This document shows, piece by piece, positions 1 to 64,000 of a DNA stretch of 64,000 nucleotides. The notes beneath the pieces are model-generated. The model ran no database searches. It was not told the origin of the DNA and saw nothing but the letters and a program-made list of their open reading frames with translations. The translations under genes and the position numbers were made by a program. How positions within the stretch are numbered: the first letter of the stretch is position 1; the number at the start of each line of letters is the position of its first letter. Source of the DNA: an uncultured Candidatus Saccharibacteria bacterium (lineage in GTDB: Bacteria; Patescibacteriota; Minisyncoccia; Phycocordibacterales; UBA1006); the NCBI GenBank assembly GCA_964601935.1, contig CAZROP010000001.1, positions 98,428-162,427 on the forward strand, in the 5' to 3' direction.

Positions 1-831
1 AATAATTGCAAAGTTCAATAACGATACAGAGCCTTCTGGTAATGTTGATCCCAGTGCAATAATTCCTAGTGCGGTCAGTGGCACTGTTGCGAGTGCGAAT
101 GCGCGTGGTAGAGCATTCAGAAGAATGCTTTTGATTCTGCGCCAATCAACGCCTGCTACCCATTGAGGTAACGCCATACCTAGCGAACGTGTTGCGATTA
201 GCTGAACCAGCATATGCATCAGTGCAGCGACTACAATGCCGAGAGGCAATACCCAATATCCCAGTGCCTCGTACCCAAACCATACCGACACCACCATCCC
301 CAAGTTATAGATCAGGGGCGACAGAGCGACTACAATGAACTGCTTGTGCATATGCGCCGAAAGTCCGAGGATATTGGAAATCCCTAGGAATATAGGCGAT
401 ATCAGTATAATACGCGACATATCAATAGCCATTGCCAATGTTGCTGGTGCGAATCCAGGCGCAAGTAACGGTATGATAACCGGTGCCAACACAATCAGTA
501 TCAGCGCCAGAACAATAGACCCAATACTTTGGACGGTATATATCTCAGAGAGGAACCGTTGCTTTTTTTCTGGTGACTGTTCGCGCACGATATATGGCAA
601 TAGAGTAGTTGCCACAAAGAGGGCCGCTGTTGTCACATACAATACATCAGGTATTTTATGTGCCAAGACATAGGCATCTAGCACAGGACCCGGCCCAATC
701 GTACTCGCTAGTATGCGCTCACGGACAATACCAACCAGTGTAACCAACAATGTGACGCAGGAATATGCAAAGGCACCTGCCTCGGGCGAAGAAAAGCCTT
801 GAGAAAAAAACCTTCCAATTTTTTGTACCAT
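1..831 (-). CDS. murJ: Lipid II flippase MurJ/MviN family; 3' end cut by the window edge, N-terminal ~277 aa present
   Basis: Minus-strand translation from the ATG at 829-831 reads MVQKIGRFFSQGFSSPEAGAFAYSCVTLLVTLVGIVRERILASTIGPGPVLDAYVLAHKIPDVLYVTTAALF... and stays open to position 1 with multiple hydrophobic TM segments. The R-E-x-I-x-A...DA-Y-x-x-A-x-K-I-P motif matches the MurJ N-terminal signature. It is absent from the ORF track because there is no stop inside the window. Confidence 0.55.
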   Translation of the reverse strand, partial: MVQKIGRFFSQGFSSPEAGAFAYSCVTLLVTLVGIVRERILASTIGPGPVLDAYVLAHKIPDVLYVTTAALFVATTLLPYIVREQSPEKKQRFLSEIYTVQSIGSIVLALILIVLAPVIIPLLAPGFAPATLAMAIDMSRIILISPIFLGISNILGLSAHMHKQFIVVALSPLIYNLGMVVSVWFGYEALGYWVLPLGIVVAALMHMLVQLIATRSLGMALPQWVAGVDWRRIKSILLNALPRAFALATVPLTALGIIALGSTLPEGSVSLLNFAII

Positions 832-832
832 A

Positions 833-3433
833 CTAATCAGTTACAATAAAGTTAATTATTTTGTTCGGCACAAAAATAGTTTTTGTAATTGATTTACCAA
901 CAACCCACCGCGTGTAGGCATCCGTAGACAATGCCAGCTGTATCACCTCTTCCTCTGTAGCATCTAATGGTATTTCCAGTTCGCCACGAGGTTTGCCATT
1001 GACCGACACAGCAATGACCACTGTGTTGTCAGTTAATACATCAGCACTATACTCAGGCCAGCTCGCACGATGAATACTGTCAGAGCTACCCATGACAGAG
1101 TACAGTTCTTCGGTCATATGGGGAGCGAATGGCGCGAGAATAACGAGTAGTGAACGAATATCCTCTACCGATAACACCTCTCGATCAAGCACGTTAATAC
1201 ACTCCATTAATGCCGCAACCGCTGTATTGAATTTGAAATCTACGATATCCTCCCCAACCTTTTTGATTGTTCTATGAAGCGATTTGCGTGCGATCTCGCT
1301 GGACTGCACACCCTCAGTACGTGCACGATATGCAATTCGCCACACACGCTCCAGGAATCGTCGACACCCTACCAACCCATCGATAATCCATGGCTGACTT
1401 GCATCAAATGGTCCGATAAAACATTGATAGAGGCGAAATGTGTCCGCGCCGAATCGCTCTATCATTTCGTCCGGAGTAACTGTGTTGCCCCAACGCTTGG
1501 ACATTTTGCGCCCATCTGCAGCCAGTATCATACCCTGGTTACGCAATGCAGCAAATGGCTCTTCTGTCGGCGCAACGCCTATATCATAGAGAAATTTATT
1601 CCAGAATCGTGAGTACAGCAAATGCCCGGTCGCATGCTCCGTACCTCCCACATACATGTCAACACGCTGCCAATACTCAATTGCATCCTGCCCAGCCAGC
1701 GCGGTAGTGTTCTTGGGATCCATATAGCGCAGCCAGTACCATGATGATCCTGCCCAGCCTGGCATAGTATTGGTTTCGTATCCAGCATCCAACCAGGTAC
1801 TATTGCGTGCTAATGGAGGTTCGCCTGTTTCAGTGGGCGCGTACTGCTCTAACTCTGGCAACACCAGCGGCAGCTGATCTGCATCCATTTCGGTAATTGT
1901 CCCGTCAGTATTATGAATCAACGGGATAGGCTCTCCCCAGTATCGCTGACGAGCAAATATAGCATCACGCATTTTGTACTGCACAGACGATACAGCATAA
2001 TTATTATCAATCAAATACTGACGTATACGCTCATGATCCTGCTGTGGCGACATGCCTGCAAGTGATTGCGGCAATTCAAGCACAGAACTCTCGAATCCAT
2101 CATAACAATAATCGAAATTCTGAATAGCAGACTTTTCTTCTGCGGGAGCCTCTTTTGGAAACATCACCGCCACGAGAGGTAGTCCATATTTTTTTGCAAA
2201 AGCAAAGTCACGACTATCGTGTGCCGAGCATTTTATGATGCCGGTACCGTAATTCGCCAGAGCATAACTCGACACCCAGAGCGGCAAATCGCGACCTGTT
2301 ATAGGATCCTCTAGATATATACCTGTGAAAAAACCTTCGTGCTCCTGAGTTGTTTTGTAAGCATAACTATTTCTCTTTGCTGCTACAGAATCAGCATGCT
2401 GTAATAAGGTGTCTTTGTCAGGATGCCCGGAAAGTAACTCTGCGAGCATGGCATGATCCGCAGCAATAACTGCAAAGGTGTCTGCATAGAATGCATCAAA
2501 ATGCGTTGAGTATGTTTGCACTATTTTCTCTGACCCTTTGACCTGTAAAGAGAATAGTACGCCTGTTTGTTTTCCTATCCAATTACGCTGAGTTGTCTTT
2601 ATGCTCTCGCTCCAATCCAGTGATTCCAATCCAGACAGCAATCGGTCGGCGTATGCAGTGATTCGCATGAACCATTGGCGCATTGATTTTTTGGTTACAG
2701 GATAATCTCCACGTTCACTGATCAGGTTCCCATCCGAATCAGTCTTTACCTCGTCATTTGCCAATACAGTCCCCAATTCTGCACACCAGTTTACCTCGGC
2801 GTAGCCTTCATAGGCAAGACGATAATTCATCAGAATTCCTTGCTGTTCTAACTCTGACATTGTATTCCAATCATCAGTAGAAAATGTAGGGCGATGTGAA
2901 CAGGCAGCAGATACAGACGCGCTGCCTGCAATCTGAAATTGTTGAACAAGCTGGGTAATCGGCAGCGCCTTGTCCGCCTGTATATCATAGTAGTGATTAT
3001 ATAAATGCAGGAATATCCACTGCGTCCAGCGATAAAAATCAGGACGATGTGTCGCTATTTCTCGCGACCAATCATATGACATTCCTATCATCGATAATTG
3101 AGATTTAAATGTCTGTATCAGCTCCTCGGTAAATGGACCGGGATTATTGCCAGTTTTGATTGCGTACTGTTCTGCAGGTAGCCCAAAACTATCGAACCCC
3201 ATAGGATGTAACACATTGAATCCCTGCATTCTTTTGAAACGCGAAAACACATCGCTCGCGACATATCCACGAGGGTGTCCCACATGTAGACCTGCCCCGG
3301 ACGGGTACGGGAACATGTCTAGGCAGTAATATTTAGGCCTTGCGGTATCTTCTGTAACCTTGTATACCCCATTATCTTGCCAGTATTCCTGCCATTTTGG
3401 TTCGATCGACTGGGGATCATAGTTAGGAGTCAT
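833..3433 (-). CDS. leuS: Leucyl-tRNA synthetase
   Basis: 866 aa. HIGH-type motif (PYPSGAGLHVGHPRGY) and KMSKS motif (KMSKRWGN) are present. Length and domain order are typical of bacterial LeuRS. Confidence 0.95.
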   Translation of the reverse strand: MTPNYDPQSIEPKWQEYWQDNGVYKVTEDTARPKYYCLDMFPYPSGAGLHVGHPRGYVASDVFSRFKRMQGFNVLHPMGFDSFGLPAEQYAIKTGNNPGPFTEELIQTFKSQLSMIGMSYDWSREIATHRPDFYRWTQWIFLHLYNHYYDIQADKALPITQLVQQFQIAGSASVSAACSHRPTFSTDDWNTMSELEQQGILMNYRLAYEGYAEVNWCAELGTVLANDEVKTDSDGNLISERGDYPVTKKSMRQWFMRITAYADRLLSGLESLDWSESIKTTQRNWIGKQTGVLFSLQVKGSEKIVQTYSTHFDAFYADTFAVIAADHAMLAELLSGHPDKDTLLQHADSVAAKRNSYAYKTTQEHEGFFTGIYLEDPITGRDLPLWVSSYALANYGTGIIKCSAHDSRDFAFAKKYGLPLVAVMFPKEAPAEEKSAIQNFDYCYDGFESSVLELPQSLAGMSPQQDHERIRQYLIDNNYAVSSVQYKMRDAIFARQRYWGEPIPLIHNTDGTITEMDADQLPLVLPELEQYAPTETGEPPLARNSTWLDAGYETNTMPGWAGSSWYWLRYMDPKNTTALAGQDAIEYWQRVDMYVGGTEHATGHLLYSRFWNKFLYDIGVAPTEEPFAALRNQGMILAADGRKMSKRWGNTVTPDEMIERFGADTFRLYQCFIGPFDASQPWIIDGLVGCRRFLERVWRIAYRARTEGVQSSEIARKSLHRTIKKVGEDIVDFKFNTAVAALMECINVLDREVLSVEDIRSLLVILAPFAPHMTEELYSVMGSSDSIHRASWPEYSADVLTDNTVVIAVSVNGKPRGELEIPLDATEEEVIQLALSTDAYTRWVVGKSITKTIFVPNKIINFIVTD

Positions 3434-3641
3434 ATGGGTATATTGTACACGTATACCGTCAAAAATACAGGATAATTGAAAGAGGACTACATATGAAAAA
3501 ACCGACTCACAATAAATTGATTGCCGGTTTTTTCAGTGTAGTTGCGACCCCCGAAAGGGTCACTTCTACCTATCTAATATAGCACACTATCTTTAGAATG
3601 CAAGTCTTTTCCCGAACGCAAATCCATCCTCATCGTCTACC

Positions 3642-4238
3642 CTATATATACCCTGATTCTCGAAAGACCTTTTCGTATAGATAGTAGGTCTGGAGAGCTT
3701 GGCGCTGATCCAGCACGAATCCACTACCCGCATGGGCTATTTGGTTACGCACCTTGTGTGCCTCCCACGCCTCGTTAAGAGCTGGGAATGTATGCTTGTT
3801 TGCTGATTTCATACGTTCACCTAATGTATTCCCGGGATATCCCAATCGTGCGAACAGATCATCCAGCATAGTGTCGGCATCGATAATTGCAACACGCCAG
3901 TCTGCCGGGTTCGGCGTACGAATCAGATAACTAATCGTTTCCCAGCGCTGATTCTGGATAACTTCAGGTGCTGACTGTAGATACATGCTCGCGATTCGCG
4001 CCTCACGCTTCTTTTTTATTTCTGACAACTTTCCACTAAATACCATATAGAACAATATCACTGACGCCACCATGATTGCCAACAAAATATCGAGCCAGTA
4101 TATGCCAACTCCCCCAACTCTAAACAACGGATCGCCAACACCGAATATAAAAGCCAAGAAATTTCCTATACCACGAAAGAGCCATCCAAAAAAATCAGAA
4201 ATCACATCAGGCGATATCCAAAATGAATCTGTGAACAT
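3642..4238 (-). CDS. Membrane-anchored hypothetical protein with an Rx4H (HEPN-like) motif in its C-terminal domain
   Basis: 198 aa. N-terminal hydrophobic helices (ILLAIMVASVILFYMVFSG) precede a soluble domain containing EAHKVRNQIAHAG, which fits the R-x4-H pattern. There is no recognisable housekeeping homology. Confidence 0.5.
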   Translation of the reverse strand: MFTDSFWISPDVISDFFGWLFRGIGNFLAFIFGVGDPLFRVGGVGIYWLDILLAIMVASVILFYMVFSGKLSEIKKKREARIASMYLQSAPEVIQNQRWETISYLIRTPNPADWRVAIIDADTMLDDLFARLGYPGNTLGERMKSANKHTFPALNEAWEAHKVRNQIAHAGSGFVLDQRQALQTYYLYEKVFRESGYI

Positions 4239-4299
4239 ACTATACTGCTAGTATACCGCAGAGCACTGATAAAAAACAACATATAACCACTTATTTACA

Positions 4300-4794
4300 T
4301 TAATGTATTAATGCAGTAATATTTTCGCAGACACGTCCTATCTCGTACTCATTAACCTCTTTGAAATCAGGCCTTAGCACTACATATTGATAAGCATTTA
4401 TAAACGCTTGATTCTCGTAGAGTAACCCGTGCTGGTACATGGCCCTTGCTAAAAGCTTTATGTTATTCAACTTCATCTTTCGATCCTCTAACATCTGCTC
4501 ATCATCAAACTGGCTACCTTTATAATAATCAGTAACATTAAAATTTAATAAAGCTTCCAACACAGAATCAACTTGCATTTGAGTTTCTGGACTCAGGGAG
4601 TTATGACCAGTGTACTCTCTAGTAAATCGAGCAATATTGTAGATATTTTGTTCATAAGTCTCATTATGCAGCATTTCACTGTCAGTCAAAGGTGTTAAAA
4701 CAAAATCTTTAAAGACACCAATTGCAGCAGTCACTGGCACGAGAGATCTTTCCGTCTCTGGTAAATTAATAAGTTTTTCTGTCATATACGACAT
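4300..4794 (-). CDS. Hypothetical protein (164 aa)
   Basis: Clean ORF with protein-like composition, tightly spaced between gatA and the HEPN-like gene. No family recognised. Confidence 0.45.
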   Translation of the reverse strand: MSYMTEKLINLPETERSLVPVTAAIGVFKDFVLTPLTDSEMLHNETYEQNIYNIARFTREYTGHNSLSPETQMQVDSVLEALLNFNVTDYYKGSQFDDEQMLEDRKMKLNNIKLLARAMYQHGLLYENQAFINAYQYVVLRPDFKEVNEYEIGRVCENITALIH

Positions 4795-4808
4795 TGTACT
4801 ACAAGACC

Positions 4809-6221
4809 CTACCCACGCAAACCCTCTATAACCTTACCTAGCGCAAACAATCGCTCTTCGCCAAATCGAGGACCCATGATTTGTACACCCAGCGGCATAC
4901 CTGTTGTATCCAATCCATATGGGACAGATAATGCAGGGACGCCTGCCAGGTTGGCAGGTACTGTGAATACATCCATCATATACATTGCGACAGGATCTGC
5001 CACCTCACCTAGTTTGAATGCACCCATAGTAGTGGTCGGGGTCAGTACCACATCAACATCGTTATATGCAGCATATATTTCCTGACGAATGAGCTCGCGC
5101 ACTTGGGTAGCTTTTGTATAATATGCATCACGATAACCAGCAGATAACACATAGGCACCTAGCAACATGCGACGTTCTGTTTCGGGACCGAATCCTGCCC
5201 CCTTCGACTGCATATAGGTATCCAATAAATCAGAACCAGTAACACGTACACCAAATCGTATTCCGTCCATGCGCGCAAGATTTGTGGATACCTCTGCTGG
5301 AATAATTACATAGTATACTGGCACCGATGCGGTAATTGTCGGCAATTCAATATCCCGTACTTCGTATCCTGCAGCAGTTAGTTTCTGAATCAAACTCTCA
5401 AATTCTGAACGAACAGTATCAGATACACCATCCATACCCAGAAGCCTGCGAGGGACACCGATTACTTTCACCTCGCTACTAGGAATAATTCTCTCCGCAT
5501 CCGGGACAGACTGTGCGTCACGATCATCAAATCCATTCATGATGCCAAACAAAGTCTTGCAGTCATCGACGTGCGTACCCACAGGACCCGGCTGATCCAG
5601 TGATGAGCCCATAGCAATTAACCCATAGCGAGAACATGAACCGTAAGTAGGATAGAGTCCGCACAAACCACAGAACGATGCAGGCAAACGTACTGATCCT
5701 GCAGTATCTGTCCCGATAGCGGCCACACACATACCTGCTGCCACCGATGCAGCTGCCCCTCCTGACGATCCACCGGGCACACGAGTCGTATCTAATGGAT
5801 TTTTAGTTGGTCCGTATGCAGAATATTCACACGATGAACCCATAGCGAATTCATCCATGTTTGTACGCCCGATAATAACCGCTCCCGCAAGAAGAAGCTT
5901 TTCTACCACATCCGAACTATACGGAGCCATGTAATTCTCTAGAATCTTTGAGGATGCAGATGCACGATGATGTGCGAACAAAACATTATCTTTTATCGAC
6001 ACAGGAACACCCAGCAATGGACCCGCCTCACCATTCGCACGGCGACGATCTGCATCAGCTGCCTGATCCAGCACATCTTCGTATACTTCTAAAAAGATAT
6101 TCAGTTCTGTATTAGATTCATGAATGCGCGCCAAACATGCATTCGCCAAATCAACTGCGGTGACACTGCCTGCTGATAATAATGCCTGCGCTTCAGCTAT
6201 AGTTTTTGGAACTTCGATCAT
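4809..6221 (-). CDS. gatA: Glu-tRNA(Gln)/Asp-tRNA(Asn) amidotransferase subunit A
   Basis: Amidase signature GGSSGGAAASVAAG and a Ser/Gly-rich catalytic core. The probable start is MIEVPKTIAEAQ at 6221; the ORF track extends it to 6290. It lies directly downstream of gatC. Confidence 0.9.
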   Translation of the reverse strand: MIEVPKTIAEAQALLSAGSVTAVDLANACLARIHESNTELNIFLEVYEDVLDQAADADRRRANGEAGPLLGVPVSIKDNVLFAHHRASASSKILENYMAPYSSDVVEKLLLAGAVIIGRTNMDEFAMGSSCEYSAYGPTKNPLDTTRVPGGSSGGAAASVAAGMCVAAIGTDTAGSVRLPASFCGLCGLYPTYGSCSRYGLIAMGSSLDQPGPVGTHVDDCKTLFGIMNGFDDRDAQSVPDAERIIPSSEVKVIGVPRRLLGMDGVSDTVRSEFESLIQKLTAAGYEVRDIELPTITASVPVYYVIIPAEVSTNLARMDGIRFGVRVTGSDLLDTYMQSKGAGFGPETERRMLLGAYVLSAGYRDAYYTKATQVRELIRQEIYAAYNDVDVVLTPTTTMGAFKLGEVADPVAMYMMDVFTVPANLAGVPALSVPYGLDTTGMPLGVQIMGPRFGEERLFALGKVIEGLRG

Positions 6222-6228
6222 ATGATTA

Positions 6229-6516
6229 TTATTTTTTGAGCACCTGCTGAACTCGTAATTGACCGAGCGTATTGTCAGGAAAATTAGCAACGATGCCCTC
6301 TACCGTGTCGGTCGATGCAGAACGCACGATGTCGGGTCGCACATGATTTACGATGTTATGCTGCACCTGAAACCCATCAGGAATAACGATGCTGTTAATC
6401 TCATCAATGCACCTCAGTATGGATTTGAAATCCTCCAATCGCTTAGGGATATCTTCGGGTGCCACCTGTACGCGTGCTAGGAGGGACAGTTTTTGCAATA
6501 ATGCCTCATCAATCAT
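6229..6516 (-). CDS. gatC: Glu-tRNA(Gln) amidotransferase subunit C
   Basis: 95 aa, immediately upstream of gatA on the same strand. Size and position are typical of GatC. Confidence 0.7.
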   Translation of the reverse strand: MIDEALLQKLSLLARVQVAPEDIPKRLEDFKSILRCIDEINSIVIPDGFQVQHNIVNHVRPDIVRSASTDTVEGIVANFPDNTLGQLRVQQVLKK

Positions 6517-6615
6517 ATTTCTTTATACTACCAGGAAACCATTCAAAAATGAAATTTGACTTTTGACACAGGAATGGCGAATAGTGCACCTACACACAAT
6601 ATATCCGAGACCACC

Positions 6616-6678
6616 CTGAAAAGAAAAATATGGTATATCGACCACAGCTGTTGAGCTACGGAACGATATACCATATTT
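6616..6678 (-). terminator. Rho-independent terminator: 15 bp perfect inverted repeat (6626-6640 / 6664-6678), then a T-run on the minus strand
   Basis: AAATATGGTATATCG, 23 nt loop, CGATATACCATATTT. On the minus strand it is followed by TTTTTCTTTTC. It lies just downstream of the 92 aa membrane ORF. Confidence 0.6.
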
Positions 6679-6679
6679 A

Positions 6680-6958
6680 CTAAAGATCTCTGCCCTCTAG
6701 CATTAAAACACCGCCAAAGGCTACTATTGCGAGAATGAGTAACAAGAACCAAATCCCGAGAGACGCCACGAACCCTGCAGGAGACAAACCCAGCAATCCG
6801 AATAAGATGGAGCACTCTGCAGCAACCCCGAGTATGCCTATTTCCCATTGTTTTCTTCTTAAAATGGGGCGAGGAGCAATCCCTTGGTGGCTGGTTACCA
6901 GAATGTATAACGCTCCTGCGATGGAGCAAAACGCGAGCAATAAATATAACCAGTGCAT
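6680..6958 (-). CDS. Small membrane protein (92 aa, 3 predicted TM segments)
   Basis: Hydrophobic, TM-like translation (LLLAFCSIAGALYILV..., LGIWFLLLILAIVAFGGVLML) followed by a strong terminator hairpin. Preferred over the overlapping R/C-rich 128 aa frame. Confidence 0.5.
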   Translation of the reverse strand: MHWLYLLLAFCSIAGALYILVTSHQGIAPRPILRRKQWEIGILGVAAECSILFGLLGLSPAGFVASLGIWFLLLILAIVAFGGVLMLEGRDL

Positions 6959-7023
6959 AAGCGTTGAGTTTTATTAGTTTACTTCATAAAACCATGAAAT
7001 CCTGAAAAAGCAACTGGTTAAAT

Positions 7024-9027
<2,004 letters not shown>

Positions 9028-9094
9028 CTAGTATATCAAAAGTAGCCCTTCATGCGAGGACTACTTTAATCCAGAAGTATATAGAGATACTACC

Positions 9095-9691
9095 CTAGGA
9101 GACTACGACAGGTATCCTGACCAAGATTTTTCGTTCCACCAGATTAGGATCTGACAATAGAGGCTTCATAAGGCTGGCAGAATCAGATTCACAAATACTA
9201 TACCCATACGCTTCGAGCATATATCCTGTCTCAATCTCTCGCGTCACCAGGTTGGCCCACGTAGCATCTGCTGTAATGACCACAACGCCACATGCAGATG
9301 ATTCACCCCCGCCCGAACTTGCAGTCCAAGGTATGTTAGGTACAGACCATCCCACCCCTACAGATACAGGTACTGTGTTACGAAAATCAAAATAGTAAAC
9401 TTCCTTGAGAGGGTCCGATAGTTGATCTGTTCGCACAACGCCACCGCAACTAAATGTTGCAGCATCTGGATAAATTTTTGCGAGTCCGCACTCCATCCCT
9501 GTATCAGCAGCTGCAAATGCAGATTGTGTTTCTGACTGAATAGAGCCCAACTGGGATTGTCGCGTAGAGGACAGTAATAAGGAAACTGATATACCTACTG
9601 TAACTGATATGACAACAATGGTAAACAACAGAATAAATCCATTCTGTTTTGGTATATTTCGTAAAGATTGTAATAAGTGTATATTCTTCAT
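9095..9691 (-). CDS. Type IV pilin-like / minor pseudopilin protein
   Basis: The N-terminus KQNGFILLFTIVVISVTVGISVSLL resembles a degenerate class III signal (G-F-hydrophobic stretch). It is the last gene of the pilin cluster. Confidence 0.45.
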   Translation of the reverse strand: MKNIHLLQSLRNIPKQNGFILLFTIVVISVTVGISVSLLLSSTRQSQLGSIQSETQSAFAAADTGMECGLAKIYPDAATFSCGGVVRTDQLSDPLKEVYYFDFRNTVPVSVGVGWSVPNIPWTASSGGGESSACGVVVITADATWANLVTREIETGYMLEAYGYSICESDSASLMKPLLSDPNLVERKILVRIPVVVS

Positions 9692-9694
9692 ATG

Positions 9695-10321
9695 TTACCC
9701 TGTTGGACCAGGTGTTGGGCCAGGTCCCGGTCCGGGGTCTGGGAGAGGTGTAGTTGGTGTCAAATCCTGCTCTTCATACCAAGGACGGAATTCTTTGGTT
9801 AATACAATCTGTTTCTGTATCAATGCATCCGACGTGGTGTACCATACAACAGCACGCACAAATACACCGTTATCATTCAGTCCTGTAGGTTTTATATATA
9901 GGATTCGACGAAAAGAAGTCGCCTCTGTAGTTGTTGCATTATTGGTAAAATTTACCACCACTCCTGCTGCAGAAGGAATATTCTTTACTCTGGCACAGTC
10001 GCCCGCAGGATTTGTACAGGCTGCGAGTGTAACTGTACTCGCCACAGCATCAGTGTAGTCAATACGGCAGCCTTGACCACAAGGTTTTATCATCCCAAAA
10101 GGGCTGGCGATATTTCCTGCTAATACCTCGGACATAATGAGCTGTTGAGCAATCTCTATCGCTTCCACCGCCAAAAATTCTGCCTGGACTCGCCGCTCCG
10201 CCTCACGCGAGTTCACTGTCGTGCGTGAAGTAATCAGCGTCAAAGCACCCAACGATAATGTCAGTGCCAATATGGCAACTAGTGTTTCTATCAAAGTAAA
10301 TCCTCGTAGTTTAGTTCTCAT
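9695..10321 (-). CDS. Type IV pilin-like protein (prepilin N-terminal cleavage/methylation domain)
   Basis: MRTKLRGFTLIETLVAILALTLSLGAL is the canonical G|FTLIE prepilin motif followed by a hydrophobic helix. The C-terminus is Pro/Gly-rich (PDPGPGPGPTPGPTG). Confidence 0.65.
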   Translation of the reverse strand: MRTKLRGFTLIETLVAILALTLSLGALTLITSRTTVNSREAERRVQAEFLAVEAIEIAQQLIMSEVLAGNIASPFGMIKPCGQGCRIDYTDAVASTVTLAACTNPAGDCARVKNIPSAAGVVVNFTNNATTTEATSFRRILYIKPTGLNDNGVFVRAVVWYTTSDALIQKQIVLTKEFRPWYEEQDLTPTTPLPDPGPGPGPTPGPTG

Positions 10322-10326
10322 ACAAT

Positions 10327-10926
10327 TTATATAGGTGAATCAATATCTAGTTGCCGTTGTGTTAGTGTAGTCTGTAGCGGTACAACGAACTCAACCCCTT
10401 TATAAGAATATACGATCTGCATACGCAAACTCACATATGGTTGCTTTACATCGCTAGTACCTACACCTCGGGCAATAAACCCAAAAGTCTTGAATTTTAA
10501 GGAGTAATCATCGTGGAGCTTTTTGTAAGCTTCATTTCCTATTTTCCTCTCTACTACATAATAGTTTGTGCTAGGAACCTGTACAACACGCAGGCGGATC
10601 GAGCGCCCATCCTGGTCACGATAAGCAAATCCAGGAACAGCTACAGATGCACACGTTGAAATATCTACCGTAGTACCTGTTGCGTCAGCACATTCATATT
10701 CAGAACCCATACGAATAGAACGACTAAGCGAGTCCAGCAAAAAATAAGCAGACTGAATGGATTGATCTTTTATACGAACACGCTTTGCAGCAGCATCCAT
10801 AGTAACCACAGAAAGTACACCCAGAGAGATCGTGGTAATGAAAATTGTCATAGATACCAAAACCTCAATCAAGGTAAACCCTGCAGCTATACGAATATTT
10901 TGGTTAGTCTTAAGAGAAAAATTCAT
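10327..10926 (-). CDS. Type IV pilin-like protein (prepilin N-terminal domain)
   Basis: N-terminal ...RIAAGFTLIEVLVSMTIFITTISLGVL is a prepilin peptidase-dependent class III signal. Confidence 0.65.
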   Translation of the reverse strand: MNFSLKTNQNIRIAAGFTLIEVLVSMTIFITTISLGVLSVVTMDAAAKRVRIKDQSIQSAYFLLDSLSRSIRMGSEYECADATGTTVDISTCASVAVPGFAYRDQDGRSIRLRVVQVPSTNYYVVERKIGNEAYKKLHDDYSLKFKTFGFIARGVGTSDVKQPYVSLRMQIVYSYKGVEFVVPLQTTLTQRQLDIDSPI

Positions 10927-10933
10927 ATACTTG

Positions 10934-11578
10934 TTAGCGGACGAAAATGTTTCCTGACGGTTCTATGACGACATATCGATATATCGTACCGTTACCTGAT
11001 GCAGACTCCAGTTGAATTACAGCTGGTTTACCAGCCAACACACCGCGATATGCTGACTCAACAATAGGGTCCGACGCCAGACGAGAAAACTCTATTGAAG
11101 TACTCGTTCCATAGGTAGAGCAGACCCCTGGAGTGACATAATCTACTGTAGTGCACAGGCGCGCTGAGATATTGGTTGCTGCAAGATTTTTTACCTCTAC
11201 AGGAACATCACTGCCCGATTGATACCCTGCTGCTAGATTTACACCACGGTATACGGTTAACTTTGATATCTTACCTCCAGAAACATCGAACTGAACACCG
11301 CTACGCACACGATCGTTACCTGCCAGCATTTCTCCTGTCGTAGAGAAGTCAGTGATTCCCTGGCCTGCAGTACGCCCACCCACCTGGGCCAAATGAATCA
11401 TATTTGCAATATCCAATGCGCTAGCGGACAAGACAACTGACTCACGTGACCCGCGATAATTAAATAAAACCACTGTAGAACTCACCACAACTAGCGCCAT
11501 AACAACGATCAGCTCTGTCAGAGTAAAGCCTTTCACCTTCTGAAGAGAATGATTGTTTCTAGGATACACAGGCGACAT
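10934..11578 (-). CDS. Type IV pilin-like protein (prepilin N-terminal domain)
   Basis: The MSPVYPRNNHSLQKVKGFTLTELIVVMALVVVSST motif is present. The start is chosen at the internal Met at 11578; the ORF track extends it to 11644. Confidence 0.6.
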   Translation of the reverse strand: MSPVYPRNNHSLQKVKGFTLTELIVVMALVVVSSTVVLFNYRGSRESVVLSASALDIANMIHLAQVGGRTAGQGITDFSTTGEMLAGNDRVRSGVQFDVSGGKISKLTVYRGVNLAAGYQSGSDVPVEVKNLAATNISARLCTTVDYVTPGVCSTYGTSTSIEFSRLASDPIVESAYRGVLAGKPAVIQLESASGNGTIYRYVVIEPSGNIFVR

Positions 11579-11729
11579 GCATAGAAAAAATGCGCGGGAG
11601 AATATATTATGGCATCCTGCCACTTTGTGCGATTTCTCATTCATATATTCATAGTATCACGTACACCACCTACCCAACAACGAGCTAGTGCACAGAGCGG
11701 ACATCGGGGGCAGGGTTTCATAGACCCTA

Positions 11730-12512
11730 TTAGACAAAGATGAGCATGCCCTGGAGTGATAACCACCAAGTAATAACAAATCCCGCTATTAAACAAGGTC
11801 CGTACGCAATAGGGCGTGATAGACGCTGTGATTTTCCCGAATGATAATCTTTCCACATCAACACACATGCATAACCTAACCCTATCCACGTGGAAAATAA
11901 CAATGTGAACAACGCCCCCTGCCATGTACCGATCACTACTGATAGTCCCAGTAATAATAACGGGTCTCCTAATCCCATTGCGCGCCCACGTGACAGAGCA
12001 ACAATGGTGAACAGTAGTAGCGCAGGAATAGCAAGATATACATATCCCATAACTGTATGCACAATTCCTAATTCAGGTAGCGCTACAAACCGATATATGA
12101 CACCTATACACAATAAAGCAATTAGATAATCCAATGGCAAAAAATGTGACCGAGCATCATAGATTGTTAACACTGCGCATATTGATATAACAATACAGCC
12201 AAACACCAGCGTTACAGGATCAGGCGACACTAACCCTTGTATACCAAACAGCAGCCCCATGACTACCTCAACCCATAGAGCAGTCTTACCTATACGAGAT
12301 TCGCAGGATCGACATCGTCCACGCAACCGCAGATATGACCAAATTGGCACGAGATCACGCACCTCGATCTGTGTACCACATCGGTCACAGCGGGAACGTC
12401 CCTGCAAAGTACGCACCCCCATGCGAGATGTTACGACCAACAGAAAACTCCCCATGATAGATCCTAGTCCGAAGAGAAATACAAATTTTATAATCTCAAA
12501 AATACTATCCAT
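11730..12512 (-). CDS. pilD: Prepilin peptidase (A24 / PilD family)
   Basis: 260 aa polytopic membrane protein with an N-terminal tetra-Cys zinc-binding region (CDRCGTQ...CRSCES), typical of PilD. It lies between pilin genes. Confidence 0.8.
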   Translation of the reverse strand: MDSIFEIIKFVFLFGLGSIMGSFLLVVTSRMGVRTLQGRSRCDRCGTQIEVRDLVPIWSYLRLRGRCRSCESRIGKTALWVEVVMGLLFGIQGLVSPDPVTLVFGCIVISICAVLTIYDARSHFLPLDYLIALLCIGVIYRFVALPELGIVHTVMGYVYLAIPALLLFTIVALSRGRAMGLGDPLLLLGLSVVIGTWQGALFTLLFSTWIGLGYACVLMWKDYHSGKSQRLSRPIAYGPCLIAGFVITWWLSLQGMLIFV

Positions 12513-12514
12513 AT

Positions 12515-13090
12515 TTAGTATGCGGCAGGCGCAACCACATCGTAATAATCTGCGCCAAAGTCACCGTTGTTTACCAGTACTCCACCCCCACAACGTTGCC
12601 ACCCAAATGCAGCCTTTGAATCCGCCCAACTCTGTCCACGTTTTTGTGCACGACTGATAGGAACTGCCATAGCATCAGACATTTTTATGCCCAAGTGAAA
12701 ACTGGTACAACGATTACTGCTCACAGCCCCTGCGGATCCTGAACGGACCAGTGCATAATACGACACGATGTTAGGATCGAATATAAAACCTGGCGGCAAT
12801 AGTGATCCCAGCGTCACACCTCCTGGGCACACACCTCCATTTACTCCCGGCAGACCATTCGACGCATTGATGTCGAGCTTGCCAGCAGGATTGTCTTTTG
12901 GATAACTACGGCACCGTTCACGGTACTGATAGAGTGACTGTTCGATAATACCTATATTTGCTGCGAGTTTTTCATCTTGAGATCGTCGACGAATACTAGC
13001 AATGTTGGGCAACACGACTGCCAAAAGTGCTCCGATTACAGCAGCAACAATCAGTATTTCTATCATAGTAAATCCACGCAAGTATTTCAT
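12515..13090 (-). CDS. Type IV pilin (candidate major pilin, PilA-like)
   Basis: MKYLRGFTMIEILIVAAVIGALLAVVLP is a textbook prepilin leader with G|FTMIE. It is the first gene of the cluster and has a short leader. Confidence 0.7.
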   Translation of the reverse strand: MKYLRGFTMIEILIVAAVIGALLAVVLPNIASIRRRSQDEKLAANIGIIEQSLYQYRERCRSYPKDNPAGKLDINASNGLPGVNGGVCPGGVTLGSLLPPGFIFDPNIVSYYALVRSGSAGAVSSNRCTSFHLGIKMSDAMAVPISRAQKRGQSWADSKAAFGWQRCGGGVLVNNGDFGADYYDVVAPAAY

Positions 13091-13134
13091 ATAGAGACAG
13101 TATACCGCGTTCTAGCCTGTTTGTGTCTGTGGAT

Positions 13135-13165
13135 ACAAGAAAACCCCTCTGTATAAGAAGGGGCT
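13135..13165 (-). terminator. Rho-independent terminator after surface-protein paralog 1
   Basis: Hairpin CCCCTCT-gtataa-GAAGGGG with an A-run on the plus side, which is a T-run on the minus strand. Confidence 0.5.
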
Positions 13166-13186
13166 TTCTTTCTACTGCTTGTCTGA

Positions 13187-15223
13187 TTAATTCAAAGACA
13201 AGGTATAGTAGGTAGTTTCGAATGCGTTTGCAGGATTCAGTGTTTGAGGATTCGCACCCTGAGTCAACGAAGAATCAGCAAATGTTTGAACCTGATTTAC
13301 CTGGACTCGGTACAGATTAGTATTGTGTCCTGCTGTTCCTGTCAGAACGATGTTTAGGATAAATTGACGCTCCGTGCTTGGATCAATACGGAATGCTCCA
13401 TTCTGCACCGGAGTACCTGCTGAAGACAACGTTGCAGAGTACGGAATTGACTTTGTCGCACCCAACACATCTTCGAACGTGAAGGTAACTGCGCTCGTAC
13501 CACTTGCAGTGATGCCGTTCTGAGCAATCTGAGAAATGAATGCAGTCTCGTCAAAGGCGCGAATATTTACTGGAATGGTGATGGTTCGTGTTAGTGTATC
13601 GCCTGAGCCGTTTGAGGTTGAAGTTGTCGAAACTCCACCCATAGCCACCTGAACACCGAGCGAACGCAATGTCTGATCACTACCCGTTGCTGACCCGCTA
13701 CGATTGTACACGGTATCCTCATTAACATTATTCAGCTCTATTACTGATGCTGAAACGTTTGCAGAAGTATAGTCTGCACGGATAGTGTCCCCCTCGTCGA
13801 ATTCGGTAGTAACATTTCCTGTTGCTGACTCGACATCATTCAGGTCAGCGCGAATTTCGAATCGTGTAGTACTATTAGCACCTACAACCTGATTCAATCT
13901 ACTGTACTGACCGAATGTAACAGTTTGTATACTGGATCCGCTTGGTATTGATTCGCTAGCAACATAAGTACCATTGACGTATAGATACAGTGTTTTTACG
14001 AGCGCTTCGACATTCGGAACAACACCTGTAGTACTGTTCGCTGTCAGAGTGATCGGCAAACGCTGAACCTTCATAGAGCTATTCTCTGCACGAACATCGA
14101 ATGCCAGCAGCAACTGACCGTTCGTAGGTGAGGTGCGGGATACCTGGAGTGTTTGTGCTACAGGACTATTAGACGCAGTAGTCACGCGGTAACGCTGATC
14201 CGATGATGTTCCTCCAGCACGCTGGAAGTCGACATTCGATGTATAGGTACTACCTGTTGAATCAGAGCCATAATCACGGTAACGTCCATTTGCAGATGCT
14301 GCGCTGATAAAGTTACCGTCGCCTATAGCAGTAGTTGAATTACCGAGTGATACAGCCCACGAATCATTGTCCGTATCTACACTGTCGATAACATTTTGTG
14401 CAGTTACTGAAACAATAATTTGGCTGCGCTGATCACGACGAACCACACCATTCATTCCGGTAAACCGGTAGGTATAGGTATCATTAGATTCGTCAGAATA
14501 CGCGCTTGCAGACTTGCTTCCGATCTTTACACCATCTAACCAGATAGATACCTCTGAAATGTATCGGGTAATTCTTTTGTTAGATAGGTTACTAGAATTA
14601 TAAAATGATACATTGATTCCATCTATACGCTGATCTCCATCACGGGCGGTCACCTCTACACCGAGTACACGTATATCGGTGTCACCTGCTGACACACGAG
14701 TGTTATTGTAAGAGCCCAATCGATTGAGAGCGACCAGAGTTCCCTCTGCACCAGAATTATAGTTGTAATAATTATTTGTGTTGTTCGTAGAAAACAGTGG
14801 CAGTGTACAGTTACTTGCCAATGTCATACCGTTGGGGCACAAAGACTGATTAGAATTTGAGTTATAGTACTGAGTAGTATATGAGCTATTACTATTATGA
14901 GTATAGTTGCCTGTGAATGGAGTAGTATCCTCGTCAAGACAATCATTCAACGCCTCTGCAGTAAGACGACCAACGTATCCAACAGGTGAAATGCCGTTCT
15001 CTCGCTGAAAACGACGTACTGCTGATGCGGTACGGCTACCCCAGCGCCCATCTACAACAAGGAATACATCAGTACACTGGTTCAGTGCGCTTTGCACCTC
15101 GGCAATACGGCTGCGGAATGACCCAGCACGCACTGTTGGTATGATCTCGGCAAAAACTGTTCCTGTAGACAGAAAGAGTCCTAGAAATGCTGCTAATACA
15201 AGTTTATTCGTAATTGATTTCAT
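13187..15223 (-). CDS. Secreted cell-surface protein, paralog 1: signal peptide, PG_binding_1-like domain, Cys-loop motif, large C-terminal domain
   Basis: 678 aa. Signal peptide MKSITNKLVLAAFLGLFLSTGTVFA. The DGRWGSRTASAVRRFQRENGISPVGYVGRLTAEALNDC segment fits the peptidoglycan-binding domain pattern. It has one LCPNGMTLASNCTLP motif and the conserved C-terminal end ...NAFETTYYTLSLN shared with paralogs 2 and 3. Confidence 0.8.
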   Translation of the reverse strand: MKSITNKLVLAAFLGLFLSTGTVFAEIIPTVRAGSFRSRIAEVQSALNQCTDVFLVVDGRWGSRTASAVRRFQRENGISPVGYVGRLTAEALNDCLDEDTTPFTGNYTHNSNSSYTTQYYNSNSNQSLCPNGMTLASNCTLPLFSTNNTNNYYNYNSGAEGTLVALNRLGSYNNTRVSAGDTDIRVLGVEVTARDGDQRIDGINVSFYNSSNLSNKRITRYISEVSIWLDGVKIGSKSASAYSDESNDTYTYRFTGMNGVVRRDQRSQIIVSVTAQNVIDSVDTDNDSWAVSLGNSTTAIGDGNFISAASANGRYRDYGSDSTGSTYTSNVDFQRAGGTSSDQRYRVTTASNSPVAQTLQVSRTSPTNGQLLLAFDVRAENSSMKVQRLPITLTANSTTGVVPNVEALVKTLYLYVNGTYVASESIPSGSSIQTVTFGQYSRLNQVVGANSTTRFEIRADLNDVESATGNVTTEFDEGDTIRADYTSANVSASVIELNNVNEDTVYNRSGSATGSDQTLRSLGVQVAMGGVSTTSTSNGSGDTLTRTITIPVNIRAFDETAFISQIAQNGITASGTSAVTFTFEDVLGATKSIPYSATLSSAGTPVQNGAFRIDPSTERQFILNIVLTGTAGHNTNLYRVQVNQVQTFADSSLTQGANPQTLNPANAFETTYYTLSLN

Positions 15224-15514
15224 AGATAAGTAATTAGTGTTAACTCCAGACTAGTAGTTGTCTCGAGGTTGTGGCACACAAGAGAGAGTTTATCACGTTT
15301 GGTGATCAGCCTGCACTCTGCAATGCCTTACCCCAAAGAAGACGTATTTACTAGGGATAAACGACGGTTATCTGTGGATAATCGGGTTGATAAGGGCTAT
15401 ACAATACCTTTTTAGACCTAACTACCCGTTTCAGACCATCTGGTTGTGTATAATACACCATTATACTAGATATGTCAATTTGTGCGCGGCCCACCAACAG
15501 AAGCATAGTTTCCG

Positions 15515-15547
15515 TCCAAACAAAAACCCCGCCGAAGCGGGGTTTTG
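15515..15547 (-). terminator. Rho-independent terminator after paralog 2 (near-identical to the one after paralog 3)
   Basis: ACAAAAA-CCCCGCCGAAGCGGGG-TTTT: a GC hairpin flanked by an A-run and a T-run, so it could act in both directions. Confidence 0.7.
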
Positions 15548-15589
15548 AGATTATCTCCAGAGAACTAGAGAGTCTTATCTGGCTCAAGA

Positions 15590-17662
15590 CTAATTGAGAT
15601 TCAGAGTATAGTATGAAGTTTCAAATGCATTCACTGGAGTCAGATCCTGTAAGGCCTGTCCGGTAGTCAATGAACTATTACTATAACTGTTGATCTTGTT
15701 CAGCTGTACACGGTACTGCTTTTGGGAGTTGCCTGTAGTTCCACTAATTACCACTGTCAAGATAAAGTTTTTCGTACTACCGGCGTCTACACGGTATGCG
15801 CTACCCTCTACGGTTGCATTTGATGATGTCCAGGTAGCAGAGTTAGGGATAACCTTTGTAGAACCAACGGCATCCTCGAATGTAAATGCGAGAGCCTCTG
15901 TGCCAGCAGGTGTTAACCCATTATATGCTATCTGAGATAGATATGCGGTTTCATCGAATGCTTTTACAGTTACAGGTACCCTGATAGTACGCGACAGAAC
16001 TTCGCCAGAATTATTCGCGGTCGCCTCTGTTGTTGCAGCACCCATCGTCACCTGTAAACCAGTCGAACGCAGTGTTTGGTTCTCTCCTGTAGCTGAACCT
16101 GAGCGATTCATCAGAGTATCCTGGTTAACATTGTCCAATTCCACAACAGTGTTAGTGAGATTGGTTGGGGTAAAGCTCGCAGCAATCTTATCTCCGTTGT
16201 CGAAGTCTGTTCCAAGGACACCAGTGTTCTCAGTGTCATTGAGGTCAGCACGAACTTCAAACTTTACAGTTGCGTTTGATGCAATCTTGTAGTTCAACTT
16301 TGATGAGTTACCAAAGATGATTGTCTCTGTAGCAGAGTCAGTTCCATCCTGTGGTACTGATTCATCAGCGATCTTTACACCGTTAGCATAAAGCTTTAAT
16401 GACTTTACGATACCGTTTGTGTAAGGAACGAATCCATCAGATGTTCCGTCAACTGCACCTAGAGTAACAGGGAGTTTCTGGAGAATCATTGCAGCATTTT
16501 CAGCCTTTACATCCATAGCTAACAGCAGTACATCATTAGTATCCGCGGTCTGGGACACTTGTACAGTTTGGGATGCTGGGTTCGACGACGACGTTACCAC
16601 ACGGAATCTTTGATCTGATGATACACCTCCAGCCTTCTGGAAGTCGATAGTAGAAGCCGAGAGATCGCCACCAAAATCACGATAACGTCCATTTGCAGAT
16701 GCAGCTGATAGGTAGTTGGAATTTGTTCCTGCCACTATTGCGCCCGCCTCTACCATCCAAACTTCGTTGTTCGCATCGGCAGAATCCATAGATCCTGCAC
16801 CCGTGACGGCGACTGTTATTTGTGACTTCTGACCAGCTCTGATCAAACCATTCATGCTTGAGAATCGGTATGTGTAGGTGTCTCCAGAATCATCTGAATA
16901 CTGTGAAGCCAGCTTGCGGCCGATTTCTACTCCATCCAACCAGATTGATACATCTGACGCGTACTTGGTAATTCGAGTACTTCCTGTACCAGTATTCTTG
17001 AACGCGATGTTCAATCCATCAATGCGCTGGTCTCCATCTCGAGCTGTTACCTCAACTCCATAGACTTTGATATCTCGCTCACCTTCAGAAACCTTGGTGT
17101 TGTTATATGAACCAAGTTTTGTGATATTGGTAAGACTGCCTTCGGGACCGTTGGTAGTTTGAGTACTATTGTTTGGGGACAATGTGCAGTTACTTGCCAA
17201 TGTCATACCGTTGGGACAGAGCTGTACAGTAGTATTGTTCCCTGGTGACAAGGTACAGTTACTAGCGAGAGTCATACCATTAGGACACAGTGACACTGAC
17301 GTCGAACCAGGCATCAATAGACAATTACTTGCTACTGTTGCTCCGTTAGAACAGAGTGCCGGACTTGGATCTGGCTGATTTGCGTCCCAACAATCGTTGA
17401 GGGCATTGGCGGTGCGCGCACCGATAATTCCATCAGCTACGAGATCATTCTCGTTTTGAAACTTTTTGACTGCTGCAAGAGTCTTTGGACCCCACAGACC
17501 GTCAACTTTCAAATTCATATCCAAACAACTATTTAAAATTGCCTGAACTTCGCCGACTCGTGTTTTGGACGAACTTGCACGCACTGTAGGTATAACTTCT
17601 GCGAAGGCATTGCCGACAACAAGAAATACTCCTAAAAATGTTGCTAATAGTAATTTTTTCAT
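15590..17662 (-). CDS. Secreted cell-surface protein, paralog 2: signal peptide, PG_binding_1-like domain, three CxNGxxxASNC repeats
   Basis: 690 aa. Signal peptide MKKLLLATFLGVFLVVGNAFA. PG-binding-like segment DGLWGPKTLAAVKKFQNENDLVADGIIGARTANALNDC. Three copies of LCPNGMTLASNCTLSP. The C-terminal domain shares a 101 aa block identical to paralog 3. Confidence 0.85.
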   Translation of the reverse strand: MKKLLLATFLGVFLVVGNAFAEVIPTVRASSSKTRVGEVQAILNSCLDMNLKVDGLWGPKTLAAVKKFQNENDLVADGIIGARTANALNDCWDANQPDPSPALCSNGATVASNCLLMPGSTSVSLCPNGMTLASNCTLSPGNNTTVQLCPNGMTLASNCTLSPNNSTQTTNGPEGSLTNITKLGSYNNTKVSEGERDIKVYGVEVTARDGDQRIDGLNIAFKNTGTGSTRITKYASDVSIWLDGVEIGRKLASQYSDDSGDTYTYRFSSMNGLIRAGQKSQITVAVTGAGSMDSADANNEVWMVEAGAIVAGTNSNYLSAASANGRYRDFGGDLSASTIDFQKAGGVSSDQRFRVVTSSSNPASQTVQVSQTADTNDVLLLAMDVKAENAAMILQKLPVTLGAVDGTSDGFVPYTNGIVKSLKLYANGVKIADESVPQDGTDSATETIIFGNSSKLNYKIASNATVKFEVRADLNDTENTGVLGTDFDNGDKIAASFTPTNLTNTVVELDNVNQDTLMNRSGSATGENQTLRSTGLQVTMGAATTEATANNSGEVLSRTIRVPVTVKAFDETAYLSQIAYNGLTPAGTEALAFTFEDAVGSTKVIPNSATWTSSNATVEGSAYRVDAGSTKNFILTVVISGTTGNSQKQYRVQLNKINSYSNSSLTTGQALQDLTPVNAFETSYYTLNLN
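16169..16480. repeat. 312 bp block essentially identical to 19049-19360 (one mismatch; 302 bp perfectly identical from 16179)
   Basis: Direct comparison in the sequence. The two copies are offset by exactly 2880 bp and fall inside paralogs 2 and 3, whose flanking sequence is only about 70-75% identical. Confidence 0.9.
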
Positions 17663-17910
17663 AGTGATAAGTTATTACTTATTTCTGGTAGTCCCAGGCC
17701 AAACAAAAAATATATGGCCTGAATTGGCACGAGTGAGGTGACCGACGAGACCTGATCACTGGCGCCTATACTAATATAGACGCTTCTTGTAGGTCGCTGT
17801 GACGGTTTATACAACAGAAGTTATGTAGTGTAACATATAAAGAGAAAGTCAATGGGCGGATTCGCTTTATAGTATTGGCGTTCGAGCCCCTCTCCTTTTA
17901 GGAGAGTATA

Positions 17911-18241
17911 TTAGGTAGAATACTGATCTCCATCGATGAACATCGTATTCTCACCGAACAAAACCATCGAGGCAGTAGCGACAATAGCGTCTAGCTTTGA
18001 CTCTGCACCATCTGCGGGTTGTATTTGAATTCCTTGCGACTCTCTCAGCAAATTATAAACCCTTAAAGTTTCTATGGAATCGAGTAGTCGATATTTCTTT
18101 CTTACCTTGGTCATAGAGCTTCAGCGATTCAAGTACTTTTCCATGTTTATCGATCTGTTGTCTTACAACAAAAGCCACATCATTATCATGTGACGATTTA
18201 GTTCGAAATTTATTCCATACGGTTCGGACAATGTTTACCAT
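17911..18241 (-). pseudogene. Two overlapping small ORFs (62 aa and 67 aa) in different frames; possibly a frameshifted single gene of about 120 aa
   Basis: ORFs 18053..18241 and 17911..18114 overlap by 62 nt near a TTTCTTTCTT run. Neither has recognisable homology. Confidence 0.25.
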
Positions 18242-18387
18242 AACAGTATTATACTACCTTGTTCGGGTAATCTCAATAGTCTTTCTAATCCCTGGGCTTT
18301 GCATAGAAAAATATAGTCGCTGTGCTCCTTGTTCTTACAATCCCCAACGCCTGGAGGCTCGAGGATGATAGGAAAGAAAGGGTTAGT

Positions 18388-18420
18388 AACAAAAACCCCG
18401 CCGGAGCGGGGTTTTTTGTT
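18388..18420 (-). terminator. Rho-independent terminator after paralog 3
   Basis: AACAAAAA-CCCCGCCGGAGCGGGG-TTTTTTGTT. The stem differs from the 15527-15542 hairpin by a single loop nucleotide. Confidence 0.7.
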
Positions 18421-18463
18421 GTAACTCGTACGAGTTCAGACTAACCAATTATCAAGGTAACGA

Positions 18464-20437
18464 TTACGCGTTTGTCTTGTTAAGAGTGTAGAATGGAGTC
18501 TCGAATCCGTTAGCAGGAGTCAATGACTGTAGAGCCTGACCTGCGTTCATAGCAGCGTTTGTCCAACCATTAACCTGGTTCAACTGAATACGGAACTGGT
18601 TCTGAACCTGTCCTGTTGCTCCAGTTAGAACTACAGTCAACAAGAAGTTCTTTGTAGAACCAGCGTCGATACGATATGCACTTCCTTCTACTGTAGCATC
18701 AGTTGATGTCCATGTAGCAGAGTTAGTGATAGTTTCTGTAGCTGCGCCAGCGTCTTCAAATGTGAATGCGATAGCGTTTGTTCCAGTTGCTGTTGCTCCG
18801 TTCAGAGCAGCCTGAGATACATACATAGTCTCGTCAAACGCAGTGATTGATACTGGAACCTTGATTGTACGGTTCAGGATTTCACCACTTGTGTTTGATG
18901 TAGCTTCTGTAGTAGTAGTTCCCATAGTGATCTGCATACCAGTTGATCGCAATGTCTGGTTTTCACCAGTTGCTGATCCTGACTTGTTCGCTACAGTATC
19001 CTGGTTGAAGTTATCCAACTCGATAGTAGCGTTAGTCATGTTTGTTGAGGTAAAGCTTGCAGCAATCTTATCTCCGTTGTCGAAGTCTGTTCCAAGGACA
19101 CCAGTGTTCTCAGTGTCATTGAGGTCAGCACGAACTTCAAACTTTACAGTTGCGTTTGATGCAATCTTGTAGTTCAACTTTGATGAGTTACCAAAGATGA
19201 TTGTCTCTGTAGCAGAGTCAGTTCCATCCTGTGGTACTGATTCATCAGCGATCTTTACACCGTTAGCATAAAGCTTTAATGACTTTACGATACCGTTTGT
19301 GTAAGGAACGAATCCATCAGATGTTCCGTCAACTGCACCTAGAGTAACAGGGAGTTTCTGAACGATCATAGCTCCGTTCTCAGCCTTTGCGTCGAGAGCT
19401 AACAACAATACGTCATTAGTGTCTGAAGTCTGAGAGACCTGAATAGTTCGCTCAAGTGGGTTAGTTGATGAAGTGATCACCTTGAACTTCTGGTCAGATG
19501 ACGCACCTCCAGCCTTCTGGAAGTCGATAGTTGATGCAGCCAAAGCTGGACCAAAATCACGGTAACGTCCATTTGCAGATGCTGCAGAGATGTAGTTAGT
19601 AGTGTTAGCAGATACGTTTGTTCCTGCATCTACGGTCCATGTCTCGTTAGTAGCATCAGTAGAATCCAGAGAACCTGTTGCTGTTACAGCAACGATCAAC
19701 TGTGACTTCTGATTCATCTTAACAACACCATTCATTCCAGAGAATCGGAATGTATAGATGTCTCCGGCATCACCAGAGAACTGAGATGCAAGCTTGCGGC
19801 CGATTTCTACACCATCCAACCAGATTGATACCTCAGAAGCGTATTTTGTAAACTTCTTTGATGAAGATCCGTTAGAGTTGTAGAAAGCAACATTGAATCC
19901 GTCGATCTTCTGATCGCCGTCCTTTGCAGTCAATTCTACTCCATACACCTTAACGTCCTTGTCTCCTTCAGATACTTTCGTACTGTTGTAAGAACCAAGA
20001 CGAACAATGTTTGAGAGGTTTCCTTCTGGACCACTTACTGTTGTAGTAGTAGTGGTAGTTGGAGCAACTGTACAGTTACTTGCCAATGTCATGCCATTAG
20101 GGCAGAGGTCAGAGGTAGTAGTTGTAGTTGTGGTAGTAGTAGTTGTACTGTCACCATCTACACAGTCGTTAAGAGCTGCTGCAGTTAGTGGACCAACAAA
20201 TCCTACTTTTGATAGATCGTTATCAGCCTGGAAAGCCTTTACAGCTGCAGTAGTTTTTGCACCCCACAGACCGTCTTCAACCAATCCAGCGTCTGAACAT
20301 TCGTTCAGAGCAGCCTGAACTGCTTCAACACGAGCACGTGATGAGCCTTTCTTTACCGTAGCGGTAATTTCTGCAAAAGCAGATGTTGAAACTCCGAGAG
20401 CCAACAATGCCGCGATTGCCATTACGTTTTTTGACAT
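18464..20437 (-). CDS. Secreted cell-surface protein, paralog 3: signal peptide, PG_binding_1-like domain, poly-Thr linkers, Cys-loop motif
   Basis: 657 aa. Signal peptide MSKNVMAIAALLALGVSTSAFA. PG-binding-like segment DGLWGAKTTAAVKAFQADNDLSKVGFVGPLTAAALNDC. Poly-Thr runs of 11 and 8 residues flank LCPNGMTLASNCTVAP. The C-terminal end ...NGFETPFYTLNKTNA is conserved. Confidence 0.85.
   Translation of the reverse strand: MSKNVMAIAALLALGVSTSAFAEITATVKKGSSRARVEAVQAALNECSDAGLVEDGLWGAKTTAAVKAFQADNDLSKVGFVGPLTAAALNDCVDGDSTTTTTTTTTTTSDLCPNGMTLASNCTVAPTTTTTTTVSGPEGNLSNIVRLGSYNSTKVSEGDKDVKVYGVELTAKDGDQKIDGFNVAFYNSNGSSSKKFTKYASEVSIWLDGVEIGRKLASQFSGDAGDIYTFRFSGMNGVVKMNQKSQLIVAVTATGSLDSTDATNETWTVDAGTNVSANTTNYISAASANGRYRDFGPALAASTIDFQKAGGASSDQKFKVITSSTNPLERTIQVSQTSDTNDVLLLALDAKAENGAMIVQKLPVTLGAVDGTSDGFVPYTNGIVKSLKLYANGVKIADESVPQDGTDSATETIIFGNSSKLNYKIASNATVKFEVRADLNDTENTGVLGTDFDNGDKIAASFTSTNMTNATIELDNFNQDTVANKSGSATGENQTLRSTGMQITMGTTTTEATSNTSGEILNRTIKVPVSITAFDETMYVSQAALNGATATGTNAIAFTFEDAGAATETITNSATWTSTDATVEGSAYRIDAGSTKNFLLTVVLTGATGQVQNQFRIQLNQVNGWTNAAMNAGQALQSLTPANGFETPFYTLNKTNA
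19049..19360. repeat. Second copy of the identical 312 bp block (see 16169-16480)
   Basis: Base-for-base identity with 16179-16480 apart from one position. Confidence 0.9.
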
Positions 20438-21127
20438 ATATATAGAATAATAAATTAGATCTAATTAACTATTAAAGTTACGGTTAAGGTAACTAATAAT
20501 TTTGGTATTCTCGGTATCATTGCTGATACTGATAGCACCGGGTGTACAACGTGATACATGTTATCGGTCATGAGGCGACACCATGAACCAAGTTCTAACA
20601 GACATATTATGATGGGCGCGGTGCATGCCACAGAAGGTTGTCAGAAATCGGAAAGGTGTATGCAATCCGAAAGTCATTCAATCATCTGCAGCAGCGCCAC
20701 ACCAACACCAGTCCTATGACTGTTAGTAACGTGGTCCATATTATGTATACCGATCCAATAACACCACCACAGAGTACGAGTTGTTAAACAAGTTTTGTGT
20801 GCATAGTATAACTGTTACTCACAGCGCAACTATGCAGTACGCAGTGATGAAATAATTCCATTAACTTGTTCAGTTTCGGGGACACATTCAGTGCATTGAA
20901 TAGGTCAGACACTCTATATAGAGACAGCCGCAGCCAGCCCAATATACAGCGATGAGAATAGTATAGGTGACGAATGTCATCTATGCAAGCCTATCTGCCA
21001 GTAACATATCCACATTTCTGTGGACACCACTGAGCATGAACAGATTCCCACAACGATGAAGACGTACTGAATTCAACAATCTGACGAATAATTTTTTCCG
21101 TCTTCCAGACGCAGCGATAGCAGAGAT

Positions 21128-21156
21128 CTGGGATCCAGGATTCAATATACTTACAA
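21128..21156 (+). repeat. 29 bp direct repeat, copy A (CTGGGATCCAGGATTCAATATACTTACAA)
   Basis: 27/29 identical to 22347-22375. The two copies bracket the winged-helix protein gene, spaced 1219 bp apart. Confidence 0.8.
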
Positions 21157-21245
21157 CACAAAAGTTTATTTTCCTGCCCCTGAATTCTAGCTCGGAGACT
21201 AGGAAAACAAGGCGACATGAAACCTTAGGAAAGCTTGACCACCAA

Positions 21246-22364
21246 CTACACCACAGCCTCATACCGTGACCAGCGACGATCACCGTGGCGCACGATTGCC
21301 CCATCACTGAGTAAATCTATCAAAGCACGCTGCAGTGTCTTGTCAGAAGTTCCCGGAACGCCATCTGCGATCTCCTTGATCGATACAATACCATGCTCAC
21401 GTATATAACGCAGTATCGTCGCCCGTCGTTGCTCTATAGATGAGGGCAGTCCTGATTGTGGGCGCGGACGAGCCTCCAAACGAACCGAATTCTGCATGGA
21501 TCCCGTGAATGGGGGCTGCGCAGGATTACTGGATTCCGACAGGTTTTCTCCATACAAAGTATCCACCTGCTGCCCTGCTGCCCCTTCTCTACTACCGACC
21601 ACCTGTCCTGATTGGTCATCGCCATACTCAGGACGCACCTCCCTATCGAATGCACGTTCCGCCAATTCGTAATCCGGCGTTGCCACCAACGGAGATGAGA
21701 CATGCTTGCGTGTGGCGCGATCTGCAGTATCAGACGATTTGGAGCGCGAGCGCTTATCCATCGCGGGCTCGGAATCGAATAGCTCCATCATTTTCAGACG
21801 AATATCCTGTCGGTCGCGCGCTGCACCTGTTGCAGTATTCACGTCTCCTCGCACCAACATCATCGTGACGAAACGTGTCAGTTTTGTCAGCTCACGCTCT
21901 ATCAGCAACCCATTGATATCCGATATCGTACCTGTCGCACGCGCCACAGATATATAGGACATTATCTTATCGGACACAGTGAGTACGTGGTTCAATAGGA
22001 CAAACGGGGCCTGTGCCTTGTGTTCGTATGCGACAGCTATCAAATCATCTGCTGCAAGTCTCAAGGACACTTTCAGAGAAGTGTCATCCGACATGTGCTG
22101 AGTAACCAAATAGACACCCGTCGATATACGACGTGACATATCCGACAGTGATCGAGTCATATCGTCCTCTCGGCGAGAGAATGAATCAGAGATCATTTTG
22201 ATATCCGACATTATTTTCGCAACAATTGCCTGGTCATCGCTATTCATATAGCTGCCATTATGGCGCATAACTGTGGAAAAGTCTATTATACCTCCGCGAC
22301 AGGACGTGGTGGAATGATGACCTCTTCCATCTTCCCACACCCCGAGCTGGGACCCAGAATTCAA
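21246..22364 (-). CDS. Hypothetical protein with a C-terminal winged-helix DNA-binding domain
   Basis: 372 aa. The C-terminus RRATILRYIREHGIVSIKEIADGVPGTSDKTLQRALIDLLSDGAIVRHGDRRW is HTH/winged-helix-like. The track uses a TTG start at 22364 inside direct repeat copy B; the true start may be an internal Met. Confidence 0.5.
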   Translation of the reverse strand: MNSGSQLGVWEDGRGHHSTTSCRGGIIDFSTVMRHNGSYMNSDDQAIVAKIMSDIKMISDSFSRREDDMTRSLSDMSRRISTGVYLVTQHMSDDTSLKVSLRLAADDLIAVAYEHKAQAPFVLLNHVLTVSDKIMSYISVARATGTISDINGLLIERELTKLTRFVTMMLVRGDVNTATGAARDRQDIRLKMMELFDSEPAMDKRSRSKSSDTADRATRKHVSSPLVATPDYELAERAFDREVRPEYGDDQSGQVVGSREGAAGQQVDTLYGENLSESSNPAQPPFTGSMQNSVRLEARPRPQSGLPSSIEQRRATILRYIREHGIVSIKEIADGVPGTSDKTLQRALIDLLSDGAIVRHGDRRWSRYEAVV

Positions 22365-22375
22365 TATACTTACAA
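22347..22375 (+). repeat. 29 bp direct repeat, copy B (CTGGGACCCAGAATTCAATATACTTACAA)
   Basis: See copy A. Confidence 0.8.
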
Positions 22376-22583
22376 AACTAGTGACTATCTTTCTAGTCCT
22401 GGATCACGGATCCCTGAGGCCCCGAGATGACGGAAACTTTGTGTTTTCAGGCAACTCTCTCCTTTGTAGGACGTGCAAAATAATGAGCGCTAGCGAGTAT
22501 GTTTTTGATGCTTGCGGGTGAGGTCTCTTTAACCATTCTATTCACACCACACCTGCCCAATACCCCAAAGATTACTGACGATA

Positions 22584-24914
22584 ATGTTACACTATAGAGG
22601 TATGCCGAAAAAACCAGGTCCCAAACCGCGACCCCGTCGCCCCCGAGAAGTAATCGACGAAGAATACAGCACTGACGATGCTAGCTATATTTATAAAAAT
22701 ATCGGGATCGCCTGTGTCTGTTTTGCCATCACAGGGTTATTCTATCTATCCCATACACATCAGGCAGGATTGTTGGGTGAATGGTTTCTGACCAATGCAC
22801 ACATATTCTTGGGCAAGATTGGATTTTATATCATCCCTATCATCACCACAGGAATGGGTATCATACATATATTATACAAGCACGAACGAGCACCTCTGCA
22901 TGTACCTGTAGGCACACTAATGCTAACAATAGGTACTCTGACAACGCTGTACACACTGGATCCATCACGTGATTGGGGTGGTTACGCAGGATCATTACTA
23001 GGCGATCCGTTACTCGTTGGTGCAGGCACCTATATTGCAACACTACTGGGCGTAGCTTTAGCTGTGGTCGGTATTATTATACTGCCCCGTGGTCGTGACA
23101 TACTCAGGCATATGGGCGGATGGTTTGAATCCAGTGCAACGTCATTGGCAGCAAATGCAAACCGCATAATGACTCGCCGCGCTTCTGCTGAAGGAGCCGA
23201 GGACGAAGAGATCATGGAATCTGAAGAGGAGTACGCGGATGAAGAGTATGAGAACGAAGCAGAGGACAGCGAAACAGTAGAGAGACCGATTCGTACAGGA
23301 ACGCGGTCAATGGATGCGATGCTTGCCGCAAAACAGCCCGAACCTCTCCAGATGAAAAAACCATCCCTCCCGGTTTCAGCATATGTTCCACCTGCTCTGT
23401 CGCTACTAGCACCAAGTGCCGGCAAAGCAAATGCAGGCGATGTTCAACACAACGGCGTGCTATTGAAACAGACTTTGCAGAATTTCAACATCAATGTAGA
23501 GATAGAGGAAATCACTACCGGACCATCAATTACCCGTTATGCCTTGCGCCCGTCTCAAGGCTTGAAACTGTCGCGCATATCACAACTCCGCAACGAACTA
23601 TCATTGGCACTTGCAGCACATCCTATTCGCATAGAGGCTCCCATCCCTGGACAGTCTTTGGTTGGTATTGAAATCCCAAACAAGGCCAAAGCAAAGGTTG
23701 GACTCCGCGAACTGATGGAGGACAAAACATTCCAAAAAGACCCTCGACCACTCACGATTGCAATCGGTCGCGGCGTCAGCGGTCGTGCATATTACGACAA
23801 TCTCGCAAAAATTCCTCACCTCCTGATTGCAGGAACTACCGGTTCGGGAAAATCTGTAGTTGCTCACAATATTATTCTGTCACTGCTGTATCGCAATGGG
23901 CCTGACAATTTGAAGTTCATCATGGTGGATCCAAAACGAGTGGAGTTAACACTGTACAATAATATACCTCACCTACTGACACCTGTTATCAAAGACGCAA
24001 AGAAAACAATAGTGGCATTACGATGGGCAGCCAAAGAAATGGATCGACGCTACCATACACTCGAACAACATGGGGTACGAGATATTCAGTCCTATCACGA
24101 AACAGTTGTGACACCTGCATATGAAGCGGCAGAGATAGAACGCAAGCGTGGCACTCCAGATGAAGAGATCGAGGTTCCCGAGCGTATGCCCTATATCGTA
24201 ATTATGATAGACGAGCTTGCCGACATCATGCAAGCATATCCGCGCGAGCTGGAATCCGGCATCGTACGTCTGGCACAGATGTCACGTGCAGTGGGCATAC
24301 ACCTGGTTATTTCTACCCAGCGCCCGAGCGTGAACGTCATTACTGGCCTGATAAAGGCAAACATCCCTGGGCGACTCGCTCTACGTGTAGCATCACAAAT
24401 AGATTCTCGCACTATTCTGGATAGTCCGGGCGCAGAGTCATTGCTGGGAGCAGGAGATGCATTATTCCAGGGTGAGGGCATGAGCAAGCCAGAACGCATT
24501 CAATCTGCGTTCGCATCTGAAGATGAAATAAAAAACATAGTAGCGGATATAATCAAAAATAACCGCGGATTCCCGCCCGAACTGATCGATATAGGAGATC
24601 AAGTTACCACAGAAGGCGCGATAGTTTCTGAACAGTATGGCGAATCGTTCAACGCCGGCGAGGAGGACGATGACACCATGTTTGCCGAAGCGCGCGATCT
24701 AGTCATCAAAACCCGCGTGGCGAGTACTAGTTTCTTGCAGCGTAAACTACGTGTTGGATATTCTCGTGCTGCACGATTGATAGACCTGCTGGAAGAACGA
24801 GGTGTTATCGGACCCTCACAGGGATCAAAACCACGCGAAGTGATGGGTACCGGGCACGCAGCAGATGATTCGAATAGCTATGAACAAGATAAAGAACCTG
24901 AATCGGACGAATAA
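22584..24914 (+). CDS. ftsK: DNA translocase FtsK/SpoIIIE
   Basis: 776 aa with N-terminal TM segments. Walker A motif AGTTGSGKSV is present, and the C-terminal gamma winged-helix (FLQRKLRVGYSRAARLIDLLEERGVIG) is typical of FtsK. Confidence 0.9.
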   Translation: MLHYRGMPKKPGPKPRPRRPREVIDEEYSTDDASYIYKNIGIACVCFAITGLFYLSHTHQAGLLGEWFLTNAHIFLGKIGFYIIPIITTGMGIIHILYKHERAPLHVPVGTLMLTIGTLTTLYTLDPSRDWGGYAGSLLGDPLLVGAGTYIATLLGVALAVVGIIILPRGRDILRHMGGWFESSATSLAANANRIMTRRASAEGAEDEEIMESEEEYADEEYENEAEDSETVERPIRTGTRSMDAMLAAKQPEPLQMKKPSLPVSAYVPPALSLLAPSAGKANAGDVQHNGVLLKQTLQNFNINVEIEEITTGPSITRYALRPSQGLKLSRISQLRNELSLALAAHPIRIEAPIPGQSLVGIEIPNKAKAKVGLRELMEDKTFQKDPRPLTIAIGRGVSGRAYYDNLAKIPHLLIAGTTGSGKSVVAHNIILSLLYRNGPDNLKFIMVDPKRVELTLYNNIPHLLTPVIKDAKKTIVALRWAAKEMDRRYHTLEQHGVRDIQSYHETVVTPAYEAAEIERKRGTPDEEIEVPERMPYIVIMIDELADIMQAYPRELESGIVRLAQMSRAVGIHLVISTQRPSVNVITGLIKANIPGRLALRVASQIDSRTILDSPGAESLLGAGDALFQGEGMSKPERIQSAFASEDEIKNIVADIIKNNRGFPPELIDIGDQVTTEGAIVSEQYGESFNAGEEDDDTMFAEARDLVIKTRVASTSFLQRKLRVGYSRAARLIDLLEERGVIGPSQGSKPREVMGTGHAADDSNSYEQDKEPESDE

Positions 24915-25362
24915 TCACTGGCTCGCGATAGCTCGCACATGTTTGGTGATAGTGGGTATATTACTGATTGCATTCGTTGTAATGCAGTTTCGATCTGCAT
25001 GGCAAGGTCCTCTGATTTATATAGACTACCCCGTATCAGGGGAAACCGTATCATCTCCTATAATTACCATACGCGGATCAACCGCAAACGTAGCCCAGCT
25101 CTTTATCAATGGAGTTATTACTCCGGTAGAACTTTCTACCGAAAGATTTGTGTTCGAAACAGCGCTTCCTCCAGGAGCCAGCAATATCACCCTGGATGGG
25201 TATACGCGATCAGGTGATCACACACGGACCCTGGTACCTATATACTACAAACCACCTAATCTGATACGAACACTGTCCCCCGACTTAGAAGCAGTCTCGA
25301 ACCTCAATATTATCGAAACCCCGTTCCGCCCAACGAGCGATATCTTCGATGCTATACAGTAA
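24880..25362 (+). CDS. Hypothetical membrane-anchored protein
   Basis: An N-terminal TM segment ([21 protein letters not shown]) is followed by a soluble domain. It overlaps the ftsK 3' end in another frame, and the start is uncertain. Confidence 0.4.
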
Positions 25363-25465
25363 CCACTGTACTCTAAACGTAGACACGCTATCGAAACCAT
25401 ATCGAAATACTTTTCATGATATGTCTACATTGATGCACCCAACCTCTGTGTTAGAATGGAGGCAT

Positions 25466-26602
25466 ATGAAAAAATCCAAGAAACCAGCAAGTGCCGCTGA
25501 ATCACTCGAGAACGAGGAAGAATTACAGGATGAAAACACAGAGCATGCTGAAGATAGCGAAGATACTTCACCAGCAAAAAAAGGCAAAAAAGCCGGTCGA
25601 AATACTGATGACGATCTAGCGGATACACTCAAAATGCTCCAGACCAAATTCGGTGACGGCGCAATTATGAAATTAGGCGAAGCCCCAAAGGTGTCCGTCG
25701 GTGCAATTTCTACCGGATCACTCGGGCTCGATTCTGCACTGGGCGTAGGCGGCTTACCCAAGGGTCGCATCATAGAAATATTCGGACCTGAGTCATCTGG
25801 TAAAACGACCCTGACCTTGCATGTAATTGCCGAGGCACAAAAAGCTGGCGGTGTATGCGCATTTATCGATGCTGAACACGCGCTCGACCCCGACTATGCA
25901 AAGAAATTAGGAGTAAAAACCCACGAACTGCTGGTGTCTCAGCCAGACAACGGCGAACAAGCATTGGAAATTTGTGAATCGCTCGTACGCAGCGGAAAGA
26001 TTGATGTAGTAGTAGTAGACTCTGTCGCAGCTCTGACTCCCCGTGATGAGATCGAGGGCGAAATGGGTGCACATCATGTGGGCAAGCAGGCGCGATTGAT
26101 GTCACAGGCATTACGTAAATTGACTGCCATTGTATCAAAATCCCACACCATTGTTATATTCATCAACCAGATTCGTATGCAGATCGGCGTGATGTTCGGT
26201 AACCCAGAAACAACACCGGGCGGTAAAGCGTTAAAGTTCTACACTAGTGTTCGTATTGATATTCGCAAAACTGCCCAAATCAAAAAAGGTGAAGAAGTGG
26301 TCGGCGCTCGTACAAAAGTAAAGGTAGTGAAGAACAAAGTATCCTCCCCGTTCCGCTCTACAGAATTTGATATCTTGTACGGAGAAGGTATCAGTCGCGA
26401 GGGTGAATTGTTAGCGCTCGGCGAAAAGTACAAACTTCTAACAAAGGCAGGTGCATCCTACAGCTATACTGACAGCAAAGGTACTGAACACAAGCTGGGT
26501 CGAGGATATGACGCTGCTCGTACTACCCTGCGTGAACAAAAAGATATCCAAAAAGACCTGACCAAACGCATTCGCGATGAACTGGCAAAAGAGTACGTAT
26601 AA
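25466..26602 (+). CDS. recA: Recombinase RecA
   Basis: Walker A motif [12 protein letters not shown] plus characteristic RecA core motifs ([23 protein letters not shown]). The start is chosen at the ATG at 25466, which is preceded by GGAGG; the ORF track extends it to 25349. An N-terminal acidic extension is present. Confidence 0.93.
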
Positions 26603-26623
26603 TATCGACAAATCACACAACAA

Positions 26624-26664
26624 AACACCAGCTACTACAACTATCAGTAGCTGGGTGTTTTTGA
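26624..26664 (+). terminator. Rho-independent terminator after recA
   Basis: 12 bp stem (ACACCAGCTACT / AGTAGCTGGGTGT), 9 nt loop, then TTTTT. Confidence 0.7.
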
Positions 26665-26708
26665 TAGAATTGGAAGAATATTTTAATACAAAATAAAATC
26701 TAATAGCG

Positions 26709-27374
26709 ATGCAACAAGTTAGCGAACCTATCGATTGGCGAGTTGTATTATATGCATCGCCAGAGAAGGTTGTGACACAAACAATGTCACAATTCAAAAA
26801 CCCATTCCTGAAATACCCAAAAAGAGGACAGAATAATCGCTACCAATCTTGGGTAAGCGACCTCAAAAACCAAACAGGTGTGTATGTCATAGGCTGGCAG
26901 ATCCACAGGAAATACGAACCTGTATTCTACATTGGCTGTAGTGCAAACTGGCTCTATACCACATTGGTTCAGCACTTTACAGGCAACTATGGGGTAGACT
27001 CGGCCTATGGCGTGGATCGACGACGCGCAATCGTGCGCCGATCAAAATACAGATCTTGCAGAGTGGTTGTGATTGATTGCCCCTTACATGTTGTTCGAGA
27101 ACTCGAACAAAGAATGATTTGGGCATTCCATCATTGCGGGTTCCAGATTATCAACAACTGGATACCTGAACCGCCTAGCAACCCCACACCTGCACAGATT
27201 CTTACATCCTACCCAACAGAGGAACACGAAGTGTTTGGGTGGTTGCGACAGGCACAAGCCTGCATAGCGCTTATGCAGCAACTACATGGACTAGAGACCG
27301 AACTTGTGCCTGGCATGCTCGCACTCAAGGAGTTGTACCACAATACACTACTGAAGGTAACGCCGCCGTTTTGA
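26709..27374 (+). CDS. GIY-YIG-like nuclease domain protein
   Basis: GVYVIG...(13 aa)...FYIGCSAN fits the GIY-x10-13-YIG spacing, followed by conserved Arg residues and a VRELEQRMIW Glu. It is a stand-alone gene with its own terminator. Confidence 0.45.
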   Translation: MQQVSEPIDWRVVLYASPEKVVTQTMSQFKNPFLKYPKRGQNNRYQSWVSDLKNQTGVYVIGWQIHRKYEPVFYIGCSANWLYTTLVQHFTGNYGVDSAYGVDRRRAIVRRSKYRSCRVVVIDCPLHVVRELEQRMIWAFHHCGFQIINNWIPEPPSNPTPAQILTSYPTEEHEVFGWLRQAQACIALMQQLHGLETELVPGMLALKELYHNTLLKVTPPF

Positions 27375-27410
27375 TAGTGCATTCTGCACGTCAAAACGGC
27401 GTATTTTATT
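27364..27410 (+). terminator. Rho-independent terminator overlapping the stop codon of the GIY-YIG-like gene
   Basis: 11 bp stem CGCCGTTTTGA / TCAAAACGGCG, 16 nt loop, then TATTTTATT. Confidence 0.6.
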
Positions 27411-27485
27411 ATACTGCTGTACAGAGAATGGATTTGCGAAGAGTTCTAGTAGTAGCACATCAACACACATGCTACACTGGTATAT

Positions 27486-27944
27486 ATGGGGACACTTCGT
27501 AGCACTCTTACAGGAATCATCGTCGGCAGTGCCGTGCTGGCGGTACTGTGGTATAACTACAGAGACAGATTCGCTGTAGACCTAACTCAGTTTAGAACAT
27601 CACAAAGCTGTGTAGAATCAGTCAACAAATCCGAAATCAAAACGCTTGCAGCATTCGAAGAAAAAGCAGTTTCTGTAATTTCTGGCACTAACCCTGCTGA
27701 AGCCAGTTCTAGCACCGTAAATCAGTCACACATTGACAGCTGGAAGCCATCATTAGAATCAATTTCATTGTTATTTGACACCAACGCACTCGTAAATCTG
27801 GGCATAGCACGCCTGCGACAGAGTATCGCCGAAAATCAACAGACCAATCCAGAATCGCTGGTAAATACCCAAAAAACAAAGCTTTCCAAGCTCTTTACCA
27901 CTGCGCGCACCTGGTGTGACACCTTGCCATCAGTCGCTAACTAG
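27486..27944 (+). CDS. Hypothetical protein with an N-terminal TM anchor (152 aa)
   Basis: The N-terminal segment IIVGSAVLAVLWYNY is hydrophobic. No family recognised. Confidence 0.4.
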   Translation: MGTLRSTLTGIIVGSAVLAVLWYNYRDRFAVDLTQFRTSQSCVESVNKSEIKTLAAFEEKAVSVISGTNPAEASSSTVNQSHIDSWKPSLESISLLFDTNALVNLGIARLRQSIAENQQTNPESLVNTQKTKLSKLFTTARTWCDTLPSVAN

Positions 27945-27958
27945 TATAGTATCAATCC

Positions 27959-28561
27959 ATGAAGCAATCTGAACGAACTCGTATCAATGAGGGTATCCGT
28001 GCCAGCGAAGTCCGCGTGGTTGGCCCCGAGGGTAACCTGGGCGTATTGTCGTTATCGGTAGCGCTGGAGCGTGCCCGAGAATACGGAATGGATCTCATCG
28101 AGATCTCTCCGAACGCGCAACCACCCGTGTGCAAGATTATGGACTACGGAAAGTTCAACTACGAACAAAAACGCCACCTTCGAGAAAAACGTGCAAAGGA
28201 ACGCACCGCGACAGTAGAAATAAAATCAATCCAGATCAAGGTTGGAACCAGCGAGGGCGACATCAAAACAAAGATCAAGAAAATTGAAGAGTGGCTGGCC
28301 GAAGGCCAACGTATCAAGGTAGAGCTCTACCTACAGGGGCGCAGCAAGTATGTAGAAAAAACGTTTCTTCATGAGCGTATTCGCAAGTTCCTGGCACATA
28401 TTGAAACTCCCTACTCTATTGTAGATGGATTCAAGGAGGCGCCTAAAGGCATTTCCCTGATCATAGAAAGAAACAAAAAACTGAATCCAGGAAAGTCCGA
28501 AACCTCGCCTACAGAAGCAGTTAGCATCCCCGTTGAAGCGGCCGCTGAAACTATAGAATAA
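27959..28561 (+). CDS. infC: Translation initiation factor IF-3
   Basis: MKQSERTRINEGIRASEVRVVGPEGNLGVLS...MDLIEISPNAQPPVCKIMDYGKFNYEQ matches the IF3 N- and C-domain consensus. Confidence 0.85.
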   Translation: MKQSERTRINEGIRASEVRVVGPEGNLGVLSLSVALERAREYGMDLIEISPNAQPPVCKIMDYGKFNYEQKRHLREKRAKERTATVEIKSIQIKVGTSEGDIKTKIKKIEEWLAEGQRIKVELYLQGRSKYVEKTFLHERIRKFLAHIETPYSIVDGFKEAPKGISLIIERNKKLNPGKSETSPTEAVSIPVEAAAETIE

Positions 28562-28565
28562 ATAT

Positions 28566-28601
28566 AAATAACACCTCCATATAGAGGTGTTATTTAATTT
28601 T
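28566..28601. terminator. Bidirectional terminator between infC (+) and the convergent SIMPL gene (-)
   Basis: AAATAACACCTC / GAGGTGTTATTT hairpin flanked by A/T runs on both sides. Confidence 0.6.
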
Positions 28602-28610
28602 GAGAATCTA

Positions 28611-29345
28611 TTATCGAATACCAAACGTTGCATTGGCACTAACCACAATATCCTTTTCTACGGTTGACGTATCATAGGTACCATAATCATCAACATTCTG
28701 GCTATTAGGTGCCAATACCTGTACTACACCAGCGCGAGCACTTTTCAGTGGGCCTACACGATCTCCGGAACTCTTTGCTATTTCGTTTGCACGTTCCCGC
28801 GCATCTGATACCGCCTTGCCCAGTAGCTCGCGGCGTTTTTCAGGAAGTTTTGAGTAATAGTATTCTACAGCATATGCCTGATACAAAACGTCATTCTGAA
28901 TAATAGTCGAGCTATTATCGGAAATCTTTTTTATCACAGCAAGATCATCTGACTGCACAGAAACAGACTGCTTGAAATCAAATTCTCGTGGAGCATTAGT
29001 GTTATTATTCCATACCTCACTGGCATATACTGAACCGAATGTTATATCGGACTCTTGTGCACCCTGGGCTTTGTAGTATTCCAAGACTTTTTTCTTGTAG
29101 TCTGCGATGCGCTTGTATCCCTGTTGGATTTGTGACGACGGCAAACGCACAGACATTTCTGCCGACATTTTTGCCATGTCAGCGGTAACACGCTCACGTG
29201 CAGACCCTGTTGATACAATAGTATTCTGCTCGGGAGTAATCCCCCAGAGACCAAACATAACCAATAAGCCTGCCAAACCGAGAGAGATAGCCACTATCAA
29301 TGCAGACATTGGACCGTCACGCTGTATTATAGATTGTAGAGTCAT
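28611..29345 (-). CDS. SIMPL / DUF541 (BP26-like) periplasmic protein
   Basis: 244 aa with an N-terminal TM anchor. The C-terminal half (RERANEIAKSSGDRVGPLKSARAGVVQV...VVSANATFGIR) parallels the BP26/SIMPL family end region. Confidence 0.55.
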   Translation of the reverse strand: MTLQSIIQRDGPMSALIVAISLGLAGLLVMFGLWGITPEQNTIVSTGSARERVTADMAKMSAEMSVRLPSSQIQQGYKRIADYKKKVLEYYKAQGAQESDITFGSVYASEVWNNNTNAPREFDFKQSVSVQSDDLAVIKKISDNSSTIIQNDVLYQAYAVEYYYSKLPEKRRELLGKAVSDARERANEIAKSSGDRVGPLKSARAGVVQVLAPNSQNVDDYGTYDTSTVEKDIVVSANATFGIR

Positions 29346-29432
29346 AGAAATTAGATATAGGCTAGACCGCAGCGGAGTGACTACCCTACTGTTTAGTGTT
29401 TATAAGGAAAAACTCCAGAAGAACAAATCTGA

Positions 29433-30167
29433 TTATAGATTCTCTACCTTTGAACTGATGTCAGCACCAATGATGACCAAAACTTTTGCATTCACATCGA
29501 GCACTTTTTCTCCAGCTGGTAGAGCGGTTAGTACTTCAGCATCCTTTATCGTAGCTAATACTGATGCGGGCAATGGTGCGCCTGACAGATTTACAATAGT
29601 TGTTTTTGCATAGGCTGCATCACGTGCATTTCCAGTAGTAGGGACCGTGACCATAGGATCGACTGTCAGTTTTGCAGAAAGCTTCTTTGCCAGACCTGAT
29701 GTTGCGGTTCCATTGCGGATTTCTATACCGATCGGTGTAGTGGGTGCAGGTGTGGTTGTTGTAGCACCAGGAGTAGTAGTTGCTACACCACCAGGAGTCG
29801 TAGTAGCGCCTGGAGTAGTGGCAGTACCATCTGCAAATAGCTGAACATTAGAGGTAGGATCTACTGCGCCTGTCGTTATAATTTTATCGATAGACGGACG
29901 GTAGAGAATAACGAATTCTGGATACACTACGATGACGTCCCCTAGAGCAGCCTGTTTGAAAAACTGCTGACCGTTCAAACGCTCCAAAGTAGTGAGAGTC
30001 ACTAATTTAGGAGTAACCTCAGAAGGTACTAATACTTTACTCGTTATGCTCGCGAGCATATTTTCAGGCTTTTTTGTATTTCCTGACTGGGAATAAAACC
30101 AGTATCCTCCGACGAGAACGATAACCAAAAGGATGATAACTTTTATAGGTGATTGTGAGGTATTCAT
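29433..30167 (-). CDS. Membrane-anchored protein with a LytR_C-like C-terminal domain and Thr/Pro-rich linker
   Basis: N-terminal TM segment. An ATTTPGATTTPGGVATTTPGATTTTPAPTTP linker precedes IEIRNGTATSGLAKKLSAKL...GNARDAAYAKTTIV (LytR_C-like). The N-terminal domain is homologous to the next gene. Confidence 0.5.
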   Translation of the reverse strand: MNTSQSPIKVIILLVIVLVGGYWFYSQSGNTKKPENMLASITSKVLVPSEVTPKLVTLTTLERLNGQQFFKQAALGDVIVVYPEFVILYRPSIDKIITTGAVDPTSNVQLFADGTATTPGATTTPGGVATTTPGATTTTPAPTTPIGIEIRNGTATSGLAKKLSAKLTVDPMVTVPTTGNARDAAYAKTTIVNLSGAPLPASVLATIKDAEVLTALPAGEKVLDVNAKVLVIIGADISSKVENL

Positions 30168-30212
30168 ATACTGTGTGAATGAAATCTGACTAATGAATTG
30201 GATAATGATGGA

Positions 30213-30722
30213 CTAATTGGACTTTGGTAGTATAGCATCTTTTTCTGGCTCTGTCTCGACAGGATCAGGTTTGACCGCCTCTGGAGTACTACTGCCAGGT
30301 GCCCGTTCTGTGACATGGACGATACGGTCAAATTGTGGCGAATAAGCAATAACCCTATTCGGATATACCAATACCACATCACCAGCAGATATACCGACGA
30401 ATGTTGGATTTTGCTTTAGAAACGACGCAACATCATCCACTACCAGTATTTCTGGAGCGACATTGGGTAACACCATCAAACGTCCAGCTGCAGCCAGTAT
30501 TTGTTGGTATACTTGCTGTGACTGTGCTGCAGCCTGCTGTTCCTGAGCAGTCTGTAGCTGCTCTTTGGTTATCGGTTCGGGCGCCTTTGTAGGCAACAGA
30601 CTGGCCAGGACAAATACCACGGCAGCTATTACTATATAAAACAATAGTGATGATAGATATTGGGTCCAAGGGAATTTTTCCATAGTAAACATATTGTATA
30701 GCGAATCATACACAATTACCAC
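30213..30722 (-). CDS. Membrane-anchored protein, paralog of the N-domain of 29433..30167
   Basis: TM anchor, then a Q/A-rich segment, then ISAGDVVLVYPNRVIAYSPQFDRIV, which aligns with LGDVIVVYPEFVILYRPSIDKII in the neighbour. Confidence 0.5.
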   Translation of the reverse strand: MVIVYDSLYNMFTMEKFPWTQYLSSLLFYIVIAAVVFVLASLLPTKAPEPITKEQLQTAQEQQAAAQSQQVYQQILAAAGRLMVLPNVAPEILVVDDVASFLKQNPTFVGISAGDVVLVYPNRVIAYSPQFDRIVHVTERAPGSSTPEAVKPDPVETEPEKDAILPKSN

Positions 30723-30739
30723 TCATCTATGTTGGTAAA

Positions 30740-31561
30740 TTAACTAACCTTTTCCAAGTATACAACCATGTACCGTCGTTTGTAGGGCTGACCTCCCCAT
30801 CGCTGATATCCGTGGGATTTGTGTAGCACGTGGATTTTGAAGTCGTCACCCCAGAACTCAACGAACGCTCGCTCTGTCCAAACGTGCTCGTATATACCAA
30901 TCATGGGATGTATATAGCTACCCTCCTCTCCTCCTGGGTGTTCTTTTATCATACGCTTTGCATGCTCATCACCTTCTCGCAGAAATGTTTTGATGAACAT
31001 AAATCCGCCAGGTCGCAACACGCGCAGAATTTCTTCTTTGTAATTGTTACGCTCAGCTTCGCGCAAACAGTGCGAAACCATCATATCCACAACCAAATCA
31101 CAGGAATCATCTGGTTCTGCTAGCACAGGTTCCGCTAGATTATGCACATAAAATTGCACAGGCAGCCCCCTACCCAATTGACGCGCAGTATCGATCGCAG
31201 CATCTGCCATATCGAACCCAACACCTTTCATCCCAAATTCACGAGCAAGATACACACTATTACGCCCATTTCCACAGCCAACATCCAAAAAACGCAACGT
31301 AGTGACATCTACATGATCCTGCTCTCGACGCATCCAGCGCATGAACTTTACCAATTCGCTGCCTTCTTTTTCCGAAAGTGAAAAATGATCTCCAGTTTTA
31401 TACTCGCGGTTCCAAAACTGACCACCCTGACGCGCGGAATGCTTGCCGCCAGAAACGCTCATTTTTGTCTGCCCTCCTCGGGCTGGGCGTGCTTCTCGGG
31501 CTTTTCTGTCAGCGCGGCCCTGTTTTTGTTGCTTTGTTCGCATATACCCTGCACTATACAC
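30740..31561 (-). CDS. Class I SAM-dependent methyltransferase with a basic N-terminal extension
   Basis: Motif I FLDVGCGNGRNSVYLA is present. The first ~45 residues are Arg/Lys/Gln-rich, and the true start may be the Met at MSVSGGKH. Confidence 0.7.
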   Translation of the reverse strand: MYSAGYMRTKQQKQGRADRKAREARPARGGQTKMSVSGGKHSARQGGQFWNREYKTGDHFSLSEKEGSELVKFMRWMRREQDHVDVTTLRFLDVGCGNGRNSVYLAREFGMKGVGFDMADAAIDTARQLGRGLPVQFYVHNLAEPVLAEPDDSCDLVVDMMVSHCLREAERNNYKEEILRVLRPGGFMFIKTFLREGDEHAKRMIKEHPGGEEGSYIHPMIGIYEHVWTERAFVEFWGDDFKIHVLHKSHGYQRWGGQPYKRRYMVVYLEKVS

Positions 31562-31594
31562 GTTTATTGACAGAATGAAAGATCGTTGGCAAGA

Positions 31595-32062
31595 CTAGGA
31601 GATCGCCTGCACCATGTCGGTAAACTCCTTCCACACAACATCAAACATTTCGTCTCCCATGGCATTAAATAAAGCACCGTCTTTGACATTGAACTGAACA
31701 GTATAATCGTTGGACGCATCCACGCCACGGTCTTCTTCCTCGAAAACGACCTCTACTGCACCCGGGCCCAACCTAGCATCAATCCTGCTCTGGAGAGTGC
31801 CTATACCCTGCAGAAATAGCTCTTGCTTACGAACACCATCGTTCTGACCATCCACATTATCCAATGAAAAGCTAAGATACGGGTATGCACCCCATTTATC
31901 GAAATGACCATAACAACTCCCGTGCGGACTAATAGGTATGTCGAGAAACAACTTCAAAAAAGGAATTAATCCCTGATCAATTTCAGGAGACTCGACTGCC
32001 CGCTGTAACTCGAGAGCTAGGTCTGGGTCTTTGACAAATGTAAGTGGAGCGAATTCTGACAT
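31595..32062 (-). CDS. Hypothetical protein (155 aa)
   Basis: Clean ORF with no recognisable family. Confidence 0.45.
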   Translation of the reverse strand: MSEFAPLTFVKDPDLALELQRAVESPEIDQGLIPFLKLFLDIPISPHGSCYGHFDKWGAYPYLSFSLDNVDGQNDGVRKQELFLQGIGTLQSRIDARLGPGAVEVVFEEEDRGVDASNDYTVQFNVKDGALFNAMGDEMFDVVWKEFTDMVQAIS

Positions 32063-32079
32063 ATAGAATACGTACTATA

Positions 32080-33453
32080 TTAGTTCAATCGTGAACGAAT
32101 ATCTGACACCATCTGGCTGACTGGTACACGGATTTGGTCACCTGTGTCACGATCACGGATAGTTACATCGTTATTTTCCAGACTATCAAAATCAATCACC
32201 ACACACATGGGTGTACCTATTTCGTCTTGACGGCGATAACGTTTTCCAATATTACCGTTATCATCATATAACACCCAACCAAATTCTTTTTTGAGTATAG
32301 AGAATACTTCACGCGCTTTCGACTGGAGTTCTGGTTTATTTTTCAACAATGGAGAAACACATACTTTGTATGGCGCGATGTGTGGCGGAAATTGTAGGTA
32401 TACACGAACGTCTTCGCCGCTCACCTCCTCGCGATATACACTGCACAATAATGCCAGTATCGCTCGGTCTAAACTCACAGTAGGTTCCAAAACATGCGGT
32501 AGAAATCGCGTTTTTGTTTCCTCTTCAAAAATACCCATGGTTACTCCTGAAAACTGTTCATGCTGATTAAGATCGAAGTCTCCGCGATGTGCCAACCCTG
32601 TCAATTCCTTGACTCCAAACGGATATTCAAATTCTAGATCAACTGTTTTTTTACTGTAGTGCGCGCGAGCTGTTGATGGGTGCTCCAATGGACGCAATTT
32701 ATCTTGCGGAATACCGATACTTTCCAGCCATGTTTTTTGTTCTTCCAAGAAGTTGTCAAACAATGCATCCCAGTCAGCATCAGGATGAATAAAATATTCA
32801 AACTCCATTATTTCGAACTCACGCATGCGATAAATGAAATCCCGAGGAGTAATTTCATTACGAAAAGCTTTACCAATTTGTGCGATACCGAAAGGTAGCT
32901 TCGGTGAAAATGTATCCAGTATATTTTTGAAATTAACAAACATATTTTGCGCCTCCTCAGGACGCAAGAAGGTTGATACTGCAGTTTCTTCAACCGCACC
33001 TACTTTTGTCTCCAGCATTAGATTGAACTTTCGCACCTCTGAAAGTTTGTTACCCTCAGGACTCCTGAGCCCTAGCTCTAGTATCTTTTCCTCCATCTCC
33101 GCTATGGTCATTTTCTCGGCATCAACACCTGCTTCTTCTAATAGGTGATCAGCACGATAACGTTTTTTGGTTACCAAATCATCAACTAATGGATCGATAA
33201 ACTCACTAGTATGCCCCGATGCTTCCCATACCTGGGGATGTAGTAGTATAGGAGTATCGATTAGATACATATTTTCTCGCGACTTAACAAAGTAGTTAAT
33301 CCAAGATTGTTGGATATTATTTTTCAACAACGAACCCAATGGTCCGTAGTCATAGGTACCCGCCAATCCGCCATATATCTCTGACCCCTGAAATACGAAC
33401 CCGCGGCGTTTACATAGGGACACTATCTTTTCCATTAGGTTCTCAATGCTCAT
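32080..33453 (-). CDS. glyQS: Glycyl-tRNA synthetase (alpha2 dimeric type)
   Basis: N-terminal VSLCKRRGFVFQGSEIYGGLAGTYDYGPLGSLLKNN and KKRYRADHLLEE match alpha2-type GlyRS closely. 457 aa. Confidence 0.88.
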   Translation of the reverse strand: MSIENLMEKIVSLCKRRGFVFQGSEIYGGLAGTYDYGPLGSLLKNNIQQSWINYFVKSRENMYLIDTPILLHPQVWEASGHTSEFIDPLVDDLVTKKRYRADHLLEEAGVDAEKMTIAEMEEKILELGLRSPEGNKLSEVRKFNLMLETKVGAVEETAVSTFLRPEEAQNMFVNFKNILDTFSPKLPFGIAQIGKAFRNEITPRDFIYRMREFEIMEFEYFIHPDADWDALFDNFLEEQKTWLESIGIPQDKLRPLEHPSTARAHYSKKTVDLEFEYPFGVKELTGLAHRGDFDLNQHEQFSGVTMGIFEEETKTRFLPHVLEPTVSLDRAILALLCSVYREEVSGEDVRVYLQFPPHIAPYKVCVSPLLKNKPELQSKAREVFSILKKEFGWVLYDDNGNIGKRYRRQDEIGTPMCVVIDFDSLENNDVTIRDRDTGDQIRVPVSQMVSDIRSRLN

Positions 33454-33652
33454 AGAATGACAGTATACTCATGAAATCGCTGTTTAGCAAAGGAATATAG
33501 GGCATTCTATCCATTTGTCATGCACTATTATACGTGATATAGTATCTTCTGACACCATATACTCGTCGTATGTGATGCAATCATTAACAATCTAAATATT
33601 ACACACTAGTCTATCCCGACTCAAAACCGGGCGTATAGATCACAATTTCAAT

Positions 33653-34921
33653 ATGAATCTCATTGATATAAAGGCCCTCCACCTCCTGATGGACCAACTA
33701 GAAGAAGAAAAACGCATACCAAAGGCACGCCTCCTGGAGGCCGTCGAAAATGCACTGGCCGCAGCGTACAAAAAGGATTTTGGTAAGCGTGACCAGATCA
33801 TTCGCTGTACTCTGAATATGGATACAGGTGAAAGTACTTTTGTTCAGGTCAAAACAGTTGCAGACGAAACAACTATCTGGAACGAAAGTCCTGACGGCGA
33901 AGAACCCGAAATCGCAGAGGATGACCCTCGAGTAAAATTCAACAGTGAACGTCACATCATGATCCAAAATGCACGCCTCATGAAATCATCCGTCGAAGTG
34001 GGCGATGAAATCGTATTTCCTTTGGACGACCCAGAAGAGTCATTCGGACGCGTAGCAGCACAGACCGCAAAGCAGGTTATTATCCAAAAACTCCGCGAAG
34101 CAGAACGTCATTCAATCAGCGATGAATATCATGACAAAGAGGGTGAGATTGTAACAGGTGTTATCCAGCGCTATGAACGTGGCAATGTCTATGTCGACCT
34201 AGGTCGTGCAATCGGCATCATGAGTCGTGACGAAGCAATCCCAGGGGAGTTCTACAACCCGGGACGACATATCAAGGTATATCTATACCGTGTCGATGAT
34301 TCCCGAGGACTACAGCTACGATTATCACGCGCACATCCAGAATTTTTGAAGAAACTGTTTTCTAATGAATCACCAGAAATTGCAAATGGTGTCGTGGAGA
34401 TAAAATCAATCGCACGCGAACCAGGCAGCAAAACGAAAATAGCAGTAGCATCCAACGATCCATCTATTGATCCAGTCGGAGCATGCGTCGGACAAAAAGG
34501 CGTGCGCGTCATTGCGGTATCAACAGAACTCAACGGTGAGCGTGTAGACATCGTTCCGTGGTCCGAAGATAACGCAGAATTTATTGCAGCATCACTGAGT
34601 CCAGCAGAGCCAATCGAGCTCACTCTCGACGAGGACAACATGGCAGCAGAGGTTGTCGTTCCAACACACCAGCTATCACTGGCGATTGGACGTGGCGGAC
34701 AAAATGCACGCCTCGCAGCACGACTAACAGGATGGAAGATTGATATAGTAGGTGACGGCAGTGCGCCGGACCAGACAGAACCTGAAACCAAAAAAGAGGC
34801 AGAGTTCGAAATCGTTGAGGAGTCACAGCCTACCGAAGAGATAACGGAGATTACTAATGAAGCGACCGCTCCAGCAGAAGAGGTTGCTGACAAGAGTGAA
34901 GTAGTAGGAAAAGAAGATTAA
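33653..34921 (+). CDS. nusA: Transcription termination/antitermination factor NusA
   Basis: The order of N-domain, S1 domain (EIVTGVIQRYERGNVYVDLG) and KH domains, plus an acidic C-terminal tail, is typical of NusA. Confidence 0.9.
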   Translation: MNLIDIKALHLLMDQLEEEKRIPKARLLEAVENALAAAYKKDFGKRDQIIRCTLNMDTGESTFVQVKTVADETTIWNESPDGEEPEIAEDDPRVKFNSERHIMIQNARLMKSSVEVGDEIVFPLDDPEESFGRVAAQTAKQVIIQKLREAERHSISDEYHDKEGEIVTGVIQRYERGNVYVDLGRAIGIMSRDEAIPGEFYNPGRHIKVYLYRVDDSRGLQLRLSRAHPEFLKKLFSNESPEIANGVVEIKSIAREPGSKTKIAVASNDPSIDPVGACVGQKGVRVIAVSTELNGERVDIVPWSEDNAEFIAASLSPAEPIELTLDEDNMAAEVVVPTHQLSLAIGRGGQNARLAARLTGWKIDIVGDGSAPDQTEPETKKEAEFEIVEESQPTEEITEITNEATAPAEEVADKSEVVGKED

Positions 34922-34949
34922 TTACATTAACTGATAACTATACAACTCT

Positions 34950-35537
34950 ATGGCAAATGTAGACCTACCAATTACCAAAACCACGCCTAACCTATTGCAT
35001 GCGTTAGCACCCTTTGCTAACGAAGAAAAAGGAGTACTAAATGGACTGATAGAAATCAATTCTGGCAGCATCAACAAGTATGAATTCATTACGGAAACAG
35101 GTCACCTAAAACTGGACCGTGTTGGATATTCTAGCCTCACCTACCCTGTTGCCTACGGACTAATACCACAAACCTGGGATCAGGACGGGGATATGCTGGA
35201 TTTCATCATTGCGAATGTTACCGAACCCCTAGTTCCCGGATCTCTGGCAGAGGTACGTATAATCGGTATCATGAAGTTCGAAGACGGCGGAGAGATCGAC
35301 GACAAAATTATCACCGTACTAGCGGATGATAAGCGTATGGATCATATCACCAGCTACACTGATTTGGGTCCGCACTGGGAAAAAGAAACAGGACACTACT
35401 TTGAAATGTACAAACACTTGAAAAAGCCTGGCACCTGCAAAGTCCTCGGCTTCTACGACACTACAGAAGCGATCAAAACAATTCATGAATGTATTGAACG
35501 ATACAATACCGAAATACTGCCGAAAGTTCAGGAATAA
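34950..35537 (+). CDS. ppa: Inorganic pyrophosphatase (family I)
   Basis: YPVAYGLIPQTWDQDGDMLDFII aligns with the family I PPase active-site region (YGFIPQT...DGDPLDVL). Confidence 0.85.
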   Translation: MANVDLPITKTTPNLLHALAPFANEEKGVLNGLIEINSGSINKYEFITETGHLKLDRVGYSSLTYPVAYGLIPQTWDQDGDMLDFIIANVTEPLVPGSLAEVRIIGIMKFEDGGEIDDKIITVLADDKRMDHITSYTDLGPHWEKETGHYFEMYKHLKKPGTCKVLGFYDTTEAIKTIHECIERYNTEILPKVQE

Positions 35538-35559
35538 AAGAAGAGGCGCTACACAACAT

Positions 35560-35590
35560 AAAACCAGCTGAGATTCAGCTGGTTTTATGT
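35560..35590 (+). terminator. Rho-independent terminator after ppa
   Basis: AAACCAGCTG-agatt-CAGCTGGTTT followed by T-rich sequence. Confidence 0.6.
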
Positions 35591-35652
35591 TTGCAAAAAC
35601 TCATACATCTGATAATCTTGCGAGTAACTCTAAACACTTAAATCAGAAAGTA

Positions 35653-36003
35653 ATGGAACATTCAAAGACAATCAAGCTCCTGCGACAGTTACGGTGCAAA
35701 ATTCAAAGTGACAAAGAAAAGCTGGACAAAAAACTGGCTAGCCTACAGGCCGAATGCCCACATCCGGAAGTTCTCTGGCTAGCCAGGGAAGGATATCGCA
35801 CATACGCCCTATGCTTGATCTGTGGCGTCCATCATGAGGGAGATGAAGCTGCCAAATTCTTGGAAGAAGACGAGATATCCTGTACTATTACACTATGGAA
35901 GCCTCGTAGTCCAAGCGCCTTCTCTCTTCTTCAGGAGGTATTTGAAAAAGGAGGATACCCGACAGAAGCTGAGATTGCTGCCGCGAAAGGACCCAAGATA
36001 TAA
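35653..36003 (+). CDS. Hypothetical Cys-containing small protein
   Basis: Has a CPHPEV...CLICGVHH motif and terminators on both sides. The start is ambiguous between 35587 and 35653. Confidence 0.4.
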   Translation: MEHSKTIKLLRQLRCKIQSDKEKLDKKLASLQAECPHPEVLWLAREGYRTYALCLICGVHHEGDEAAKFLEEDEISCTITLWKPRSPSAFSLLQEVFEKGGYPTEAEIAAAKGPKI

Positions 36004-36032
36004 CAGGGTAATTTGTAGGCCATTCAAAATAC

Positions 36033-36065
36033 CAAAAAGTACGAGAGAGATCTCGTACTTTTTCT
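36033..36065. terminator. Bidirectional terminator between the small Cys protein gene (+) and gyrA (-)
   Basis: AAAA-AGTACGAGA-gaga-TCTCGTACT-TTTTT. Confidence 0.65.
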
Positions 36066-36079
36066 TTTATAGAACGTCC

Positions 36080-38545
36080 CTACATCAACGCAATACTCGC
36101 AACCGAATCCCCTTCACGCAGCTTCATAATACGAACACCCTGTGTGGTGCGACCCAATGTTGGAATACCAGTAATAGGTGTACGCACCACCTGACCCTTG
36201 CCGGACATTGCTATCAATTCGTGCGCATCCGCGCTGATAATAGCAGCACCTACCAATGCACCAGTTTTATCTGTGACATTGAATGTACCCACACCACTGC
36301 CACCACGACCCTGAACCTTGTACTCGTTCAATTCGGTCATTTTGCCATATCCATGAGTTGATATAACCATTAGCTTCTCCTTCTTATTCTCGTTACTGAC
36401 ACATACGGCAGCAACCAATCTATCGCCCTTCAAGGTCATACCCTTCACGCCTGCAGCCGTGCGACCCATGACACGAACCTCTGATACTGGGAATCGTATG
36501 GACTGTGCCTGACTGGTGACCAATAGCATTTCATGGGTTTCTGCAACAATATGCGCTGCCAGTAATTCGTCCTTTGGGTCTAGATCAATCACAGTTGTAC
36601 CCGACTTGCGGACACTGGTGACATGTGACATATCGGTACGTTTGGTAATACCCTGCGCTGTAACCAACATGAGCGACAACCCCTCTAGGCCTTTCACATC
36701 TTTGGGTATTTCCAATATAGAGGTAATACGCTCTGACGCCATGAGCGGCAATAAACTTTGGATTGCCTTCCCCTTGGTAGATTTTTTGCCCTCTGGGATA
36801 TCGTACATTTTGACACTATAGGCACGTCCTCGATCGGTAAAGAATATAATATCGCTATGAGTGCTGCCCACAATAGTGTGTGCTATTACGTCATCTTCTT
36901 TGGTGTCCAGATCTCCTACCCCTACTCCACCACGTTTTTGTGATTTGTATTCGCTGGGGTCAGTACGTTTTATATAGCCATCGGCAGTCATCACACACAC
37001 TGCCTCTGCATCTGGAACCAGATCTTCGTCTGTCATAATGCCGAGCGGCTTCTTGTGGATTTTGGTACGACGCTCATCTGCAATCTGGCTGCGCAGTACC
37101 ATGATCTCATCTTTGATGACATTCTTCATTTTTGTCTTACTTTCCAACAATCCCTCGAAGTATTTAATCAGCTTCATCTTCTCTGCCAATTCGTCTTCGA
37201 TTTTTTTACGCTCCAAACCAACCAAACGCTGCAAACGCATTTCCAATATTGCAACAGCTTGAATGTCGGAAAACTTGAACTTTGCGATCAACTTACCTTT
37301 TGCCTCTTCGGTATCTTTGGATGCACGAATGATTTTTATCACTTCATCGATGTGATCCAGTGCCTTCTTGAATCCCTCCAAAATATGTGCTCGTTCACGC
37401 GTACGCGCCAAATCATGTTCAGTGCGCCGACGAACCACCTCGAATCTGTGTTGAATAAAATGATATAGCATTTCACGCAATGACAACGTCTCGGGCACAC
37501 CATGAACCAACGCCGTCATATTGTAGTTAAAGTTTGACTGCAGATCGGTATGTTTGTAAATGTAATTCAGTATCTTGTCAGGAATAAATCCCGATCGAAC
37601 TTCTATAACAATGCGTGTTTCATCTGTTGACTCGTCACGGATATCTTTGATGCCTTTGAGCTTCTTTTCATTTACCAAATCAGCAACCTTGATAATCAGA
37701 TCAGATCGTACTACACGGAATGGTATAGAAGTAATGATTATTTCTGCCTTGCCGCTCTTGCTGGTTTCTATCACTGCCTCGCCACGACAGGTAACGGCAC
37801 CGCGTCCCGTAGTATACGCACGAACAATATCATCTCTATTATACGCAATACCTCCTACTGGGAAATCAGGACCTTTTACAAATTCCAACAGCTCTTCAGT
37901 ACTAGCATTAGGGTTATCCAGCATGTGCACTACAGCATCTATTACCTCGCCTGCGTTATGCGGAGGAATATTACATGCCATACCGACCGCAATACCCAGT
38001 GTCCCGTTCAACAACAAGGCCGGCACACCAGCAGGAAGTACCTTTGGTTCACGTTCACTACCGTCGTAGTTAGGGATGAAATCTACCGTGCTCTTTTCTA
38101 TATCGCGCAGCAGGATTTCTCCTGTGCGGGACATTTTTGCCTCGGTATAACGCATAGCAGCAGCGTTATCTCCATCCATAGACCCAAAGTTTCCCTGTCC
38201 CAGCACGAGCGGATGGCGATAGGAGAAAATCTGCGCCATGTTGACCATTGCGTCATATACGGACGTGTCGCCATGCGGATGGTACTTACCCAACACTTCT
38301 CCTACAACCTTTGCGGATTTGGTAAATCGCCCGCCCGGCATCAAACCCATTTTGTACATTGCGTACAGAATACGACGATGAACAGGCTTTAGACCGTCAC
38401 GGACATCAGGCAACGCACGCGAGGTGATGACGGACATCGAATATTCGATGAATGACTTTCGCATTTCATCGACAATTTCCATTCCCACTATCTTGTCGTG
38501 CCTTATAAGTTCTATTGTTGATTCTGGTGCAGATTTTCTAGCCAT
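36080..38545 (-). CDS. gyrA: DNA gyrase subunit A
   Basis: 821 aa. The N-terminus [21 protein letters not shown] carries the active-site Tyr region, and C-terminal beta-pinwheel repeats are present. Confidence 0.9.
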
Positions 38546-38548
38546 ATA

Positions 38549-39172
38549 TTACAGAGAAAGAAGTCTAATAGATTTCGACAAAGGTTCAACGTCTTTGCGC
38601 TTTATGGTGATTTTATCCTCTCCAGAATCTGACTTAATCCCATGTTCTTTCAGAAATCCAGTTAAACCAGCATCTGTCGTGTTCCAAAATCCCACAGGCA
38701 CAATAATATGCGGATCGATAAAGCTCATGAGGCTATGCGTATCTGCTAGTCTCTCGCCATCAATAGGTAAGACTAAGATATCCGTATCAGCAAACAATTC
38801 TGATGTTTCAGTTGATAATTCATCTCGTGCAACGATGCTGCCCAATATGCATACACGGATATCATCCATGGTGAACGAATACAGCGTAGCAGACTGCTGG
38901 GTGTCATTAGATTCTCGCCCTAGCTGTTCCCCGTGAACGGTATAACCGTGGTATTCATACGACCCAGGACCATCAATGATAAATGGCTCGCTATCTCCTT
39001 GTGTCACGCTGCCTAGCGCATGATGCTCGGGAGCAAAGGACGAGCACAGGACCATAGACGCACCAATACGCTGGGATTTTTGACCGTGTGGCGGCTGCGA
39101 TGGGTTACTGACGATGACCATATCGCCTGTTTGGAATTTGACTGTATTGCCGCCGTGAAATGAAATAATCAT
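38549..39172 (-). CDS. MBL-fold metallo-hydrolase-like protein (UPF0173-like) with a degenerate metal-binding motif
   Basis: MIISFHGGNTVKFQTGDMVIVSNP and the overall length resemble small MBL-fold hydrolases. The canonical HxHxDH motif is not obvious. Confidence 0.4.
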   Translation of the reverse strand: MIISFHGGNTVKFQTGDMVIVSNPSQPPHGQKSQRIGASMVLCSSFAPEHHALGSVTQGDSEPFIIDGPGSYEYHGYTVHGEQLGRESNDTQQSATLYSFTMDDIRVCILGSIVARDELSTETSELFADTDILVLPIDGERLADTHSLMSFIDPHIIVPVGFWNTTDAGLTGFLKEHGIKSDSGEDKITIKRKDVEPLSKSIRLLSL

Positions 39173-39239
39173 AGATATATGTGTTTAACTGAGACCCACA
39201 GTATACCAAATTAGCTCTGATTGCGATATACTAAAGTCT

Positions 39240-40127
39240 ATGACGATAGAAAACACCATAAACGGTATTACTTGGATAGACTTGACAGAGCCCGCCCCAG
39301 AAGATCTAGCCCGTGTTCTGTCCGATTATAATATCACTATCCCTAGCGAAACAATTCTTGACTTTGAAATGCTGCCCCAATTGCTGTCCGAGCAGGCTAC
39401 TACCTACTGTATTCTGCGGTTTCCTCGACTCTACCAAAGCACTACTGAAAAGCACCGCACGAGCTTCGAACTGGATTGTCTAATTTCTAAAAACTTACTG
39501 ATATCTATCCACGATATTCCGCTCTTTGAAGTCTCTAACGTTATTGATAAACATAACGCGTCAAGTGCCTTGAACCCACCTAGTTCATCGTTGAGTCTGT
39601 TTGGTATTCTGATTGCGGAATTTTTTACCACAGTGCGCAAACAGCTACATAATATTACCAACCAATTAGAAGAAGTTGAATCAGAGATTTATTCCGACTA
39701 TCATACAACAAAGACCCTGGGCAAGATTGCAAAAATAGCAAAACACTTGATTGATGTAGAACGATCAGTGCATGCAAGTGCGCCCGTTATGCAACAGGTA
39801 TCGAGACACAACGAGCAAGAACAGAGTAAGAATATTACAATCGCTGTAGAGCTGTTTAGCGAGCTGAAATCTCTGCTGGATACCAACCGAATTATCTTGG
39901 ATGAATTGCGACGCACACACCAAAATCTTATAGCTCAAAATACTACCCAGGCGGTACGCAACCTCACTATTATTACCTTTTTAACACTACCTATTAGTGT
40001 TTTAGTAGATACCATGAATATATATCACAGCCCTCTCACGGCGGGTGTTCGTACACTGCTGCTGTTTAGCATCGTTGTTATAACCATGATTTTAATCGTT
40101 TACTTCCGCGGACGAAGGTTATTGTAA
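39240..40127 (+). CDS. CorA-like divalent cation transporter
   Basis: 295 aa: a soluble N-domain followed by two C-terminal TM helices, with DTMN in the position of the GMN motif. Confidence 0.5.
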   Translation: MTIENTINGITWIDLTEPAPEDLARVLSDYNITIPSETILDFEMLPQLLSEQATTYCILRFPRLYQSTTEKHRTSFELDCLISKNLLISIHDIPLFEVSNVIDKHNASSALNPPSSSLSLFGILIAEFFTTVRKQLHNITNQLEEVESEIYSDYHTTKTLGKIAKIAKHLIDVERSVHASAPVMQQVSRHNEQEQSKNITIAVELFSELKSLLDTNRIILDELRRTHQNLIAQNTTQAVRNLTIITFLTLPISVLVDTMNIYHSPLTAGVRTLLLFSIVVITMILIVYFRGRRLL

Positions 40128-40198
40128 ACACAAGTCAAAGTTTGTACGCAAAAATCAGAAAACTATTTGAGCCGTCAGACAAGTATGACTGCTGTAAA

Positions 40199-41056
40199 TT
40201 AAAATAATTTGCGATATGCAGTGTACAGAGCAATTGCACCAGCTACCGAAACATTTAAGGACTCTACTGCCGGTGACATAGGTATAGATAATATTACGTC
40301 GCAGTTTTTGCGTACACCTTCGCGCACACCATCACCTTCCGAACCAACCACGATAACAGTTGGTGTATCGAATATATATGAATCTATCGGCATTGCTGAC
40401 TCTCCTGCTAATCCAGCAATCCAAAATCCTTTTGATTTTAATGTATCGAGCGCCTGTGAAATATTGCCGACACGTACAACAGGAATATCAAATATTGTTC
40501 CTGCGCTGGCACGAGCAACTACCCCGGTAACCCCTGCCTGCTCATGCTCTGCAATAACCACTGCAGCACAACCAAACGCGACCGCGCTGCGAATCAGCGC
40601 TCCTACGTTCTGTGGATCCTGCACCTGATCGAGGACGAGCACTAGTTTCGCCTCTGACGAAATTGACTCAATCGGAGAATACGGGAAACCTGGGATCTCT
40701 GCAACAATTCCCTGGTGTATAGCTCCACGGGATTTTTTGTCCAGCTCAGCCTCTTTTGCGATATGTAAAGGGCCTTTATATCCAACCGAACGCGCAAACT
40801 CACGCATATCCGCAACCAGGCTTTCACGAACCATAACAGAGCTGGTTAATAACGGGTATACAGTCAACAGACGACGTACTGCATGTACACCGAATAGCGT
40901 GACAGCGCCGTATTGTGATGCGCTACCTGTGCGAATCATTCTGGTAGGCTTCTTGTTATTATAGCCTGATCGAGGCTTAGGACGTGATAGTGACATAATG
41001 ATGTAGATTATACACATAACTGTCAATACCACAAGGTCAGCCCTCATCGAGCGCAA
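40199..41056 (-). CDS. SpoU/TrmH-family RNA 2'-O-methyltransferase (RlmB-like)
   Basis: LVLVLDQVQDPQNVGALIRSAVAFGCAAVVI and the C-terminal LNVSVAGAIALY are SPOUT-class motifs. Confidence 0.75.
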   Translation of the reverse strand: MRSMRADLVVLTVMCIIYIIMSLSRPKPRSGYNNKKPTRMIRTGSASQYGAVTLFGVHAVRRLLTVYPLLTSSVMVRESLVADMREFARSVGYKGPLHIAKEAELDKKSRGAIHQGIVAEIPGFPYSPIESISSEAKLVLVLDQVQDPQNVGALIRSAVAFGCAAVVIAEHEQAGVTGVVARASAGTIFDIPVVRVGNISQALDTLKSKGFWIAGLAGESAMPIDSYIFDTPTVIVVGSEGDGVREGVRKNCDVILSIPMSPAVESLNVSVAGAIALYTAYRKLF

Positions 41057-41091
41057 AGCAAGGGTCTTATTTCCCGAAACGAGACTTTCTT

Positions 41092-41613
41092 TTAATTATT
41101 ACGAACCATCCTATACATGAGCCAGCCCAGCCCTGCGCCCACCAGTATATCCAATAACGAGTGGTATCCTACAACGATACGCGCCAACAGTAGCGAGGAA
41201 ACAAATACCCAGCCCGCTACTACTAGCCATTGTTTGTGAATTTTCTTTTCAAGTATTAAGCCTATATATACAAAAAGCGCAGCATGTGCAGAAGGAAACG
41301 ATGATACTGGATCCAGCAAACCAATAGAAACTCCTAGCTCAGCGGCAGGACGCGTCACGCCTGTAAAGTATTTTAGAAATAGAACAAACAAAAGCAGTAT
41401 TGTACCTCCCACCACATACTGTGTGCACAACCTGATGGCACGAGCTCGGTGCTGTGAACTCCCCCTGTTGGATTCTTTGAAGACTAACCAAACGGCAAGT
41501 AGCGATACTACGAATAAACAAAAAATATCAAAACCATTGGTCAAGATTTTAGAAACTAGCGAGCTATCAAATAACCTCAGATACTCATGGAGAGCTATAT
41601 AGTGCGCATTCAT
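41092..41613 (-). CDS. PAP2-family membrane phosphatase (undecaprenyl-diphosphatase-like)
   Basis: PAP2 motif SFPSAHAA is present. It shares a 4-nt overlap with the upstream SEDS gene. Confidence 0.6.
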   Translation of the reverse strand: MNAHYIALHEYLRLFDSSLVSKILTNGFDIFCLFVVSLLAVWLVFKESNRGSSQHRARAIRLCTQYVVGGTILLLFVLFLKYFTGVTRPAAELGVSIGLLDPVSSFPSAHAALFVYIGLILEKKIHKQWLVVAGWVFVSSLLLARIVVGYHSLLDILVGAGLGWLMYRMVRNN

Positions 41614-42776
41614 ATATGTGCAGACAATTTTGCAGGTCCATAATATTCGATATCATACGTTGCGCGCGCAGGTGACATGTTCGCAATAATCGATAACGCA
41701 ATGCCTAGCCCGATAGACTCTGCCAGAATATGCGAGCCGCCGAAACTCATAAACGGCATCGGCAACCCGGTTACTGGCAAGAGACCCATATTCATGCCGA
41801 TATGAATACCACCATGAATTCCAATCATGGTTGCATAGCCAACCAGATAGAGTGCATCAACTACGCGCTCTGCATAAATAGCTGATACAAGGATCGCAAC
41901 AACCAGGAGTATGAATGCCAATACGACCAATATACCTCCTGTGGCTCCCCACTCTTCTACAAAACTTGCATACACGAAATCTGTATGGTGCTCAGGCAAA
42001 AATCCCAACCTACCTTGCGTACCCTCGCCTACGCCTACGCCCCACCAACCGGCGGAGCCAATCGCAACCTTTGATTGTATTACGTTATATCCTGCACCAT
42101 ATGGATCTGATTCTGGATTGAGAAATGTCACAACACGATCTTTTTGATAATCTGCAAATACGAACACCCAGCTAATAACTCCCAGCGCAAAAACACCGCC
42201 TATGACTATCAGTATGTGTTTCCACCATAGCCCTGCGGCTATCGTAATACCAAACAGCATAGCAACAAATACAACCATGGTCCCAAAGTCTGGCTGAAGC
42301 AATAATAGAAATGACACGACCGCAATTGCGACCAGAGGTACAACTAGTGTTGCAGGGTGTTTTATATACACATGTCGTCGTTCGTAGAAATGTGCTAGAA
42401 ACAGTCCGAATATTATTTTCGCTCCGTCAGCGGGTTGCAACGAAAACATGCCGAGATCGAACCAACTTCTCGCGCCATTTACCTTTGATCCAACTAACAG
42501 CACCAGCACCAGCATAACCAGGGCGGCGATAAATAGATACCTAACCAAGACTTCATCACGATACCAGAGATACCCTGTTGATTTTGAAAAAAACCGAATC
42601 ATCAGTATACCAACTAGCACATACATCGCCTGACGCAAAAATTGAATATTAGTTATGAAAAAACTAAATCCAGGAACCGTAGGATCGTACAACACTACCA
42701 AACCCGCTAACACCAAAACACAGACAGATGTTATTATGATTGATCGCAATAAACCAAATGATTGAAGTACTAGCAT
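41610..42776 (-). CDS. SEDS-family peptidoglycan glycosyltransferase (FtsW/RodA)
   Basis: 388 aa polytopic membrane protein with conserved SEDS regions (GIHIGMNMGLLPVTGLPMPFMSFGGS). Confidence 0.75.
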   Translation of the reverse strand: MLVLQSFGLLRSIIITSVCVLVLAGLVVLYDPTVPGFSFFITNIQFLRQAMYVLVGILMIRFFSKSTGYLWYRDEVLVRYLFIAALVMLVLVLLVGSKVNGARSWFDLGMFSLQPADGAKIIFGLFLAHFYERRHVYIKHPATLVVPLVAIAVVSFLLLLQPDFGTMVVFVAMLFGITIAAGLWWKHILIVIGGVFALGVISWVFVFADYQKDRVVTFLNPESDPYGAGYNVIQSKVAIGSAGWWGVGVGEGTQGRLGFLPEHHTDFVYASFVEEWGATGGILVVLAFILLVVAILVSAIYAERVVDALYLVGYATMIGIHGGIHIGMNMGLLPVTGLPMPFMSFGGSHILAESIGLGIALSIIANMSPARATYDIEYYGPAKLSAHI

Positions 42777-42782
42777 ACAGAG

Positions 42783-43577
42783 TTAGCGTGTACTTTGCAA
42801 CAAATCTGGGAATTTGAAAACAGGTCGAAATTCCACACGGTACGGCTCTGTTCCTTGGAAGGAAACCGGCCAGGTAAATACCAGTCGAGCAGTTTCGAGC
42901 GGGGGCAGTCTGTCCGTGACCGATGTGCTGACTGCAACTACCGTATCCGTTGCGTCGAATATTACCGCAACTGTCTGAACATCTTTGAAGAGCCTGAATG
43001 CATCTGTATTAGTGATCGTTGTTGTAGCGGATGGTCTGTCGTCAATTTGTAGAGATGTATTTTGATAATCGAATGGATTGGGTGTAGTTTTTTTCGGCAA
43101 GCGCAACCACTCGTGATCATTATTAACAGTGCACTGAGCACGAGAAGGGCGCACGTCGTTAGACGCGAATCGCAACCCTGTAACAGCATAAAAGTAATTA
43201 CCTGCAGGAGGCACCGACGCAGAACCCGAAACCTGCTGAACGCGCCTATAATCATCAGTTAACAGATTGCATCGATACGTAATACCGTGTGCCACTGCGT
43301 CATAGTTTTTATTCTCTATTTCCAATACCACACTGTATACCTTGTCAGTTACAGGAACAACACGTGCCCACGGTATGAACAATGGCCTGGTTTCTTGAAC
43401 ACATACTCTGATACATGCTCCACCGCAGTCGATGCCCGTCTCTGATCCGTTCTGTTGGTTATCTGTACACAGAGGTTGTTCTGTCAGTTTTTTCAAAACA
43501 ATTGCTCCGCCCACCAAAAGACCTATACCCAAAAGAACCACTATTACTATAATAATTCGCCTACGGAATGCCCACAT
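42783..43577 (-). CDS. Hypothetical signal-anchored protein
   Basis: N-terminal TM segment, then a Cys-rich stretch (CTDNQQNGSETGIDCGGACIRVC). Confidence 0.45.
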   Translation of the reverse strand: MWAFRRRIIIVIVVLLGIGLLVGGAIVLKKLTEQPLCTDNQQNGSETGIDCGGACIRVCVQETRPLFIPWARVVPVTDKVYSVVLEIENKNYDAVAHGITYRCNLLTDDYRRVQQVSGSASVPPAGNYFYAVTGLRFASNDVRPSRAQCTVNNDHEWLRLPKKTTPNPFDYQNTSLQIDDRPSATTTITNTDAFRLFKDVQTVAVIFDATDTVVAVSTSVTDRLPPLETARLVFTWPVSFQGTEPYRVEFRPVFKFPDLLQSTR

Positions 43578-43692
43578 ATGTACGTATTATAGACCAGCCA
43601 TAGACAAAAGACTAATGAATCTTTTAAACCAGGCCTGTGATTTATGAAAATATAAAACTGTTCGAGATGTAACACTACAAGAGGAGCTAAGA

Positions 43693-44601
43693 CTAATATC
43701 CTTCTTTCTGCAATACCTCAATAGCTTTTTTTGCGTCTTTTGAAAGCTTTTTAGGTACTTGGATTTTGGTTACCACTAACAAATCTCCCTGGCTACCCCG
43801 AATTGGGACTCCGCGACCTCGCACGCGCAGCACGTCACCTGGTTGCAGTCCGGCCGGTATGTCTATGGATAGATTCTTGCCGTCTAGCATTTCTACCGAG
43901 AACGTAGCACCGAGCAAAGCTTCTGTTAGTTTTACTTCTCGATCTATGACAAGATTTCGACCTTCACGACGAAATACACGATGAGGTTCGACACGTATTT
44001 GAATATGTAAATCACCATTTTTATTATTAACAGTTATGCGTTCACCTTCACCACGCACTTGCAGTGTCATACCATTTTCGACACCTGCGGGTATATCTAT
44101 GGTCACATCTCGACGGCCATCCTGTTTGCCATCCACATAATTAGGTACCACTATCGTTTTCGAACAACCAAATACCGACTCTTTGAACGTCAAGACTGTC
44201 TGCACCTCGATAGCACGCCCTCGTGGATTACGGCGAGACCCTCCACCAAACAACTCTGACATTACGTCATTGAGATCAATATTACCATCCTGACCAAAAT
44301 GAAATTCGAAACCACCATTTCCAAAGCCACCTTGAAACTGTGAAAAATCAAAACCTCCAAATGGATTTCCTCCTCCAGGACCACCCATCTGTGGTCCATC
44401 GCTTCCAAATTGGTCATACTGCGCACGCTTAGTCTGATCGGACAAAACTTGATAGGCCTCGTTTACTTCTTTGAACTTTGCCTCGTTTCCAGTTGGCTTG
44501 TCAGGATGATGTTGTCCTGCAAGTTTATAGAACGCCTTTTTTATTTCATCAGGCGACGCAGTTTTGGAAACTCCTAGAATTGAGTAGTAGTCTTTTGACA
44601 T
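43693..44601 (-). CDS. dnaJ: DnaJ-family co-chaperone lacking the zinc-finger domain (type II / CbpA-like)
   Basis: J-domain with the HPD motif ([10 protein letters not shown]...HHPDK) and a Gly/Phe-rich region. There are no CxxCxGxG repeats. Confidence 0.85.
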
Positions 44602-44606
44602 AGTGT

Positions 44607-44634
44607 ATTATACCAAAGGCGGAAATCTTGCTAA
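44607..44634 (-). promoter_or_regulatory. Candidate sigma70-type promoter TTAGCA-16-TATAAT ending 5 nt upstream of the dnaJ ATG
   Basis: Read on the minus strand as TTAGCAagatttccgcctttggTATAATacactATG. Confidence 0.35.
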
Positions 44635-44695
44635 AAGTAGTATATGCTACCTTCCACGAGATTCCCGCCTTCGCGGGAATGATACTTACTAATAA

Positions 44696-46591
44696 TTATT
44701 CTTTCGCATCCGTATCAACAATGGACTCATCTGCGTCCGCAGAAGTATCTCCTGCGTTCTTACCTGGAGCCTGACTTTTTTCCTGCTCTTCCTTCATAAT
44801 CACCTCACCTATCTGCATCATTGCAGTACTTAACTCTGTCACGGCATTATCCATTGCAGCTACATCGGCTGATTCTTTCAAAGACTTTGCAGCCTCCATT
44901 TTATCAGTAATAGCCTTCTTTATATCTTCTGGAATCTTTTCATTGTACTCGCGCAGATTCTTTTCAGCACTGAATACCGCATGGTCCAGTTCATTGCGCT
45001 TTTCTGCTAGCTCGCGCTTTTTCTTGTCGTCTTCTGCGTTAGTTTCAGCATCCGCCTGCATGCGGGCGACGTCTTCATCTGACAAGCCTCCGCTTGCCTC
45101 TATACGAATTGATTGCTCTTTGTTGCTTGCCTTATCCTTTGCTGTTACGCTCAGAATACCATTCGCATCTATATCAAACGTTACTTCGATCTGTGGGATG
45201 CCTCGTGGACTGGGTGGAATACCGTCTAACACAAATCGGCCTAGTGATTTGTTATCAGCAAACATTGCTCGCTCACCCTGGAACACCTGAATGTCTACGC
45301 TTGGCTGATTATCTGAAGCCGTCGAAAATACCTGGGATTTTGATGTAGGAATAGTTGTGTTACGCTCAATAATTTTTGTGGCAACTCCGCCCATAGTTTC
45401 GATTCCTAATGACAGTGGCGTTACATCCAGTAGCAATACATCCTGAACATCACCCTGGAGAACTCCTGCCTGAACTGCTGCACCGAGCGCAACTACTTCA
45501 TCAGGGTTGATTGATCGGTTTGGCTCTTTACCGAATACAGAACGGACTCTTTCTACGATCAACGGCATTCGTGTTTGTCCACCAACCAAAATAATTTCAT
45601 TGATAGCAGACACATCAATACCTGAATCCTTTACTACATTACGAGTAATAGTGATCGCTTTTTCTACAAAGCTCATTGATATCTCTTCCAGTTTTGCACG
45701 TGTCATTTTTAATAACAAATGCTTTGGTCCAGTAGCGTCCGATGTTATAAACGGAATATTTATTTCGGTATCTGCTGCAGTTGATAATTCAATCTTTGCC
45801 TTTTCTGCAGCCTCGTCCAATCGCTGCATTGCCAAACTATCTCCTGATACATCGATACCTGAATCCTTTTTGAACTCCGCTACGATCCATTTGATAATAT
45901 CAGTATCAATATCACGCCCACCGAGATGATGGTCACCTCCTGTGGATTTTACCTCTACAATGGACTCAGAAACTTCCAGAACAGACACATCGAATGTTCC
46001 TCCACCAAAATCGAATACTACTATCTTCTCGTTCTTTTTCTTATCAAACCCGTAAGCAAGTGCTGCTGCAGTTGGCTCGTTGATTATACGCTTGACCTCT
46101 AGCCCTGCTATCTTCCCCGCATTTTTTGTTGCCTGTCGCTGCGCATCATTGAAATATGCGGGCACTGTAATCACAGCCTCGGTAACGGTATACCCTAAAC
46201 GCGCCTCTGCGTCAGCCTTTAGCTTTGCCAGAATCATTCCTGATATTTCTTCTGGTCGATAGTTCTTGCCACTGAGAGTTATTTCAGCGCTTCCATCGCT
46301 ACCACGCACAACCTTGTATGGTGCAGTTTTCATATCAGACTGGACAGCACTGTCATCGTACTTGTGGCCCATGTAACGCTTCACCCCGTAGATAACATTC
46401 CCAGCATTGGTAATACTCTGTCGTTTTGCCGCGACCCCCACACTACGCTCTCCGGTCTTACTGACAGCAACTACCGACGGAGTGGTGCGCGCACCTTCCG
46501 AGTTTTCTAAAATAACAGGCTGGCCACCCTGCATTACTGCTATAGCGCTATTTGTTGTTCCTAAATCGATTCCAATAATTTTTGATGACAT
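44696..46591 (-). CDS. dnaK: Chaperone DnaK (Hsp70)
   Basis: [22 protein letters not shown] and the full Hsp70 architecture are present. Confidence 0.97.
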
Positions 46592-46626
46592 ATAAATATT
46601 AGTATTTCTTTAAATAAATAATTCGA

Positions 46627-47223
46627 CTATTCTGGATCTAGCGTTCCGATAATTACGCGAGCTGGGCGGATCACCGAGTCTTTGTGTCGATACCCCTTTT
46701 GCAACACCTCTACAACCTTGCCCGCTTGCGCTACGTCCTCCACCTTTCGATAATCATGCGGCTCGTGAATAACAGGATCGAATGGTTCTCCGAGAGGAGA
46801 GGAGCTAGTCACTCCATATCCTTCCAGAACATTCACTAATTGCTGATAAATATATTCAACGCCTACTCGCCAGTTTTTGTCTACCGACTGCCAGACGGCA
46901 GTATTCCCCATTGCAGCATCGAAGCTATCCAAGACCGGCAGTAATCGTTCGCATATGTCGATAATCAAAACTGATTTCAAATTTTCACGTCTTGATTCTT
47001 CTGATTTGCGAATGTTGATACTGTCAGCTCGTTCTCGCTGCAACTGGACCAGATAGTCATCTCTCTCTTTACGTACCTGATCTAGCTCCTTTTTGATCTT
47101 GGCAAGCTTCTGAGCGGTACTGAGCTCCTGATTCTGGTCATCTGTGTCGGCAAACTCGACATCGTCAGCGTCTGCCGGATCGTCGATAATTATTTCATCT
47201 GTGTCATTAGCATTCATACACAT
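46627..47223 (-). CDS. grpE: Nucleotide exchange factor GrpE
   Basis: 198 aa. Sits upstream of dnaK on the same strand, with a coiled-coil N-terminus and the GrpE C-domain. Confidence 0.85.
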   Translation of the reverse strand: MCMNANDTDEIIIDDPADADDVEFADTDDQNQELSTAQKLAKIKKELDQVRKERDDYLVQLQRERADSINIRKSEESRRENLKSVLIIDICERLLPVLDSFDAAMGNTAVWQSVDKNWRVGVEYIYQQLVNVLEGYGVTSSSPLGEPFDPVIHEPHDYRKVEDVAQAGKVVEVLQKGYRHKDSVIRPARVIIGTLDPE

Positions 47224-47226
47224 TGT

Positions 47227-47254
47227 ATTATACTCGCCGGTTTCTATTTGACAA
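47227..47254 (-). promoter_or_regulatory. Candidate promoter TTGTCA-16-TATAAT ending 3 nt upstream of the grpE ATG. Its -35 overlaps a plus-strand TTGACA box for the divergent regulator gene.
   Basis: Read on the minus strand as TTGTCAaatagaaaccggcgagTATAATacaATG. Confidence 0.4.
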
Positions 47255-47319
47255 GTATCTCACAGTTGCAAATATATTGTCTAAAGTGTATAGTATTCTC
47301 GTAAAGGACCCTAAAAGCT

Positions 47320-47877
47320 ATGTCTCGTCAAAACATTCAACATATCATAATGAAGCTTATCTCTATGGCAAAACAAATACCTGAGGAGGAATTATTGTCT
47401 CAGGTAGAGTTGGCGTTGGCGGACAGTGACGCAACAGAGCGCAAGGTGAAGCCAGAATATATTATAAAAAGAACCCTCAAAAGATTGGAAGAGTCTGGAT
47501 CGGTCGAACGCGGCTTTGCTCATGACGGAATACCCACCATATCTCTGACAGAGTCAGGGTCAGGGAAACTCCACCGTGCTAGCGTGGCCGGTCCTTCCCA
47601 GGTACTACCTGCGACATGGGATGGCAAGTGGCGCATGATTATGCTGGACTTTGAATCAGACGACAAGCGTGCCCGTGATGCAGTACGATACATGCTAAAG
47701 AAGGCAAACTTTCTCTGTCTCAAACAAAGCATCTGGATTACCCCTCATAACCTGGAAGGGTTCATCCGAGAAATGAAGTATCATATGAAGCTCACCAGCG
47801 AAGTATTATTTGTATTAGCAGAACGATTAGATACCGAGGTAGAACATGAGGTTAAGGAATACTTTGGAATAGAGTAG
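47320..47877 (+). CDS. PaaX-like winged-helix transcriptional regulator (putative)
   Basis: The N-terminal wHTH-like segment (RTLKRLEESGSVER) and C-terminal WDGKWRMIMLDFESDDKRARDAVRYMLKKANFLCLKQSIWITP resemble the PaaX family. It is divergent from grpE. Confidence 0.4.
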   Translation: MSRQNIQHIIMKLISMAKQIPEEELLSQVELALADSDATERKVKPEYIIKRTLKRLEESGSVERGFAHDGIPTISLTESGSGKLHRASVAGPSQVLPATWDGKWRMIMLDFESDDKRARDAVRYMLKKANFLCLKQSIWITPHNLEGFIREMKYHMKLTSEVLFVLAERLDTEVEHEVKEYFGIE

Positions 47878-47879
47878 CC

Positions 47880-47935
47880 GCCGAATAGTATGAAAATGCC
47901 GCTCCCTAGGGAGCGGCATTTTCATACTATTCGGC
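47880..47935. terminator. 56 nt perfect palindrome (about 26 bp stem) between convergent genes; a bidirectional terminator or protein-binding site
   Basis: GCCGAATAGTATGAAAATGCCGCTCCCTAGGGAGCGGCATTTTCATACTATTCGGC is its own reverse complement. Confidence 0.6.
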
Positions 47936-47945
47936 GACACATTCC

Positions 47946-48263
47946 TTACCCTTGCTCACCATACAACATATCTTGCAATTCCTGATAACGCTCTTCTAGT
48001 CCGTTTTGCTCTGCGAGTATCCAGGCATCGTCTAAGCAATTATCTACTTGGCCATCCTGTCCTGCATGGAAATACACAAAAGCACATTTAAAAATAAAAT
48101 CTAAATGCTCGTATTCATCTCGCGGGTCTTGTTGATCTAAAACTCTCTGCTGCTCATCTTTCCATAAATCAAAAACCCTTCGACCCTCTTCCGTGTCACT
48201 GCGAAGCATATTTATTAGATCTTCTATACTCGACTGCCGTTCGCCAAATCTTTCTACAAACAT
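47946..48263 (-). CDS. Hypothetical acidic protein (105 aa)
   Basis: Clean ORF immediately upstream of trmD. Confidence 0.4.
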   Translation of the reverse strand: MFVERFGERQSSIEDLINMLRSDTEEGRRVFDLWKDEQQRVLDQQDPRDEYEHLDFIFKCAFVYFHAGQDGQVDNCLDDAWILAEQNGLEERYQELQDMLYGEQG

Positions 48264-48266
48264 ATA

Positions 48267-48959
48267 TTAGTTTTCGTTAAGCTTCCACTTTTCTATTTCT
48301 GCATGGTTGCCATTCTGCAGCACGTCAGGAACAGAGTAGGTATTCCCCTCCCACTCCAGCACTGCTGGGCGTGTGTACATTTCGTGGCTGCTGACACGCG
48401 ACTCCTCGATGGATTCGCTTTTCGGCAAAACACCCGCTATGCGTCGTGTGATCGCATCTACGATAACTAGTGCCGGCAGTTCGCCTCCTGTCAAAACATA
48501 ATCACCTATTGATATCGCCTGCACGCCCAGTATTTCTGCTACGCGCGAATCGATACCCTCGTATCGACCGCACAGAATGACCATATCACTGATTTCGGTA
48601 TCCAGTGCACTCTGTGCCCAGTCGTTAGTGAGTATAGATCCACCAGGACTAGTCAGAACGATAGCGGTTTTGGTACCACCTAGTTTGTGTATTTCCTTTT
48701 TTATTTTATCGACAGCAATCAGGATTGGTTCTGCAGTCATCACCATCCCCGGGCCTCCTCCATACGGCCTATCATCCACAGTCTTATGCTTGTCACGTGC
48801 GCAATCACGGGGATTCACCAGGTATACAGCGATGTGATTAGTACCCACTGCCCGACCCAGAATGGACACCGTCAAATACGGTTCGCACGCCTCCGGGAAC
48901 AGGGTGACGATCCAGAATCGTATTGTTGGGGATTTTTGCTTGGTGGGAGTGTACGCCAT
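48267..48959 (-). CDS. trmD: tRNA (guanine37-N1)-methyltransferase
   Basis: IRFWIVTLFPE...DDRPYGGGPGMVM aligns with the TrmD consensus (TLFPEM...VDDRPYGGGPGM). The start is chosen at the Met at 48959; the ORF track extends it to 48998. Confidence 0.85.
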   Translation of the reverse strand: MAYTPTKQKSPTIRFWIVTLFPEACEPYLTVSILGRAVGTNHIAVYLVNPRDCARDKHKTVDDRPYGGGPGMVMTAEPILIAVDKIKKEIHKLGGTKTAIVLTSPGGSILTNDWAQSALDTEISDMVILCGRYEGIDSRVAEILGVQAISIGDYVLTGGELPALVIVDAITRRIAGVLPKSESIEESRVSSHEMYTRPAVLEWEGNTYSVPDVLQNGNHAEIEKWKLNEN

Positions 48960-49071
48960 ATAGTCCAAGCTTATAGGTTTTGAGAGTAAATGCAACAACT
49001 TGAAAACACCTTACTTTATGCTAGTCTTACTGCAACTCTAAATTAGAGCAAACTATAAAAAAATAACTCAC

Positions 49072-49347
49072 ATGAAAATTATTGGTGGCTATTACGACGA
49101 GACAGGTTCATACGAGACTAGGCAAAAAGCCAGTACGACAGCTCGCGCTCAGTTTGTAACAGAACTAGAGGCCTGGCTACAGAGAACACTCACTGAGGTA
49201 GAAGAGGTGCTGATTCGCAGCCTCTCAGAAGAAGGCACTGGCTGGCACGAGATCGGCCTTGTAGATATTCAATTAAGCCCATCTACTGCGGAAAAAAGCG
49301 CGCAACCTCACAGCAGCCCTGTTTCAGATGAATTGCACGATTGGTAA
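49072..49347 (+). CDS. Hypothetical protein (91 aa)
   Basis: ORF followed by a hairpin and T-run at 49386-49419. Confidence 0.35.
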   Translation: MKIIGGYYDETGSYETRQKASTTARAQFVTELEAWLQRTLTEVEEVLIRSLSEEGTGWHEIGLVDIQLSPSTAEKSAQPHSSPVSDELHDW

Positions 49348-49385
49348 CAATGGACGATATTTATTATTTCTGCGATCTTCGCAAA

Positions 49386-49419
49386 ACAGGTCGGGTTTGC
49401 ATTCCGCTAATCCGACTTT
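49386..49419 (+). terminator. Hairpin plus T-run: first copy of the duplicated terminator-box module
   Basis: GGTCGG ... CCGAC followed by TTTTT. The conserved 47 nt box TTTTTATATGCTG..AAATACTCTGTCGT.CC.CCTACC.TTTTA follows it. Confidence 0.4.
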
Positions 49420-49534
49420 TTATATGCTGTTTTAAATACTCTGTCGTACCGCCTACCCTTTTACGATACTGACAGAATCTTTTATACACGTAGCTTTGTG
49501 TAAAGAATCACCTCTATCATAATAGAATAGATAC

Positions 49535-49562
49535 TTGACAATACATTATAATATGCTATTAT
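49535..49562 (+). promoter_or_regulatory. Sigma70-type promoter TTGACA-16-TATTAT upstream of the 26-codon small ORF
   Basis: TTGACAatacattataatatgcTATTAT at 49535-49562. The ATG of the small ORF lies 35 nt downstream. Confidence 0.5.
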
Positions 49563-49596
49563 GATGATAATCGTTAATCCTATAATTAAATTTCAC

Positions 49597-49677
49597 ATGG
49601 CAAAAAAAGTAAAAACCTACACGTGGCTGGCCTTCGGCCTAGCCATAATTATAGCGGCCTTCGTTGAAGGATGCTAA
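49597..49677 (+). CDS. Small hydrophobic peptide (26 aa: MAKKVKTYTWLAFGLAIIIAAFVEGC)
   Basis: Has its own consensus-like promoter and is followed directly by a strong hairpin terminator. The N-terminus is Lys-rich and the rest is a single TM helix. Confidence 0.4.
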   Translation: MAKKVKTYTWLAFGLAIIIAAFVEGC

Positions 49678-49682
49678 AAAAA

Positions 49683-49724
49683 CGGGTCGGGCGGATCGAG
49701 AACAAGAATCCTCCCGACTTTTTA
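49683..49724. terminator. Bidirectional terminator hairpin shared by the small ORF (+) and the FAD-oxidase gene (-)
   Basis: GTCGGGCGGAT-cgagaacaaga-ATCCTCCCGAC followed by TTTTT, with an A-run upstream. Confidence 0.6.
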
Positions 49725-51362
49725 TTATTCCCTTTTTATATGCTGCCTCAAATACTCTGTCGTTCCTCCTACCTTTTTACCAGGATTGAATATATTCAAC
49801 GGATCGAATATCTGTTTTACCTTTTTGAAAAGCTCGAGCATGTCATCATCAAACATATGATGTAAATATGGTGTACGTACAATACCATCATTGTGTTCTG
49901 CAGTAATTGATCCGTGATACTCATGGACCAACGCATATACTTTTTCAGATACATCCATAATTATTTCGACAGTCTGTGGATCACGGAAATCCATCAACGG
50001 AATTATGTGGAAATTACCATTCCCTGCATGTCCAGCAATAGTGTAGTTCAGGTTATACGAATGTAACAGATCATGTAATCGCGGCAAAAACTCTGGCAGA
50101 AATTCCGGAACAATACATACATCGTCTATGAATGGTGCTGTGCGTTTTCCTGACAGATGCTTGCGTAATAGATTGAATGATTCCCGGCGAATAGTCCAGT
50201 ACTTTTCTTCCCCTGCATCATTGGCAGGAATTCTCACCTCATAGCCGAATTTCTGTACCGCATCATGGGCAGGCAATAGACGTGTATCTATCTCTTCATC
50301 ATTCACACCTTTGAACTCTGCAACCAATATTAATTTGGGCACACCACCCCGCAGCATCATCCCCAACTCTGGCAAGAATTGTATCCCGAGTGACAGTGAT
50401 TTCTTCCATCCGAGACTTTTTATAAAATCAGGAAAAAACCGTACTGCTAATTTCATTGATGCATCATCGTAGGACTCTATACTACTAGGACTGTACTCTA
50501 GCAAGACATTCACAATTTCACCCAGGCGCGACAAATCTGGCAGCATAACGACTATCATCTTTGCAGCTGGCTCTACTGGTCGCAGTCTCCATGTAATTTC
50601 ACTAGCAATACCAAGTGTTCCCTGCGAACCGCACAATAATTGATTCATATCGAAATCTCCTGTTTCAGCATCCAATACATTCCACAAATAATATCCTGCA
50701 GAGTTTTTTGATACTAATGGTTTATTGCGCTGAATCACCGTCCAATTATCACGGATCAGCGTATATACATCTCGATACAAACGACCCTCGAATGAATCCT
50801 GTACGATTTTGAATTGTAGCGCACGATCTGATAGCGGAGACACTACATATTCGTTTCCATCTGCGAACACGTGCTTCGTCTTCATAATCCAATTGGCAGC
50901 TTTACCATGTAGCAACGATGCCTCTCCGCCACAATTATTGCCGAACATTCCCCCTATGCCACACAGATGCTTGCTTGCCGGGTACACTGGCATTTCCAAA
51001 CTAGCAGCGTGCGTGACCAATTCCATATCACGATACAGCGCACCTGGTTGTGCAGTAATATACGGTATATCATCGCGCATTTCGATACTGCCGATGGTAT
51101 TCATGTATTTTTGTGTATCAATGATAACTCCCTCTGTCAGTGATCCACCTGACATACAGGTGCCCGCTGACCGGGCTGCCATATATGCACCTGCTTCGCC
51201 TTTTTCTGCGGCTTTTGAAATCTGCCTGACTATTTGCCGTAACTGACCCGAGTCTTCAGGAAATGTAACCAACGATGGAGTAACAGAAAATATACTCGCA
51301 TCACTACTACATCGGCCGATATCTGATTTATCTATACTCTGGTCTACACTCGTTATATTCAT
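49725..51362 (-). CDS. FAD-linked oxidase (GlcD / D-lactate dehydrogenase family)
   Basis: 545 aa. N-terminal FAD_binding_4-like region (AARSAGTCMSGGSLTEGVIID) and a C-terminal FAD-oxidase domain. Confidence 0.8.
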   Translation of the reverse strand: MNITSVDQSIDKSDIGRCSSDASIFSVTPSLVTFPEDSGQLRQIVRQISKAAEKGEAGAYMAARSAGTCMSGGSLTEGVIIDTQKYMNTIGSIEMRDDIPYITAQPGALYRDMELVTHAASLEMPVYPASKHLCGIGGMFGNNCGGEASLLHGKAANWIMKTKHVFADGNEYVVSPLSDRALQFKIVQDSFEGRLYRDVYTLIRDNWTVIQRNKPLVSKNSAGYYLWNVLDAETGDFDMNQLLCGSQGTLGIASEITWRLRPVEPAAKMIVVMLPDLSRLGEIVNVLLEYSPSSIESYDDASMKLAVRFFPDFIKSLGWKKSLSLGIQFLPELGMMLRGGVPKLILVAEFKGVNDEEIDTRLLPAHDAVQKFGYEVRIPANDAGEEKYWTIRRESFNLLRKHLSGKRTAPFIDDVCIVPEFLPEFLPRLHDLLHSYNLNYTIAGHAGNGNFHIIPLMDFRDPQTVEIIMDVSEKVYALVHEYHGSITAEHNDGIVRTPYLHHMFDDDMLELFKKVKQIFDPLNIFNPGKKVGGTTEYLRQHIKRE

Positions 51363-51381
51363 ATCTGAGGGAGTATAGCAT

Positions 51382-52323
51382 TTATGAATTATCTATGCCT
51401 GCACATAATTTCATTTTCTGGATAACGACAGATTTCATAGCTTCGTATGCGGGTTTGGAATATTTATATGGCGCAGTTTCTGATGGATTCTCCTCAAGGA
51501 ATTTGCGCAATGCAGCCGTATAGGCAACACGTAATTCTGTATTCACATGCACCATAACAACACCCTTACCAATACAGGAACGGATATCTGCATCACTATT
51601 CCCAGACGCACCATGTAGCACCAGCGGGATACCTGTTGCCGATGCTATTTCTGCAACCCGCTCAGGATGTAACGGCGGCTCGCCTGCAGTGATAATTCCA
51701 TGAACATTTCCTACAGCAGGAGCTAGTAGGTCAACACCTGTCGCCAGCACAAAATTCCGAGCCTCTGCAGGCGTGGTCATACTACTTTCAATTACATCAA
51801 CAGGTAGTGCGTCATATACTTTCGACGACTGACCGATATAGCCAAGCTCTGCCTCCACCAAAATATCTCGGCCTGTTTTAATAGAAAGTGAACAAGCATA
51901 CTCAACACATTGTTTCGTGAATGCAATATTTTCTAGAGTAGGAAGCTTTGCCCCGTCCGCAATCGCCATATCAAACCCTGCATCCAAACATGCCTGAACC
52001 CGATCAAATGAATAATGATGATCTGCATTTAGGTACACCTGGATGCCTCGCTGCTGTGCAGAGCGTACCAATGCTACAGCCTCATGAATACCAACCAGGT
52101 CTTCTTCGCCCTCGGACAATCCTATAACAACTGGAAGATGTAATTCTTGTGATGCTTCTATTATCGCATGGAACCCTTCCAGGTTAGAAATATTAAAATG
52201 ACCTATCGCCTTTTTCTGTTCGCGAAAGCGTGTTATTTGTGATCGCAGTGACGGAACATACTGCGGTTCATGCCGCGACAAACCGAGAAAAGAAAGTAAT
52301 GACATATACACATATTTTAACAT
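51382..52323 (-). CDS. Class II fructose/tagatose-bisphosphate aldolase family protein
   Basis: The YLNADHHYSF and LVLHGASG regions correspond to the class II aldolase metal-binding motifs (L.LDHG and HGGSG). Confidence 0.65.
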   Translation of the reverse strand: MLKYVYMSLLSFLGLSRHEPQYVPSLRSQITRFREQKKAIGHFNISNLEGFHAIIEASQELHLPVVIGLSEGEEDLVGIHEAVALVRSAQQRGIQVYLNADHHYSFDRVQACLDAGFDMAIADGAKLPTLENIAFTKQCVEYACSLSIKTGRDILVEAELGYIGQSSKVYDALPVDVIESSMTTPAEARNFVLATGVDLLAPAVGNVHGIITAGEPPLHPERVAEIASATGIPLVLHGASGNSDADIRSCIGKGVVMVHVNTELRVAYTAALRKFLEENPSETAPYKYSKPAYEAMKSVVIQKMKLCAGIDNS

Positions 52324-52362
52324 GCGAATATATATTTAACACCATAAACTAAACAATTTAAA

Positions 52363-53157
52363 CTACTGACTCAAAAACTTTTCTCTTGCGATTATAAAAT
52401 CACTTGGATACTCACCGACATACTCTACCTCGCGGCCAGAAATATCACGGAATCGTAGTATACGCGCGTGCAATGCCTGCCTATTGAAGTTTAGACTACG
52501 CTCGAGTAAGCCCTTGCCCACATACCCCTTGTCGCCCACTATAGGGCAACCAATGGATTTCATATGTACACGTATTTGATGCGTTCTACCTGTTTTTGGC
52601 ATACATCGCACGAACGAGTACTGATGCCCCTGATCCAAAAAAGAAGTCACAACCTGGTAATACGTTAACGCTTCGCGTGTAGCACCCTTTGCGCGCGGAG
52701 GCACAGCAAACCGCTCACCATTTCCACCTTCACGCCCAATAGGCAGTGCCACACTGCCTCGATCCCGCTTCGGAACGCCGTATACAAATGTATGATATTC
52801 TTTGAACACTTCACGGTTTTGGAACTGGGCTTTCAAATGTTCATACATAGCCTGAGTTCGCGCAACAACCATCACCCCGGACGTATCACGGTCCAATCGG
52901 TGCACAATACCTGATCGATTCACAGCCTCGTCATTATCTACAGGCGAATTGTCGAGAAATAACTCGTACTCGCCATATCTAACCATAGCCTCACCAATAC
53001 CATTAATTTCAGGATATTGTTGTAGTATTAGATCTGCTAATGCAGGCTCTATTGTTTTTCCATCGCTGTGCACGATCAAGCCAGCTGGTTTATTCACCAC
53101 GATATAGTCGGGCGATTCAAATATAATAAGATCTTTGATATTCATAAGTATACGCAC
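52363..53157 (-). CDS. RluA-family pseudouridine synthase
   Basis: The catalytic motif HRLDRDTSGVMVVAR is present. Confidence 0.85.
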   Translation of the reverse strand: MRILMNIKDLIIFESPDYIVVNKPAGLIVHSDGKTIEPALADLILQQYPEINGIGEAMVRYGEYELFLDNSPVDNDEAVNRSGIVHRLDRDTSGVMVVARTQAMYEHLKAQFQNREVFKEYHTFVYGVPKRDRGSVALPIGREGGNGERFAVPPRAKGATREALTYYQVVTSFLDQGHQYSFVRCMPKTGRTHQIRVHMKSIGCPIVGDKGYVGKGLLERSLNFNRQALHARILRFRDISGREVEYVGEYPSDFIIAREKFLSQ

Positions 53158-53244
53158 TATGTCATAGATTTAGTCTTTGGCAAGAAAACCGCACCCGGGA
53201 GGGTGCGGTTTTCTTGGACGTGCGGTTTTGTTCTGCCGCACTTA

Positions 53245-53448
53245 TTAAACTCTAACGTATGGCAATAGTCCCATGAAGCGAGCACGCTTTACTGCCTGAG
53301 CAAGCTCACGCTGTTTCAAGCGCGAAACACTCGTGCGTCGTGCTGACATGATGCGTCCATGCGGGGTCAGAAACTTTTCGATCAAGTCAGTATTTTTATA
53401 ATCAATATGCTTGATACCATTCTGTTTGAAGTAGCACTGTTTTTTCAT
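53245..53448 (-). CDS. rpsR: 30S ribosomal protein S18
   Basis: 67 aa. DYKNTDLIEKFLTPHGRIMSARRTSVSRLKQRELAQAVKRARFMGLLPY matches the S18 consensus. Confidence 0.9.
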   Translation of the reverse strand: MKKQCYFKQNGIKHIDYKNTDLIEKFLTPHGRIMSARRTSVSRLKQRELAQAVKRARFMGLLPYVRV

Positions 53449-53502
53449 AATAGTAAAATGGAATGAGGGGTAATAATATATACAGTATCGAAACGGGCAA
53501 AC

Positions 53503-53976
53503 CTAGAAAGGTATATCGTCTGGATTTGGATCTTCTCCAAAGTCGATAATATCGAACTCTTGAGGATTGCCAATAGGCTCTGATTTTTCTGCCTTTGGTG
53601 CAGGTATTGGATCGTTCGGATCAAATGACTGCCGACTAGGAGCACCTGATGGTGAGCCCATGAAGCGAACATTATCAGCATTGATTTCAGTTTTGTACTG
53701 CTTCTTGCCATCTGGACCATCCCAACTGCGAGTCTGGATACGACCCTCGATGAACGCACTAGAACCTTTTTTCAAAAACTTTGCGCAATTTTCTGCCTGA
53801 ACACCCCATATCACAATATTATGATACTCGGGAACATCCTTGCGGTTTCCTGTAGCGTCCTTGTACGAATAATTAGTTGCTATAGAAAAGTTACAAACCT
53901 TTGCGCCTGAAGGAGTTGATTTCAATTCAGGGTCACGTGTTAGATTTCCCATCAAAAGTACTTTGTTCAGTGACAT
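53503..53976 (-). CDS. ssb: Single-stranded DNA-binding protein
   Basis: OB-fold N-terminus (KVLLMGNLTRDPELK), a Gly/Pro-rich tail, and the acidic C-terminal DDIPF end. Confidence 0.9.
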   Translation of the reverse strand: MSLNKVLLMGNLTRDPELKSTPSGAKVCNFSIATNYSYKDATGNRKDVPEYHNIVIWGVQAENCAKFLKKGSSAFIEGRIQTRSWDGPDGKKQYKTEINADNVRFMGSPSGAPSRQSFDPNDPIPAPKAEKSEPIGNPQEFDIIDFGEDPNPDDIPF

Positions 53977-53985
53977 ATAAATATA

Positions 53986-54513
53986 TTATACTACATCGCT
54001 CGCTGTTAATTCATCAAGAGGCTTATCCAATAGAGAAGGAACCTCTACTTCCACCTCATCCTCTACTACCGGATCTACGATTACTGGTGGCAGCTCTTCA
54101 GCACTCTGCTCTTCACCTGAAGAGCGAGATTCTGCACGACGACGTGGATTCTTTCGCGCTGTATAAGTGTTCTCTCGAACAGTTTTGAAAGCAAGGTATC
54201 TAATGATAGACAGGTCTTGTGCCAACTCCTGTTCGATACCTTTTATCAAGCTCGCATCAATTTCAAACTTGTACCAAGCAAAGTATGCTTCGTTATAGCT
54301 CGTTTTCTTGTTCTCGCGAACCTGGTACATAGGATACGCTAAATCGATTCGTTCTGGCGCCCCTTCCTGGATTAGGCTGCCACCTAATTCAGTCACTCGA
54401 TCTTTTAGGCGAGTAAAGTTTTGCGCAGCACCCTCGTCCCCAAGTGTAGGCACCATTTGTACCCCAACCTCATATACGCGTGATCGCTCAAATTCTTCTG
54501 GAATCATAATCAA
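53986..54513 (-). CDS. rpsF: 30S ribosomal protein S6 with an acidic C-terminal extension
   Basis: YEVGVQMVP...RIDLAYPMYQ...AYFAWYKFEIDASLIKGIEQEL follows the S6 pattern, and the gene order rpsF-ssb-rpsR is the usual one. Confidence 0.75.
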   Translation of the reverse strand: MIMIPEEFERSRVYEVGVQMVPTLGDEGAAQNFTRLKDRVTELGGSLIQEGAPERIDLAYPMYQVRENKKTSYNEAYFAWYKFEIDASLIKGIEQELAQDLSIIRYLAFKTVRENTYTARKNPRRRAESRSSGEEQSAEELPPVIVDPVVEDEVEVEVPSLLDKPLDELTASDVV

Positions 54514-54648
54514 GTCGAATAAGTTACATTATTAATACCAACAAAGGTAGAGTATATTCGACATACACCCACTGGAACCTAACTTCTAGGTCCTTTGCCA
54601 GCTTGTTGATACTTTGCCATATTTATAGAAAAATGCAATACTGACGAA

Positions 54649-55377
54649 ATGGTACACATCATATGGAAAGATTTCGGCGAAACCATGTCCGAAGTACTCG
54701 ATCGCTGTAAAAAACGCGATAATATAACAGAGCCGGCGACCTATGCTGGGCGACTGGACCCTGCAGCACAGGGATATGTCACCATACTATCTGGAGCAGA
54801 CAGACTACGCAAAGACGAATTCCTATCACACGACAAACACTATACTGCCGATATGTTGCTAAGCATTGCTACCGACACCTTCGATATATTTGGACTCATC
54901 ACAGAGACACAATTGGAATCTATACCCCAGTCACTCGAGGAGTACCAGGAAATAGCATCATCTTACAAAGGCGTTATTACCCAACAATTCCCCGCATTTA
55001 GCGGATACCGGCATCAGGGCAAACCTCTGTGGCAGCATGCTGTAGAAGAAGTCCCTACAGATATACAAAGACAACGCACTATTTATAATATCGCGGCCAC
55101 TAACCTATCGACAATCAAGCTGAGTGATATCGTTACTCAAGTAGACGCATTATGCCAACGCCCATCACTACAAAAATTCAGGGTGGCCAATATACGTTCT
55201 TGCTGGAGCACATTATTAGCGTCCGAAGGCGACAGGACTTTATATGTGGTTTCCCTAGAACTTCATGTGAGCAGTGGAACCTTTGTCCGCACTATTATTA
55301 ATACACTGAGTAGGTCGTGCGACATTCCTGGCTGTGCTTTTAATATTACTCGCACCCGACCCACAACAGAAGACTAA
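54649..55377 (+). CDS. truB: tRNA pseudouridine synthase TruB-like (no PUA domain)
   Basis: YAGRLDPAAQGYVTILSGADRLRKDEFLSHDKHYTADMLLSIATDTFDIFG fits the TruB catalytic-core pattern G(T/R)LDPxAxG...DKxY...TDTxD. Confidence 0.55.
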   Translation: MVHIIWKDFGETMSEVLDRCKKRDNITEPATYAGRLDPAAQGYVTILSGADRLRKDEFLSHDKHYTADMLLSIATDTFDIFGLITETQLESIPQSLEEYQEIASSYKGVITQQFPAFSGYRHQGKPLWQHAVEEVPTDIQRQRTIYNIAATNLSTIKLSDIVTQVDALCQRPSLQKFRVANIRSCWSTLLASEGDRTLYVVSLELHVSSGTFVRTIINTLSRSCDIPGCAFNITRTRPTTED

Positions 55378-57047
55378 CGGCTCGCAGCATGTGTCACAAT
55401 GACATACTCATCAGCACCTTGTGACTCTGCCTCCGATAACTCAGGCATGGTTTCTTCTACAACTTGCTGACTTCGTGGATAGTATAGGCGAATGATATAT
55501 ATACCAGAAGCGAATAGAGTAACGAGCGAGACCACTGACAGAATCATAAGCGATCCGATTGAAAGCGACTGAGAATTTTCTGCGGCACCTGTACCTTTAT
55601 TGTTCGGAGTCTGAACATCTGATATATCTCTGACAAGGCTACTTCCAGAGTCTCCCATAGACATCCCAGGCGTGGTTACATTATCATACTGCACCAATGT
55701 TGTATCACGCACTGATGCATAGAGCTTATTCGCTACGCTAGATTGTGAGGTAGCAGCTATAGTGAAGGGTTGCTGAGTATGAGCCGTAGATGTGTTCGAA
55801 CTTCCAGACACAGAAGATATTGCAGCGACCGGATCAGGAACAACGAATTCTCGGCTGGCGACTTTTGTACTGCCATTCGGTGCGATCAACTCTATTAACT
55901 TTGGTCTATCCGACAATAACTGTGCACTATCTCCAATACTGATTGTGGCACTCGGCAATACAACGGTATGACTTGCGATTGTTATACTACGGCTTGGAGT
56001 GCGCAGTATATAGCGTGAGATATCAATCTCGTTATCAGTCTGATTAGTGATGGTGATAACATAACCATCACGACCAATGGTCAGTAATGGACTGATCACA
56101 GCAATATCACTGACATAGTGTGCCAACGGTTCTGAACTCAAATCACTATGACTATATTCTACTATTAAACGGTAATTGCCCGATCGAGAATATACATACT
56201 GAATTGGATCTGTAGTTTGTCTGACGATTTCTCGACCATCACCTGTTATGACTCTGATTCTACCGAGCGTATACTCACGGACGTCTTCACCGAGCGTGCG
56301 GATAATTTTAGGATGCACAGAAAAAGGCGCACCTGCAACCGGTTCTTTCGGCACAGTGCGCACGGTCATAGCATAGATGGGAACAATAGGACGCGTAGAA
56401 CCCGATGAGACTGTAGATGGTGTGTTTGTATTTGCTTGTTGGCTTTGATTACTACCACTAGTAGTATTTCCTGACCCAGTATTATTTTGCTGAGATGTTT
56501 GCTGTCCTGCTGTGGCGACATTCGGGTCTGCGCCAGGATTCGGCATGCGCGATACCCATTGACCCCCTACCCAGTGCAGGGAATTACTGTCACCGGCAGC
56601 CAACACTCCGCCTACATAGGTAACCTGTGCCACAATATCTCCGGAGAGAGTTTTAAAAGAAAACGATTCTCCTGTATTATTAAGTGAGAAAGAACTATCG
56701 TACACATCACCTGTATACGATGGATATCCTGACAATGTAGCTACACCTGATACTGCAACAATAGCATATTCGCCAGGACTGATAGACCCGTCACCAAGCG
56801 ATGTAGAAATGGAATGGTTAGTGTTCGCCTCGAACAGTTTCCAGCTACTCAGCTGCACGTTATCTTGTGTATCATTGTACACCTCGATCCACTCCTGCCC
56901 GGTATCGGTGCCCGCAGGATCATACATTATTTCCGTAACCACCAAGGCATGTGTTGTTATTGAAATAGCAAAAGATAAAATAACGAGAGCGATCAGTTTA
57001 TAAGCGTACCCCCAATGCACGCGCCAAATCTGCTGGAGAGATTTCAT
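55374..57047 (-). CDS. Lamin-tail-domain (LTD) protein with N- and C-terminal TM anchors
   Basis: LVVTEIMYDPAGTDTGQEWIEVYNDTQDNVQLSSWKL is the LTD signature. A Ser/Thr/Gln-rich linker and a C-terminal TM segment (LMILSVVSLVTLFASGIYII) follow. The start is chosen at the Met preceding the N-terminal TM segment; the ORF track extends it to 57143. Confidence 0.65.
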   Translation of the reverse strand: MKSLQQIWRVHWGYAYKLIALVILSFAISITTHALVVTEIMYDPAGTDTGQEWIEVYNDTQDNVQLSSWKLFEANTNHSISTSLGDGSISPGEYAIVAVSGVATLSGYPSYTGDVYDSSFSLNNTGESFSFKTLSGDIVAQVTYVGGVLAAGDSNSLHWVGGQWVSRMPNPGADPNVATAGQQTSQQNNTGSGNTTSGSNQSQQANTNTPSTVSSGSTRPIVPIYAMTVRTVPKEPVAGAPFSVHPKIIRTLGEDVREYTLGRIRVITGDGREIVRQTTDPIQYVYSRSGNYRLIVEYSHSDLSSEPLAHYVSDIAVISPLLTIGRDGYVITITNQTDNEIDISRYILRTPSRSITIASHTVVLPSATISIGDSAQLLSDRPKLIELIAPNGSTKVASREFVVPDPVAAISSVSGSSNTSTAHTQQPFTIAATSQSSVANKLYASVRDTTLVQYDNVTTPGMSMGDSGSSLVRDISDVQTPNNKGTGAAENSQSLSIGSLMILSVVSLVTLFASGIYIIRLYYPRSQQVVEETMPELSEAESQGADEYVIVTHAASR

Positions 57048-59292
57048 TCCAGCCAATATGACCTGTCTGTTGTGTCGGAGTAGGGACAGGACTGGAGCTA
57101 CTCGGGTCTGATGTTCTGACAGGTTCCGCGATTTCATGGGCATATATTGCCGATTCCGCCTTTTTTGTCAAGACATAAGGATTTGCCTGCTGAAAAATCT
57201 GCGATGTATCTACTGAATCCTGGCGAGCAGGACGAGCAGCTAAAACCATCTTGTCTCGTCCAACTTCTGCTGGTTTTGACTGCTTCTGTAGCTCATCTAC
57301 TCTGGTTACCTCTGGGTCTTTTTGCAAACCCGCCAATAAATCACGAAGTGAGTTGCGTGTATCATCGGTGGCTTCATTTTTCTTTGGCGCTATAGTTTCT
57401 GGCTTGCGAAGCTCGCTCTTTCTCTCGTTTCGAGAATCCTGAGTATTAGGTGCATTTCTGTCAAAGTCTCTATGAATATCCGGCTGAGGTCTTGGCTGCA
57501 CAGGTCGCTCGGGTCTCTGCATCGGCGTCATAGTACGCTGAGGCGATCTTTCATTTGAATCATTACTTCTTCTACTTTGTGCTGCTTCAGCTTGTTGTCG
57601 TTCGCGCATTTCTATACGCTTTTGATTCATAACCTCATTCAAATTTCCTGCTTCTTTTGCTGCTCTATGCTCTTCTGGTGACAGCCATACTCCACCTTTT
57701 GATTCTATTTCTTTGCGACGCTGTTCCAGAAATACCGCATGTTCTGCATCCTTTTTTGTTTGCTGACGCACCTCTGTAGATTCTGAATAGTCTGCAGGTT
57801 TATTATTCGTTCTGGATTCTGATTGAGAAGTATTAAGAGCTGAATGTTGATGCAGCTCTTCTCTCGGCATACTATTTCTCTGTTCTGGAGAGGCTGACCG
57901 AGAATATGACTGTTGTGCTGGTGAGAGTGGACGTTGTGCCTGAGTATTGTTAGATTGGGGCGACTGTTGCTGATAATATCCCTGCTGGTGTGCAGTATCA
58001 GCGCCAAACCACTGACTAATTTCTGCTTCTACCTCGGCACGTGGTCGTGTATAGCGACTACGGCTTGCAGCGATTACTTCGTTATAAAATGTAACACTTG
58101 GCTTTGGAGGCAACAATAGTGTACGGGCCGAGAATGGAGCAGATCCAACACCATCAATAAGAAGCGTCAAATATATTTGCGCCAATGACAAATTCATAAT
58201 ATCAGTCTGTGTGAAAACGGGGGCGAATGCTTTTTCTAGCACCTCTGCGTCCTCAGGCTTCTGCGTACGAAATGCAATTTTTGTTCCCACGTTACCGAAC
58301 ACGGCTGCACGAATCTTTTCTGGCATTTGGTCGATGTACTGATGAGCGACTGTGAGTCCCAATTTGTACTTTCGCGATTCTGACAAGATATTCTCGAACG
58401 AATCATTAGCAAAGTTCTGGAACTCGTCCACGAACATATAGAACGGTGGCAAGAAGTTCATTTCGTACTCAGTTTTATCAGCTCGTGACATTGCGGCCAA
58501 ATAAATCTTGGTAATGAGCATGGCACCAATCAACGGTGCATTCTGCTCGCCAACGCGCCCTTTCGACAAATTTGCAATAAATATTTTACGAGTGTCCATC
58601 ATGTCGCGGAAATCCAATGTCGATCTGGGCTGGCCGAGTATATTACGGATCATGGGATTAGCGGTGAACTGTCCCACCTTGTTCTGGATTGCTGCGAAGG
58701 CTTCACGCGCGAATTTATCCTCCCACTTCATGAACTCATCAACCCAGGTAGACCTCACAGAAGGGTCTTTTACATTCGCCACTACTTTTTCGCGAAACTT
58801 TTTATCAGACAACATACGGTTCACGCTCAATAAGGTTGCATCCGGATATTCCAATAGTGCCAGCAAAGTATTTGACAGCACGTATTCCATACGCGCAGAA
58901 AATGCATCTACCCATATTTTCTTGAAAGCAGTTAATAGCCCATCTGATATTTGTGATCGCAAATCAGGACCAGGGTCTTCCAGAGGATTGAAACCTATCG
59001 GATTTTCCAAATCATGTGGAGCGAAATAGATAACATCATTGATACGATGTTCAGGAATATATTGCAAAATCTTTTCTGCACTACTACCGTGTGGGTCTAT
59101 CAGCGCAACGCCGTTCCCATTCAATATATCTTGGATCACAAGGTTTTCGATCAACCACGATTTTCCCACTCCAGTAGAACCAATAATATAGGTATGGCGC
59201 AAACGATCACGGGCACGAATACCGAATTTTACATTCTGGTTACGAAAATCTGTTGTCCCAATAAATGTGAGTGCTCGTGGATCATCCAGCAT
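56998..59292 (-). CDS. FtsK/HerA/TraD-superfamily P-loop ATPase (TraD/VirD4-like coupling protein) with a ~350 aa low-complexity Q/R/E/S-rich C-terminal tail
   Basis: Walker A motif IIGSTGVGKS and Walker B-like MFVDEFQNF, then ESRKYKLGLTVAHQYIDQ. The C-terminal half has no hydrophobic core (QQGYYQQQSPQSNNTQAQRP...RPERPVQPRPQP). Confidence 0.45.
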   Translation of the reverse strand: MLDDPRALTFIGTTDFRNQNVKFGIRARDRLRHTYIIGSTGVGKSWLIENLVIQDILNGNGVALIDPHGSSAEKILQYIPEHRINDVIYFAPHDLENPIGFNPLEDPGPDLRSQISDGLLTAFKKIWVDAFSARMEYVLSNTLLALLEYPDATLLSVNRMLSDKKFREKVVANVKDPSVRSTWVDEFMKWEDKFAREAFAAIQNKVGQFTANPMIRNILGQPRSTLDFRDMMDTRKIFIANLSKGRVGEQNAPLIGAMLITKIYLAAMSRADKTEYEMNFLPPFYMFVDEFQNFANDSFENILSESRKYKLGLTVAHQYIDQMPEKIRAAVFGNVGTKIAFRTQKPEDAEVLEKAFAPVFTQTDIMNLSLAQIYLTLLIDGVGSAPFSARTLLLPPKPSVTFYNEVIAASRSRYTRPRAEVEAEISQWFGADTAHQQGYYQQQSPQSNNTQAQRPLSPAQQSYSRSASPEQRNSMPREELHQHSALNTSQSESRTNNKPADYSESTEVRQQTKKDAEHAVFLEQRRKEIESKGGVWLSPEEHRAAKEAGNLNEVMNQKRIEMRERQQAEAAQSRRSNDSNERSPQRTMTPMQRPERPVQPRPQPDIHRDFDRNAPNTQDSRNERKSELRKPETIAPKKNEATDDTRNSLRDLLAGLQKDPEVTRVDELQKQSKPAEVGRDKMVLAARPARQDSVDTSQIFQQANPYVLTKKAESAIYAHEIAEPVRTSDPSSSSPVPTPTQQTGHIGWNEISPADLARALGVRL

Positions 59293-59348
59293 ATGCCACT
59301 AGTATACACCATACTCATGTCGATGAGCAGCAAATAACCTGAACCTAA

Positions 59349-60362
59349 CTACTGAATAGATTCCAGTAACTGATATATATAAGCTTCCAAAACAACTCCA
59401 GGCTCTACAGCGCTCGCGATATCACATTCCAGCCGCAACAACCCTGACAGTACACCCGCATTAATACGCGATCCGGTAATATCGCGTGCAATAGCTTGTA
59501 GCCACTCTTTATCATGTGAGGAGCTGCTTTTCAGTATCTGGAATCGAAATTCTAATATTGTTCGTGTTTTTGCAACTACCATTTTGACAGTCTGCAATGG
59601 ATTATACAGAGGTGCACGCTCTATGACTGCCTTTAATCCTCCAGCTGTAGGATATGAAAACTCCTGCACCATATCACGCACATATGCTGCGGGTGGCAAT
59701 GATAGCGTTATTGCCACATGGTGTTCGTCGATGGTATTTCCTATAGCAGTTCGCGCTACGGTCTCTAATGCGACCAATGCATTGCGAAATGACCCATCTG
59801 CTGCAATCATTATGAGATCCCGTGCTGCAGAGTCTATTACCAAATCCTCCGCCTGTGCCACCCTATCAATAACAGCTGAGAGCGATTCGTTGTTGGGTTG
59901 CTGGAGTGCTACCACTACTGAACGCGAAATAATAGTTTCAGGAATTTTGTGATCATCAGTTGTTGCCATGACGAACACTACATGGGATGGCGGCTCTTCC
60001 AACATCTTCAGGAGTACACTCCATGTCGAGGCAGAAAACATATGAACCTCGTCGAATATGTAGACCTTGCGCTGTGAAAGTATGGGCATAGTCAGAGCCT
60101 CGTCACACAGTGCGCGCATGTCATCGACGCCATTATTCGATGCTGCATCTAATTCATAGATATCTATAGGATCAACATTCAAAGACCGTGCGAATATACG
60201 CGCCAGTGTGGTTTTGCCGACACCGCGAGTTCCTTTCATGATTATACAATTTGGTGGGGCATCAGCGGATACGAATGACTGCAAAATTGACACACCACGA
60301 TCTTGACCGACTACTTGGTCAAATGTCTGCGGTCGATACTTACGATAGAATGATTCTGACAT
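59349..60362 (-). CDS. dnaX: DNA polymerase III subunit gamma/tau (short form)
   Basis: YRPQTFDQVVGQ, GTRGVGKTTLARIFA, DEVHMFS, LLKMLEEPP and TIISRS are the DnaX clamp-loader motifs. Confidence 0.8.
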   Translation of the reverse strand: MSESFYRKYRPQTFDQVVGQDRGVSILQSFVSADAPPNCIIMKGTRGVGKTTLARIFARSLNVDPIDIYELDAASNNGVDDMRALCDEALTMPILSQRKVYIFDEVHMFSASTWSVLLKMLEEPPSHVVFVMATTDDHKIPETIISRSVVVALQQPNNESLSAVIDRVAQAEDLVIDSAARDLIMIAADGSFRNALVALETVARTAIGNTIDEHHVAITLSLPPAAYVRDMVQEFSYPTAGGLKAVIERAPLYNPLQTVKMVVAKTRTILEFRFQILKSSSSHDKEWLQAIARDITGSRINAGVLSGLLRLECDIASAVEPGVVLEAYIYQLLESIQ

Positions 60363-60418
60363 ATGTTGGGTAGTATACCACGACGACTATAATTATTCTT
60401 TTCCCCGATATATCGTAA

Positions 60419-61450
60419 CTATTCAGAGTATTTTACCAATGCCTCACCAAAAACAGCGATAATCTCGTCAGCAGTATCAGCGCTCATCAGCCGTTCACGC
60501 AACTCTGCGGCATGGGGAAATCCATTGATGTAACAGCGGAAATTCTTTTTCATCAAACTCATGGACTTGCCACGCACCACATCAGAAACGGGGAACTTTC
60601 TGTCACCAAATACCAACTGCTCTATCTGCATACCAGGACCAACCGATGCATGGACAAGGTCTCGGTAGAGAATCGTGTGTTCACGCGCGGCGAGCAATCG
60701 TTCGCGTATACCCACCTGCCCATCGTCGCGCGCACCATCAAAAAACCATGGATTACCAAATGTCGCCTTGCCTACCATCACGCCATGTGCACCTGTCTGC
60801 CGACATACCTGCACTCCATCAGACATTGTCATAATTCCCCCGTTAGCAATCACCGGAATATGGTACGACTCCACCATGCGAACAATTCGCTCCAACACAT
60901 CCCAGTGTGGTGGATAATCAGATAATTCTTTGCGTGTACGTGCATGAATAATTAATGCATCGATACCAGCATCCAACAGAGCAGGTATCCATACATCAGA
61001 TTCATCATGCGACCACCCAATACGCGTTTTTACAGAAACAGGAATACCTGGTGCACCCGCACGTGTAGCACGAACGACATCCTGCGCTAATGATGGCGTC
61101 TGTATCAAACACGCACCTGCGCCCTGTTTATTGATCGATCTATCCGGGCATCCCATATTGATGTCGATTGCCTGATATCCCAAACCCGCCACCATGCGCG
61201 CCGTTTCAGTAAATGTCTCAGGATTGGATCCAAATATTTGTGCGACCAGGTTATCAGCCTCGAACTGCCCATACTGCAAATCACGTAGCAAATGATCTCG
61301 ACCTCGAGAACACAACCCGTCACATGACACAAACTCTGTCCACAACACATCCGGGCCGCCATCCGACTGACCCATACGAGAATAGGTCGCAACCATGCGA
61401 CGATACGCCCGATCGGTCACGTCTGCCATAGGCGCCAGGGTGGTGATCAT
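60419..61450 (-). CDS. dus: tRNA-dihydrouridine synthase
   Basis: LAPMADVTDRAYRRM and INMGCPDRSINKQGAGACL are Dus family motifs. The start is chosen at the Met of MITTLAPMADVTD (61450); the ORF track extends it to 61498. Confidence 0.85.
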   Translation of the reverse strand: MITTLAPMADVTDRAYRRMVATYSRMGQSDGGPDVLWTEFVSCDGLCSRGRDHLLRDLQYGQFEADNLVAQIFGSNPETFTETARMVAGLGYQAIDINMGCPDRSINKQGAGACLIQTPSLAQDVVRATRAGAPGIPVSVKTRIGWSHDESDVWIPALLDAGIDALIIHARTRKELSDYPPHWDVLERIVRMVESYHIPVIANGGIMTMSDGVQVCRQTGAHGVMVGKATFGNPWFFDGARDDGQVGIRERLLAAREHTILYRDLVHASVGPGMQIEQLVFGDRKFPVSDVVRGKSMSLMKKNFRCYINGFPHAAELRERLMSADTADEIIAVFGEALVKYSE

Positions 61451-61568
61451 GGGACCGCCAGACCGTACTCGCTGATAAAGTTCTTGCCATATATGCATAT
61501 AATAATTAGACTAACATGCAAAGTGATATTTGAATAACTTGGACTTCTTAGTTTGCCACATACAAAAA

Positions 61569-62072
61569 CTAGACTTTATGTTTACAACTTTTTACTACAC
61601 CATAGATCGCAATAATTAATGAGAATACTTGATAAGCTACAAAGAACTGTTGCCCCTTCTCCAGAGTGACATAGACTATAAGTAGGTGAGTAAATACCCA
61701 TATGATCCAACCAGTTCTATCTCTATTATGAGCAAGGAAATATACCCCAAATACTGCACCGACCGAGCTGACTCCTTCGAGAATCGTGAGCACCCCTGAA
61801 AAAGAAAAGTACGTAAGTGTAAGGCACAAAATACCCGTTAAAGCCTGTATTGTGTCGCTAATTGACTTTTTACTTTTGCCGGTTAATCCATAACCCATCA
61901 ATACGAGCAAACCAATCTCCAGCCCAGAAAAGACATATAACTGTACAGCATAGAAATAAATAACAGAAATTATCCCAGCGACAATTCCCACTATCCAGGC
62001 AACTCGCTTGTCGTTTCGCAACAGAAATACCTTGTGAACAAGTGATAATAGAGTAGTTACAATTTGGAGCAT
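61569..62072 (-). CDS. Hypothetical polytopic membrane protein (167 aa, about 5 TM segments)
   Basis: Strongly hydrophobic throughout. A possible PnuC-like relationship cannot be supported from sequence alone. Confidence 0.45.
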   Translation of the reverse strand: MLQIVTTLLSLVHKVFLLRNDKRVAWIVGIVAGIISVIYFYAVQLYVFSGLEIGLLVLMGYGLTGKSKKSISDTIQALTGILCLTLTYFSFSGVLTILEGVSSVGAVFGVYFLAHNRDRTGWIIWVFTHLLIVYVTLEKGQQFFVAYQVFSLIIAIYGVVKSCKHKV

Positions 62073-62095
62073 ATAGCAATATCTTGAAATAAAAA

Positions 62096-63016
62096 CTAAT
62101 GAGTTGCAGCCGAGGGTCTGTCTACAGAATCAGCAACATCACTACTTCCACCTGCAAATTTCATATACATACGCTTTGGGAAACGAAAATCGAGATACTC
62201 TAGTAATGCCGGGTTCGCTGTAAACTGGCTGGAAAATGGCTGGAACGTCGAAAGTCTGTCCAGGCTTGCAGTAATATATGCCAGCTGAACCGTATCGCCC
62301 AGACTTTCCCGATTGAATTTCAGTGACGCAGTGTCTGCAACGAGAGAATAATCATATAATTTGTCTACCTCTATCTGCATATCACGTCGCGTGTAGCGCA
62401 CTACATAGGGACGCGCGAACGACTGCACTACACTCATGACGTTATTGTATTGGTCTACCTCTGCCTGACTCCACAAACGCACAGGCAATGATTCGCCTAC
62501 TATACCAATTGATATTTTTGTAGTATCGGGAAGAACGGTCGGCAAATATCGCACGTCAGACAACAATGGTGCACGCTCGAACAGTACACTGTTCTTGTCG
62601 GCAAAATAGCAATATTGATACGCTGCATCTAGACAAAACCTGAATGCAATATCTCGCTCTTGAACTACAACAGACAAAGTGCCCTCTGAGTACACCAAAG
62701 ACACCCTATCGATACGAGGAAACTCCACCGATAGCCGACGGGAGGTATATTCTGTGGGAAGCCATAGCCCATATCCACACGGCGCATGCAGGAAACAGTC
62801 TTCTTGAAGTGCTTGTTCCAAGACTATCTGAATGTCAGCGCTATCAATCGCACGCGTACCGGTAACATGTATCGTATCTATACGCGAATACCCTTCGCGG
62901 GTTATGACAAATACCCCTGCGGCTATTACAAATCCGACAAACGCACCTATTAACAACCCATACATGATGCTGTAGAGCATCGATGATGCTGGATTGTGTT
63001 TTCGACGAGAACTCAT
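62096..63016 (-). CDS. FtsQ/DivIB-like cell-division protein (putative)
   Basis: A single N-terminal TM segment (SIMYGLLIGAFVGFVIAAGVFVI) is followed by IHVTGTRAIDSADIQIVLEQ, which is POTRA-like. The architecture is FtsQ-like. Confidence 0.4.
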   Translation of the reverse strand: MSSRRKHNPASSMLYSIMYGLLIGAFVGFVIAAGVFVITREGYSRIDTIHVTGTRAIDSADIQIVLEQALQEDCFLHAPCGYGLWLPTEYTSRRLSVEFPRIDRVSLVYSEGTLSVVVQERDIAFRFCLDAAYQYCYFADKNSVLFERAPLLSDVRYLPTVLPDTTKISIGIVGESLPVRLWSQAEVDQYNNVMSVVQSFARPYVVRYTRRDMQIEVDKLYDYSLVADTASLKFNRESLGDTVQLAYITASLDRLSTFQPFSSQFTANPALLEYLDFRFPKRMYMKFAGGSSDVADSVDRPSAATH

Positions 63017-63081
63017 AGATATACCTAGTATACTGATATAGTTACCTCTACGCCAAGACTCTGTCCACGTGTCCGTGTAAA

Positions 63082-64000
63082 CTAGCCTATATATTCACGA
63101 CCTCCCATATATGGGCGTAGCGCCTCGGGTAGATGTATGCGACCATCGACTGTCTGATGATTCTCTACCAGCGACACCAAAATACGCGGCGTCGGAATAG
63201 CGGTACAGTTCAGTGAATGCGCAAATTGTAATGAGCCATCGGCGGCACGGTATCGAATGTTCAAGCGTCGTGTTTGGAAATCATGGAAATATGATGCAGA
63301 AGAAATCTCGCGATACGTCGACTCCTTTGGTACCCACAACTCGATATCGTACTGCTTCACTTTAGTGAGCCCCATATCACCCGTAGAATTCATAACCACC
63401 TGATACGGAATGCCGAATGTTTCTATGAACTCTTCTGTATTGTTCTGTATTTCTTTGTGGTATTTTTCTGACTCTGCATGCGATGCAGGGCACAACACAA
63501 CCTGTTCCCACTTCTGGAATTCATGTACGCGAATCAGGCCCTTCACATCTCTATTATAACTACCCACCTCTAGACGATAGCACGGAGAATAGCCCAACAT
63601 TTTTATAGGCAATTGGTCTTCAGCCAGAATCTCGTCCATATACATACCCATTAACGGAACTTCTGATGTGCCTACCAGATAATTACCGTCCTGTACCTGA
63701 TAAATGTCTGCCTCACCCTGAGGGATAAAACCGCACCCCTCGAGAGATTCGCGTCGTACCAGCATAGGAGGAATCACAGGATTATATCCACGCTTGCTCC
63801 AGAAATCGAGCGCGTACATCCATATTGCGAAACAAAGTCGCACACCATCGCCTTTTAGGAAATATCCACGAAATCCGTGCACTTTTACCCCTCGCTCGAA
63901 ATCAACCATGCCGAGTTTCGTCATAATATCAATATGATCTAACGGCTCGAAATCAAACTCCGGCTTGCGTCCCCAATGTTTTACCACTATGTTCGCTGAA
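63082..64000 (-). CDS. serS: Seryl-tRNA synthetase; the N-terminal part lies beyond the window
   Basis: The class II catalytic-domain motifs FDFEPLDHIDIMTKLGMVDFERGVKVHGFRGYFLKGDG and PMLVRRESLEGCGFIPQ are present. The ORF is open to the window end. Confidence 0.85.
   Translation of the reverse strand, partial: SANIVVKHWGRKPEFDFEPLDHIDIMTKLGMVDFERGVKVHGFRGYFLKGDGVRLCFAIWMYALDFWSKRGYNPVIPPMLVRRESLEGCGFIPQGEADIYQVQDGNYLVGTSEVPLMGMYMDEILAEDQLPIKMLGYSPCYRLEVGSYNRDVKGLIRVHEFQKWEQVVLCPASHAESEKYHKEIQNNTEEFIETFGIPYQVVMNSTGDMGLTKVKQYDIELWVPKESTYREISSASYFHDFQTRRLNIRYRAADGSLQFAHSLNCTAIPTPRILVSLVENHQTVDGRIHLPEALRPYMGGREYIG

What the first reader, a model, noticed from the sequence alone, without database searches (positions are those of the whole stretch)
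16169..16480. 302 bp perfectly identical tract shared by paralogs 2 and 3: a gene-conversion signature
16179-16480 and 19059-19360 are base-for-base identical, and the 312 bp block has a single mismatch. The sequence immediately flanking the block on both sides is only about 70-75% identical between the two genes. The tract encodes an identical 101 aa segment (KLPVTLGAVDGTSDGFVPYTNGIVKSLKLYANGVKIADESVPQDGTDSATETIIFGNSSKLNYKIASNATVKFEVRADLNDTENTGVLGTDFDNGDKIAASFT). Sharp identity boundaries inside diverged paralogs are the hallmark of recent non-reciprocal recombination, that is, cassette exchange among surface-protein genes.
Basis: seen in the sequence. Interest (0 to 1): 0.7.

Follow-up and report, generated by a model that had tools for sequence, protein, structure and literature searches.

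The report
Gene-conversion patch between tandem surface-protein genes
Two neighbouring, otherwise strongly diverged surface-protein genes of an uncultured ultra-small (Paceibacteria/CPR) bacterium share a 302-base stretch that is letter-for-letter identical, most likely because one gene recently copied this piece into the other; this is a clean but ordinary example of a well-known process.

Summary
Window 16179-16480 equals 19059-19360 exactly (302 nt). The 312-nt block 16169-16480 has one synonymous mismatch. Identity drops to about 0.70 immediately on both sides. Third-codon-position identity is 1.00 inside the tract and 0.3-0.6 outside. The next-longest exact run between the two genes is 27 nt (permutation P<1e-4, analytic about 1e-53).

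The genes lie on the minus strand. p1, p2 and p3 are tandem paralogs. Each has a signal peptide, a PG_binding_1 domain, a Thr/Cys-rich linker and about 500 aa of Ig-like beta-sandwiches. The family was found only in Patescibacteria MAGs.

The best explanation is one recent non-reciprocal recombination event, with p3 as donor and p2 as acceptor. At synonymous codons the tract matches the p3 ortholog of a syntenic relative at p3-like levels (0.77, against 0.66 for p3 flanks and 0.49 for p2 flanks). Trees switch from (p3,P0004) and (p2,P0002) in the flanks to (p2,p3) in the tract.

The same module is mosaic in two other lineages of the family. No silent cassettes were found, all three copies are full length, and the tract is not the hypervariable part. 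A programmed antigenic-variation system is therefore not supported. An assembly artefact cannot be excluded without reads. This is a new member of a known kind, of modest interest.

The parts
16169..16480 (-). Converted tract in p2, the inferred acceptor copy. 16179-16480 is identical to p3, and 16169-16177 is identical beyond one synonymous mismatch at 16178. It encodes p2 aa 395-498.
19049..19360 (-). Homologous tract in p3, the inferred donor copy. It encodes p3 aa 360-463.
15590..17662 (-). Paralog p2 (690 aa). It has a signal peptide, PG_binding_1, a linker with three copies of the LCPNGMTLASNC motif, and about 500 aa of tandem Ig-like beta-sandwiches.
18464..20437 (-). Paralog p3 (657 aa). 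It has the same architecture as p2 and is the ortholog of P0004 (rA) in the syntenic relative L001.
13187..15223 (-). Paralog p1 (678 aa). It carries the other ('SG-type') version of the module. It is about 53% nt identical in the tract region and is not involved in the conversion.
25349..26602 (+). recA, listed as context only. The genome encodes the strand-exchange protein that gene conversion would need. Its involvement is inferred, not shown.

Best explanation
A single, evolutionarily recent, intragenomic gene conversion copied about 300 nt from p3 (18464-20437, minus strand) into the homologous position of its tandem paralog p2 (15590-17662). This overwrote p2's own version of the segment.

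The three paralogs encode secreted proteins that bind peptidoglycan through an N-terminal PG_binding_1 domain. A Thr/Cys-rich linker then displays three Ig-like beta-sandwich regions. The tract covers the last two-thirds of the middle sandwich.

Mechanistically (inferred), homologous pairing between the two genes, which lie 2.9 kb apart, was followed by RecA-type strand invasion and repair synthesis or heteroduplex repair using p3 as template. This left p3 unchanged and p2 chimeric.

Shown: the identity island, its statistical significance, the p3-lineage origin of the tract, the protein architecture, and mosaicism of the same module in other family members. Inferred: the enzymology, the recency in absolute time, the surface location, and any selective benefit. 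On the evidence here the event is a sporadic concerted-evolution event in a mosaic surface-protein family, not the output of a dedicated variation machine.
For: 1. There are 302 identical nt with third-codon-position identity of 1.00, against 0.3-0.6 in the flanks. The flanks are 0.70 identical right up to the boundaries.
2. In the permutation test the observed run is 135 polymorphic sites against a maximum of 17 in 10,000 permutations. The analytic P is about 1e-53.
3. NJ bootstrap support in the flanks is (p3,P0004) 89% and (p2,P0002) 98%. In the tract it is (p2,p3) 96%, (p2,p3,P0004) 90%, and 0% for both flank groupings.
4. For direction, synonymous-codon identity of the tract to rA is 72/93 = 0.77, where rA (P0004) is the p3 ortholog in the syntenic relative L001. 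This is indistinguishable from p3 flanks versus rA (203/306 = 0.66, P=0.055). It is far above p2 flanks versus rA (146/300 = 0.49, P=7.7e-7).
5. Both genes remain intact, in frame and collinear at a constant offset of 2880.
6. recA is encoded 5 kb away.
7. Older exchanges of the same module are visible in independent assemblies. P0012/P0014 and P0010/P0013 leave their 100%-supported flank clades and join the p2/p3 type in the tract. Recombination at this module is therefore a real property of the family.
Against: No read-level data are available, and no second strain of this organism exists in the databases searched. The p2 and p3 protein clusters have one member each on one contig, and exact look-ups found nothing further. 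The reality of both copies therefore rests on one assembly.

The flanks are only about 70% identical, with exact runs of 27 nt or less. That is poor substrate for RecA-dependent recombination unless p2's native tract was more similar, or mismatch repair is weak. P0002 suggests the native tract was about 80% identical.

The relative L001 has only two paralogs, so the age and origin of p2 are uncertain.
Confidence: 0.8

Rival explanations
1. Assembly, gap-filling or polishing artefact. The true p2 tract differs, and the assembler or polisher wrote p3 sequence into p2.
For: The source is a metagenome-assembled contig (NCBI, 377 kb) with a single representative in the protein collection. No reads or second strain are available. 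A 302-nt exact repeat is longer than typical k-mers and would need paired or long-read resolution.
Against: Assemblers normally break or collapse at repeats rather than paste a patch in frame into a 70%-identical paralog with both flanks preserved. Reads at 70-80% identity do not mis-map during polishing. Both ORFs are intact. One synonymous mismatch followed by 9 identical nt at the 3' edge looks biological. Independent assemblies show older exchanges of the same module.
Confidence: 0.08
2. Remnant rather than import. In this reading p2 arose as a recent duplicate of p3. Both of its flanks (about 1.2 kb 5' and 0.6 kb 3') were later replaced by homologous recombination with divergent alleles taken up from other strains. 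The 302 nt would then be the only untouched piece.
For: The syntenic relative L001 has no p2, so p2 could be young. The tract is of p3 lineage, which this model also predicts. The family is mosaic, and type IV pilus/competence-like genes are adjacent.
Against: It needs a duplication plus at least two independent imports with end points bracketing the same 302 nt, against one event for conversion. p2's flanks group with P0002 on both sides at 98% bootstrap, as expected for one old p2-type gene. The intergenic DNA around p2 and p3 shows no residual similarity, with offset identity of about 0.25.
Confidence: 0.05
3. Output of a dedicated, high-frequency antigenic or host-range variation system that shuffles cassettes among the three surface-protein genes. 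This is the stronger version of the first reader's interpretation.
For: The genes are tandem paralogs encoding surface proteins. The same module was exchanged repeatedly in the family. A conserved block (aa 376-395) lies immediately 5' of the tract.
Against: Only one tract is significant. p1-p3 shows none and p1-p2 shows only a 7-site run. No truncated or silent cassettes exist in 64 kb. All three copies are full length with signal peptides. The other tandem pairs, L001 and L009, show no identity islands. The tract is not the most variable region, since the C-terminal domain is. The event reduces p2/p3 difference.
Confidence: 0.06
4. Selection on a nucleotide-level element embedded in both genes, such as an RNA or a regulatory site, or a DGR template/variable repeat pair.
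For: None specific. CPR genomes often carry DGRs (own knowledge).
Against: The same region is only 87% identical in the ortholog rA and 53% in p1. There are no Rfam hits in the window. DGR TR/VR pairs differ at adenines, and one of them is non-coding or out of context. Here there are 0 differences in 302 nt, and both copies sit at homologous in-frame positions.
Confidence: 0.01

Closest known systems
Helicobacter pylori babA/babB (and sabA/sabB/hopQ) outer-membrane adhesin paralog gene conversion
   Same: Both involve full-length, expressed paralogous surface-protein genes. A segment of one is copied non-reciprocally into the other, producing chimeras with sharp identity boundaries. Neither has silent cassettes (PMC4552749, PMC3960876; retrieved, titles and abstracts only, the mechanism details are from own knowledge).
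   Different: The bab loci are dispersed rather than tandem. Their conversion has been observed experimentally and during infection and changes a known ligand specificity. Here there is one inferred event, in an uncultured Patescibacteria genome, in a wall-anchored Ig-like protein of unknown ligand.
Concerted evolution of duplicated bacterial genes by RecA-dependent gene conversion (e.g. tufA/tufB in Salmonella; own knowledge)
   Same: Both show intragenomic non-reciprocal homogenisation of paralogs, with synonymous sites homogenised too.
   Different: The tuf genes are kept nearly identical over their whole length by frequent conversion. Here the paralogs are saturated at synonymous sites, and only one 302-nt patch is homogenised.
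Cassette-based antigenic variation (Neisseria pilE/pilS, Borrelia vlsE, Anaplasma msp2, Mycoplasma genitalium MgPar; own knowledge)
   Same: Both involve non-reciprocal transfer of an internal segment of a surface-protein gene from a paralogous donor.
   Different: Those systems have one expression site plus many promoterless partial donors. They also show very high frequency, hypervariable target regions and often dedicated cis elements. None of these was found here.
Putative Paceibacterales S-layer proteins (signal peptide + anchor + multiple Ig-like domains) reported in bioRxiv 10.1101/2024.05.28.596244
   Same: They come from the same broad taxon and share the same general architecture logic.
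   Different: I could not compare sequences, because the paper's main text gives no accession. Lattice formation is untested, so this is a lead and not a membership claim.

Membership tests
Ectopic (interlocus) gene conversion between paralogs | Island of (near-)identity with sharp boundaries inside otherwise diverged paralogs, longer than chance allows | tested here: met
   There are 302 identical nt against about 0.70 identity in the flanks. The next-longest run is 27 nt. Permutation P<1e-4.
Ectopic (interlocus) gene conversion between paralogs | Synonymous sites homogenised as well, which excludes protein-level selection | tested here: met
   Third-position identity is 1.00 in the tract and 0.3-0.6 outside. 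Identical-codon fraction is 0.99 in the tract and 0.41-0.58 outside.
Ectopic (interlocus) gene conversion between paralogs | Phylogenetic incongruence between tract and flanks, with an identifiable donor lineage | tested here: met
   The synonymous-codon comparison to ortholog rA is.
Ectopic (interlocus) gene conversion between paralogs | Non-reciprocity: the donor is unchanged and both copies carry the same sequence | tested here: met
   Both copies are identical, and the tract has the p3-lineage signature. No copy of a p2-type tract remains in the window.
Ectopic (interlocus) gene conversion between paralogs | Both copies physically real in the genome, with reads spanning each | not testable with these tools
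   There are no reads, and the organism has a single assembly.
Programmed cassette-type antigenic variation system | One expression locus plus truncated or promoterless silent donor cassettes | tested here: not met
   Only three full-length copies with start codons and signal peptides are present. tblastn and blastn of the whole 64 kb window find no partial copies. The rest of the genome was not seen.
Programmed cassette-type antigenic variation system | The exchanged segment is the hypervariable, exposed region flanked by conserved blocks | tested here: inconclusive
   A conserved block lies at aa 376-395, directly 5' of the tract. However, the tract has average variability (0.4-0.7), and the C-terminal domain is more variable.
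Programmed cassette-type antigenic variation system | Multiple, population-variable tracts occurring at high frequency | not testable with these tools
   This needs reads or strains. Within the assembly only one significant tract exists.
Diversity-generating retroelement TR/VR pair | Repeat pair differing almost only at adenines of the template; the target is usually a C-terminal lectin-fold VR; a reverse transcriptase lies nearby | tested here: not met
   There are 0 differences in 302 nt, and the single mismatch in 312 nt is synonymous. Both copies lie at homologous internal positions of paralogs. The window was not scanned exhaustively for an RT.
PG_binding_1 (PF01471) peptidoglycan-binding proteins | Significant match to the Pfam model above the gathering score; three-helix fold | tested here: met
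S-layer protein | Forms a 2-D lattice; is the most abundant envelope protein | not testable with these tools
   Only the architecture is compatible: signal peptide, wall anchor, linker and Ig-like domains.

The most novel reading that the evidence does not exclude
The roughly 100-aa segment (p2 aa ~390-500, the C-terminal two-thirds of the middle Ig-like sandwich) may be a recurrently exchanged specificity module of the main wall-anchored surface protein of Paceibacteria. It exists in two ancient forms: the 'QDG type', with a 3-aa insertion, and the 'SG type'. It would be shuffled between paralogs and between lineages to change host-cell or phage interactions of these episymbionts. The p3-to-p2 conversion would then be the most recent instance, caught before any divergence.
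Probability: 0.15. Interest if true: 0.6.

Novelty: new member of a known kind. Interest (0 to 1): 0.3.

Why it matters
Gene conversion among bacterial surface-protein paralogs is textbook biology, so the event is not surprising in itself.

Its value is local. It is an unusually clean case, with zero substitutions and an inferable donor. It occurs in a candidate-phyla-radiation bacterium, a group for which I found no report of paralog gene conversion in the searchable literature. It shows that homologous recombination acts on sequences that are only about 70% identical in the flanks.

Together with the family-wide mosaicism, it flags a conserved, structurally confident surface-protein family as a recombining locus. 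The family architecture is PG-binding anchor plus Ig-like domains, and it sits next to type IV pilin genes. Such a locus could matter for host attachment or phage evasion in Paceibacteria.

The case also warns that short-read MAG assemblies of such loci need read-level validation.

Tried and rejected
- **Exact-sequence look-ups.** I looked up p2, p3 and P0001 to find the source contig or other strains. Nothing was on record. Cluster look-up gave no accession or name.
- **Collection scans.** Genome and metagenome scans with the family profile returned only 11 loci, mostly single-copy and distant. No close strain was found, so alternative tract boundaries could not be examined.
- **Identity islands in other tandem pairs.** I searched L001 rA/rB and L009. 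There were none, and the longest exact run was 19 nt.
- **Silent or partial cassettes in the window.** None were found.
- **Rfam and tRNA scans of the window.** There were no hits, so no embedded RNA element explains the identity.
- **Hybrid-gene idea for P0004.** I considered that the relative's single p3-like gene might be a p3/p2 unequal-crossover hybrid. The sliding-window nt data show it is p3-like or equidistant nearly throughout, with only a slight p2 lean at the extreme C-terminus. I did not pursue this.
- **L001 231-aa ORF.** I considered that it might be a degraded third paralog. It is a different small PG-binding protein.
- **Promoter and terminator scan.** Counts were no higher than in shuffled sequence. 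Individual sites upstream of p1 and p2 and downstream of p3 are suggestive only.

Full report
**Observation.** Window positions 16179-16480 and 19059-19360 are identical base for base (302 nt, constant offset 2880). In gene sense the genes are on the minus strand. The 5' boundary falls directly after two mismatched codons (CTC/GTT at 16481-16483). At the 3' end there is one synonymous mismatch (GCG/GCA, 16178), then nine more identical bases (16169-16177), and then ordinary divergence. blastn of the 312-nt block against the window finds only these two copies, at 100% and 99.7%. Identity in the 50-300 nt adjoining either side is 0.67-0.72. The quoted peptide is 103 aa rather than 101, and the identical protein segment is 104 aa: p2 Q395-T498 equals p3 Q360-T463.

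**More than chance or selection.** In a codon alignment, third-position identity between p2 and p3 is 0.2-0.7 everywhere outside the tract and 1.00 inside it. Among codons that encode the same amino acid, 99% are the same codon inside the tract, against 41-58% in the flanks. The next-longest exact run between p2 and p3 is 27 nt. Permuting the 1,037 polymorphic sites of the three-paralog alignment gives a maximum run of 17 p2=p3 sites in 10,000 permutations, against 135 observed. With 65% background identity, the analytic probability of a 302-nt run is about 1e-53. The same region is only 87% identical in the closest ortholog and 53% in p1, and Rfam finds nothing in the window. A conserved nucleotide-level element is therefore not the cause.

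**What the genes are.** Three tandem minus-strand ORFs are paralogs: p1 13187-15223, p2 15590-17662 and p3 18464-20437. Each starts with a Sec-type signal peptide (read from the sequence), followed by PG_binding_1 (PF01471, E 1e-9 to 2e-11). Next comes a low-complexity Thr-rich linker carrying one to three copies of an LCPNGMTLASNC motif. About 500 residues with no Pfam or NCBIfam match complete the protein.

Homologs are confined to Patescibacteria MAGs. Where a source name is given it reads Paceibacterota, Paceibacteria, 'Patescibacteria group' or Nomurabacteria. The neighbours are an HTH-like gene, ftsK and recA on one side. On the other side are four or five prepilin-type (N_methyl) genes, a prepilin peptidase and ligA. 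The most economical description is a non-covalently wall-anchored, Ig-like surface protein. An S-layer or adhesin role is plausible, because a survey paper reports a new S-layer class in Paceibacterales with this general logic (bioRxiv 10.1101/2024.05.28.596244). That role is untested.

**Direction and history.** A syntenic 423-kb contig from another metagenome (L001) has the same gene order but only two paralogs. These are rA (P0004; 74% aa identity to p3, 64% to p2) and rB (P0006; p1-like). Synonymous-codon identity of p3 to rA is uniformly 0.63-0.76 across segments. For p2 to rA it is 0.48-0.53, which is the paralog background. The tract scores 72/93 = 0.77 against rA. That is compatible with the p3 level (203/306; Fisher P=0.055) and incompatible with the p2 level (146/300; P=7.7e-7).

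Neighbour-joining bootstraps on 36 family members give (p3,P0004) 89% and (p2,P0002) 98% for the flanks. For the tract they give 0% for both of those groupings, with (p2,p3) 96% and (p2,p3,P0004) 90%. The tract is therefore p3-lineage sequence now also sitting in p2, so p3 is the donor and p2 the acceptor. P0002 is p2's closest relative in the flanks and is 80% nt and 85% aa identical to the tract. By inference, the conversion erased roughly 60 nucleotide and 15 amino-acid differences. With 0 differences in 302 nt, the event is very recent compared with the saturated synonymous divergence of the flanks.

**Is it a cassette system?** Several results argue against a dedicated variation machine.
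- Only this one tract is significant. p1-p3 shows none, and p1-p2 shows only a 7-site run near the signal peptide.
- All three genes are full length, and there are no partial or silent copies in the 64 kb window.
- The other tandem pairs available (L001, L009) have no identity islands.
- The tract is of average variability in the family, and the C-terminal domain is the most variable part.

Some results favour a recombination-prone module. A 'QDG-type' version of this segment (VPQDGTDSxxExIIFG, with a 3-aa insertion) occurs in p2, p3, P0002, P0004, P0005, P0010, P0013, P0012 and P0014. The flanks place P0012/P0014 with P0009/P0016/P0018/P0019 (100%) and P0010/P0013 with P0034 (100%). Both groupings fall to 0% in the tract. 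Sliding windows show that P0012 is p3-like only over aa ~392-471, and that P0010 is most strongly p3-like over aa ~382-511, although it is also closer to p3 than to P0034 across much of aa 172-351. A conserved block (aa 376-395) lies immediately 5' of the module. Because these older mosaics occur in independent assemblies, recombination at this module is a real property of the family. That raises the prior that the window's tract is biological.

**Rivals.**
- An assembly or polishing artefact cannot be excluded without reads, because the organism is represented by one assembly. It is mechanistically unlikely for a patch pasted in frame between 70%-identical flanks.
- In the 'remnant' model, p2 is a recent p3 duplicate whose two flanks were later replaced by imported alleles. 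It fits the absence of p2 in L001. However, it needs at least three events, and it is disfavoured because p2's flanks jointly group with P0002.
- A DGR or an embedded RNA is excluded by the pattern of identity.

**Verdict.** The gene-conversion interpretation is well supported and is refined here with a donor direction, a protein architecture and a family context. The 'cassette exchange' framing is only partly supported. This is a new example of a known process in a poorly studied phylum, of modest interest.

Noticed in passing
window 17162-17303 (p2), 20048-20120 (p3), 14783-14855 (p1): A Cys-bracketed linker motif, LCPNGMTLASNC, is present once in p1 and p3 and three times in p2, where two copies form a 69-nt tandem duplication. 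Its DNA is unusually conserved among the paralogs compared with the surrounding linker (repeat family D3). The motif also occurs in distant family members.
   Followed up: partly
family proteins P0002, P0004, P0023 (C-terminal domain), P0013 (inside the tract region), P0011: A roughly 20-25-aa Cys...Cys insert with the consensus C-x(4-6)-P-[YF]-x-[WG]-C-[TS]-G-x-G-x-G-T-x-P-T appears sporadically in homologs at two or more different positions. It behaves like a small mobile loop insertion (seen by eye).
   Followed up: no
L001:6900-14751 vs window 13187-22364: The syntenic relative has only two paralogs (p3-like and p1-like). It also has a separate 231-aa PG-binding protein between the HTH-like gene and rA that has no counterpart in the window. 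Copy number at this locus is therefore fluid.
   Followed up: partly
window 20115-20147: A run of 11 threonines in p3 is encoded by an imperfect ACN trinucleotide array (TRF period 3, 11 copies). This could allow in-frame linker length variation.
   Followed up: no
window 21125-21185 and 22344-22404: A 61-nt direct repeat (75% identity) brackets the HTH-like ORF 21246-22364 (family D5).
   Followed up: no
window 49416-49464 and 49732-49780: A 49-nt direct repeat at 88% identity, spaced 316 nt apart, lies at the 3' end of and just downstream of the minus-strand ORF 49725-51362 (family D6).
   Followed up: no
window 1-64000: There are no tRNA genes and no Rfam family at gathering threshold in the whole 64 kb.
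   Followed up: no
window 9095-13090: Directly downstream of p1 on the same strand lies a cluster of four N_methyl prepilin-like genes (9695-11644, 12515-13090), one unassigned 198-aa ORF (9095-9691) and a prepilin peptidase (11730-12512). The same juxtaposition is conserved in L001. This suggests a functional link between the surface proteins and type IV pili.
   Followed up: partly
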